Shown here one piece after another: positions 1-64,000 of a stretch of 64,000 bases of DNA; the stretch's first letter is position 1, and each line of letters starts with the position of its first letter. The position numbers and the translations under genes were made by a program. Origin of the DNA: Paragordius varius (Eukaryota; Animalia; Nematomorpha); contig OZ176051.1 in NCBI GenBank assembly GCA_964247055.1, positions 15,004,001-15,068,000 on the forward strand. Direction: 5' to 3'. The notes beneath the pieces are model-generated. The model saw only the letters and a program-made list of their open reading frames with translations, did no database searches and had not been told where the DNA came from.

Positions 1-699
1 TTATAATAATTTTGAATATTTATAAGATTTTAAAGAGAGAAAAATATATAAGTTTTGTGGGTTATTAATTAATTTTCATTAAAAACATCTAAGAGTCAAT
101 AATTTCGTTCATTTGAAAAAAATAGTTTAAAAAAAAGTGGTTTTTCAATAAAAAATTATTTTTAAATGAATAAATATATAAAAATAAAGAAAATTAGGTT
201 AAAAAATAATAAAATACATGCAAAAATTATGGTTAAATATTTTAAGGACCAGCTTGAACGTCCAAGGACTAATTGGAATTGAATCTCTTGAATTGTAAAT
301 GGTATAATACCTATTTAGAATAAATTATGGAAAAATTAAATTTAAGAATTAAATATATTTTATTTTTTCTTTTGCCTAATTTCCTATATTTACTGTAAAC
401 AAATTAATTTTAACAAATGAGAAAATGTTATACATTGATCCTTTAGTCATCTATTTCGGGAAATATCAAAGTACCTTAATATCTTTGATCGATATATACC
501 TAAATAGGGGACGTGTTGGCCTGTTGAATTAATTAAGCCTTATTATTATATAAACTTAGATTCTAAGCAATAATTTTCTTAGAATAATATTTTATTATTT
601 GATTAATAACAAAACATCGCCGGGTAGTATAATTAAATAAATAATCATTTATATATATTATCTATAAAGCGCAATCCATGTTTATAATTTATCAAATAT

Positions 700-1320
700 A
701 TCCAAATAGTTATTAAATTAAGTGCATTTGCATTTAAATCAGCCCCTTCTAAAGAAAATAAATGTCAAGTAATGGAAAAAGTATCTTTGTATGTTGCTTC
801 AACTTTCAACATTTCTTATTAAAAATCTTGTAAGAAGCACATATCCAAATATTTCGCAAAAGATAATTTATTTTATTTACACTCAGGTTTTTATTTAATT
901 AAAAAATTATTTTAAATCACCATATTAAAATAAATTGGAACATATATTTTTTGAATTATGGTGTATTTCTGATGTAGCTTAAAAGAATAAAATTTGGTGG
1001 TAAAAAATGTAATTTAATATATCAAGAATTCTTAAACCAAAATATAGGAATGTTGCTAGAAATCAATTTTGTAAACTCCGTTCTTGTTTTAGTGGCCGTT
1101 TCCATGAAATATTTTCTCTCAGAAATATCGAACAACTCATTTTAAATCCAAACTTTTGTTGATAAAAAAAAGAACATTCCAATACCGGATCAGCATCATA
1201 CCTCTTCTTCACAAATCGCAAAACGAACACAAAAGAAACTAAATGTTTTTCATAGCAAAGTAATTCATCCAATAAAACGAAATAGTCCAAGAAAGAGTGG
1301 GAGCCCGGTTGGTCAAACTG
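700..1320 (-). mobile_element. Heavily degenerate piggyBac-like transposase relic
   Basis: Manual multi-frame translation gives LPLFLGLFRFIG*ITL (cf. piggyBac L..FLGL...MG.I.L), GMMLIRYWNVLFF (cf. M.RNRF..IL.F.HF) and FNNYLD (cf. FDNYF). Many stops and frameshifts. Confidence 0.3.
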
Positions 1321-2651
1321 CTGCATTAATTGGGGGTAAAAAATAATTATTAGCTAAAGTAATAGTACAATTAGTTTACCGTAAAAACAATAATTATATT
1401 TTATTTAGCTGATAGACCAAAATACAGACCAGATCGAAAATGGTAAAATTTACAAAATTAATATAAAACTCAATCATAATTTTAGTTATTAAATTTTCAA
1501 AATAATCTAGCCCGGAAATCGTGGATTGATACGGTAGAACTAAACAAGATATTATATTAAAAATTATCAGCTGATATTATATTATATAAATATGATAATG
1601 ATAGGAATGTATCATTTAAAAGCAGGTTGTAATTTTTATAAATAATATTTTAATACTATTAGATACTATGATAATTTTTAATATATTTAGCTCTATTCAA
1701 CTAATACATAAATCAATTTATTCATTCTAAACTTTATATATTACTAAGGGGCAGAGAATGTGATGTATGAAGCCGAAAATTTAGTTACTAGTAAGTTTTT
1801 TTAAATTACTAATATTCTAGACACTGAGATCATAATATACAGAGTAGAAGCAAACATATAAGACTCATAATTTTCTAGGATAAGAATACTTTTAAAATTA
1901 TGAATTTTGACTGGCAAAATATGGAGTATAGATGTATATTGGTGAGAGACTTTATTCAACTATCATTGTTTAAAAGATACCAGTCTTTTTTTTAAATTTA
2001 TTTTTTAATTTTAATATGTTTAATTCTCTTGTATAACTAAAGACACCAGGTTTCTTGGAAGAGGTATGGAAGATATTTATAAATAATTAACGAATAATAC
2101 TAAATCTGCTGAAATATTTAACAGATTTAACCTGTATTTTAAATATTAAGCGGCTGCACAAATCCCACCGTTAAGCCATGTAATGTATACATGTGCCGTT
2201 TTAAAACCAAAATTCTATTAATATATCTGACCAATTTTTTGAGTGTGTTTTACGCTAAATCAATTTGTTTAATAACAATATTTGAAAGGAAAAACAGTTT
2301 ATCATTATTTATATTAATATTAGGAAAATTGGAGATGCATAGTATTATTTATATGTTAAAAGTTAATGAACGATGAAAATAACATTTTAACGTCTAAGTT
2401 TTTAACAAAATAGGCGCTTTCGGCTAAAACTTGAAATAAATAGATAAAAATTAATAAATACACTATTATTTATTGATTTATAAAGTAAAAACATCTTTTT
2501 TGCTCGTTTAACCAATTAGTGGTTTTTAAAAACACATTTTTGTGGTTTAGTAAAATTAAGCTTTTTTAAGTATACCTATCATATGAAACTCTAAGACGAC
2601 TACATTAATTCTAGCCCACAAAGTCAAAATCATTTAACCTTGCGTTGTTAA

Positions 2652-3234
2652 CACTTGGATACAACACACTCATTTTAGTCCTTCGATTCAAATTGGGGTA
2701 GTTGGATACCCCAGGCCTGTTTAAAATTAAATTCTTTAAAAAATATAGAAGGAATCGAAACCATGGCAAAATTTTGCACTTATCTAACATTATTAAACCG
2801 ATATATATAAAAAAATTTTATTCAAAAATACTTGATATTACTTATTTAAAGCTAAAACCGAAACGTAAAAATTTTGTTGACGTGACATGTGTGAAATTGT
2901 AAAATTAAAAAATAAACCAAAATAAACCCCTTTTTCTATTTCTATCAATGTGAGATGTAATTTACATAAAAAATTAGCTTTAGTTTTACCCTTAAAATTA
3001 AATAAATACGATATTTTGCAAAAATTTTGCAAAATAAAAATGGCGTCGAAGTAGTTCGAGATGGAGCTTTTTTTTCAAAACAAAATTTTATCAAGATATT
3101 TTAACATATTTATATAATATTTCTCAGGATAGAAGCATAAATTTAAATTTAGACCGTTTCCTTCAGTAGTTTTTTAAAAATATTAATTTAAATTTAGTCT
3201 GGGGTATTTATATACCCCAATTTGAATCGAAGTG
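2652..3234. mobile_element. TTAA-flanked non-autonomous piggyBac-type MITE, copy 1 (583 bp)
   Basis: TTAA at 2648-2651 and 3235-3238. Ends CACTT...CTTCGATTCAAATTGGGGTA and TACCCCAATTTGAATCGAAGTG. Each end carries a TGGGGTA-N6-TACCCCA palindrome. Close second copy at 57536-58115. Confidence 0.85.
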
Positions 3235-3924
3235 TTAATTAAACAATTGACACATTTTTGTAAATACGGTTTTTACAAAATTTAGGGGTTTTTAGAGGAT
3301 TTTATAGAACTTGGATTTGTTATGATTTCGTGTTTTTTAGAAAATTTTTAATGATTGTTTAAAAAGTTTTATTGTTTTTTTTAATGATTTGTTAAAAAAT
3401 TTTGGTATTTATTAATTTATTGATTTTTGAAAAATTTAAGTGGTTTTTTAAAAAAACTTAGCGCTTTTTAAAAAATTTTACTGGTTTTAGAGAGTTTTAG
3501 TGGTTTTTTTGTGTGTCTTTTTTGGATTATGTTTTCTTTAGAAGAATTTAATGTTCTTAGAAAGTTTAAGCGGTTTTAAATTTTCTTAAATGTTTTAGAA
3601 AGTTTTAGCGTTTATTTGTTCCAATACCTCTGTAAAATTATAATTTTAGCTAGATTTAGATTTTAAAAAATAAATCGGATTCCATAATAAACGATTAATC
3701 CCCCCCTAACGTAAACCACAAACTCGAAAATTTTATTGAAAACTTTATAATAAGCCATAAAATCCTAATGTATATATTGACAAAGATTCCGGTTTTTAAA
3801 TAAACTCTTAATTCAAATCAATTGTTAACTATACGGTTTTTATAACTCTTAATTCAAAATCAATTATTAACTATAAGAAAATTCACAATTATCAAAGATA
3901 AGCGTTTTATAAAGAAATTAAAAA

Positions 3925-4041
3925 GAAATGCTTGGGTCTCGGCCTGCTTCGCAGCCCGAGGAAGTCCTGCGGACTTCTTTAAGAAAATGAACCAACTCCA
4001 ATCCCTCACCCTAACCCTAGCCCACAAACTCGAAGCCCTTA
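3925..4041 (-). repeat. ~117-bp G4/twin-hairpin dispersed element (copy A)
   Basis: Reverse complement nearly identical to 19532-19648. Confidence 0.9.
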
Positions 4042-6957
4042 AAGTTGACCTTATACATTGTAATAATATTGCAAATATTCCGAAATCTTGTCCATTAAAA
4101 AACATACATTATAGGATTTACACATGGAAGAGAAAATATTAAACATTATTGTTTTGTATTCCAACAAATGTTTGCCATTAGAATAAAAAATTTAGGATAT
4201 TTTAAGATCAAGAACCACTAAATTTAAGAGAAAAAATAAAATTATACATACTCAAAGATATTCTGAAAAATTAAATTAAAGTATATACAATGATTGATAA
4301 AAATTAATTAAAAGACAATGTGTTGAAGACATGTAATACAAAAGGGTCAAGATGTAGATAGCAAAATCATAAAACATTTCAAAGCTTTTTTTTGATAAAA
4401 ACAAATCAAAAGAAAGGTCCAATGTTAAGTACATTTTTCTTATTTATTCAAGTCCACTGTAAATAAAAAACAAATTTAAGTGTTTAACCATATATTAATT
4501 GGGTGGGTCATTTATTTAAAATACGACAAAGAAATAAATTTAAATGGTTCAAAACATTTTTATAATTAACATTTCCCTCTCTCATAATTAGTAACAATGT
4601 TAAAGAATTAAAAATTCAAAGAAGAGATGAAAACTATTCAAATAAAATGCATAATTATATTGAAAAGTAATGAAAAATATATACTTAAATAGTTTAACAG
4701 ATATGGCAGCCAGCAATCAAGAGGCTACACTATTGTTTCCTAAAAATAAGATATAAAGTTAAATACTAAATCATCATTTAAAATATATATGGTAAGGATG
4801 TAAAATATAAATATCTTCTTTAAAAAAGAACTAACTGATCAATAAAAATGGTTTTTTTATTTTGCAATAAAAATTAAAGGGACAATTATAACTTTATGTA
4901 AAGATTTTTGATAAAAATTAATAATTAGTAAAAAAGCGAGCTTTGCAGTTTAAAGTTTGAAAACTTTAATAAAAAAGTTTTATAAATTTAAAATGAGATT
5001 ATCAAACTTTTGCGGTTAAATATATTATAACTAAAAATCAGTTGATTTTGTAAAAAATAAGGTTTAAAAGGTTTATACTTTAAATTTGGCCGTTAATTAG
5101 AATAAAAACCTAATCTTGGCTAAATAATTATCTATTTTTTAACTAAATAAGGTGTATTATCAAAACTACTGATTAAATGAAAAAAATCATTATTTTTGTT
5201 CAATTTTATCAGCTGATTAAATTTGTTTCAACCGTTTTTGGGGTTATAAGCCATGTTTTTAAATAAATTGTTTTTTCATATAATAAAACATTATTAATAT
5301 CAACTAATTAATTAATCTATTATAAAATATTATTATTAACCAATGTATGTTTTAAAAATTAATAATTTATATATAATTACCAAGTCCATCCATAATATTC
5401 AATTAAGCTTTTTCATTACGTTTCGTTAGCGTTTTTGAGTAGCAAATTTTGGAAACAACACATTTATCTATATCAAAATAAAGAAAAATGTAAAATAATT
5501 GATGATTTAAACGTTTCAAAAATAATGAATAAAAAAAATTTTTTCATAAAATGAATAAAATTTATTCTAAAATTTATTATTCAAAACAATTTCCAGCTGG
5601 TTAAATAAATTAGTTTGCCAAGTTGTTTTAATGTTAATGTTTAAAAGTAAAAACAATTGATTAAATAAACCAAGTGATTAAACAGATAAAAAGCAATTTA
5701 TATACATAAAAACAATCGATAAACATATTAATTATTTAACACATGAAACAAAACTTATAAAAACAACTAAATAAATAAAACAATTAATTGGTGGTTCATA
5801 ATTAAAAATTGATTAAACAAATAAAATGCAAATAATTACCCAATCCCCAAATATTCTAGCTATAATTTTCTTTATTAGTTTTGCGCAAATAATTGAGGCA
5901 ACATATTCTAAATTAAAAAAATAAAACATTATTAACATTAAGAGTTTTTTTAAAAAAACACTATTAAATGGTTAATAATCGGTTAAAATAATGTAATTCA
6001 TAAAATCAACAGTTGTGGCGTGTTTTTGCGAAAAATTTCAATAATTCTGCAGTTTTGAGAAAATTTAGCGGTTTTTAGAAAATTTTAGCGGTTTTTTTAA
6101 AAAATATTCATGTCTTTTTTTAAAAATAGCAGTAAGCGCATTTTTTGATTTAAAAATCATTAAAGCCCTTTTTAAAAAAAGTTAGCCTTTTTTAGTTTAG
6201 TAGTTTTTGGAAAATTTTTATAATTGTTTTATTTAAAAAAAATCACTATTTTAAAGTGGTTTTTAGTTGGTTTTAGCGGTTTTTAAGGATTTTAACGGTT
6301 TTGAGAAAGTTTTAGGAAATAATTTATTTAGTGCAAAACTAAACAGCTGACTTTTGCGGTTTTATATTGAATTCTTTTATAAAATAATTTAAAAAAATTT
6401 AAATTTGTAAAAATTAGCATTTTTAGTAAAAATCATTTATAATAATAATTAACTGCAAAATTTTAAAAAATAAATTGTTTAAAAAAGTGTAAATAATTAC
6501 CATATATTATGAAGAAAATTCAAGGTAACGATCTTCTTTTCGATTCCTTTCAGTTTATGCGGAAATTAAGGCAAATGTTCTAAATTAAATTATGGAATAA
6601 ATATATATAATCTGTTTGAGATGTGTTACATTATATTAATATATAAGGTTGATTTCCACGAAAAACGCCATTAAAAATGTTTAAACTTTCCCATTAAATA
6701 TTAAGTATCTTTGAAAACTCAATTGGCTTTAAGAATTTTAATTAAAATTAATAAAAATAACAATTTTTTAAGAGTGTCCTATTTGCTTTCAATATTTCTA
6801 AAACTAAATCCTTTCACCTCTTTTTTTGTATAAAATGATATATTATTTAATTTCTATATATTAAGAAACTAAATGTTTTAAACCATATAAATGTTTCAAA
6901 ATAATAATCAATAAGTTTTAAACCTATAAATAAATATAACTGTATAAAAACATGGGA

Positions 6958-9900
6958 TTAATAAAAACAACTGATTAATTAAAACAAATGTTTATTTAAA
7001 ACAACTGATTAATTAAAACAAATGTTTATTTAAAACAACTGATTAATTAAACAACTGATTAATTAAACAGCTGATTAATTAAATCAACTGATTAATTAAA
7101 CAACTGATTAATTAAACAACTGATTAATTAAATCAACTGATTAATAAAAACAACTGATTAATAAAAACAAATGATTAATTAAAACAACTGATTAATTAAA
7201 ACAAATGATTAATTAAAACAAATGATTAATTAAAACAAATGATTAATTAAAACAAATGATTAATAAAAACAACTGATTAATAAAAAGAACTGATTAATAA
7301 AAATTGATTAATAAAAAGAAATGATTAAATAAAACAACTGATTAAATAAAACAACTGATTAATTAAAACAACTGATTAATTAAAACAAATGATTAATTAA
7401 AACAACTGATTAATTAAAACAAATGATTAATTAAAACAAATGATTAATTAAAACAACTGATTAATTAAATCAACTGATTAATAAAAACAACTGATTAATA
7501 AAAACAAATGATTAATTAAAACAACTGATTAATTAAATCAACTGATTAATTAAAACAAATGATTAATTAAAACAACTGATTAATTAAAACAAATGATTAA
7601 TAAAAACAACTGATTAATAAAAACAACTGATTAATAAAAATTGATTAATAAAAAGAAATGATTAAATAAAACAACTGATTAAATAAAACAACTGATTAAT
7701 TAAAACAACTGATTAATTAAATCAACTGATTAATAAAAACAACTGATTAATAAAAACAAATGATTAATTAAAACAACTGATTAATTAAAACAAATGATTA
7801 ATTAAAACAAATGATTAATTAAAACAAATGATTAATTAAAACAAATGATTAATAAAAACAACTGATTAATAAAAACAACTGATTAATAAAAATTGATTAA
7901 TAAAAAGAAATGATTAAATAAAACAACTGATTAAATAAAACAACTGATTAATTAAAACAACTGATTAATTAAAACAAATGATTAATTAAAACAACTGATT
8001 AATTAAAACAAATGATTAATTAAAACAAATGATTAATTAAAACAACTGATTAATTAAATCAACTGATTAATAAAAACAACTGATTAATAAAAACAAATGA
8101 TTAATTAAAACAACTGATTAATTAAATCAACTGATTAATTAAAACAAATGATTAATTAAAACAACTGATTAATTAAAACAAATGATTAATAAAAACAACT
8201 GATTAATAAAAACAACTGATTAATAAAAATTGATTAATAAAAAGAAATGATTAAATAAAACAACTGATTAAATAAAACAACTGATTAATTAAAACAACTG
8301 ATTAATTAAAACAAATGATTAATTAAAACAACTGATTAATTAAAACAAATGATTAATTAAAACAAATGATTAATTAAAACAACTGATTAATTAAATCAAC
8401 TGATTAATAAAAACAACTGATTAATAAAAACAAATGATTAATTAAAACAACTGATTAATTAAAACAAATGATTAATTAAAACAAATGATTAATTAAAACA
8501 AATGATTAATTAAAACAAATGATTAATAAAAACAACTGATTAATAAAAACAACTGATTAATAAAAATTGATTAATAAAAAGAAATGATTAAATAAAACAA
8601 CTGATTAAATAAAACAACTGATTAATTAAAACAACTGATTAATTAAAACAAATGATTAATTAAAACAACTGATTAATTAAAACAAATGATTAATTAAAAC
8701 AAATGATTAATTAAAACAACTGATTAATTAAATCAACTGATTAATAAAAACAACTGATTAATAAAAACAAATGATTAATTAAAACAACTGATTAATTAAA
8801 ACAAATGATTAATTAAAACAAATGATTAATTAAAACAAATGATTAATTAAAACAAATGATTAATAAAAACAACTGATTAATAAAAACAACTGATTAATAA
8901 AAACAAATGATTAATAAAAACAACTGATTAATTAAAACAACTGATTAATTAAAACAAATGATTAATTAAAACAAATGATTAATTAAAACAAATGATTAAT
9001 AAAAACAACTGATTAATAAAAACAACTGATTAATAAAAATTGATTAATAAAAAGAAATGATTAAATAAAACAACTGATTAAATAAAACAACTGATTAATT
9101 AAAACAAATGATTAATTAAAACAACTGATTAATTAAAACAAATGATTAATTAAAACAAATGATTAATTAAAACAACTGATTAATTAAATCAACTGATTAA
9201 TAAAAACAACTGATTAATTAAATCAACTGATTAATAAAAACAACTGATTAATAAAAACAAATGATTAATTAAAACAACTGATTAATTAAAACAAATGATT
9301 AATTAAAACAAATGATTAATTAAAACAAATGATTAATTAAAACAAATGATTAATAAAAACAACTGATTAATAAAAACAACTGATTAATAAAAATTGATTA
9401 ATAAAAAGAAATGATTAAATAAAACAACTGATTAAATAAAACAACTGATTAATTAAAACAAATGATTAATTAAAACAACTGATTAATTAAAACAAATGAT
9501 TAATTAAAACAAATGATTAATTAAAACAACTGATTAATTAAATCAACTGATTAATAAAAACAACTGATTAATAAAAACAACTGATTAATAAAAACAACTG
9601 ATTAATAAAAATTGATTAATAAAAAGAAATGATTAAATAAAACAACTGATTAAATAAAACAACTGATTAATTAAAACAACTGATTAATTAAAACAACTGA
9701 TTAATTAAAACAAATGATTAATTAAAACAAATGATTAATTAAAACAAATGATTAATTAAAACAAATGATTAATTAAAACAAATGATTAATAAAAACAATT
9801 GATTAATAAAAAGAAATGATTAAATAAAACAACTGATTAAATAAAACAACTGATTAATAAAAACAACTGATTAATAAAAACAACTGATTAATAAAAACAA

Positions 9901-11988
9901 CTGATTAATAAAAACAAATGATTAATTAAAACAACTGATTAATTAAAACAAATGATTAATAAAAACAACTGATTAATAAAAACAACTGATTAATAAAAAT
10001 TGATTAATAAAAAGAAATGATTAAATAAAACAACTGATTAAATAAAACAACTGATTAATTAAAACAACTGATTAATTAAAACAAATGATTAATTAAAACA
10101 AATGATTAATAAAAACAACTGATTAATAAAAACAACTGATTAATAAAAACAAATGATTAATTAAAACAAATGATTAATTAAAACAAATGATTAATAAAAA
10201 CAACTGATTAATAAAAACAAATGATTAATTAAAACAACTGATTAATTAAAACAACTGATTAATTAAAACAAATGATTAATTAAAACAAATGATTAATTAA
10301 AACAAATGATTAATAAAAACAACTGATTAATAAAAACAACTGATTAATAAAAATTGATTAATAAAAAGAAATGATTAAATAAAACAACTGATTAAATAAA
10401 ACAACTGATTAATTAAAACAACTGATTAATTAAAACAAATGATTAATTAAAACAACTGATTAATTAAAACAAATGATTAATTAAAACAAATGATTAATTA
10501 AAACAAATGATTAATTAAAACAAATGATTAATTAAAACAAATGATTAATAAAAACAACTGATTAATAAAAACAACTGATTAATAAAAATTGATTAATAAA
10601 AAGAAATGATTAAATAAAACAACTGATTAAATAAAACAACTGATTAATTAAAACAACTGATTAATTAAAACAAATGATTAATTAAAACAACTGATTAATT
10701 AAAACAACTGATTAATTAAATCAACTGATTAATTAAATCAACTGATTAATTAAAACAAATGATTAATTAAAACAAATGATTAATTAAAACAAATGATTAA
10801 TAAAAACAACTGATTAATAAAAATTGATTAATAAAAATTGATTAATAAAAAGAAATGATTAAATAAAACAACTGATTAATTAAAACAACTGATTAATTAA
10901 AACAAATGATTAATTAAAACAACTGATTAATTAAAACAACTGATTAATTAAATCAACTGATTAATTAAAACAAATGATTAATTAAAACAAATGATTAATT
11001 AAAACAAATGATTAATAAAAACAACTGACTAATAAAAACAACTGATTAATAAAAATTGATTAATAAAAAGAAATGATTAAATAAAACAACTGATTAAATA
11101 AAACAACTGATTAATTAAAACAAATGATTAATTAAAACAAATGATTAATTAAAACAAATGATTAATTAAAACAAATGATTAATAAAAACAACTGATTAAT
11201 AAAAACAACTGATTAATAAAAATTGATTAATAAAAATTGATTAATAAAAAGAAATGATTAAATAAAACAACTGATTAAATAAAACAACTGATTAATTAAA
11301 ACAACTGATTAATTAAAACAAATGATTAATTAAAACAACTGATTAATTAAAACAACTGATTAATTAAATCAACTGATTAATTAAAACAAATGATTAATTA
11401 AAACAAATGATTAATTAAAACAAATGATTAATAAAAACAACTGATTAATAAAAATTGATTAATAAAAAGAAATGATTAAATAAAACAACTGATTAATTAA
11501 AACAACTGATTAATTAAAACAAATGATTAATTAAAACAAATGATTAATAAAAACAAATGATTAATAAAAACAACTGATTAATAAAAACAACTGATTAATA
11601 AAAATTGATTAATAAAAAGAAATGATTAAATAAAACAACTGATTAAATAAAACAACTGATTAATTAAAACAACTGATTAATTAAAACAACTGATTAATTA
11701 AAACAACTGATTAATTAAATCAACTGATTAATTAAAACAAATGATTAATTAAAACAAATGATTAATTAAAACAAATGATTAATTAAAACAAATGATTAAT
11801 AAAAACAACTGATTAATAAAAATTGATTAATAAAAATTGATTAATAAAAATTGATTAATAAAAAGAAATGATTAAATAAAACAACTGATTAATTAAAACA
11901 ACTGATTAATTAAAACAACTGATTAATTAAAACAACTGATTAATTAAATCAACTGTTTAATAAAAACAACTGATTAATAAAAACAAAA
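6958..11988. repeat. Satellite 1: ~17-bp monomer AAAACAA(C/A)TGATTAATT with higher-order structure
   Basis: About 5 kb of continuous tandem 17-bp units. A recurrent variant block (14-bp AAAAATTGATTAAT + AAAAAGAAATGATTAAAT) returns at roughly 250-340 bp spacing in the left part. Confidence 0.98.
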
Positions 11989-11989
11989 A

Positions 11990-14900
11990 TTTAACCTTTT
12001 TTAGAACTTTTAGCGTATTTTGATGAAAATTTACCTTATTTTTTAGAATTTTTAGCGTATTTTAATGGAAATTAAACCTTATCTTTTTTTAATTTTTAGG
12101 GTATTTTTTAGAATTTTTGGCGTATTTTTTAGAATATTTAGCGTATTTATTAGAAATTTAACCTTATTTTTTAGAAATTTTAGCGTATTTTAATGAGAAT
12201 TTAGCTTTATTTTTAGAATTTTTGGCGTATTTTTTAGAATTTTTAAGGTATTTTTTAGAATATTTAGCGTATTTTTTAGAATTTTTAGGGTATTTTTTAG
12301 AATTTTTAGCGTATTTTAATGAGAATCTAACCTTATTTTTTAGAATTTTTAGCGTATTTTAATGAGAATTTAACCTTATTTTTTAGAATTTTTAGCGTAT
12401 TTTTTATAATTTTTAGCGTATTTTGATGGAAATTTAACCTTATTTTTTAGAATTTTTAGGGTATTTTTTAGAACTTTTAGGGTATTTTTTAGAACTTTTA
12501 GCGTATTTTAATGAGAATTTAACCTTATTTTTTAGAATTTTTTGGGTATTTTTTAGAATTTTTAGCGTATTTTAATGAGAATTTAGCCTTATTTTTTAGG
12601 ATTTTTAGCGTATTTTAATGAGATTTTAGCCTTATTTTTTAGAATTTTTAGCGCATTTTAATGAGAATTTAGCCTTATTTTTTAGAATTTTTAGCGTATT
12701 TTAAAGAGATTTTAGCCTTATTTTTTAGGATTTTTAGCGTATTTTAATGAGAGTTTAGCCTTATTTTTTAGAATTTTTACGGTATTTTTTGGAATTTTTA
12801 GCGTATTTTAATGGAAAATTAACCTTACTTTTTAGAATTTTTACGGTATTTTTTAGAATTTTTAGCGTATTTTTTATAATTTTTAGCGTATTTTGATGGA
12901 AATTTAACCTTATTTTTTGGAATTTTTAGCGTATTTTAATGGAAAATTAACCTTACTTTTTAGAATTTTTACGGTATTTTTTAGAATTTTTAGCGTATTT
13001 TTTATAATTTTTAGCGTATTTTGATGGAAATTTAACCTTATTTTTTAGAATTTTTAGGGTATTTTTTAGAACTTTTAGCGTATTTTAATGAGAATTTAGC
13101 CTTATTTTTTAGGATTTTTAGCGCATTTTTTAGAATTTTTAGCGTATTTTAATGAGAATTTAGCCTTATTTTTTAGGATTTTTAGCGTATTTTAATGAGA
13201 ATTTAGCCTTATTTTTTAGAATTTTTACGGTATTTTTTGGAATTTTTAGCGTATTTTAATGGAAAATTAACCTTACTTTTTAGAATTTTTACGGTATTTT
13301 TTAGAATTTTTAGCGCATTTTAATGAGAATTTAGCCTTATTTTTTAGGATTTTTAGCGTATTTTAATGAGAATTTAGCCTTATTTTTTAGAATTTTTACG
13401 GTATTTTTTGGAATTTTTAGCGTATTTTAATGGAAAATTAACCTTACTTTTTAGAATTTTTACGGTATTTTTTATAATTTTTAGCGTATTTTGATGGAAA
13501 TTTAACCTTATTTTTTAGAATTTTTAGGGTATTTTTTAGAATTTTTAGGGTATTTTTTAGAACTTTTAGCGTATTTTAATGAGAATTTAGCCTTATTTTT
13601 TAGGATTTTTAGCGCATTTTTTAGAATTTTTAGCGTATTTTAATGAGAATTTAGCCTTATTTTTTAGGATTTTTAGCGTATTTTAATGAGAATTTAGCCT
13701 TATTTTTTAGAATTTTTACGGTATTTTTTGGAATTTTTAGCGTATTTTAATGGAAAATTAACCTTACTTTTTAGAATTTTTACGGTATTTTTTAGAATTT
13801 TTAGCGCATTTTAATGAGAATTTAGCCTTATTTTTTAGGATTTTTAGCGTATTTTAATGAGAATTTAGCCTTATTTTTTAGAATTTTTACGGTATTTTTT
13901 AGAATTTTTAGCGTATTTTAATGGAAAATTAACCTTACTTTTTAGAATTTTTACGGTATTTTTTATAATTTTTAGCGTATTTTTTGTAATTTTTAGCGTA
14001 TTTTGATGGAAATTTAACCTTATTTTTTAGGATTTTTGGGGTATTTTTTAGAATTTTTAGCGTATTTTAATGAAAATTTAGCCTTATTTTTTAGAATTTT
14101 TAGCGTATTTTAATGAGAATTTAGCCTTATTTTTTAGAATTTTTACGGTATTTTTTGGAATTTTTAGCGTATTTTAATGGAAAATTAACCTTACTTTTTA
14201 GAATTTTTAGCGTATTTTTTATAATTTTTAGCGTATTTTGATGGAAATTTAACCTTATTTTTTAGAATTTTTACGGTATTTTTTAGAATTTTTAGCGTAT
14301 TTTTTATAATTTTTAGCGTATTTTTTATAATTTTTAGCGTATTTTGATGGAAATTTAACCTTATTTTTTAGAATTTTTAGGGTATTTTTTAGAACTTTTA
14401 GCGTATTTTAATGAGAATTTAGCCTTATTTTTTAGGATTTTTAGCGCATTTTTTAGAATTTTTAGCGTATTTTAATGAGATTTTAGCCTTATTTTTTAGA
14501 ATTTTTAGCGTATTTTAATGAGAATTTAGCCTTATTTTTTAGAATTTTTAGCGTATTTTAATGAGATTTTAGCCTTATTTTTTAGGATTTAGCGTATTTT
14601 ATGAGAATTTAGCCTTATTTTTTAGAATTTTTACGGTATTTTTTGGAATTTTTAGCGTATTTTAATGGAAAATTAACCTTACTTTTTAGAATTTTTACGG
14701 TATTTTTTATAATTTTTAGCGTATTTTTTGTAATTTTTAGCGTATTTTGATGGAAATTTAACCTTATTTTTTAGGATTTTTGGGGTATTTTTTAGAATTT
14801 TTAGCGTATTTTAATGAAAATTTAGCCTTATTTTTTAGAATTTTTAGCGTATTTTAATGAGAATTTAGCCTTATTTTTTAGAATTTTTACGGTATTTTTT

Positions 14901-16800
14901 GGAATTTTTAGCGTATTTTAATGGAAAATTAACCTTACTTTTTAGAATTTTTAGCGTATTTTTTAGAATTTTTAGCGTATTTTAATGAGAATTTAACCTT
15001 ATTTTTTAGGATTTTTAGCGTATTTTAATGAGAATTTAGCCTTATTTTTTAGAATTTTTACGGTATTTTTTGGAATTTTTAGCGTATTTTAATGGAAAAT
15101 TAACCTTACTTTTTAGAATTTTTACGGTATTTTTTATAATTTTTAGCGTATTTTTTGTAATTTTTAGCGTATTTTGATGGAAATTTAACCTTATTTTTTA
15201 GGATTTTTGGGGTATTTTTTAGAATTTTTAGCGTATTTTAATGAAAATTTAGCCTTATTTTTTAGAATTTTTAGCGTATTTTAATGAGAATTTAGCCTTA
15301 TTTTTTAGAATTTTTACGGTATTTTTTGGAATTTTTAGCGTATTTTAATGGAAAATTAACCTTACTTTTTAGAATTTTTAGCGTATTTTTTAGAATTTTT
15401 AGCGTATTTTAATGAGAATTTAACCTTATTTTTTAGGATTTAGCGTATTTTATGAGAATTTAGCCTTATTTTTTAGAATTTTTACGGTATTTTTTGGAAT
15501 TTTTAGCGTATTTTAATGGAAAATTAACCTTACTTTTTAGAATTTTTACGGTATTTTTTATAATTTTTAGCGTATTTTTTGTAATTTTTAGCGTATTTTG
15601 ATGGAAATTTAACCTTATTTTTTAGGATTTTTGGGGTATTTTTTAGAATTTTTAGCGTATTTTAATGAAAATTTAGCCTTATTTTTTAGAATTTTTAGCG
15701 TATTTTAATGAGAATTTAGCCTTATTTTTTAGAATTTTTACGGTATTTTTTGGAATTTTTAGCGTATTTTAATGGAAAATTAACCTTACTTTTTAGAATT
15801 TTTAGCGTATTTTTTAGAATTTTTAGCGTATTTTAATGAGAATTTAACCTTATTTTTTAGGATTTTTAGCGTATTTTAATGAGAATTTAGCCTTATTTTT
15901 TAGGATTTTTAGCGCATTTTTTAGAATTTTTAGCGTATTTTAATGAGATTTTAGCCTTATTTTTTAGAATTTTTAGCGTATTTTAATGAGAATTTAGCCT
16001 TATTTTTTAGAATTTTTAGCGTATTTTAATGAGATTTTAGCCTTATTTTTTAGGATTTAGCGTATTTTATGAGAATTTAGCCTTATTTTTTAGAATTTTT
16101 ACGGTATTTTTTGGAATTTTTAGCGTATTTTAATGGAAAATTAACCTTACTTTTTAGAATTTTTACGGTATTTTTTAGAATTTTTAGCGTATTTTTTAGA
16201 ATTTTTAGCTTATTTTTTAGAATTTTTAGCGTATTTTAATGAGAATTTAACCTTATTTTTTAGAATTTTTAGCGTATTTTAATAGAAAATTTAACTTATT
16301 TTTTAGAATTTTTAGCGTATTTTGATGGAAATTTAACCTTATTTTTTAGAATTTTTAGGGTATTTTTTAGAATTTTTAGCTTATTTTTTAGAATTTTTAG
16401 CGTATTTTAATGAGAATTTAACCTTATTTTTTAGGATTTTTAGCGTATTTTAATGAGAATTTAGCCTTATTTTTTAGGATTTTTAGCGCATTTTTTAGAA
16501 TTTTTAGCGTATTTTAATGAGAATTTAGCCTTATTTTTTAGAATTTTTAGCGTATTTTAATGAGATTTTAACCTTATTTTTTAGAATTTTTAGCGTATTT
16601 TAATGAGAATTTAACCTTATTTTTTAGGATTTTTAGCGTATTTTAATGAGAATTTAGCCTTATTTTTTAGGATTTTTAGCGCATTTTTTAGAATTTTTAG
16701 CGTATTTTAATGAGAATTTAGCCTTATTTTTTAGAATTTTTAGCGTATTTTAATGAGATTTTAACCTTATTTTTTAGAATTTTTAGCGTATTTTATTAGA
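11990..16800. repeat. Satellite 2: composite of 21-22-bp modules TTTTTTAGAATTTTTAGCGTA and TTTTAATGAGAATTTAGCCTTA
   Basis: About 4.8 kb tandem array, T-rich on plus strand. Blocks recur at ~420-430 and ~850 bp offsets (e.g. 14581 vs 15432). Confidence 0.98.
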
Positions 16801-17728
16801 AATCCTTTATTTTTTAGTTTATTTACATATTTTATTCAAAGTTTTACACTTTTTTACCTATATTTTAGACAAAAGCAATATTTTTTAATTCCAAAATTTT
16901 TAAAATGTACCACCATAATCAATTAAAAATTTTAAATTAAAACAAAATTTAGTGCAATTCCTGATATTTAAGCCCATATTCTTAAAATATCCTGCTTTTG
17001 AAAAAAGTGTATTCAAGAAAATCAAATAACCCTTTAACTAATTAACAATGTTCAATCAATTTTTAAAACAAAAAATCTGGAGAATATAAATATATAGAGT
17101 CCGAAATTTACAAAATTTTATTCGAAATAAATAGAAAAGGCCACAAATGTAACGTTAATATAAGGAAAATTTATTTTTAGCCATATTTTTTAGAAATAGG
17201 ATAGTAAAATCGATGTTCAAGTTGGCAGGAAATAAACTTGATAGATAATTAATTTAACATCTTTCTTGAAATTATTTGTTAAATTCTTTAAATCAATTAA
17301 GATTAGTATACTTTGTTTTAATTTAAAATTATATTTTAATTAATTAACAGGAAAAGCCCCATACGATTAAAGCAAAAAATAAAATCACATGTTTTTAACT
17401 TTTTTAAACTTGGTTTCCTGCTCTCAAAAATAAAAAAACAAGAAAAATATTCACATTTTTAGAGATTAAAAATAGTAATTTCACCCATAATTTGTTACTA
17501 ATATATATATATATATATATATAATAAAAACAAGTACAAATTTATTTAATCAATCCTTCGGAAGTTCTTCAAACAACGTACCAAATAATATATAATGAAA
17601 ACTAAATGTATTGCAACAATTTTCAAAGATAAAATTTAAAAGTAGAGAGAGAAATTATTGGATTTTAAATTAGACAACAAAGTAAACATTTTAACATTAG
17701 TTCTTTTAGTGGTATTAAATGACTCCAT

Positions 17729-19935
17729 TTAACGGAAATATTTTCTAACGATATCTAAATCAAAATCAGCATGCATTTTAACCAAAACTGTTAACTTAAA
17801 ACAACATGAAAAATATAAAACTTACGAAAATTATTATCCAGGCAAAATCGTAACATAGGTTTTCGATATTTCATTTGAGTTCCCATTGAAATTCACCACG
17901 CATCCATCGTTGTTTTATGTTTTCTAAAAATTAAATAAAATAATTTTTACCATATTAAAAGTTTTGAGATATTGGTTACATTGTTGTTTGATTGTTGTAA
18001 TAAGGATTAGCTATGATTATTTCCTGTTCTTGATTTTCCATAAATTTCTATAAACATTATATGAATAATATACTTTGTAGGTAAAATTAATTCTCAGTCC
18101 ATGTAATTGTAGCCGGAACAAGAGAGACATAAGAAGGCACGCATGCACATTGCATTCCAAAAAATTTGGAAAATAAAAAAATGAAAAAATGAATTTTGAC
18201 TACAAATTCATTGTATATATATGAGAGGGAACTCACGTGTACGCACGTGTTCCCTCTCTTTCTTGTTCTGTCCAATCATTAAAGTGCGCCTATTCAAGAA
18301 ATTTCGTTGCTTTGTTTCGCCCAAAAAACACATTTGCAACTCACGTAATCTTTCTTGCTCTTATGCATATATAAAATATTAAATACATAATCATTACTAT
18401 ATAAGGAAATTTTGTTATATAAATTCTTTAAATTCCTTTGCGTATGATGCAATAAAAATAAATTCCTTATGTGCACAAGTCTTAAAAATGTGTGTTATGT
18501 ATTATTATGGATTAAATATCCCAAATAAATAATTTGAAAAAAAAATTAAAATAAAATTTAATTAAAATATTACTTTATTATTTAGGTATATTTAAAGTTT
18601 AGATGTATAGTTGAAAAAAATTAAATATTTATTATATGTTCTAATCAAATATTGTATTAATATTTAAAAAAGTTCAATAAAAATATATTACTATCAAAGG
18701 TTGTAATTAATAGTTTAGGATTGGTTAAGAAGCAAATCAATTCCTTTTAATTGATTGATAAAGATTTCAACCAAATTATGTCTTTAAGTTTAAAACAGTT
18801 AAAATCTAAAGGTTTTTTTAGAATTTTACTTTAAAATAAAAAGGTGAAAATATATTCTTATTTAAATTAATTATTACATTATAAATCAATCTCACCTTTA
18901 TTCAAAATATGTAAAAAATTTAAAATAAAATTGTCCACAAATCAAAATAATTTGTAAGCTAATTATTAAAGTTAATTTTTTCTTAATTGGAAAGTTGGTT
19001 TTTGATTTATTAAGATTGCCTTTGTTATAAATACATCTGAAATCATCAACCCATTCTGATAATTTATAATTTTTTGATTATTATTGAAATTATTGGTTCG
19101 CAAACTTGTAAATTATTTGATATTTAAATAAGTGAAAAATATTAAATTTAAAGTATTAGCCAATCTTATTCCTATGATAGTAACTTTGAAAAGCTAATGG
19201 AAAATTAAAATTATTTATTATAGAATCTAGACAAAAACGTATTAATTGCCAGAACAGTAAGTTATTATTTAATTTTATTGGTAACAATTGAGGTCAACAC
19301 ATAAATTTTAATCCTACATTTGAAACACGAAATTTGGTAACTTATTAAACAATACAATTAAAAAAAAGATGGAATTTTAATTAAGTTCAATTTAGAAAGC
19401 TGGATAAAGAATTTAATGTAGATTTTTATCTCAAATAATCTTGTTATCCAATGGTATTATTGACTATAAATGTTTGGTTTTAGGGTAAAAAGTGTCAATT
19501 ATTTCTAGCCAGATTAGATTTATTAAACACCTAAGGGTTTCGAGTTTGTGGGCTAGGGTTAGGGTGAGGGATTGGAGTTGGTTCATTTTCTTAAAGAAGT
19601 CCGCAGGACTTCCTCGGGCTGCGAAGCAGGCCGAGACCCACGCATTTCAATTCAAATTTGGTTTTTCTATTTCCTTTTTATTTATCTACTCAATAACCAC
19701 TTACTAAAAGACGTATTCTAATTATATAATTCAAAGAAATTTCAATAACTTACGCCATTTCTATACTTAATTTAATATTTGACAATAGTTTAGATCTGTG
19801 AAGGTTTCAGTAAGGAAGATCAGTAGATGAAATATTTTTCTAGTAGTATTAATAAGGTTACTCCTAAATATCTGAAACTTATTATTTAGATTTAATAAAT
19901 AATTTACTATTTACTCACAAACATGACCACTTACG
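17729..19935 (-). pseudogene. Divergent M13/neprilysin-like gene, C-terminal part, disrupted
   Basis: Spliced exons ...KSKKDY|AHFNDWTEQEREGTRAYT|QNSFFHFFIFQIFWNAMC resemble the M13 AY.AY..W...LPG..YT.EQLFF..FAQ.WC region. GT-AG introns at 18344-18290 and 18236-18200. Upstream pieces KLLSNIKLSIEM (~19740) and LSEWVDD (~19040) fit the IK..F / W.D region. In-frame stops present. Confidence 0.5.
19532..19648 (+). repeat. ~117-bp G4/twin-hairpin dispersed element (copy B, reference)
   Basis: GGGCTAGGGTTAGGGTGAGGG at 19550-19570; GAAGTCC-GCA-GGACTTC at 19596-19612; CTCGG-G-CTGC-GAA-GCAG-G-CCGAG at 19613-19635. Confidence 0.9.
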
Positions 19936-20299
19936 TTTTAGGAATTAAAGTTTGTTTTTTTAAACATTATTAAAAATAGGTTAACATAAAACAGGTATAT
20001 GTGAAATACTGGAATTTTATAAAGTAAGTGTACTTATAATAAGAAAATATCTGACCAGTTAATTTTATCGGTTAAAATATATGTGTAAGGTTTTTTATTT
20101 TCATTTGTGATCAAATGCTTAAAAGTGTTAAAATATAGTCCTTTTAAGAACAAGAGGTATTGATGGTTTTAAATACTTTATGCGCTGGAATAAAATTTAT
20201 TAACCAACATATAATTACCATATATGTAGAGATAGTTTATTGAATATAAGGGCCACACATGTATAAAATTATATTTTAAAGAATGCAGGTTCAATACCT

Positions 20300-21600
20300 T
20301 AAGGTTTTCGAGTTTGTGGGCTAGGGTTAGGGTGAGGGATTGGAGTTGGTTCATTTTCTTAAAGAAGTCCGCAGGACTTCCTCGGGCTGCGAAGCAGGCC
20401 GAGACCCACGCATTTCATGATCAAATATTTTTGAAGTAATATTAAAATCTTATAATTTGAATGATTTACTTTAAAACTTTATATTTAATAAAATTGTTAT
20501 GTGATAATATAAGACTATCATCAATTAGACTTACGTAGGATATGTTTGAGAGTTAGGTAAAAAAGTAAAATTTTATTATTTGACTTATATAAATAAATCT
20601 GTGCTAAATTCAGTAAACAAATGCATTGGATCAATAATTATACTAGCTACATACAAACATATTCTACACATATATTATTACCGAATAATTAATATTTATC
20701 ACAAAATTGTTATTTATATTTTTTTGAAATGTTAATTAAAAAAATTAAAAACATTCAGTTAAATATTTAATTGATTTTGTTCTCTATCAATATTTAATTA
20801 AAACCTATTCAATAATTTTTTTACATAGAAATCGCTATTTTTTATTATAATATATTACATTTATAAATTATGTTTCTTTCAAACAAGACCACTTAAATTT
20901 TAAAAATAAAAACTTGATTTAAGTTTTAAAATGATTTGATCCCAAATAAGGTTTTTGAGTTTGTGGGCTAGGGTTAGGGATTGGAGTTGGTTCATTTTCT
21001 TAAAGAAGTCCGCAGGACTTCCTCGGGCTGAGAAGCAGGCCGAGACCCACGCTTTTCATGAATAAATAGTTTTGTAATAATATTGCATCTTATATTATGT
21101 ATGATTTACTACTAAACCGTATATTTAATATTATACATATGTGATAATGTAAGATTACCATCAATTAGACTTACGTATGATATGTTGAGACTTTTTATTT
21201 TTTGAATAATATATAAAACCTATGCTCGTTTCTGTAAACAAGAACATTGTATAAAAAATTATTATAACTCTCAAACATTACATTCTACACATATATGGTT
21301 ACCCAATTTTTAATATTTTTCCTAATTTAGACAAATGTTTTTTGTATTTTGTCGAATTTGTTGTAATATTAATTTAAGAAATATTAAAAGCATTCAGCAA
21401 TCAAATATTTAATTGATTTTGTTTTCTTTTGAATTTATTTAAAGCCTATTCAATAATTTTTTTACATATAATTCGCTCTTTTTTATCATAATATATTATA
21501 TTTATAAACTAGGATGTTTATTTCAAACAAGAACACTTAAATTTTAAAAATAAAAACTTGATTAAGTTTCAAAATGATTTGAACCCAAATTGCAATGAAT
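20300..21600 (+). repeat. Local ~650-bp direct tandem duplication; each unit starts with the G4/hairpin element (copies C 20300-20416, D 20947-21057; decayed E ~21670-21780)
   Basis: 20300-20945 and 20947-21600 align over their length (shared ccatcaattagacttacgta and caagaccacttaaattttaaaaataaaaacttgatt-like segments). Confidence 0.85.
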
Positions 21601-23879
21601 CTTTGATATTATAAGGAGAGAATTGGATGAAGAAATTTTTTATATTTTTTAATGGGGGTAAGTTCTTTCTTTTGAGTTAAGGAGCCAGTGTTGGTGCAAA
21701 GGATATAAGTGGGTTTATTTTCTTAAAGAAGTGTTCAGGACTTTCTAGGGCTGCGGATCAGGTTGAGACTCATGCATATTTAGAGTAACCTTGCTGTTTT
21801 AAATGCAAAACAAAGTATTCATTTTATAATAGTAAAAATACTTAAAAAAATTGTATTCCTGTATCCATTTTAAATTTTTGTTAAATATATTAAAGTTGCA
21901 AGATATCACATATCAAAGATAAATAAAAATGTGAGGAAATTTTTTAAATGGTTGCATATGAGTAAGGTTAGTAAATCAAAATAATAATTTGACACTAACC
22001 TGGTTTTTACCCTAATATATTGAATTTTAACCCATAATAATTTTATTAACATTTGAACAAATTTTACCTTTCAAAATTTATAATTAATATAAAAATACCG
22101 AACACGTAAAATTTTATAAAAAAATAATTGATTAAATTCAGCTAAACATATTTACACAAGTAATTATATTATTAGTTAGAAACGATTATACAAATTGGAT
22201 GTTGACCAAGTGTCTTGACTGCTTATTATAATTATTATGACAGATTTATTTCGGAATGTTTTCGAAGGATATATATATTTTTAGTATTTTGATACATAAA
22301 AAAATTATAATTATGGAGAATATAGCATCAACAGATTTTTATTCTAAAATTTATTTAAATGTCATTTTCTTAAAATTATATCGCTTATGCCAGATGGTAC
22401 TCATAGATACATAAATTCAAATCCAAAAATTGTGGTTCGCTCATTTTTAAGGAAAATTATGCTATTGGAGCAGAAAGGTTTTTTTAAATTTTTTTTATTT
22501 TATATAGATAATTGGTTTTGAAAATGCCATAATTTGATATAATTTACGAAATTTAAATGTTATACGTGAAATTTCATACAAGATGTGGGACAAAGACCGG
22601 GAGAAATTAGTGAGAAAACACGCGATCAAATCATACACCAGCCACAACAGAAACCAACCACATCAAATAACACAATTGATGAATACATATCTATTAAGAT
22701 GTTAAACTATTCAATAAATTCATTTGTATGCAAACCTATTTTCTTGTAAATTAGTATGCTCATTCAAAATAAGGCCACAAATACGTTTCAAAGATAAAAA
22801 GTGTTAAATTTAAAACTTAGTAGTTACTTAAACATGCAATTATGGCGAATTTTAGTACTTTTAATTTAAAGATTAGATATAATCAGTAGTAAAGGTCAAA
22901 AGTTAATTGCAGAAATAATTTCAGATAATATTTGAAAGAATAGCGCTTATCAGTTGAATATGCTAATTTTGATTGTATATATACCTAATACCACCCAATA
23001 TATCTTATTAAATATAAAAACAGCTTTGATTCAACTATCATGTAATTTTTAAAATGCAGGTTTTAAGTTATTATCAAAAGTTTTCTAATTTGTGGGCTAG
23101 GGATACAACACAACTGTAAGGAATGATGTTAAACAGCCAAATCTCAACCAAACAGCCAGATCACCCCCAATGATGAAACCAAATCGATTACCCAGACAAA
23201 CTCAAGACAAGACATCGATAATAGCCAGGAAAGACCCTACCTGGTGAGAAACCGTTAAAAACTCGTCCACTTTTGTTAGAAGAGGGAATTGAGTGATGTT
23301 TTAATTGGAACTTACATTTATTACCATCTCGTTTCGAAAAAGTCTAACAGTTATTTTGTATGAACATTTTATGTATTACTATGTTAGAAAATAACCTCGT
23401 ACCAACGCTTTTAGTTTTATTATTTTATTGAATCAACTTGTATATACCCGCAGGATAAATTTTTGTGATATATATTTTTTTGATATTTAAACCTTGTGTT
23501 TTTGAAATACAATAAATATCTCATTTACGCGTAGTGCCCCTGCTTATGTTTCAAAAATATCATTTGTATTTAGTTTATTTCTGACAAACTTTATATTCTT
23601 ACTGTATTCACACAATTATAATTTTCAATATATCTAATACGGAGTGATATTGAAAGTTTTGTACCTAGAGTTTATATATATCTACGATAGTTGAAACAAT
23701 CGATTCATATCTAATGCATTGATACGGTTAAAATATCCTAATGAATATATACCATTAACTGCTAAATTCACCCTTATACATTCAAATTCATCCTTGAAAA
23801 ATTCATATTCACCCTAAAATAAATATAGTGTTTTTTAAGATTAAAAATTACTTATATTTTTAAAAAACAACTACGAATG

Positions 23880-24070
23880 TCTCTAGAATCACCAAACTTC
23901 CGGAATTTTCACCCACATAATACTTTTGTTGAAATGGTTGTATTCTAAGCAAATGGCCATCAAATTACCATACAGCTTCATCGTGTGCTTTAATATCCTT
24001 AGAGGTGTGAAACATATATTGTATTAAAAGCTCATGACAGAACCGAGTGAGGAAAATTTTCCTTAAAAAT
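23880..24070 (-). mobile_element. piggyBac transposase relic (first catalytic Asp region)
   Basis: Translates as KIF...DIKAHDEAVW*FDGHLLRIQPFQQK, then after a frameshift CG*KFRKFGDSR. Matches piggyBac IDE.M.PF.GR....QY...KP.K.G.K.W.L.DS. Confidence 0.55.
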
Positions 24071-24151
24071 CGATTACAGATAAAAATCTAATACAAGCTT
24101 TCAATCAACCAAACCGCAAAATTTCAAAAAATAGATTATTCGGAGCACATA

Positions 24152-24546
24152 CAGTAAAAAGACAATTATCTCAAAAAGACACCCATACTTTTTAAAACCT
24201 TAATTCATCCTATAAAAATCATTTAATTAAAGTCGTAAATAATGTATCGATTGTGTTAACAATATACAATTCTAGTTTATACTTGATTATTTAAAAACAA
24301 TGAGTTATTAAAATAAACAAGATTCAAAAAATATGATTGACTTTAAGAAAAAGATTTCCTTCATAAACTACTAGATTACATTTAAATAAAATTGAGTGTA
24401 TTAACAATTTACATATCTAATCCAGATTTAACCCAAAACAATAATTAATATTTAATATAAGAAATTTGAAAAAGTATGGTTGTGTTTTAGAAAAAAATAT
24501 TTGTCTTTTAATTTTTAAGTTTTGTCCATTATTTCAATTTTTACTG
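24152..24546. mobile_element. TA-CAGTAAAAA-type MITE family with ~70-bp TIRs; other copies ~25866-26130, 28259-28550, 59598-59882, 61767-62014
   Basis: TA|CAGT...ACTG|TA ends in this copy. Arms contain aaagacaaatattttttctaaaag(a/g)caaccatac and its inverse gtatggttgt(c/g)ttttagaaaaaaatatttgtcttt. Tc1/mariner-like termini. Confidence 0.7.
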
Positions 24547-24809
24547 TATCTTCTTTTTAGTTTTGTGTTTATAATTTAAAAAAATCTATGAATTCTTTAT
24601 ATCTTAACCTCAGCCACGGGCACCTATCACCAATTTTTTAAGTCCCACGTTATTCATTAAAATGAGAATATTATTTAACCAACCCTACTTTATATCTTGA
24701 GGTTTATAACTATTATATAAAATAATAGAGAAGAAAAAATTTTTTGACGCGCAAAAATTTAATTGTAAAGGATTCCATGGTGGTGATGAAAAGATGTTTA
24801 GTTTAAAAA

Positions 24810-24998
24810 TTACTTAAATCTGGCATACTCATCTCTGAGTTTAATGTCAATGGGCCTTAATGTGTCTACCCTCAACCTGTTTTCTTGGGTAATTTTAGAA
24901 AAAAAATAATTAATGTTCAAATATTTAAAGCGAGTTAGCTTCCAGTTGTATATGGTTTCACCTAAATATGGGGATATATAACTCCTTAAACGAAACAA
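24810..24998 (-). mobile_element. piggyBac transposase relic
   Basis: LTRFKYLNINYFF...RLRVDTLRPIDIKLRDEYARF resembles piggyBac RNRF..L...LHF...D.L.KIRP..D.L...F. Confidence 0.45.
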
Positions 24999-26229
24999 AC
25001 TTCTTTAAATTAATATATAAGTTAAATTTTCATAATTTTTAATAAATTATCTGAATCTCCCCCAACAGAGTCCAGCTAGTGTATGCTTAAAACTGTTTTA
25101 AATAAGTCGAAACTATAAATGTAAAGGGGGTAGAATCAATAACGCCAATGTGATTAGAATATATAGAATTTTATGTCAAAAAACATGCAAAGAATTAAAA
25201 TTTTGGTAAATTTAAAAGCCAGAAATTATGGTTTTTAAGTTTTATGTTTTTTAATTCATACAATTAAAACAGTAGAAGAGGCGTGGTGTATTAACCTATT
25301 GAAAATAACTTTCCTGTGCTCGTTAGGCACAAATCCAAAAGCCCCATGATAATCAAGACATTTATTGGAATAAATTAGGATGCTTATATACCTCAAAATT
25401 TTGGTAGCAGTATATATGTTAATAATAATTTTTAAAGATTTATAATTATGATTTTTTAAAACCCACAATCTTAAAAAAACAGAGGCATATTAAATAATTT
25501 TAATTTTAGGGCTGGAATTAAAAAATAGGTATGCGTTTTTAAAAGTTATTATTTTAAATAATAAATAACCACTTATTTTATATTTTAATTAGTTTTTTGT
25601 TTGAATGAAATACAAAGGGTCGCTTTCACGGATTCTTGCATCGGACAAAAGAAATGCAAGCTCTGCCTTCGTTAAACATATATATAGATAAATAGAATAT
25701 AATGTATAATTTATTAAAAGAAACGCTTCAAGTAAATATATTTTTTCGTATTTTGATATGTAAAAAGCGTTATTATGGGTTAAAAGGTTACGGTGTGTTC
25801 CTATTAAGAAAGATAAATAACATCCGATTGCCTCCCTTCACAATTCGATAGCTAAATTAAAAAAAAATCAATAAAAATGAAATTATACGGACAATAAGCA
25901 TCATAAATATAAGGACAAATATTTTTTCTATCAGTTTATAAACCTTAATTATTTTCATATAACTTATTCAATTACAATTATAAAATATATAATTGATTGT
26001 GTCACCACTAAACATATCAACTTTATACTTTACAATTAAAAACAATGAGTTATATATAATTAGAAATAAAGCTTGAAAAGTATGGTTGTCTTTTAGAAAA
26101 AAATATTTGTCTTTATATTTTTAATTCGCAGATTATATAAGTTATCTCGTGAACACAAAAATGTTGTTTTTTGTCAGGTTAATTGAATGCCTTCTTTTTG
26201 TACCCTCAGACAATGTTAATGTTTAAATT

Positions 26230-28436
26230 TTATACCGCTAAAGTGGCCATCATATTAGCGGGGAGAGCAGTTATGGTGTAGTTAACAATTCGACTTCCTT
26301 CATTCTGGCCTCTAGTTTCTCCTGGGTTAACTGTTACCATGGGGACAGGATTGGCCGGATCTCCTTCAGTTACAACGCCATTTACAACAGTCAAGGTCCG
26401 TGCGTTGTTTGTCACAGCTAAATAATAAAATGTAGCCTAAGACAATATATAGTTAAAGCATGGGCAACCGGCTTTTTTGAGTAAGACAAGATTTTATACT
26501 TAATAGATTCGATTTTCATAAAACAGTTTTAATAACCCATAATTTTTGCACTAAACTAGCGAAAATTCTTAAAATAGTAGTTTTTACATTTTATGTTTAA
26601 TATCCACTAAAATCTTTAACCCATGTTGATTCCACTGCTTTAGGCGATAAAAAATGGAATATAACATCAAAGTAATACATCAGTTTAGTTAAAACCGCAA
26701 GACTAATTGGGAAAAATACATTAAAATTTGATGAAATCATATAAATATATATAATGAGTGATAGTTTAGTTTTTGCAAAAAATTATCTTTTCTTAAATTT
26801 GGAGAAAATTTTTATAAGGTATCTCATAATGAATTATTTATTATTTCTACCTTATTATCTTATGGGGAGAAATTTGGTACAGAAGAATTTTAAATTTAAT
26901 TATAAAATTTAAAATATTGGGTCAAATTTCTTAACTTTTAGGCACGTTATATAAATATGAAAAACGTATATTTGTGAAAATCTGTTCACTTTTTCATAGC
27001 CCTTTTTCTTTTGATATTTAGGAATTGCTAGGACAGAATGGGTAAATATAGATGCAGCTCTAAATCTTAAAAAGCCCCAAAAACTATGAGTTTTAATGAG
27101 AACAATAATAATAATTTTAACCAAAAACAAACTTCAAAGCCTTAGTTGTAAACAAGTTTAACTGTATGAAACAAGACTACCCTAAAAGGTATTGTGTGTT
27201 CACACAACAATAAAAATTTAATGAAATGTTCAATATTTTAATATGATTAGCAATATTAATTGCCCTAAAGTAATTTGTGCATATATAAAATTTTTGTTCG
27301 TTCCATTTATATAAGTTGGAATTAATGAAACGCTACTTTATAAAATATTATCATAAATAAAAATGCAAAACTTACTCATGGTGCAACCATTGTAAGTGTA
27401 CACATTTAAAGAAGCCGTACAAGCAGCCATTGCACCCGCGGTAATTACTAGAGCGACGTCGCCTCTCACCATACGACTTGAGCCGTCAGGAAATATATTT
27501 GTTCCATTCAGGGTAACCGTACATTGACCTACCAATTTAAGTTAAGCAAGAAAGGAAAATTTAAATTTGTTAATTCAGAAAATATTTTGCTTAATATATC
27601 AAGAATTATTTTGTTTCAGAATATAATTCAATAGTGTGTGTTTTACATTGAGCAATTTTAACTATATACACTCCGTCCCCAATTACTGAAGATAATATAA
27701 TATATTCTGTGAAGTTGGTTTTTGTGATTGATTTAAAGAGAGTATTAAAAATTTCGTGATTAGATCTTCATTGGAGAAAATGGCAAAATTTGCTTATATT
27801 CTATGATTATTTTAAGGAAAGCTAAATATACCACTAAAATATATAATAGACCACATAAAAAGCAATTAGATGTAGGCTCCAAAAGTCCCAAATTTTTCTG
27901 CATTTTAAAATGGGCTACTTCACACATAAACTCAAAAATGCCGAAAATCCGAACTAGAAATATTAAATATATGCTAAAATTTGAAATACAAATAATGGAT
28001 ATTTGTAAAAATTTGGTTTTGTAACAAAATTTTGTTGAAGCGTGCATACTGTTTTAAACGACTCTATAGTTTGATGCTGATTTCTATTACCCAGAATTTT
28101 AATATAAAGGTTGTTTGCTGTTAAATATTGAGGAGTTTTTTAAACTTTTTAATTAATATCAATTTAAGATTAATTAAAATTCTGAGGTGATAGAAATGCT
28201 CAGCGTCATTAAATAATAAAGATAAAGTATTTATATAATACCAGAATGTTATGAATTACAGTAAAAATTGAAATTATACGGAACTATAAATATAAAGACA
28301 AATATTTTTTTAAAAGGCAACCATATTGAATCTTGATTTTTTTAAAATATAACTCATTGTTTTAAACTGCAAAATGTAAAATAGAGTGTGAATTGTAGCC
28401 CAATCAATTTTGTAGTTTATGAATATGTATAAATAT

Positions 28437-28467
<31 letters not shown>

Positions 28468-28804
28468 GGTTTTAAAAAGTAGAGTGGTCTTTCGAAAAAA
28501 TATTTTTGTCTTTATATTTTTACGTTTTGTCCGTATTTCTATTTTTATTATAAATCATTATGGGATAAATCAAGGTTTAAAAAGTATAATAATTTTCTTT
28601 TGAAAAAAATTTCTTTATGTAATACGTTTTGTACGTATATTTTTTTAAATATTTTTTAACAAAATATTTTCAAAAGATCTTACCTGAGCTTTCGGGTGGA
28701 ATTTCTGCATTTTTTATGGTTAAAGAATTGTAGGAATGTGTATTCAATAATAATAATATTATTACAATATTACACAAAAGACTTGTTTGTAACATTTTAG
28801 ACAT
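26230..28804 (-). CDS. Intact 3-exon gene for a 153-aa predicted secreted orphan protein (exons 28804-28684, 27528-27376, 26417-26230)
   Basis: ATG at 28804, then a hydrophobic signal peptide (MSKMLQTSLLCNIVIILLLLNTHS). GTAAG donors and TAG acceptors with matching phases (1,1). Open frame to TAA at 26232-26230. Exons 2-3 are much more GC-rich than the flanks. Confidence 0.8.
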
Positions 28805-28856
28805 TAAATGAAGAAAAATAATTTGATTTTTAAATTATTGCTTAATAAGAACATTA

Positions 28857-28906
28857 CACGTGTTCCAGGTAAAATAAACAATAACATTAACTAGAAAAAT
28901 GACTCA
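28857..28906. promoter_or_regulatory. Candidate proximal promoter motifs of the secreted-protein gene: CACGTG (28857-28862) and TGACTCA (28900-28906)
   Basis: Exact E-box and AP-1 consensus 50-100 bp upstream of the ATG in otherwise AT-rich DNA. Function not shown. Confidence 0.3.
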
Positions 28907-31105
28907 TATATGTATATAGATATTTATTACTGATTATGGAGAAACATTATTGGCTTAAAGAAATAAATGGGTGAATAGTTAAAAGTATATAAACAAAGAA
29001 AAACCTAACTAGTGTCCAAAAAAACTGATCAAAATTTTAAACATTTTTGTGGCAAATTATTAGTTTTTTTAAATAAAATAAAAGAATAACAAATAAATTG
29101 CATAGCTACCCAAGAATATATTTATAGATAACACAGTAAAACCCTTTATATTTGACATTGATTGTGATAAATATATGTGTCGTTAGCTCGTTTATGAATT
29201 ACAATAAAAAATGAAATATACAGACAAAATAAAATGTAAAATAAGGTCAGTGACTATTATTTTTTGACCATGGTCATTTCAGCTGTTTTTTGAAAAATTG
29301 CTAGTATTTTTTTTGGAAGAAAAATAGTAAGTTATTTTTTAAAATATTATAAAAATATATAAATATTTAAATTTGCTTATTTAAAAATTTAAAATATTAA
29401 ACATGCATCCTTAAAACATTAGCATTTAAGCATATCCAGTTATTTCGAAAAAGAAAACAATCCAACTTTTTATAAAATATTCAATTATTCCATGTATGTG
29501 AACTAATTATATGAAAAAACATTTTATAATTGGATATTTCAATGATCAAAGAATGCGTAAAAGAAACAAGAAAAATTTTATTTGAAATATCCAGTATTAA
29601 AAGTAAATTCAGAAGTAATTTCATAAACCAATATCGCATGATATTTACTTAAGTAAAAAGTGGTCAGGACCATGGTCTGACCGGACTTTTTTGAAAAAGC
29701 TGTCAAATGCACAACCCTAATAATGAAACATATTTATACAGTGATCCTTTTTGTAATTCGTTTAAGTAAACTTATCATGGGAGATATATATATATATATT
29801 ATATATCTCAATTTTTTTTTAAATAATATGTTAAGAATAATGTTTATCTATTGTTGTTTTAAAATGGCCTTTAATACATTTTAGCTGTATGATAAGTTTT
29901 ACTGATACTCACGGTATTTTATCTTTCATATATTTAATTTTTATACTCCAATTATAAATAAAAGTATAATATTAGAGTAGCCGTTTATAGGTTTGCCCAG
30001 TTTAGGATTTTAGAATGTTAATAAACTGTAAAAATATTAATGGGAAAACAATGTTAAATTTTTTATCAAAATAACTTTTAAAACTATACTTTATTAAGTT
30101 CTCGCCCTAAAATGTCTTCAGAAAAATGGTGATAAAGTATTAAAGTTTAACATAGTAGCAGGATGTAACGGTATAAACTAAATTGATCCTTAATGATAGA
30201 TTGAAAATTATATACAGACACACAAATATTTACTCGATATTGTAATACTTGATTTTTCCATATAAAATTATGTTATGAAATTATATCGATTTCACCTCTT
30301 ACCAAAACGATAAATCTTTTAAATAAAACTAAAATTTATATGTATTTTGTAAAATAACTGTTTATAAATCGTATTTATTTGATTCTAACACGCTAAAACT
30401 AACTATAATTTAATAAGATCACATCTAACATTAATATAATCAGAAATTATTGCATCATTTGTATAATCCAACATGTATATATGTAATTACATTGTCCATA
30501 TTTAAATAAGAGGATTCATAAAAGGAATAAAATATTAATTGATATGAAGTTAGGTAACTACTTTTAGTTGTATAAATAATTGATTATCAGCTTCCTACTT
30601 ATGGCTTTTGTTGGCAAAAATATGGAGGCTATAGAATTTAAAACGAATATGAATCAATCATTGGCAAAAATATACATAAAATAATATTAGATTTAATCAT
30701 GGATGTCAGTATCAGGGGTGAAACAAAATAAATCTGAATTGACAGTTGCAGTCGATACAGGTTCATGTGATTTATATGAAGTGATGAGTAACATATGCAA
30801 AATTTAATTCAGCCAATTTTCTAAATACAATAAAGATTTATAATTAAATTTAATTGTATATTTTAAGCAATACGGCCGTTTTTAAATATAAAGATAGCAT
30901 ATAATTTTATAATAACGTGATTCGTAACGCCAAATATATTATAGATGAAAGATTTTAACTGTAGCTCGCTTTTCATAAAGTTCCAGCCGTATGTATTGGT
31001 CGGTATGATTTCACAAGTGTTAATATTACTAATTTAAGTGATGTAAGCGACTATGATCGTAATCAGAAATAAATTTATATTTGAAAGCTTGTTGGGCGAA
31101 CAAAT

Positions 31106-31603
31106 TTGAAGGCTTTAGGCCTTCTCCTCAATGGCAACAATGGATGGGAACTAGAACAACCAAACAGAGATCGGAACGGGGTTGATGGAGTGCTATTACG
31201 AGGTAAATGTATTTTTAGGTTCTTTGGAACACATTCAATGGGCGTTTGTTTCCTACAAAGATTTGGAAGCATGGTACTCAAGCAGGACTCGTTTTCAAAA
31301 CGAAGCTCGGACTTGGTCGATCGATGGAAAGCTGATGGACGGGAAGTCGAGCCTACAAAGTGCGAGGTAGGCTTGCTGTGGTCAATGGACTCTGGTCTTT
31401 GGGACGGAACTTGGTTGGCGGGAGATTTGGAGCAACTCAACAAGATGCGTGCTGGAGACAATGATCACCACTGGGGGCATTCCCTCCCTCCCCTCGGATC
31501 AAACAACATTGACTGCTTCTTGGAGGATGATGGTATTCGGCTTGAATGCACAATAAACTCTCATTACACTTGTGGAGAGTTTTTGGGCCAGACTCCTCTC
31601 TAA
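31106..31603 (+). other. GC-rich island with an uninterrupted 165-codon ORF (TTG start) of unknown family
   Basis: Sharp rise in GC over ~500 bp; ORF from the track; no motif recognised with confidence. Confidence 0.35.
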
Positions 31604-31781
31604 TGGGAGAATAAATCCTCCTTTGGGGAAAATCAACTCTTACTAATTTGAAAGAGTTGTTTTCCTCACTCGTGTGAAGGAGGAATTATTTCTCCCATTA
31701 GAGAGTGAGTCAGGCCCCCAAGTCCAAAATTTTGTTTTGAGCACTCTTACTCCCGGACGCTCAAAATAAAATTTTGGACTT
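31585..31781. repeat. Two adjacent long inverted-repeat hairpins (31585-31718 and 31720-31781)
   Basis: gggccagactcctctctaatgggagaataaatcctcctt pairs with aaggaggaattatttctcccattagagagtgagtcaggccc, with an inner stem tggggaaaatcaactctt / aaagagttgttttcctca. aagtccaaaattttgttttgagc pairs with gctcaaaataaaattttggactt around a 16-nt loop. Confidence 0.9.
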
Positions 31782-32298
31782 AGAATATTTTTTAATTTTT
31801 TTTCTCGCCCTTTTGGGGGGGGGGGCTATATATATTTATTGATATTTTTTAATTTTTTTTGAAATAAAAAATGATAATAAATTCAAGATTATTTATTAAA
31901 ATATTAATTTTCTATAAATATTCAATTTCTTTGATATTCATTCTTGTTTAGTTGAATTTTGATTTTCTGTCAATTTGTTGTTGGTGTCTCGTCATTGAAT
32001 TCTTTATTTTAACTTATTTGTTTTGTTTGTATTTTGGATAATTTTGTGCGTATTTTCAAAATCTAAAAAATATAAATAGATAAAAATTACACTATTTTTT
32101 ATTGATTCATAAAGTAAAAAGTTAAACATTTCTAAAAAGAAAAAATATTAAAGACAAAAGAATTTCAGCGAAAGTTTCAAAAAAATCGATTCTTTTTACT
32201 CGTTTTTAGCAAATTAGTGGTTTTTACAAACAAATTTTTGTGGTTTAGTAAAATTAAGCTTTTTTAAATGGCAAACTTAAAACCTCAAAAAGTTTATA

Positions 32299-32812
32299 GA
32301 AATGCATGCGGACCTTTAAGAAAATGAACCAACTCCAATCCCTCACCCTTACTCTAGCCCACAAATTCGAAACCAATAGAGTGCTTTAAATTTGGATCAA
32401 AAAAAATTTTGCTCAAAACCGTAATAAAAACAGCTTTAGAATGTCGAAATGTGATAAAGATTAAAACAGAAGTATTAGCAGTGTTGTAACCTAATAAAAT
32501 AAGTTTCAAGGTTCAACCTTGGGGTTTTTTATATTAAAATATTTAATCAGCTGTTTCTTAAGAAAAGATAAAAGTAATATAATCTGTCTTATAAAAAAAT
32601 TCTGGTCTAAAAATATTAATATAAAAGATAAGTCAGAAAATACTGACAATTTTGTGTTCCCTATTTAAAAATTAATCATCAAAATCTGCAAAATTCAGAG
32701 ACACAGGTTTAAGTATGAAATTAAAAAGAAATGCGTGGATCTCGGGTTTGCGGACTTGTTTAAGAAAACAAACCAAGTCCAATCCTTCACATAACCCTAG
32801 CCTACAAACTCG
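32299..32812 (-). repeat. Two decayed G4/hairpin element copies (F 32299-32374, G 32728-32812)
   Basis: Retain ...aagaaaatgaaccaactccaatccctcac... and ccctagcc(c/t)acaaa(c/t)tcg. Hairpin part partly deleted. Confidence 0.75.
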
Positions 32813-32969
32813 CTTACATTTTATTTATCAAAATCCAACTAAATATTAACAAACACCTTATATTGCAAAATAAGATCAAGATATATAAACCATGTTAAAT
32901 ATCTAAAAATGCCAAATATAAATAAATTTAATTAAATTATAAATGTTCAATTATACAAAATATTCATAA

Positions 32970-33995
32970 TATAATGTTTGGAATTCAATCTTGTTAATGA
33001 TATTAATACAAGTAATTTGTTTCTAATATTGATATACGATGTATGCGTTTATGGTGATCATATCTTTGATTAAGTTAAGGAATCTCATGAGATGCCAAAA
33101 AATCACTAATTTTAGATAATTCTGAAAATTACAATCGCCATCATTTTCTGGGATGATTCTATCAACTAAAATATAAGATAGAAAGGTATTTACTAAAGTA
33201 TAAGAAAATTGATATCTGGATTTTAGAAGTATTTTCAACATAATTTTAAATATTGAGGGGTAAAACATCCAAAGTTTGAAAGGGGACTAAATAAGGTTGA
33301 CCTGCCTTTAACAATTAAATTTGCAAATAAAAAATTTCTTCATGAAAATAAATTCAAAAATGATATTTTATGTGTTTTATTTACATTTTCATTCTACCAG
33401 CCAAATTTTAAAAAAATATGAAAAGGCTTGTATATGATTTCACCAATGACGCCAAATAAATAGAAACAAATATTTTAGAAAACAAGAGCATTCCAAAAAC
33501 CAAGCAGGCAATGTTTGCTTTGGTGAAGGGAATAGTTTTTCTTATTTTTTAGATTGGTAGAATGAAAAAGCAGATTGAACACATAAAATATCATTTTAAA
33601 ATTTTTTTCATGAAAATATTTTTTTGCAAATTTTGTTGTTGAAAGTGCAGGTCAACCTTATTTATTTGCCTTAAAAACTTTGGATGTTTTAGCACCCAAT
33701 ATTTAAAATTATGTTGAAAATACTTCTAGAATCCAGTTATTAATTTTTTAATACTTTAATCAAATACGTTTCTATCTTATATTTTAGTTGATATATTTAT
33801 CCCAGAAAATGATGTTGATTATAATTTTCAGGATTATATACATCTAGTGATTTTTTTGGCATCTCATATTATTCCTTAATCTAAGTTATGATCACCATGA
33901 GCGCACACCGGATCGTATATCAATATTAGAATCATCAAAATTACCTGTATTTATATCAATAAGAATGCTATTTTAAACAATGCTTCCAACATTAA
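32970..33995. mobile_element. Foldback/MITE-like element with ~430-bp inverted arms (32970-33400 and 33553-33995)
   Basis: Arms are reverse-complementary with moderate divergence (e.g. aaataaggttgacctgc vs gcaggtcaaccttattt); ~150-bp spacer. Confidence 0.8.
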
Positions 33996-34199
33996 TTTGT
34001 GATCTACACTATGATAATACATCTATATATAAATAAAAGTATCTAATATCTTATAGAGGGTTATTGAAAAATAATCGTTTAATATATTTTGTGTGAATTA
34101 ATTTAGAAACTCTAAAATTTTTCATTTAAATATATTTTTGCATTTATGTGAATATAGATTATTTTTCGTATTGGTGGGCATTTATAATTACATATAAAA

Positions 34200-34960
34200 C
34201 TGAAAAAAATTAACTTTAACCTGTCTTTATTATAGTATGCCAAAATATTTAAATGCAAAAAAAAACAAAAAAATTTGGGAAACACACAAATTTTCTTATA
34301 TAATATTTTTACTGTATTTATATTTATTCATACAAAATTATTTGAAAATTAATAACTAACAATGCAATACCTAAAAAATAATAAAAAATTTCTCACCCCC
34401 AAATATTTTTACCTGTTTTGATAATTATAATAAAAATATTTTAAAATTATTATTAATTAACAATGCAATTCAGAAAAAACAAAAAATTCGCAAACCTGAA
34501 CATTACCTGTTTTTATTATAGTATGTCAAAATATTTAAAATTATTAATAATTTACAAGGTTAAATAAAATTTGTAATTTATTGAAAACCGCAATTTTTAG
34601 TATTTTTTAAAATGTCCAAATATATAGTAATTATTACAATTAACAATGTTAAATAAAAAAAAATAAATTGGACTAAATTTAAAAACCGCAATTTTTACCT
34701 GTATTTATTAGAATTTTCAAATAGTTATTACCAAAGTTAAATAAAAAAATGAAAAAAATTAAATTTGACTAAATTTATTAAAAACAATTTTTATTTGTAT
34801 TTATTAAAATATCTATAATATGTAGTAATTAATAACAAATAACAATGTTAAATAAAAAAGCAAAAAAATTAAATTTGACTAAATATATTAAAATTTCCAA
34901 AATATGTAGTAATCAATCACTAACAACTATATAAAATAATGAAAATACCAATTTTGCAAC
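34200..34960. repeat. Degenerate AT-rich tandem repeat (~100-120-bp units)
   Basis: Recurrent aaaaccgcaattttacctgt(a/t)tt(t)attata and taacaatgttaaataaaaaa...aaatttgactaaattt motifs. Confidence 0.6.
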
Positions 34961-36044
34961 AGGTATTTATCATGTTGAAAATTAATTACTAAATTTAATT
35001 AGGAATAAACATGAAATGTGTGCATAAGCTAAATAACATTGCAAAATGAACCACATGTTATGTGTCATGGTTGGATACTTAAATAAAAAATTAACTTTTT
35101 TAACGAGAATCAGAAAAAATGGCGTCGAATTAGTTAAATATTAAAAGCCTGCAAAATGAGAAATTTTTTATAACCTAATACAGATTTAGGTATTTGCAAC
35201 TACGTTTTTATTAATACTTTCGCTATAGAATATTGATGGAAAAAGTATTTTTATAAAAAAAGTTAGACATAATTAGAAATGATAATAGAATCAAAATAAA
35301 AATAAAAATGCTCCGACCAACGATGAGGTATTAAAAATCAACAAAAGAAACTTCTAGACAACTTACAGTCCAAATGATATAGGATTAAAATAAACGTTGA
35401 TTTTTAAGACAGTTTTGATCATTGATATCAAATAATTGGATTTTACATGCCTAATTATCAATTTATTTATTAAATCAATACCATCACTGTAAATTTATAA
35501 GTTAAGATTAAATATTTTTTTTCAATATCAACAGCAAAGTTACTTTAATATTTAAATTCAAGCGTTATGACCGATACGTCAATTAAAAGCTTGTAAAATA
35601 ATAAAATACAGATTGACTACAATTAATTGTAAAAAAGAATATTTATTTATCATGTGCGTTACTATCTTTCAAAGAAATCCAATTTAGACTGAAAGTAATT
35701 AATTTTCTGGGAAAGTCTAATTAACAGCGTTTTTTAAATGATAATATTGATATTATTATTACGTGAATAATATATTTACCTTTAGCCAGCGTTAGTAAAA
35801 TATTTAATTGAGAATGTTTTTTTCGTTTACCTAGCACTCCGTTCCACTAACATGCACCTAAAGCGTAATGTTACCGAGTATAACAATCAGTTTTTCTTAA
35901 TATCGTATATATCGTTTCCTGTTCAAACAAATAAAACTACATATTTTTCGGCTTATAAACATTAAAGCGACTATAAGACTCTTGTTTTTGAACTTCAATA
36001 TCATTTTCATTTATTTTTTTACCATTTCGCTTTTAATTGTTGAT

Positions 36045-38870
36045 ATGAACCCGTTTTCGTTAGTGGTAATCATAACTTATACCTTGATTATATATATCGT
36101 ACCAGCTTTATCTCTTAATTTGACGGATCTCAAAGGTAAAAAATTGAATTTTTTATTTTATGCTTTAGTTATCGATTGTGATCATGCAATTGAAAATTAT
36201 TGTCAAAACCTTCGTAAAAGTCAACCTGGCCAATTACCAATTACTTACAGAACCTATATTGAAAAATTGGGTAGGTCACCAATAGCTCCTAACTTTTAAT
36301 GTTATATATATTTTTATCAGCTCTTTAAGATAATCAGAAACCAATATCTAACAATCGATATCTCTCCAATATGAAAGCAATTTACGATTCTTGTCTGGCT
36401 TACCATAAAAGTCCCGAAAGTAATAATAATACATTGGCCATCGATAAAATAAAAAGATTGCTCAATAAGTATGGCAGCTTTAGTCAAATCACTTATACAA
36501 ACACATCGATAGATGATCCTGAAATCAATAAGGCGATTTTAGAAATCTTGAGTGATAATTTTGATTTAGCCCCAATAACCTTTGATTATATGGTTAATTA
36601 TCATTCAAGCGAAAAAATGCCTAAACTGATTGTTAAAAGGGTGGTCATGAAAGATTTACTTGTAATAGCGGATCAAAAGATGGTTGAGGAAGATATTAAG
36701 ATGATGAGGTCTTTATATCTATCAATGGGGGGCATTGAACAAAACTGGAATGAATGATACATTTAATAACCTAATTAACATTCTCACTGCTAATGGTTAT
36801 ATTTTTTAACACGTGCTATTTTACCTATATACCATTTTTAACATTTATATTTTTGTAGATTAGCAAAGCAAATTTACTTAAATTTAACACTGCGTTTTTT
36901 TGTTACTCGTATTATTTACATTTATTGTCCCACTCAAAAGGTTCAGGTGATCAGTCAGATAAAATTTTTGGAAAATTATTTCAAAAGTATTATAAAAAGT
37001 TTTTAATCAAAGCTTCGTTTTAGGTTGAAAAAAGTATAATCGTGTTTGGATTAATTTCTAATTATTTGAGCAACTAGAACCGGCGGTTATTTATTGTAAC
37101 AAATTGGCTACTACTATCATTACCGTTGGCAGAGATTATTTTCCATTTCACGGTCAATTTAACATACATTGACTTAAGGGGATATAACATTTTTTAAATA
37201 TTTAAGTTTTAATTATAAGGTATGAATACAGTAAATATGATGAATAGGTACCCTGCTGATATATAATACTCACCAATAATAATTCTCAAACCACTTTAAT
37301 ATTTACGGGCTATATTTTTTTAACCATTATAAATTGTTACATTAATCGATAATATATAATCACATTAAATCTTATTATTTTTGCAAATTCTTAGGCCGAA
37401 ATAATCAGTTTTAATGCCTTTTGCGGCCGCTATGTAATACCATTTTTTAGTCAAAAGCTATATTTTTCATCCAAACGCAACATTTTTTAGGCAAACCCAC
37501 ATTTTTTTTCAAAAAAAACAACATTTATTCCGGCACAATTTTTCTAAGCAAAGACAACATTTTTTCAAGCGTACACAACTGAAAAGTGTTGCGTTTTCTC
37601 AAAAAAATGTTATTTTTGATTGTTCCGTTTGGTTGAAAAAATGTTGCTATTGGCTGAAAAATAGTAAACCACTGATATATAAAGTGATCTATTTTTTCCG
37701 GATTATTGACACTGTAGCTGTATTTAAGGCTATATAGATATTTTAAAATCTTTTTGAAGGACTAACCTCAAATTTATCGTATTCTTTCCAGGCCATTAGA
37801 ATCCAATATTATAACTTAGGGTGACCGAAGTTTAGGATTATTTTCTTAGTTTGTCGCGATTAGTCTTATAAAATTTCGTCTCATAAAGCCATGAATTGTT
37901 GCTTGATAGGAAAACTATGACTTCCAATTGCGATAGTAGACAAATAAATAAATATCCCAACTATGTTTCATATTTAATTAAACTATGGCGTTTTCTGCCA
38001 AATAATTCGCAATTTTCCAATTTTTTTGGTTGTCGGAAACGTTTAATTATTTAGTATATGATTTTAAATGTTTTAAATATTTTATAAATAATTATGTGTG
38101 TTGCTTTGTTGTAGCAAAGGTAAATATAAAATTGTCAATAACATGGTGATTATGTACTGCAATCGAATATAAAAAGTTATCATATGATCTATAATTTACA
38201 AAAATTTTATACAACATTGAATTATGGTTTTCCACGATTTTTATGTAAAGTTAAAAAAAAATATAATAAAAAAATTATGAAACCGGTATGCTTAATAAAT
38301 GGTGGAATCGAAATTGGATATATTCTAACCCAACAGAATCGGTTTCTGTTATAGGAACTCTGGCTTCTGTTTAGTTTTGAAGCCCTGCTATGTTAATTTG
38401 TCGAATTTACCGTTAACTTTTTTAAATTTATATGTATCCAGGTAATAACCTGACATTAATAAATTATAATAAATTATAATAAAGTATAATATTATAATTT
38501 ATATATTTATTATTTATGCATGTCAATTAATGTTATTTATTTTAAATATAAATGTTGTTCCAGATAACCCAAAGGACAACAAATAAAACCTTGGAATGCA
38601 AAAACATTGATAGCAACCTTGATTGGGAAGTAATGACATTCATGTAAAATTATTTTAGGAACTGAAGAATATTAGAGATTCCAATGGGATATATCAAGTA
38701 AAGATATCAATATTTTTTATTTTTATCATTGTTAGAAATTAGCTCTCGCCGTTATGAGAAAACGTTGGAATAAACATGGGATTCAGTGCCATGGACAGAT
38801 ATATTTCAATGACTTCCGACCCGAATTTACTAAAATGTATGGTTCGTTTGTTGGAACTTTGTTTAAGTAA
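36045..38870 (+). pseudogene. Divergent M13/neprilysin-like gene copy 1, disrupted
   Basis: Signal-like start MNPFSLVVIITYTLIIYIVPALS. DCDHAIENYCQNL (cf. PCDDFY..ACG.W), MKAIYDSCL (cf. KAK..Y.SC), DWEVMTFM*NYFRN*RILEIPMGYI (cf. W.M.P..VNAYY...N.I.IP.GIL), RPEFTKMYGSFVG (cf. P..NYG..G). In-frame TAA at 36326-36328, frameshift near 36750, further stops near 38645-38665. Confidence 0.6.
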
Positions 38871-39699
38871 AACAAAACGTAAGTAGAATATATAACCTAT
38901 CAAGCATCAATAATTTTTAACAAATGTCGCTCCTAGGAAAAAACTATTTTACAAATCATTCATAAATCAGTAATTACCCATGAATGCACAATATATTTTT
39001 GATTTAATGTTAGATTATTAAAAGACTTTCTTCTACTATATGTGGCAAATATGTTGGCACCTTACACCGTATCAGATTATAGAGCTCATCAGGCCAAGTT
39101 AAACCAAGCCCAACAATATTTTAATTCCGACAATCTGGCAGCCAGGTGTGTAAATATGATTAATTTGGAGCCATGGGATTTAACAAAATACTCAATTTAC
39201 CATAGTCAACAAGAAGTTTCCCTTTCCAAAGTAAAACAATATACCTTTGTCTTAGGTGTAAAGCGAATATAGATTTTATATATACCATATACAATTAAAA
39301 ATCCCCTTCGAACATTCAGAACAGTTAAAATTCACCAATATATAATTTATCATAAATAGGATAAATTATATCTTTATGGCATAGTTAATTTTTTTCTGCT
39401 TTATTTTAATTTTAAGAAAAATTTATTTTTTAAGGTAATTTGTAATTATATAAAAACGTAATGTTTTTTAGAGTGAATTTGAATTGTTCAAGGGTGAATT
39501 GGTGTAAAAGGTATATTTATTTTATTATATGTATTGATTTATATTACAGTTGCAAAATATGGTGAATAAGTATGTGAACATCACCGATTTCTACCAACGA
39601 TATTACAAAAATGATTCAGTAAATTTTTTGATAACTATTTTTGCAGAGATGCATTAGAAAAACAGTATCAAACCTGTTCTTTCAGCCACATAATTCGCT

Positions 39700-40680
39700 G
39701 GAAATGGTACTTATTTTATTTTCATAACACTGGACAACAAATTTTTCTGCCACACGAATTTTTTGCATTTTCTGATATTTAGTATCATTCTAACAGTAAA
39801 TCCGAAGTAAAAATTATAACCCGATGGAAGAATTTTGTATAATTTGATTTTTTTGATTATGCCCCCTCTTTATCAAAATTTTACTAAAAAATGTTTTTCT
39901 TTGAAAATATACAAGTAATGCCCTTTTGTAATATATCATTCGAAAGAGTAATAAAAACTCTAAAATGCATACTAATATGTATTACATCGACAGTTAATAT
40001 TGGACACAAAGAGCGACAAACGCGCGAAGTGAGAGCATTTTTTTTAATTATTATATTTTTAAAACTAATGGATGAAAATAGCTCAAACTTTGTTTAGATG
40101 GTGATGAATGTCCAAAAAAGACAACACAATAAAGTTTTTTTGATTAAAACATTTTTTTATTGCTTTTATGTCACTCAAAACAGCCATTTTTAAGTTTTTG
40201 GTTTTTTTAAAAATTTCCATCTCATCATTAATTTATTTTTTTTAGGAGGCTGATAATTTCGAAATTTTTCAAGATAATAACAAGGCTTAAGGTATTTTTG
40301 ATCTTTTATAGCCATTATGTAATAGATTTACAGTTATAACTATGCATTTTAGTATCCACTAGGCAAAATATTTCTGATAATAATAATTTTTATTAAAAAA
40401 GCAAACCAAAAGCTTTTTCACATATTTTTTTAATTAAATACTAATATAACCCTAATAATTATATTAAAATAATTTATATGATTTTCAAATTAGTTTGTCT
40501 GTGAAAATTCTTGACTTATTTAAGGATTGAAAATTTCGACCATTTAAATCCAAATAACTTTTACATCCGATTGATTTAAATGACATACTACCATCTAAAA
40601 GATGCAGTTTTTTGAGCTCTTTCGAATGATATAAAATACATGGCTTCATATTTAAAACTTTTAATTTTCGACATTTCGAG
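39700..40680 (+). repeat. Repeat copy whose inverted counterpart lies at 44045-44684 plus 46224-46500
   Basis: ggacacaaagagcgacaaacgcgcgaagtgagagcatttt (~40000-40040) vs aaaatgctctcgcttcgcgcgtttgtcgctctttgtg (44648-44684), continuing after the insertion as tctttgtgtccaatattaactgtcgatg (46224 onward). Confidence 0.85.
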
Positions 40681-41003
40681 TTTAATGTTAAATCGGGGCC
40701 AAAAATTATCGATAAACTCTATTATAAAAAATTCTTTCAGGCAGACCAATTTTCTTTTCAGATATACTAATTATGTACTTTAATGAAATAAATTTTAAAT
40801 TTACAAGAATGGCAGTTAAAGTTAAAATTTGTTGTCTAGTGTAATTATATAACTGAAATATAATTCCTTAATCATGTGTTTTAAATCTCTATTATGTTTT
40901 TATTTACCATATTTTCGGTTTCAAAGAAAATGAGGGGAATTAATTAATTTATTAAAAATATTTACTGTTAAAATGACATACTCTTAAGTTTGATTGCAAT
41001 ATA

Positions 41004-41233
41004 CAGTAATGTATCCTTTATTTTATCAAGAATTTATTTTCTTTCGTTAAATGGGTATAAATATTTGGTAAAGAAGAATGGAAAAACAAGAGCTCTATGG
41101 TAATTCTTTACTTTTTTGATGAATATGATATTGTTAATACCATAGAGCTCTTGTTTTTTCCATTCTTTAACAAATATTATACCCATTTAACGAAAGAAAA
41201 TAAATTTTTTATAAAATAAAGGATACATGACTG
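41004..41233. mobile_element. Tc1/mariner-type MITE, ~100-bp TIRs, TA target duplication
   Basis: TA|CAGTAATGTATCCTTTATTTT...GAGCTCTATGGTA, ~35-bp spacer, TACCATAGAGCTC...AAAATAAAGGATACATGACTG|TA. Confidence 0.85.
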
Positions 41234-44200
41234 TAATTAAAAAGAAAATGCACACTTTTAATATATAAACCGTTAAATTAAATAAAAAAAATTAAGCCTC
41301 ATGAAAAATAATAGTCTACCAAATGATAATGTATATTTTTGGTAAATGATATAATTTGAACTTCAAGAATGTTGTCCTTTAACCTTTAAGCTGATCCTTT
41401 ACCTTTATTTATGTGCTTATAACGATAATTGCACATATTTATCCCCCTTTTTATTTTTCAATCTATATCTTGATTCATAAGTATTTTTATTGTAAAAAGT
41501 ATTTTTTATTTACTTTTTTGTTTAGTCGTAATATTTTTTCCAATTCAACAATTTAGCTTTGAATGTTTAAATTAACATATAATTGTAAATAGATTATAAG
41601 ATTGTTTTATGACACGTTAAAATCATGGTAATATTGAAATGTATTAAGAATTAATAAACATATACGGTACGAAAATAAAAAAAGTTTGGTTTAAAAACTG
41701 AGTTAAAATAAAGGGTTAAAAATGAAATAATGAATGAATGATTCATATTTTAATCGCTTATAAAACTAAATAAAATGTTGAAAGATAAACTTGAAATGTT
41801 CCTTAAAATGTTAAAGCACCAACTTGAAGTGATCAAGGATCACCATGAAGTTCAAGGATTAATTTGAAGTAAAAAACACTAAATACACGTGTTATATTAT
41901 TAATACATGTTTTTAAATTATTGACTTATACATTATTTAAATATTAGTTATAGTAAAATATTCAAAATTTGTTTAAATTATCCAAATTTAATTAAAAGGA
42001 TAATTTTCACGTGATATTTTAGTTGAAGGTATAGTAGGACAATATAAAAATTCTTAAACACATAATGCTATACATTAGATTAATCCAATCCCGACAGCCG
42101 AATTCTATTTATTCAACATGCATGATTTCTATAATGCACAAAACACACATTATCATAACATTGCACCATCCTGGTAGGTGGTGTGTTTTTAATGAATTTA
42201 TATTCTTTTGTAATTATTATAAAACTAAATGAGATATGCCCCCCTCTTAATTTGTGTGGACCGTTTTTTTGAATAGTTTGGTGCCAATTGTGAATTCCGA
42301 GCCTGGAGCATCTTTTGTGTATGATTATGCTAAAATTAAATTTTCTCATATAATTTAATGAATATTTTTAAATATAGAAACAATTTCATGTTTGGATATA
42401 AACTCTTACCTTTCGGTGATTACTACAAATTTATTATATGGCTATACTCAGTGTTCACATTTACGCTGGTTTAATATCATTATAGTTGATCAATTTGCAA
42501 CACAGTAGTGTATGAAAAAAACAAAAAAATATTGAAACAATTTTTTCATCTTATATTACCTTTTGGGAACAAAATTTAATTTATGACATATGCTAGTGTA
42601 TTACAAATTGCTCAACTTTTATGTGAATAAGCCAACCCAAATGTGCATTCTGTTATATATAATATCCATATTATAGAAAAAATATGCAATGATACCTTTC
42701 GGCAAATCGTTCGTTTACGAAATGCCATAGAATTAGCGACGGTACGTTTCGGAAATATTACCAAAAAAACAATATATTTTAAATATATATAAAAACGGCT
42801 TCTCATCATGTATTTTTAATTCATAATAATTTTGTAAAAAATAGATAGCTACTTCCTCCAATGGAAGTCAAACAAGTAATATGACCGAATTGCAATTGGA
42901 ATATATGCTGGATGTATGTGTTTTATTGATATCCTCAATTACATTCCTATATTACTTCTTATAAAACATAATTTCCTTAGGAATTTTGTGAGAATCCATA
43001 CATGAATCAAGTTACGACAAAAAATTTATTTTTGGCGCTTGGATCTATGGAATCGACGAAACGCAAATTTTCATGCAGACCTCTTCACATATCCCATAAA
43101 AGATGCACTATCGATTAAATAAAATTTAAAAGCCGCAATCTTTATTTTAATAATACACTATTATAGGCTCCCTCCTCGTGATTAATAATTATTTTAAATC
43201 ATGTGATTTGCTGATAATTGGAATTTTAAATAAATTTTAGCAATTATTGTACATTAATTTATAGTTTTTAAATTCAACCAAACACATATGTCCAATTCAA
43301 TCAATCCCTCTTCCAGCAAAATAGCACTTTACTAACAGCTTTTTAATTAATTCATATAAAAACCCAAAACTTTTGTATAATTTAAGACTATAATTGTTAA
43401 CAAGACTTCGTAGCCATAATTATTTTTAAACGCTAAAATACAATTTAAGTTTAATATGAGCGTACAAAATTGGCGGTCATGAATATTTATAAAATATAGA
43501 TTTTGATAATGTATCAGGAATTATGGTGCTTTTAGGTGAAGTTATTTACGCTTTTGTGCTAAATTTTCCATATGAGAAAATATAAAATTTTTGCATGAAA
43601 CGAACGAGTCCATTCAAATATAGGCAAAATTGCCGTGCGGCAAATATTAAATATATGCTAAATTATGACATCAAATATTTTGTAAATGTTTAATTTTTAG
43701 CAAAATTTTGTGAAAAAGCGTCTCCTATTATTTTTTAGGCATGATGAAAACGTTATTAAAACGCCTTTTAATGTTAAACACTTTTCCTATATAATTTAAT
43801 AATTATTTCTACCGCTTCAGAATTTTTATTTTAGGGTTCGTTTACTTTCAAATTTTAAATTTTATTAAAACCCAATTTATAGATAATTTTAAAAACAAAC
43901 GAATTACACTAGACACATTTTGAATTTTTTAAACTGCCATTATTTCATTAAAGTACATAATTAGTATAAAAGAAAATTGTAACATTAAAGAATTTTTTAT
44001 ATTAGAGTTTATCGATATGGCCCCGATTTAACATTAAACTTGAAATTTTGAAAATTAGAAGTTTTAGATATGAAGCCATGTCTTTTAAATCATTCGAAAG
44101 AGCGCAAAAAACTGTATTTTTTAAATGGTAGAAGTCATTTAAATCATTCGGATGTAAAAGTTATTTGGGTAAATTTTCCATCCTTAAATAAGTCAAAAAT

Positions 44201-44684
44201 TTTCACAGACAAACTAATATGAAAATCATATAAATTATTTTGATATAATTATTATTATATATTAGTATTTAATTCATAAAAAAGTTTGAAAAAGCTTTTG
44301 GTTTGCTTTTTTAATAAAAATTATTATCATAAATATTTTACTTAGTGGATACTAAAATGCATAGTTATAACTGTAAATTTATTACATAATGGCTATAAAA
44401 GATCAAAAATACCTTAAATTTTGTTTTTATCTTTAAAATTTCGAAATTATCAGCCTCGTTAAAAAAATTGATATTGATGAGGTAATTTTTAAAAAACAAA
44501 AAGTTAAAAATGGCTGTTTTGAGTGACATAAAAGCAATATAAAAATGTTTTAATTAAAAACTTTCTTGTGTTATTTTTTGGACATTCATCACCATTTAGA
44601 CAAAGTTTGAGCTATTTTCATCCATTTTTATTAATATAATAATTAAAAAAATGCTCTCGCTTCGCGCGTTTGTCGCTCTTTGTG

Positions 44685-46223
44685 TAATGTGACTAGATAT
44701 TATGCTATAACGCAGTGCAAAATTAAAACATATTTTGCCTATTTTTACACCATCGGTATGGTATTACACAGTTTAAAAATTATCCTGATGAAATATATAT
44801 ATGTATATTCTGATAGGTAAATATCAGGATTATCATGGTGCTTTTGGTTTTAACCTTTACGTATTAGAAAAAGTTATTTACACTTTTGTGATAAGTGCTT
44901 TGCATAAAATTGCAAAGGCGCAATTTTTTCAAATATATTTGGTGAAAGCTAAATGCTTTATTTCAAAAGATATCCCTAAAATATAACATAAACTACAAAT
45001 AAAAAGCAAAACAATATTTTTAAATTTTTAGATGTGGGCTGAAAGTTTCAAATTTTTTGGTCTTTCAAAATGGACTGCTCTTAAAATAAACGCATTCCGA
45101 CATTGTGCAATAATTTTAAATATTTGCTAAATTTTGATATCGACTAAATATATTTTTTAAAAAAAGCATACTTTCAAAAATTAAATTTTTACCATGATGG
45201 AAACGATATAAAAGGTTGAGATGTTATAACACTTTATAAAAATATAATTTGATAATATTAAAATATATCTCACTCAGAATTTTGCTTAAAATCTTCGGTC
45301 GTTTTCAAATGTATGATAAATAAAAATTGTTTTTTTACAAAAATTCACCAAAATTTGCTGGGAAACAAACCTTTAAATTAAATTTCTGTACCTATAATAA
45401 TGTTCATTATCAGCGAATTATTTGGAAAAAGGGTTTTATTATATCTTAAAGCATTATACGGTTTCGATCATGCTTAAAAATAGTTTGAAGTACGCTTCAA
45501 AAAAACTCAAATTTGTTTATGCAAAAAAATAAGAAAACTAATAAAAATAAAGTTTAGGGAAAAAAATAGGTAATATCATACCACCCACCTAATAAGTATA
45601 GAAAACGTAAAAAGTCTTATTTTTTACAAAAAAAATTATATCGAAATCATATGCCATATATAATAAATTTTAAATATAATAGTTACGGGAATAACAATTC
45701 ATATAATTTTCCGTTTGATAATTATAACAAAAAATGAACTTTTTAAACTTGATGAAACACTTATTAAAATATCATAAATTAATTTTGTTAATTTTAAAGC
45801 TTGAGGCACCTCTTTTTTTCCGAAGCCATGAGTGAAAGAGCCATTAGCCTGAATCTTACGATAAAGTCCGAGATATATAGTTCGTAATTGGGCAGCCTGC
45901 AGTCATAAGCAGTTTGACCAATCCGAAATCCAATTTTATGTTTAATTCGAGGAGAAAATAAAATATTGACCTATTAAAAATAGGCCAATCTTAGTTTTTT
46001 ACCGCAAAATAAACCATTTCTTTACAATAGGGTTATTTTCACAGTAGGTACTATATCTAATTCTAAAATGATTTTTTTGAATAAATAAAAGGTAATTGAT
46101 ATATATTTATAAAATATTTTTTTTTAATTCAAAAAGCAGTACAAAAGTGGGCGCAGTACAGTCGCAGTTTTTTTCTGAAAATCCAGTACTGTACTAAGAA
46201 AAACAGCCTATCTGGTCACATTA
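44685..46223. mobile_element. Non-autonomous hAT-like element, 1539 bp, 15-bp TIR, perfect 8-bp TSD
   Basis: Left TAATGTGACTAGATA, right end reverse complement TAATGTGACCAGATA. TSD TCTTTGTG at 44677-44684 and 46224-46231. The empty site is visible in the paralogous arm near 40005. Confidence 0.85.
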
Positions 46224-46529
46224 TCTTTGTGTCCAATATTAACTGTCGATGTAATACATATTAGTATGCATTTTAAGGGTTTTTATTACTCTTTCGAAAG
46301 ATATATGACAAATGGACATTACCAGTATATTTTGAAAGAAGAACATTTTTTAGTAAAATTTTGATAAAGAGGGCGCATAATCAAAGAAATCAAATTATAT
46401 GAAATTCTTACGTGGAGTTATAATTTTTATTTCAATTTTATTGTTTAAATGAAATATCAGAAAATGCAAAAAGTTCGAGTGGCAGAAAAATTCCAGTGTA
46501 AATTAATCAAAATCCTAGCTGATAGAAAT

Positions 46530-47520
46530 GTTCAACTATCTAAAAGCATTTTTATTCGTTTTCATCATACCTAAAAAGCATGAAATACGCTTCAATATAT
46601 TTTGCTAAAAATTAAATTTTTGTAAAAAGTATGCATTTGATAAATATTTTTTTTGATAGCATATGTTTAGAAATTTTATCGCGCCGGGTATCTTTGCGTA
46701 AAACACGTTTTAGAAAAGTCACTGAAGTCCACCCATAAAAATTATAATATTAAAATATTGTTTTGTTTTTTATATAAGTAGTTTATGACAAATTATAGTA
46801 GTGATATTTATGAAATGAAACATTAAGCTTCATCAAATATTTTTTAGAAAATGTGCTCAAATTTATAAAATAATTGTAAACCCAACCTAAGGGATCATGA
46901 GATTTCTGATATTTTTTTCTACCATAATTATATATAAATATACACGATGCAAAAAAATAAAAAAAATGTTTTTTATTAGATAGCTTATGATCAGCGTATT
47001 CATTTGCCGCAATATTTTATATTTGTTGACAACCTAGTTTTAAAATATTAAGATAAAATTAAAATCGGGCAAAAAGTGAAAATTAAGGAGAATTCAAAAA
47101 AATAATAATAAATTTGAGTTGTTATGGTTTATTATCATTTTAGGATATATTTTCAATATTTAAAAAGCCTAAAATTATAGAGTAAGGGTTTCTATAAAAT
47201 TTCAGCTCAAAAGATGGCGTTCTTTTAATACACTTAAAAGGCAAAATTATTTAATGGGCAGACAATAATGCAGAGAATTCAAATTTGGCAAACTTTACAT
47301 TAAATCCAAAATGGATATATGTGAAAAACGGTACTTGCAAAAAATCGACCTCTCCAATACATCAATATTTGTAAAAATTGATATATTAGCAGAATTGAGG
47401 ACAGGCTGTTACAATTTGAAAAAATGGGGATTAAAGCGCCTAAGTAAATGCAAAATACCAAAAATAAAAATATATGTATGTCCTTGGTTTGCCTCCAACC
47501 AAACCGTAAAACGCTTTATA
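46530..47520 (+). repeat. ~1-kb dispersed repeat; inverted copy at ~62575-63610
   Basis: cagctcaaaagatggcg...gaattgaggacaggctgttacaatt...ggggattaaagcgc has its reverse complement at ~62630-62895. Confidence 0.85.
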
Positions 47521-47542
47521 TGTTTACATATTTATATTAAGA

Positions 47543-47605
47543 CTAGCGTAAATCTCGTGCTGCTACGCAGCCCGAGGAACTCCTTTGGACTTCTGGGGGG
47601 GCTAT
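47543..47605 (-). repeat. Variant twin-hairpin end of the G4/hairpin element (copy H), followed by CTAG
   Basis: Reverse complement gaagtcc-aaa-ggagttc ctcg-g-gctgc-gta-gcagc-a-cgag atttacg CTAG t. Confidence 0.65.
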
Positions 47606-48976
47606 TTTTCCATTTTTATAAATATATAAATTACCATAAATAAGGTTTTATTATCCATATATCTTTTAACATCCTATACATATGATAGATACTCTTTACT
47701 CAGCAGCTATTATCTAAGAAACGCCTGACTAAAATTTTTGTTTTTTAACAGGGAATACGAAAAATCCTTATCGAATTCTTACAGTCTCATACCTTGGGCA
47801 AAAAAATACAATCAAAAAATTATTTTTGTGGAGTTTGTTATTTTTTGAAAAAAATGGCATTTTACGGGGCGGGTAAGAGGGCCTAAATCAAAAAAGAGAG
47901 ACGACTATGTTCGGCGCAATCGGAAATAAGTAAAAAATTATATTTGAAATTGAATGGTCCAACACGTTCTCCGGATAATTGTCTCAAAGACACGATTTTT
48001 GTGGACTTCTGTTTTTAAAAAAAACCCGTTTTTCACACGGGGTAGGCCCGAACTGGGGGCCTATTTCAAAAAAGGGCGAAGCTATAGTCGGGGCATTCAT
48101 TAATGATTATATTTTTTCGAAGTTTGGATTTGAATGGGTTTACCGGTTTTCCTGTACCAGATCACAACAGCATTTTCCATTTTTATAAATATATAGATTT
48201 CAATTTACTGTATATTCTGTTTATAATCTTTTTTTAAAAACAATAATTACATGGAATGTACATATAATGTAAAATTATTTTTTATATTACTAATTGTCGG
48301 GTGCTAAGAGAAAATTCAATCGTTGTCACATTCAATCTCCTGTTATATTGTAATTTTATAGTTTAGAAGGGAATAGTTGACTTAAGAAAAAATATTTATT
48401 GAGATTTTTACGTTTTCTCTATAAATTTCAATTTTACTGTTAAAGTATGTCTGATGATTATAAGGAGTTTAATTATTTTAGCGCTGTTTATATCGAAAAA
48501 CTAGGTCCAATAATTTTTTAAAGGTTAGAAATGGTAATCCAAAAATTCAGATTATTTATTCCGAAAAGTTAATAATTGAATTATTGTGTAACGTTATTAC
48601 TCTAGAAATAGTAGCTGTTTTTTTCATTCCACGGAAAGCACTTTCATTCAGGGATTCAAATGAGTTTTAACCTAATAATACAAATATCCTAAAGTTATAC
48701 TGACAAAACACAAAAATATAATGAGGAAATTTTAAGACAACCATACTTTTTAAGCCTTATATGCCCTATATAATTTATTTAATTACAATTGTAAAATATT
48801 CATGGGAGTTGAGTTATATTACAATGAAAACATTTATGTTAAAATTAATGTATGAGTGATATCACAATACAAAAATTATATATTAACTATCATGAAGATA
48901 CAATTAACTTTAATTACGTGTATAGTCTTATAATTGTTTGCAATTATATAGAACGAAAGTAGGATCGAACTTAACA

Positions 48977-49620
48977 TCCCTCTTTCCCTGTCCTTGATAT
49001 CTATGTGGTGGGTTTCGTGTAGGATATCGTCGATTCTGTGTGAGTGTCAGTGGTAGGTGCTATAGTGGGTGTTTGTTGGGATGGCAACTCAATGATGGGT
49101 ACCGAGGGTTGGGGCGGAGGTAATGTCGGGGCTTCGGTCGTGGCAGTAGGGTACCTAACATATAGGTCATGCCATGGTGGAGTTTCTTTGGACGAAGTCT
49201 TTCCTATCATTCTTTCACCTCTTTCCCTTGGTGTCAGTCGATCGGCGTTTTTCCGATGATTTTTTACCATCTCGTATTATATGAGAGTAATCCGAGTCGT
49301 TTATTTACAATTCCTTCTCGCCAACCATTCGCTAGTTCATTTTTTATATATACTTTTTCGTTTTCATGGTATTCGTGAATAGCTTGCACATTGTTTAAGA
49401 AGTCTGTTTTTGCATGTGATTAGATTGGGGGCGTAGTTTGTTTTATAAAAGTTGTGCGGGATATGTATTTATAGCACTGTTTATGTTAGTGCGGTATCGC
49501 CAAAGGGTGTTATATATTTTTTGATTGTAAGCCACAGTCATCTCCTGCCTGATAATGAGTTTTGAGGGTATATATCACTCGTTCCACCATTCATTTCAAT
49601 TTTGGATGATAGGAACTGAT
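48977..49620 (-). mobile_element. Ty3/Gypsy LTR retrotransposon 3' fragment (integrase C-terminus, polypurine tract)
   Basis: SSYHPKLK*MVERVIYTLK, WRYRTNINSAINTYPAQLL*NKLRP and KVYIKNELANGWREGIVNKRLGLLSY are Gypsy integrase motifs. Purine tract AGGACAGGGAAAGAGGGA is followed immediately by TGTT at 48976, the probable LTR start. Confidence 0.75.
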
Positions 49621-49666
49621 GTTAAATGTTATCAAATCAAATTTCAGAAGCAATACTATAATTATT

Positions 49667-50905
49667 TTATTTTGTTGAATTCCAGTTTATATCAAAGTTT
49701 ACAGTGCGGGAAATATTTATAAAATTTTTGTCGCAAAACATGTAAACAAATACTATCATAGTGTGAAGCATTAGAACAGACGTGTCCGAAACCAAAATTA
49801 GTGTAGGATTTTGTATTTGTTCGCAGCTGTTATCATTATTACATTTGGCAATTGACAGGTGCAATAAGATATGAAGAAAATAAGGTTCGATAAATCTCTT
49901 TTAACCAAAATTAATGGCTCTGTTGGCAATTTATCATTTTTATTGAGTGTTGATAATCTCCTCGCTTCTTTAGTTAAGCTATTTTGACTGGCTTGGTTTT
50001 TTCTAACAGATTCATTCACATTTATAGTATAAATTTGTATAGTTTCCATAGTTTTAAACTTAAAATGCAAGCCAAGATATTTTTTACGAGTATTTGAGTC
50101 CTGTCGCACCAATCCTATCAGATACGTTAGTTTTATGCCATAAAACAGGATTATAAAAGCGGGAACAATGGTGAAAAGGGTCATACGAATTATATCATAA
50201 TAACCTACCCAATGCACAAATATTTCACGCTCAAAGTAATATATCTTTTCACTTGTTACTGTGTTTTCCTTCAAATCGGATGATAAAAGATAAAAGTAAT
50301 TGTCTTGCGTAACATTTAAAAATGATCAATTAAATTTCCAACATTTTTCTACGTTATACCAAAAAAGGGCAGTAAATGAAAAGGCGATAGCTAGTATACA
50401 ACTTATCCATGGAATAGAGAGCTTAATTAGCCTATATTTTGCACAGTATTGTTTGTATTGTTGTAAAAGATGGACCAACGAGACATACTGGTCCCTTAAC
50501 ATGAATGCTAAAACTATTGTTCCTCCAACTTCCAAGCCATTAGTTAACATTACTGCTACATAAAGGCTTTTAAGATGGTTAAGATTAGCAACAAATGGAG
50601 AATCCTTAATTTTAATACATATCTGACGCATTTCATGCACGACACTCAGGATTGAATTCCAAAAATTGATCCAAATCAGACTTGATAAATAATAATAATA
50701 CGACTGACTAGCTGGAAAAGTCATATGTCTTCTTATTCGTCGTAATATTATGAGGCCTAAAGCGTTGCCCAAGATGCCGGCTATGGAGAGGATCGGCCAA
50801 ATTACCACTTGTAAATAAGTATCGAATTGGGAAATTGGCATTTCCAATTGCCAGGAAGGAATTTCGTTCTTACACTTTATAACTAAACCTTGTGTTTCCA
50901 AACAT
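49667..50905 (-). pseudogene. Intronless class A GPCR (FMRFamide/peptide-receptor-like), disrupted
   Basis: TM1 IWPILSIAGILGNALGLIILRR, TM3 LAFMLRDQYVSL (DRY equivalent), TM4 IPW, TM5, TM6 CQLPNV, TM7 VFVYMFCDKNF. In-frame TGA at 50328-50326 and a frameshift between TM6 and TM7 (~49830). Nearest in-frame ATG is at 50841; the ATG at 50905 is out of frame. Confidence 0.85.
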
Positions 50906-52280
50906 GAATTATTTTGATTAAATGATTATGACTTGATTACCATAATATTTCTGGATTAATTTAAACTGGAGAAATTGACTTATTTTATTGTATAAAAGAT
51001 ATCAGGTAAATATGCTAATTGATAAATAATATTAATCAATCTCTCTCATCGCCAATGACGTAAAATTTATTATAAAATAGAATAATATCTATTTTTAACG
51101 GTAGTAATTATATATAGCATATATAAGTTAAAATTACAATCCGAAAAAAGTTATTAATAATTTATTACATTTTTGATAGTATTCACTTTTTATTTAACAA
51201 ACTCCCTCAGAACATTAAAATTAACGCGTAAATATTTTGATCAACTTGTGCTTGTTTTTAACCCTATAACATATATAACATGGAATTTAAATCATTTCGA
51301 AAATCGACAAAAATAAATTGATGTACCTAAAATATTTTTAAAAAATAATTCAATATTACTTTATTTATTATGGAAAAACATTTAAGTTAGAAAACATGAC
51401 ACGTGGGCATGCACCGATTTTAACCATATATAAAAAAAAAGCAAATGTTATTATAAAAAAACCTTTGCAAAATGTTTCATTGTAAAAAATTGTGAAAAAA
51501 AGGGGCTTCGAAGTAATCAATAATTTTATTAATCTAATCATTAATGGAGAACCAATATTTGAATTGGGTAACCTTTTTGAGTATTTAAAAAATATCGATC
51601 ACAAATTTTTGTTAGATATAAAGGGGATTGGATATGTTTAGGGATTCTAAAATATTTGCGGGAAATTTGAGTTGATGGATTTTATATAAATAATATCATA
51701 AGGCAATATCATTTAATGATATTAGAGTTTCAAATAATGAGAAAACGCAATAAATAATTTACTGTCTAAACATATCTAGTTTGCATACCGTTTGCACTTC
51801 AAGATTTGCCTTTACTTCAAGTTGGTCCTTGATTCGCGGGTGTTGCTCAACACTTCTAGTTGGTTCTTTAACACTTCAAGTTGCTCCCTAAACATTTCAA
51901 ATTGGACTTTCAACTTTTTTAGATTGCTTTTAACTTTTATCTATCAAACCGTGTATCATTAATATTTTAATGTTTTTTACCTATTCTCTTGATTTGACCA
52001 AACTTTTAAAAAAATTTACTTTTGATTCTAGAAACCGGGTATCTTTGTGTTCTTCATCAATGTTTTAATATGTAACTCAAAATATATAAGTTTTTTGATT
52101 ACGATTTTTCGTTTAAAACATTTATAATTGAATAATATGGTTGAATAGGAAAAATTTCGAAACGAAATATTGGTTTTTTAATAATTAATATTAATATTAA
52201 ATAAATTAGAAATACCAACCTGCAACTTTTGCTATCCAAAAATTTAAAATCTTATATAAATTATTATAAGAGTATGATTA

Positions 52281-52590
52281 TCAGTTCAAGATTTGGCTGT
52301 ATACCGTCTACAAAGTTCATTATGAGGGCAACCGAAGAGAAGTTATTAATTATATATCAAAATTAGAGAAAAGGAAAAAAAGTAAAGGACAAAAATATTT
52401 TGTAAAAATATTCATACTGGTTCATCTGTGGATCTTTCCTCATCATCGCTCTGACGCCGATTTCGATTGTTATAGGCAATTCCTGAATCACTACTTTTGA
52501 CCTGGTCAATGGCCTGTATAAATAGGAGTAAAGCTATAGCAATGGATATTAGCGAGATGCGTGGACATTTTTTTGATGTTTTATAGGCAT
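52281..52590 (-). other. Possible small 2-exon secreted-peptide precursor or pseudogene
   Basis: CPRISLISIAIALLLFIQAIDQVKSSDSGIAYNNRNRRQSDDEERSTDEP|TVYSQILN*. GTATGA donor at 52417, long pyrimidine tract, TAG acceptor at 52309-52308. The ATG at 52590 is 1 nt out of frame across an A7 run. Confidence 0.35.
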
Positions 52591-53569
52591 TTGTTAAATA
52601 ATAAGATACAACTTATATATTGTGAAGAAGTTAACAAAATATAAATATCAAAATATGACTTTCATAGACGATTCATGTCTTATATATACCTTTTTAACAT
52701 AATATCAGAGTTCATTTAACCTATTAATGTCCAACTGTTAACAACCAAACAAGTTTTTTAACAATAATTTAAATAGGTTCTCAATAAAACAATTTAATAA
52801 ACAATAATATGAATTTTTTTCTTAATAAATAATAAAATTAAGTAGTAAATATAATGACATATATATCAAGTTATTTCAGAAAAAGTAAAATACCATCTAA
52901 GTGAAGTATGTCGGTTAAAGAGTTTGATATTTTTTTAAATATCACCTCCTTAAATTCTAACCTATGACAAAATAGGAGGTAATAGCCATTAAATTATATT
53001 TGGAAAATTTTATTAATCTTGAGTTTTCCGCGTGAAATTTTTCTTATACTCTCTAATTGATAAAACAGCACATCCGCTAAATATGTCCTCCTTAGGCAAG
53101 AAAATAATATCTTACACAATGTGCTTATTTTTATAGTAAGAACTACCATTAATTTATAATGATCATAGTATTGTACCATACCTTTTATTAAAAGAAAGGT
53201 TGATTATATGAATATAGATTTTATCTATCAGTATTTTGGTTAATGACATGATAAAGACCCTAAAAATTTAATTTGCAAATATATTAGCAAGTATTAAAAT
53301 GACAATTTAAGAAAAAATTATAAAATCTTATTTAGATGTTTGTTTCTATTCGGGAAAAAAACTTTATAAAATTATTTAATAACATATTGCTAACTTGGTT
53401 AATTTTTTTTACTCTAGAGTTTTACGAATTTAAGAAAATTTGAAGCATTCTAATCTATATTCTTCTAGACAAAAACTGAGAATTAACTTTTTGGTCTTGT
53501 TTTAGATGAAATTTTTAGTTTTCTAATAAGGCTTTTCACATCCATATTTAACTATATTAAAGCTAATAG

Positions 53570-56500
53570 GCGTCGGTTCAGATTCCAGTTAATCGAGAGC
53601 CTATCCCAAATTTTGCTCCGAATCCATCTAAATGCAAAGGTCATCTGCGTAGGAGAGTTCCTGGAAAAAGACGTTGGGAAACTTAGAGTGCAACTTTGTT
53701 ACTATTAATTCCATTGCCAAGTTGAGAGTTTTGGTGACAGAGGGCATCCTTGCTTCAGACCTCGTTCCGAATAATAGTCCGAACGCAGTGGCGTACCGAG
53801 CATTTGCGGCGCCTGGGGCATAAAACTCTTATGGCGCCCCGTCCCCCTCCTCTTTTTGAAAACCAATAAAACAATTTAGTAAAAAAAATACAAACGTTGC
53901 AACTAGGTCACATCTAATAGTTGAACTTGAAAAAAGAGATAAATATTTTCAATATTCCACAGGTCACAACAATAACATCTTGTTTTGCTACCGTAACTCC
54001 TAAATTCAAGTGATAATCCTCACAGTTGACAAATATTGCTCTTTTATTTTTTTTCCAGACATCACAGTTGCATTATCATAGCATTAAGATCTACAATTTG
54101 ATAACTGAATATTATCCATATTTCGATTTTCTATAATGACCTTTTCAATTGACATTTCATCTATGAATAACTGAAAAAAACGCAAAAGGATTCTTTTATG
54201 ATCATAATCAATGCATACCTCACAACTTGAGAAATTTGTTCTCGGTGGGCTATATCCGGCCTTAAATGAATTATAAGTCCATAATATTTACTTTTTTTAT
54301 GTCATCGATCAACTTAGCTTTAACTGTTGAAGCTAAAAGATGTATAAACTTGTTTTGGATTTTGGGTGAAACATAGGATAAAGTTGTGGGAGATTCAGTG
54401 TTTCTCATGAGTTCACCCATTATTGGGTCAAACTGAGCTACAGGTTTTAGTAGATAAGAGGTTTCTAGGATTCGGTGCTGAGGCATTTAGATACATTAAA
54501 CTTATAACATGTATAGAAGGGAGATCTTGGGTGATTAATTTCATGCAGGCCAATTTTCAATATAAAATATTTCGCCATCGATCCTTCCGAATGTATGTGA
54601 GCTTCTAGAGCAGAATAAATTCCTGTTTTATTTATCAGTCTTCTTTCGGCCTCTTTCAAATGCTTTCCCATGATTGAGGCTATTTTCATGATGGATTAAT
54701 CTATCTTTTATCCTTCATTTATTAAAATCATGCGTAGTTATAAGAGATGATGGTAAAGAATTAGATCAATCAAAAAGTAGGCAACAAAAAGAATACACAG
54801 ATTTGTTCTTTGATAATAAAATCAAAGACCTCTCAAATTTAAATCCTTCTTTTATTACCGACACGTCGAAAAAAAACCAAGCTTGGGGCATCGAACGATA
54901 ATTTTTTGTGTAAAGAGATTGCATTTATTTTTAAATCCTTAATATCCACGAATAAATCTTTCTGTGTGGAGTTGATTAGATATTAGGGGAACATTATTAA
55001 TAAATTTTAAAAAGGCGACATCATTATACTCTATAGGTATAGCGCTTGGAATTACTAATGGTATATTTGTAGTTTTCTCATCTCTATTTGTTGGACCAAT
55101 AACGAAGGTTTCTGGTGTATTTAAGTAATTATATTAAGAGGTACCGTTATATTTGTGTCGCATACCCTTTTTCAATGTTAGGGCCAGATATTTTCGTTAA
55201 ATAAGATTTCATACTCATTCGCATTTTATTTGCTTTTATCTCTTCCTGGATTTTTCGTTTATTTGCGAAACGCTAAGTTTAGGCATTGATATTTGATAAA
55301 AATGAAAGTAATCAAGTGTAGATTAATTATAAAAACCTACTTTGTTAAAAATGAGACCTTAGGGATTTAAATAATATATTGGGTTTAATATTGAATATAA
55401 TAAAAAAAAATAAAATTATTAATAATAAGAATAAGCGAAAAGGTTTTGAACAGAGATAGAAATATAATTTAATAAAAGGCAATTAAAGAATTAACAATGC
55501 GTGATAAAGAAACGTTTTTTTAGAAAAAAATATTTGTTTTTTGCATAATGTTTTCTCTTGATCTCATTTATATAATTTTATATTATTTTAGCGATTGTTA
55601 CGTAAATAGCTGATGAAAGTTGTTATTTTGCATAATTTAAATTTAATTAAAAAAAATCATTTAGGCGCCCCTAAATAACGGCGCCCGGGGCATGATGCAC
55701 CCCCTTGTCCCCCCCATCGGTACGCCACTGTCCGAACAGGTCGTTTCAACTGCCACCTGACTACGTGTTCTACTATCAAGTGAATTATAAAGTTCTTAAA
55801 ATTTTCCTCCATGTCAACCCTCTTCAGCAAACGCATGACGTGCTTCCTATCCAATCCCTTACTTATATCCAGGTAGCCCAGGTAGAGAGGGTGGGCGTTT
55901 GCTTTTCTCGATGAAAATTACCAAAGAACAGAATAGGTCCATTGTTCCTCCCCACCTAAAACCACAGATTGCAAGATGCAGTTCATCATCAAAGGACTGA
56001 AGTCTAGACAGGGCAATGTTGGCCAATACTTTATACACTGTGTTCACGACCTGTAATCATTATAAAATGGCTGGGTTCCTGCTTTGCAATATTGATTAAC
56101 TCATATTCCACCCTTCCCTCCATCAATATACAAATAGGACGTTGTCGGTGCACCAATCAATTTCTTTTTTCCAAACATCAGCTGCCCTGTGGTCTTGTCC
56201 TGTACATTTATAGTTTCGGAAGAATTCAATACCTGATAACGTCATCCTGGGCCGCTTTATTATCCCCCAACAATATGTAATGGCGGTGCAGACCCACATT
56301 TTTTTGACAGTCTATTACCAGCCTGCCATGAGAATGCAGACTAGTGGAGGGCCTGGGCCGTCGAAGCAGAAAGTGAATCATAAAAAAATGTTTCCTTGAG
56401 TGCTTCTCATTAGCTGCTAGCCTAGAAAAATATCGTGAAGCAAACGTCTTCCTGTTGCGTTTCAAGCAATTCACATTGGCTTTGATCCATGCTCTGCGGC

Positions 56501-57360
56501 GACTCGTGTAACACTTATTCCGTATCGCTTAAGGAAATCGTTTAGTCCACTCAGATAACCAATCCTCGTAGACAGCACGCCTTTGCCTGTTTGGAAGTGA
56601 GTTCACCAAGCACTATGGTTCATTTAGATTTTGGAACTATTAAGGGCCGCGGAGGAATCCATGTCACCTGTAATTCAGCGCAGATCAAGAGATGATCGCT
56701 AATTAGGTCGTTGTTGATCAAGCAACCAACATTCTTAACCATCGACACGTCTTTCTCTCGTACAATGACGAAATAAATTTGGGAAGGGCACACATTTATT
56801 GCAATTTTTGTGTACGGACCATGTTGGCCATTTAGAAAAAAAGTGTTGCCAACAGTAGACTTCAGTCATCTCAAAAGGATGCAAAAAGTTTACCAGCCTT
56901 GGTGGAAACAGTTAGAGTGTGTCTTCCAATATAGACCACGAAGATATGTTTTTTCTCACTCTGCACTTCATATGACCAAATATCAGTAGACGATTTCGTG
57001 CCGGAACCGAATGTAGAATTAAGTTTCAATCGTTCAAAAATTCAGCATAGTCCGAGACATCATAAGGGCCGTGGGCACTAATAAGCGTATAGTGTTTTTA
57101 ATTTTTATTTGGAGCTCGGCCAAATGAGAATGCGGTACCTAATTAATAACCCGTCGCAGAATATTGCGCCTTTCCAAGAACCAAACTCCTCCAGACATAT
57201 TTGCTTTGCTGATAAAGAGAGTGAAGTGCTGACCAAATTTTTGGCAACCATCGAAGGTGCAGCGAGTTTCCTGAAGGCAAAGAAGTTAAAGGGAGATATT
57301 TGAGCAAATCCTTCTTACCTTCGCCAAATGCCAGAAATACTCCAAGAGCCAAACTTGAGG
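53570..57360 (-). mobile_element. Degenerate APE-RT non-LTR retrotransposon (LINE; RTE/CR1/L2-like), split by a hAT insertion
   Basis: APE motifs LQET (~57270), SGGV, LISAHGP, KWPTW and SDHLLI (56700-56683). RT motifs NTVYKVLA...CGFR, LDISK, then beyond the insertion KQGCPLSP (~53735-53755) and YADD (53651-53640). Confidence 0.9.
53786..55730 (-). mobile_element. Internally deleted hAT DNA transposon (ZMYM1/DUF4371-type transposase relic), 1945 bp
   Basis: 14-bp TIR CAGTGGCGTACCGA at both ends. 8-bp TSD TCCGAACG (53778-53785) / TCCGAACA (55731-55738). Fragments FDPIMGELM...YVSPKIQNKFIHLLA and CYDNATVMSG...FVNC..HLNL. Confidence 0.92.
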
Positions 57361-57535
57361 AGATATGGGGTAGGCATATGAATACAGAAGCGGAGCAAAT
57401 AATAAAATTAAATAGTTCGATATATGATGCAATATAGTTTTGATTCAGTAAAAGACGTGATCAACTCATAAACAAGTGTTGAGTTGTGGTAACATTTTTT
57501 TAATTATCAAATAATAATTTTTCGGATTGTTTTAA

Positions 57536-58115
57536 CACTTGGATACAACACACTCATTTTAGTCCTTCGATTCAAATTGGGGTAGTTGGATACCCCAGGC
57601 CTGTTTAAAATTAAATTCTTCAAAAAATATAGAAGGAATCGAAACCATGGCAAAATTTTGCACTTATCTAACATTAATAAACCGAAATATATAAAAAATT
57701 TTATTCAAAAATACTTGATATTACTTATTTTAAGCTAAAACCGAAAGGTAAAAATTTCGTCAACGTGACATATGTCAAATTGTAAAATTGAAAATTTATA
57801 CAAACTAAACCGCTTTTTCTATTTCTTTCAATGTTAGATGTAATTTATATAAAAAATTAGCTTTAGTTTTACCCTTAAAATTAAAAAAAGACGCTATTTT
57901 GCAAAAATTTTGTAAAATAAAAATGGCGTCGAAGTAGTATGAGATGGAGCTTTTTTTCAAAACAAAATTTTATCAAGATATTTGGCATATTTATATAATA
58001 TTTATCAGGATAGAGGCATAAATTTAATTTGGGACCGTTTCCTTCAGTAGTTTTTGAAAAATATTAATTTTAATTTAGTCTGGGGTATTTAGATACCCCA
58101 ATTTGAATCGAAGTG
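57536..58115. mobile_element. TTAA-flanked piggyBac-type MITE, copy 2 (580 bp)
   Basis: TTAA at 57532-57535 and 58116-58119; high identity to 2652-3234. Confidence 0.85.
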
Positions 58116-58139
58116 TTAATGGCCATTTGACACCTTATT

Positions 58140-58660
58140 TTACATTATTCTTTGAGTTATTTCAATGAATATATATTTTTTTAAAGTCAAGTCATCACAA
58201 AAAATATTGATGTATATCGTGAACTTGAAGAACATAATTTAGATTTTTATTAAATAAACTTATAATCATGGTGTACCAATTATGTCAATTAACAAATTGT
58301 GTAATATAATGATGATTATTATTCATAGTTATTTAAAAGTCTATGTGCCCTAGTGCCGTTTTGATGAATGCTTAACTTATGATATGGGGTTTTTGGTATT
58401 TTAATAGATTTGATCGCGTATATAAAGAGCTGAGGCAATGACCACTTTGCTTGAAGGCGTTTATAGGGGAAGTTATTTGGAATTCAGGCTCTGTGTATTA
58501 GTGTAATCATAACCCATGTTTTTGTGACGGGTGATGATGTTATAAATATATGAGATAGAGATTTGTCTGGATATACTTTTGATAAAATGATTATAAAAAA
58601 TTAGCTTTTGACTTGGTGAAGATATCAAGGAAAAAAATTGACAATTTATTAATTTTAAAC
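58140..58660 (+). pseudogene. Probable M13-like fragment; direct paralog at 60320-60665
   Basis: 58140-58480 and 60320-60665 are clearly homologous. Translations include YCPSAVLMNAYL (cf. P..VNAYY) and LFGIQALCISVIITHVF (cf. NYG..G..IGHEITHGF). Many stops. Confidence 0.4.
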
Positions 58661-60319
58661 AAAAGTTAGTGAATAAGAGTTAACCTATATTAACTCAAAA
58701 TACAATTAATTTTAATATTTTTATCGCATTCATAGTATGTGATTATTTATATTTAAAATGTTTCTTTGTTTCTTAAATATTAACAAAAAAGGTATAAAAC
58801 CCTTATATTATATCAATTTTATTTAACTTGGTAAAATTTCTACCAGATCGAATAGTTTGTAATTTTTTTAGCGTAATAACTGTCGAGCAAGTCGTTTTGA
58901 ATAAATGCAAATATTGACATTTTCTATAAAAAAAACGTATCACGCACAAGTTTAATGGAATGATTTTGCCAAAATATATAAAATTAGGGTCGGTTGTAAA
59001 TATTAAAGGATTTTTCTTCGTATAAAATAAAAAATCAGGCTTGACAAAGTTTATCAATTTTGGGATTATAAACAACTGAATTGAATGAATTTTGGAATAC
59101 TACAAGTAGTCCAACCTAAAAATTATATAAAAATATACACTTTTTAAATTATTATATATTTTAATTCTAATAAAAATCTTAAAAAATTAAAATATTTTTT
59201 AATACCTGCAATTTAAGATACAGTTAGGGGAGTTATTATTGATCATTTTGATTTAAAACTTGACTTTTTGGGGGTAGTTATCTATCCCATTGTGATTTAA
59301 TAGTGAAGGCCAAATTTAAAAATATGTCTTTACCCTTGTAGGCCCATAATACATTTTTTTTAAAAAAATAAAATTGGAATAATATTTATCTAAAACTTTT
59401 CGCCACTTTTTTTCTTTTATTTTTCTAAATGCTAATACAAGGGAAATAAATGCATATTATCCCAGAAGATACTAAAAATATTTAACGGGAATCATAAGTA
59501 TTAAAAGCTATATAAATCCATTTGATATTGACAGTAAAGTTTGATGAAATCTTTAAATATTCAGATAGAAAAATATCATAATAATTAAATTTTAAATAGA
59601 GTAAAAATTGATACGTACAAAACGTAAAAATATAAAGAAAAATATATTTTTTAAAAGAAAACCCTACTTTTTATATCTTAATATTACTAATATAAAATAT
59701 ATATTTACCTACCACTGAATAAATTGATGGGGTTATTCACATCTGTATTTGATACATTTTTGATTAGAATAATGAGTTATATTAAAAAATAACAATGGTT
59801 TATAAGTATAATTGTCTTTTGAAAAAAAATATTTGTCTGTATATTTTTACGTTTTGTCCTTATAATTTTAATTTTTACTGTAAATATATGTGTCTTTGCG
59901 ATCTCATATTTATAACTATAATTTTAAAGGAGCTGAGCCGAGATAAGTTGATTAATGGGGATTACTTGCCAGATAATTGTTAAAAAGAAAACGGTATATT
60001 ATATTTTAATATTTTTGTTTGTTTAAACATTTTTTGAACATCCAATATAATATCAATTTGGATGTTTTAAGGTATGCTAAACAACGATACCGATTATGAT
60101 TCTGAAACTGAATGCAATCTATCTTTCCAACCATATATAATAAATTTTGTTCAGTTTATCTAATAAAAACTAACAATATTAAAGGATTTTTTTAACTTTG
60201 GTCAGCTGATTTCAACGCTTTTTCAGCAAGATAACCTTATTTATCAATTCATAAACAAGGTTAGTGGTAAATTTTTTTAATTATCAAGCAATAAATTTTT
60301 AGATTTGGCCATTTTTATT

Positions 60320-60665
60320 TTACATTATTCTCTAAGATATTTCAATGATTGTTATATTTAGAATTTTTAAAAGTCAAGTCATCACAGAAAATCATAGAAA
60401 AATATCGTCAACTTGAGGAACATAATTATCAGTAGATTTTTTATTATGTACATTCATAATCATGATGTACCAATTCTGTTTAATAAATTTTGTGGTATAA
60501 ATATTGTAAATCAGAGCTGCATAAAAGTGTATTGCCCTAGTGCCGTTTTGATGAATGCTTATCTTATGATATCGGGTTCTGCTAATTCGAATAGATTTGA
60601 TTGAGTATTTAAAGAAGCTGAAACAATGTCCACTTTGCTTAAAGGCGTTCATAAGGGATGTTTAA
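60320..60665 (+). pseudogene. Probable M13-like fragment, duplicate of 58140-58480
   Basis: EKYRQLEEHNY, HNHDVPILFNKFCG, PSAVLMNAYL and RFD*VFKEAETMSTLLKGVHKG, with conservative differences from the 58-kb copy. Confidence 0.4.
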
Positions 60666-60943
60666 AATGATAATATAGGATTTGATTGATAAAAGTTGAA
60701 AACAAACCAAAAAATAAGGACCAACTTAAAGTGTTCAAATTCCTTGAAATGTTCAAGGACCAACTTGAAATATTCAAGATAACTCTTGAAGTTTAAATAG
60801 TGTATTATGATGATTAATTCGTAAAATATACTGGTTATCATTTAAATTTTAAAATAATTATTTAGCCTTTTTATGGTAGGCATAAATGTGTTTATTATAC
60901 ATTTTAATTTTTTTCATAGGTGAAAAACACAATCTCTTAGCAT

Positions 60944-61166
60944 CAGAAGTGTAGCTGGGGGCCTGATAAGCGCCAGGCGCTGGGGCGCCGGATTTTAAAT
61001 TTTTTTAATATCATTTTAAACGTAGAATATTTATTATTTTAAATAATACATAAAAGTATCCCATATATGAATGGTCATCACTAAGGTTGGAATTTGACTA
61101 TTTTTTCTAAAATGCAAGGGATGCATGGAGGGGTAGGGTTTGCCAGAAATGCAAGCTACGTCTCTG
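60944..61166. mobile_element. Small hAT-like MITE
   Basis: Imperfect TIR CAGAAGTGTAGCT / CAGAGACGTAGCT (10/13), GC-rich subterminal sequence, decayed 8-bp flanks (CTTAGCAT / CCTTGTAT). Confidence 0.4.
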
Positions 61167-62574
61167 CCTTGTATTTAATTTTGAATCTAAATAAAATTAT
61201 CAATTGTTTTTACTCAATGATTTTATATACATCATACTATTATTAATGTTTTGTGTCCCAAATCTAAAATTTAGATAATACACAACCATAGATCCTAAGA
61301 CAAAATTATTTAAACGTTAAAATAATCAAGACTTATTTTTCTTTTAATCATAATTTTGGCAGTTTTTATAAAACCTAAAAAGTCCGGAAAACATAAAATA
61401 GATGTCATTTTTATTTAAAACGCTTAAAATGTCAGATGATGAAATGCTAATAATGATTCTGATATTTAACATAACATGTGCATTGTTAACGCTACTTATA
61501 GTTTGGATGGTTTAGATATAACTTATGCTTCGTTTAACTATGGAAATTTATACAGTAAGATAAAATTTTATTAATTTCAAAAATATATTTAATTTTTGGC
61601 TTATGCAGGAATGGTAATTTGGTAGGAAAATTGTTTGTCTTTATGAAATAAAATTTATGAAACATAAATTAAAACTGCAAAATTCCAATTTCCTAATTAT
61701 CTATACTCGGAAACTAGGGTGAATGCTTATGTTCAAATTTTAATATTAGTTTCATATATTTAAATACAGTAAAAAATGATATTATACGGACTAAACGTAA
61801 AAATACAAAGACAAAAAAGTTTTTTTTAAAGGCAACCATACATTTTTAAACCTTAAATTATCCTATAATTATTTAGCAACAATCGTAAAATGTGGAATTA
61901 ATTTTTGTACCAATAAACATATTTATTTTGTCCTTTGGGGTGATTGTCTTTTAGCAAAAAATATTTGTCATTATATTTTTACGTTTTTTCCGTAGTATAA
62001 TTTCATTTTTTACTATGAATGTTTAACATGGTGTGTCTGTCTAGAGTGCAGAGTTAAATGTTTGTCAAATCGAATTTGTCAACGTCAAATAATTCTGTCG
62101 TAGTAATGAAAAAAACAAGACTCTTCTTTTTTTCTTTTAGTCATTCAGTTTCATGTTGAGAACATTATTTTACCGTTTTAACAAATATATAACATTGATA
62201 TTTTGTACATATGCTTAATAAAATGCACAAAACGAAAATTTGCAATATGAAAAACTTAGTTTTAGTTCAACTCTAGAAACGTAACCATTAATGTTTAATT
62301 TTATAACAAATAAAATTATGGTTAGAAATCAAATTATCCAAAATCAAATTTTACTTTTGAACCATTTTCTTTTGTTCTCAGCAGGTTTTAATTAATAACC
62401 AAAATTTTTAAAGTACATTAAGAAAATCTATCAAAAAATTTTATCCTTATTTGACTTTATTTTGGATATCTGAATTAAATTTATCATCCAATTTATTATA
62501 TGTAAAAATTTTAGGAGTTTTATTTAATTTTTATATTAATTTTAATATAAATATGTAAACATTTTAAGCGTTTT

Positions 62575-63995
62575 ACAGTTTGGTTGGAGGCAAAATAAGG
62601 CCATACATATATTTTTATTTTTGGTATTTGGCATTTACTAAAGCGCTTTAATCCCCATTTTTTTCCAATTGTAACAGCCTGTCCTCAATTCTGCTAATAT
62701 ATCAGTTTTTTACAAATATTGATGTATTGGAGAGGTCGAATTGCAAGATTTTAAATAGTACCGTTTTTCACATATATCCATTTTGGATTTAATGAAAAGT
62801 TTGCCAAATTTGAATTGGTGTCTCTGCATTATTGTCTACCCATTAAATACTTTTGCCTTTTAAGTGTATTAAAAGGACGCCATCTTTTGAGCTGAAATTT
62901 TATAGAAACCCTAACTCTATAAATTTAGGCTTTTTATATATTGAAAATATATCTTAAAATAATAATAAACCATAATGACTCAAATTTTATTATTATTTTT
63001 TGAATTATCCTTAATTTTCACTTTTTGCCCGATTTCAATTTTTTATTAATATTTCAAAAACTAGGTTGTAGGCAAATAAATTTTGCAGCAAATGAATACG
63101 CTCGTCATAAGTACCTCATGAAAAAAAAATTTTTGTTTTTTTGCATACAGTGTATATATATATATATATATATATATTATGATAGAAAAAATTATCAGGA
63201 ATTTCATGATACCTTAGGTTGGGTTGGCTTTACAATTTTTTTATAAAAGATATTTTGTGGAAAGTGCTCCATATCAGAAAATGGCAAAATTTGAGCACAT
63301 TTTTTAAAAAATATTAGATGAAGCAAAATGTTTCATTTCATTAAATATTACTACTATAATTTGTCATAAACTACTTAAATAAAAAACAAAACAATATTTT
63401 AGTAAAATTATAATTTTTGGAGGGGCTTCGAAGTTGCTTTTCTAAAACGTGGTTTTACGCAAAAATCCCCGGCGCGATTTAATTTCTAAATATAGTCTAT
63501 CAAAAAAAATCTTTATTAAAAAATGCATACTTTTTACAGAAATAAATTTTTAGCAAAATTTATTGAAGCGTACTTGCTTGTTTAGGCATGATGAAAACGA
63601 TTATAAATGCTATAAAAACACTTTTTCCATATATAATGATGTTGAACATTTCTATCACCTAAGAATTTAATTTTAAAAATTATTTGTATAAGTGTTTTTA
63701 TATAAAAATCACCAAAATTTGAAAGTAAACCCTTAGATTAAAATTCTGAAGCGATAGAAATAAACATTAAAATATATAGAAATGTGTTTTACATTAAAAA
63801 GCGTGTTTATAACGTTTCCATCATGTCTAGGTTGATTTAATTGGACATATGTGTTTGGTTGAATTTAAAAGCTATAAATTAATGTACAATAATGGATGCT
63901 AAAATTTATTTAAAATTCCAATTATCAGTAAATCACATGATTTAAAATAATTATTAATCACGAGGAGTGAGCCCTATAGTGTGTAATTAAAATAA
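62575..63995 (-). repeat. Dispersed repeat: inverted copies of 46530-47520 and of 43140-43295
   Basis: 62575-63610 is the reverse complement of 46530-47520; 63830-63995 is the reverse complement of 43140-43295. Confidence 0.8.
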
Positions 63996-64000
63996 AGATT

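Follow-up and report, generated by a model that had tools for sequence, protein, structure and literature searches.

A telomere-like tract joined to a putative Helitron 3' end relic at satellite-block edges in Paragordius varius

In a stretch of the nematomorph genome of Paragordius varius (assembly GCA_964247055.1, contig OZ176051.1, positions 15,004,001 to 15,068,000; hereafter the window, 64,000 nucleotides), a 117-nt module at 19532-19648 (+) has a GC content of about 52% within surrounding DNA of 22% GC. We asked what this module is, whether it is mobile, and what keeps its copies alike. An organellar origin for the window was rejected on the grounds that it contains neither tRNA nor rRNA genes and sits on a contig of 15.2 Mb in a genome of 110.6 Mb whose telomeres are TTAGGG, and a ciliate genetic code was likewise discarded, yielding only spurious open reading frames in this AT-rich DNA.

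The module runs from a G3N3 x4 tract through a 25-nt spacer to two abutting GNA-triloop hairpins and a tail (Table 1). Its G tract holds one exact TTAGGG, the telomere repeat of this species (contig starts read CCCTAA), between CTAGGG and TGAGGG, and one variant copy elsewhere has two exact repeats. The initial annotation, made by eye from the letters, had described a G3N3G3N3G3N3G3 motif of telomere-type hexamers followed by a perfect 7-bp stem with a GCA loop that abuts a stem with a GC-GAA-GC core. Both descriptions hold: the motif occurs three times in the window, always in one of three pristine copies and against an expectation of 0 from shuffled sequence, and single-stranded DNA folding returned the two hairpins with z-scores of -3.0 (+ strand) and -2.2 (- strand). 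The same three copies carry a quadruplex sequence pattern (four G3 runs, loops of 1-7 nt), from which such a fold is predicted, and the left-end 21-mer of the module is found six times in the window (0 expected). In an alignment of 24 unique copies hairpin 1 is nearly invariant. Mini-hairpins of the d(GCGNAGC) type and d(GNA) triloops are reported to be unusually stable as single-stranded DNA (PMC13037366, PMC3201870), and the GCGAAGC of hairpin 2 and the C-GCA-G of hairpin 1 are of this kind, although those papers deal with oligonucleotides and the folding of the module is predicted. Rfam gave no match at gathering thresholds across the whole window, nor at E up to 1 across 19450-19730, and Pfam recognized no domain in window open reading frames of at least 75 aa or within 1.5 kb of 17 module loci.

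With the 19532-19648 copy as reference, BLASTN and a profile search were used to locate copies in the window. The proposed number of at least eight copies in 64 kb was recovered, and the copies at 3925 and 20300 proved to be as close to the reference as had been claimed. Three shorter stubs had also been suggested, and here the searches supported the one near 23090, gave weak support to the one near 2605 and returned no match near 3700. The module is better kept than its neighborhood: the 20947 copy is 97% identical to the 20300 copy over aligned bases, with the remainder of the tandem unit at about 80%, and the reference copy and its counterpart at the homologous position on C9 (L009:1506-1622) share 96.6% identity, with flanks at 77-88%. 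The decayed copy at 21664-21778 has 11 derived changes in common with its own C9 homologue (L009:2755) and 24 private ones, mostly from G/C to A/T.

Table 1. Features of the module and its surroundings in the window
Feature	Position	Strand	Details
Telomere-like G tract	19548-19570	+	GTGGG, CTAGGG, TTAGGG, TGAGGG; G3N3 x4 motif at 19550-19570
Spacer, 25 nt	19571-19595	+	Within the interior, the last 9 nt vary most (24 unique copies aligned)
Hairpin 1	19596-19612	+	7-bp stem, GCA triloop; single-stranded DNA fold
Hairpin 2	19613-19635	+	5+4 bp stem around a G.G mismatch, GAA triloop, GCGAAGC core; single-stranded DNA fold
Tail	19636-19648	+	Helitron-terminus homology up to ACGC, then ATTTC instead of TAG; no CTRR
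Module copy	3925-4041	-	98%; inverted partner across satellite block
Module copy	20300-20416	+	99%, pristine; first of a local tandem repeat, unit about 647 bp
Module copy	20947-21057	+	91%; 6-nt deletion in G tract
Decayed module	21664-21778	+	74%
Module lacking hairpin 2 and tail (deletion)	32301-32374	-	Profile search
Module with internal deletion removing most of the hairpins	32728-32812	-	Profile search
Hairpin half only	47545-47594	-	Part of canonical Helitron 47543-48197
Canonical non-autonomous Helitron, 655 bp (comparison element)	47543-48197	-	TC head at 48197 after A; twin hairpin and ACGCTAG to 47543, then T
Stub, module left end	23079-23105	+	E 0.013
Weak stub	2603-2632		E 0.19
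Cassette	3925-19648	.	Module (-), 2.9 kb, 17-bp satellite, 21/43-bp satellite, 2.7 kb, module (+)
17-bp satellite	6956-11986	.	TRF; inside cassette
21/43-bp satellite	11997-16801	.	TRF; inside cassette

Genome-wide, the module is present in about 150 copies. A 30-mer from its G tract gave 152 matches, and one from its hairpins gave 508 at up to three mismatches (reversed control, 0). An exact match to the hairpin core was absent from a metagenome collection, which is uninformative for an animal. The suspected link to Helitrons was confirmed in the genome's own elements, for the hairpin half of the module, about 52 nt long, shares homology with the 3' end of the canonical Helitrons found here, which have the form 5'-TC ... 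twin hairpin + CTAG-3'. At one locus (L048) Rep (PF14214) and PIF1 (PF05970) lie on one strand, with a twin hairpin and CTAG 2.5 kb downstream (in L047), and short complete elements (L054, L063 and window 47543-48197) run from a 5'-TC after A to a CTAG before T. The module's alignment with these ends starts one base ahead of hairpin 1 and extends through ACGC, and BLAST against the ends downstream of Rep loci gave 82-91% identity over 27-50 nt. The diverged hairpin copy at 47543 had been noted to be followed by CTAG; it is, and T comes next.

What the module has in common with the canonical terminus is thus these 52 or so nucleotides, with both abutting C-GNA-G hairpins and the first tail bases, whereas the CTAG terminus, the 5' head and any coding or head-repeat body are missing from it. 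One stem arm and the loop bases also differ, hairpins 1 and 2 having GAA and GTA loops at canonical ends and GCA and GAA loops in the module. A single genomic site bridges the two: L062, a true Helitron end that has CTAG together with hairpins of the module type. An abundant Helitron sub-family of this type was considered and dropped, since this is its only copy. For the 5' end, the head motif was taken from non-autonomous copies, as the left borders shared among the Rep loci turned out to be exon borders. By its sequence, then, the module is a Helitron-derived fragment, apparently a relic of the 3' end.

The distribution of the module is unlike that of its relatives. Canonical Helitron ends (about 330) are dispersed, scattered for example along C1 and C2, whereas module copies lie in tandem and segmental arrays that form 17 clusters, of which 12 are no more than 1.25 Mb from the end of a contig. 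Within the window, the reference copy and the inverted copy at 3925 bracket a block of two satellites, with their G tracts inward and their hairpins outward, and the same cassette layout recurs, being found in the window, in C7 and in C1, three clusters that lie on separate chromosomes. Arrays homologous to the 17-bp satellite lie within both other cassettes, at 83% identity in C7 and 71% in C1, and at the place of the 21/43-bp satellite these cassettes have satellites of periods 32 and 20 that by eye seem related to it. Among 130 listed sites module orientation alternates at about 10-kb spacing, and neighboring (-,+) pairs number 35 genome-wide (median spacing 10.6 kb) and (+,-) intervals 29, with satellite content checked in 3 of the 35 (-,+) intervals. 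This alternation at about 10 kb, together with inverted pairs that bracket two-satellite blocks with G tracts inward in three clusters, is a new observation. A palindromic cassette interior was rejected, as was any homology of the unique inner segments in the window cassette to those in the C7 cassette, because the matches were at noise level (57-64%). The module is part of a larger unit, in which short runs of modules in the same orientation (0.6-1.1 kb apart) are inverted on either side of a two-satellite block, and the resulting cassettes of 8-24 kb would have been multiplied by tandem and segmental duplication, mostly within the distal 1.25 Mb of chromosomes.

A unit with Helitron hairpins could be expected to move, and the initial annotation had entertained a rolling-circle mini-element. 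The twin hairpins do agree with the hairpin that precedes a Helitron 3' end by about 10-12 nt. At the 3' end itself, where CTRR and a host T belong, the module reads ACGC and then ATTTC, and canonical copies read ACGC, then TAG, then T. In place of a 5' TC head, the inner end of the module starts with TAAGG and fades into the flank; the Helitron head motif appears at just one place in the window, 48197, which belongs to the canonical copy, and at none of the modules. Pfam found no Rep or PIF1 in the window reading frames or near 17 module loci, both being present elsewhere with canonical ends. The asymmetric terminal inverted repeat of Helitron2/Helentron elements has no counterpart beyond a 5-nt GTGGG/CCCAC complement whose 3' arm follows the hairpins. 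The further remark that the unit fits no terminal inverted repeat (TIR) or target-site duplication (TSD) pattern stands: the 117-nt unit has no TIR, and no TSD was found in 17 module flank contexts or along the outer borders of the cassettes in the window and C7. Without a CTAG terminus, 5' head, TIRs or TSDs, the module looks like a stranded Helitron tail fused to a telomere-like tract, and the mini-element was abandoned, the more so as its edges fade and its copies form arrays instead of dispersing.

It might nevertheless be the working terminus of a less usual mobile element, either a mini or non-autonomous Helitron from an unusual sub-family or an 8-24 kb cassette that uses the modules as its TIRs. 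About 45 copies were examined together with their flanks, and the same 117 nt recur in at least 13 contexts that cannot be aligned with one another, as would suit non-autonomous Helitrons, which typically have only their ends in common; the inverted module pairs that bound the cassettes point the same way. We consider this very unlikely. Beyond the missing CTRR and TC head and the absence of TSDs at module and cassette edges, similarity tapers off gradually, taking about 15 nt to do so at the inner edge and about 10 nt at the outer one, and positional homologues in diverged duplicated blocks hold the module at the same place. Cassette interiors are unalignable while their ends are 98% alike, which is not expected from recent transposition of the whole unit, and the copies are clustered where canonical Helitrons are dispersed.

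A candidate transposon composed of the module and a 529-bp unit beside the 20300 copy was also set aside, the 529-bp unit having only about six low-copy relatives. One of these relatives, at C9:4.29 Mb, is preceded by an unrelated 22-bp repeat and is uninformative as an empty site.

The telomere-type G tract had suggested a second role, that of a telomere seed or breakage signal, as might serve the programmed elimination of satellite blocks. A G tract of this type beside structure-forming DNA, satellite blocks flanked by modules and the position of most clusters near chromosome ends all accord with such a signal. In the assembly, however, no site has telomere repeats running on from the module G tract, the sole match being the internal variant copy, and none of the four contig starts read was seen to begin at a module, all four opening with telomere repeats. 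In the verified satellite-flanking pairs the G-rich 3' ends are directed away from the satellite block, so that seeding would be possible for the satellite fragment only and not for the outer parts of the chromosome that would have to be retained. As the G runs are also not conserved above background, we judge a breakage or seeding signal to be extremely improbable.

The remaining question is why the copies are so alike. Between paralogues the module diverges by 2.4% (30/1266) and the flanks by 10.9% (342/3146), a 4.6-fold difference (p = 4e-24). The protection is uneven, as a single duplicated block contains one module pair with differences at 4 of 117 sites and another that has accumulated 11 shared and 37 private changes; changes in decayed copies are mostly from G/C to A/T. 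For stems and G runs, whose substitution rates had been put forward as a gauge of structural selection, the outcome was divided: paired stem sites vary less than unpaired sites (8 variants at 25 paired sites, 7 at 5 unpaired sites; Fisher p = 0.003), those of hairpin 2 being concentrated at loop and mismatch sites, and G runs are no less variable than linkers or spacer. Structurally free sites, namely the central loop base of hairpin 1, the spacer and the linkers of the G tract, match the stems in uniformity across unalignable flank contexts, which argues for conversion rather than selection on structure alone.

With moderate confidence we regard the module as a non-mobile chimeric relic, its uniformity owed mainly to short-tract ectopic gene conversion among the 150 or so copies. 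A worn telomere-like tract would have been joined, through the 25-nt spacer, to the last 52 or so nucleotides of an old sub-lineage of canonical Helitrons, and the Helitron part would have kept the two GNA-triloop hairpins that mark the 3' end and lost its CTAG cleavage terminus. Conversion is probably GC-biased and would be confined to the module because flank divergence is too high for pairing; a copy that has changed too much may drop out of the conversion pool, after which the strong AT-ward mutation pressure would erode it. In vivo the hairpins probably do form, and this would account for two features, the surplus of variants at unpaired sites and the repeated clean loss of hairpins by deletion, the latter seen in L059, L060, L066 and the window copies at 32301 and 32728. 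The lower number of variants at paired stem sites is a prediction of selection on structure and counts against a view based on conversion only, which needs the extra assumption that unpaired bases are more mutable. If conversion is the cause, the module offers a clean natural case, in an animal genome very rich in AT, of concerted evolution that is short-tract and probably GC-biased.

Selection on the module as a host element is the main competitor, and we think it unlikely, if credible. The module would then be a cis-acting satellite-edge site under purifying selection on sequence and hairpin structure, for instance one that serves as a boundary for chromatin or replication, acts as an origin, or is bound by a protein able to recognize Helitron-type hairpins. 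Its 4.6-fold lower divergence in the face of AT-ward pressure and the quieter paired stem sites would follow, as would the retention of G-N-A triloops in both module and canonical ends when the middle base differs between families. The module also keeps a fixed position and orientation at both cassette edges on three chromosomes, and this constancy could reflect a function. Against such an element stand the copies named above that have cleanly lost hairpins, a copy pair that decayed at or above the flank rate, the unprotected G runs and the uniformity of sites with no structural role, as well as the lack of an Rfam match and of any Pfam-recognizable gene within 1.5 kb. Were selection responsible, a transposon stop signal would have been recruited as a chromosomal boundary or processing site.

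A more specific form of this idea, which we hold to be quite doubtful, is a domesticated Helitron end signal at satellite edges, that is, a structure-forming, telomere-seeded boundary or processing site kept by selection and not by conversion. The G-rich 3' ends that point outward on both sides, as on a small linear chromosome, would fit it, and the satellite-bearing segment would in that case be replicated, insulated or excised as a unit.

Under gene conversion, as under selection, what is unusual is that a GC-rich chimera of transposon end and telomere tract withstands AT-ward pressure about five-fold better than its surroundings and marks both edges of satellite blocks in mirror orientation on several chromosomes. 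Its identity is no surprise, since Helitron remnants near chromosome ends are already known. In human subtelomeres, interstitial telomere-like islands lie at the borders of subtelomeric duplicons. The module resembles them as a short degenerate run of telomere repeats in duplicated blocks near chromosome ends, but its tract is no longer than three to four hexamers, is fused to the end of a transposon and is found in either orientation. Also comparable are the subtelomeric Helitron-like repeats of cnidarians, HSymSHlR of Hydractinia and NveSHlR of Nematostella (PMC11934779), which are likewise inactivated Helitron derivatives amplified locally near chromosome ends beside satellite arrays. Compared by description, the cnidarian repeat has a 372-bp unit in megabases of continuous tandem arrays (PMC11934779), whereas here a 117-nt core is present about 150 times, fused to a telomere-like tract and arranged in inverted pairs around satellites. 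Helitrons of Paramecium insert into telomeric repeats (PMC13085455), and there too a Helitron end stands beside a short telomere-type run and the elements carry satellites. In Paramecium the run consists of C-strand repeats of variable length that follow the RTS and belong to the target (PMC13085455), whereas in the module it consists of G-strand repeats of fixed length, 25 nt upstream of the hairpins and within the repeated unit.

The initial annotation described positions 19532-19648 as a telomere-like G-quadruplex motif fused to two back-to-back hairpins with GNA triloops, and this is indeed what the sequence holds (see table). Both hairpins are predicted on either strand by single-stranded DNA folding (z = -3.0 on the plus and -2.2 on the minus strand), and the GC content of the module is 52% as against 22% in its flanks. 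BLASTN and a profile search recovered all eight copies originally listed and two of the three stubs, the remaining stub not being recovered. The G3N3 x4 motif (3 matches in the window, 0 expected) and the left-arm 21-mer (6 matches, 0 expected) occur far above chance, and genome-wide a G-tract 30-mer and a hairpin 30-mer yielded 152 and 508 matches, respectively, with 0 for either reversed control. Approximately 45 copies were examined together with their flanks. The distance from the window (C2:15004001-15068000) to the end of its 15.2-Mb contig is 130-190 kb (genome 110.6 Mb in 44 contigs). Its GC content ranges from 15 to 37% along its length, and it contains no tRNA or Rfam matches and no Pfam-recognisable ORFs of ≥75 amino acids.

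Module parts, canonical Helitron copies, cassettes and satellites (window positions unless a contig or locus is named)
Feature	Location	Strand	Description
Module part 1, left arm	within 19532-19648	+	
Module part 2, G tract	after left arm	+	GTGGG, CTAGGG, TTAGGG, TGAGGG
Module part 3, spacer	between G tract and hairpin 1	+	25 nt
Module part 4, hairpin 1		+	ssDNA fold; 7-bp stem, GCA loop
Module part 5, hairpin 2	abuts hairpin 1	+	ssDNA fold; 5+4 bp, G.G mismatch, GAA loop, core GCGAAGC
Module part 6, tail	after hairpin 2	+	13 nt
Short complete canonical Helitron	47543-48197	-	
Short complete canonical Helitron	L054		
Short complete canonical Helitron	L063		
Window cassette	(-) copy 3925, (+) copies from 19532	-,+	brackets two abutting satellites
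17-bp satellite	6956-11986		~300 copies
21/43-bp satellite	11997-16801		~113 copies of the 43-mer; abuts 17-bp satellite
C7 cassette	C7:8529300-8544200	-,+	module(-), 2.6 kb, 17-bp satellite, 32-bp satellite, 3 kb, module(+)
C1 cassette	C1:14630800-14640600		same parts; entire interior reversed in order and strand

The hairpin half is homologous to the 3' ends of Helitrons in this genome. The Helitron Rep domain (PF14214) matches ~8 loci, mostly broken; one locus (L048) carries Rep and PIF1 helicase domains, both on the minus strand, and a twin hairpin of the same orientation, with ATTCACGCTAG and a T behind it, lies ~2.5 kb downstream (L047). In short complete copies of the family, TC preceded by an A forms the 5' end, and this twin hairpin plus CTAG, with T as the next base, forms the 3' end. 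A pattern with the loop bases left free retrieved 476 Helitron ends, and the first 100 listed, on contigs C1 and C2, are evenly spread along these chromosomes and almost all of one canonical type with GAA and GTA loops. Modules align to canonical ends over ~52 nt, from the base before hairpin 1 to ACGC of the tail, differing in the middle base of each loop, in two bases of one stem arm and in having ATTTC in place of the CTAG terminus. The G-N-A triloops closed by C-G, a pattern reported for unusually stable DNA hairpins (PMC13037366, PMC3201870), are kept in both families, with a different middle base. At a single site (L062, C2:6.42 Mb), a true Helitron end combines the module's hairpin variants with CTAG, a following T and the canonical family body. 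Judged from this alignment and the intermediate at L062, the hairpin half descends from a sub-lineage of the resident Helitrons that is minor or extinct. Within the canonical family, the non-autonomous copy at L054:335-1734 (G000:C2:1426335-1427734) carries three tandem ~500-bp units, at least two of which begin with the 5' head motif (L054:339 and 1386), ahead of one tail, a many-heads, one-tail layout. The window copy contains a second, slightly mutated head motif (47606-47633) ~30 nt upstream of its tail, the two forming an 88-nt head-plus-tail unit.

The suggestion that the module is itself a rolling-circle mini-element did not hold. Its left half does not resemble the 5' head of the family, whose single occurrence in the window belongs to the canonical copy, and we found no CTRR, terminal inverted repeat or target site duplication at the module in 17 flank contexts. 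The edges are not sharp: a weak consensus extends ~15 nt beyond the G-tract side and ~10 nt beyond the tail side, and in six contexts the outer flank carries additional decayed module-like stubs. The 529 bp separating copies 20300 and 20947 was considered as a transposon body and ruled out by its low copy number. The module is therefore neither a mini-Helitron nor a MITE.

Modules are far more uniform than the DNA around them. Eleven paralogous pairs have flanks that can be aligned. In these pairs flank divergence is 10.9% (342 of 3146 aligned bases, with numerous indels in addition) and module divergence 2.4% (30 of 1266), a 4.6-fold ratio (Fisher p = 4e-24, the pairs being not fully independent); two recent C7 pairs among them show no such contrast. 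The best control is internal, with two module pairs inside one homologous block (~77%) shared between C2 (window 17.8-22.0 kb) and the subtelomere of C9 (L009). The members of the pair 19532/L009:1506 are identical in their hairpins and mismatched at 4 of 117 sites overall, whereas the pair 21664/L009:2755 has 11 derived changes in common and 24 and 13 private ones, mostly G/C to A/T. An unmaintained module thus decays no more slowly than its flanks, and pristine copies are actively kept.

A serious rival explanation for this maintenance is purifying selection on a host function. Among all single-variant copies of the hairpin 30-mer, 7 distinct variants fall at the 5 unpaired sites of loop 2 and the G.G mismatch and 8 at 25 paired sites, 3 of these 8 leaving a G.T pair (Fisher p = 0.003), which points to hairpins that matter or form in vivo. 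Constraint on stems and G runs alike, as the structural reading implied, is seen for the paired sites but not for the G runs: among the matches listed, distinct variants number at least 6 at 9 G-run sites, at least 2 at 6 linker sites and at least 6 at 15 spacer sites, with no protection of the G runs. Structurally free sites, among them most of the spacer and the central base of loop 1, are as uniform as stems across contexts whose flanks cannot be aligned. Our reading of the uniformity is concerted evolution through ectopic conversion of short tracts, probably GC-biased. Conversion would not spread beyond the module, since no other part retains the similarity needed for pairing, and extrusion of the hairpins would account for the variant pattern at unpaired sites as well as for the recurrent clean hairpin deletions (L059, L060, L066, window 32301 and 32728).

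The 130 module sites listed form 17 clusters on seven contigs. Of these clusters, 12 are close to contig ends (≤1.25 Mb) and four or five are internal. Neighbours in the same orientation are mostly 0.6-1.1 kb apart, and opposite orientations alternate at ~10 kb, with 35 (-,+) pairs (median 10.6 kb) and 29 (+,-) pairs (median 11.8 kb). Three (-,+) intervals were read in sequence, and in all three G tracts face the satellites and hairpins point outward. The 17-bp satellite of the C7 cassette is homologous to that of the window (83% identity), the unique inner segments of these two cassettes cannot be aligned, and in the C1 cassette one module has lost its hairpins. At the junction of the window's satellites the GC skew flips from -0.16 to +0.36. 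The telomere repeat is TTAGGG, as the CCCTAA repeats at contig starts indicate, and the module had also been proposed as a telomere seed. This proposal finds no counterpart in the assembly, where no telomere repeats continue from a module's G tract (the only match is an internal variant copy), and the cassette orientation would permit seeding only on the satellite fragment and not on the outer chromosome parts. The telomere array that opens C7 (L034, G000:C7:1-600) breaks off after ~80 nt and continues on the far side of ~140 nt of short repeats of the GTTAAAGTT type.

Among described systems, the module comes closest to the 3' terminal sequences of canonical Helitrons, the subtelomeric Helitron-like repeats of cnidarians (PMC11934779) and the Helitrons of Paramecium, which have telomeric repeats as insertion target (PMC13085455). 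In the latter the telomeric repeats are target sequence located beyond the end signal, which is not so in the module. Our literature search found no description of a chimera of telomere tract and Helitron tail bracketing satellites.

Other repeats were also noted. A ~600-bp repeat, probably a small transposon (window 2648-3265 and 57532-58145, L009:1910-2503; 91-92% identical), splits the C9 counterpart of the module's flank. Two segments match their own reverse complement and are palindromic or foldback-like (32991-33965, ~1 kb at 78%; 41002-41235, 234 bp at 84%). A 22-bp tandem repeat with CACCCTT-type words (window 23748-23855 and 39452-39515, L060, L067) recurs beside DNA that carries modules, both in the window and on C9.
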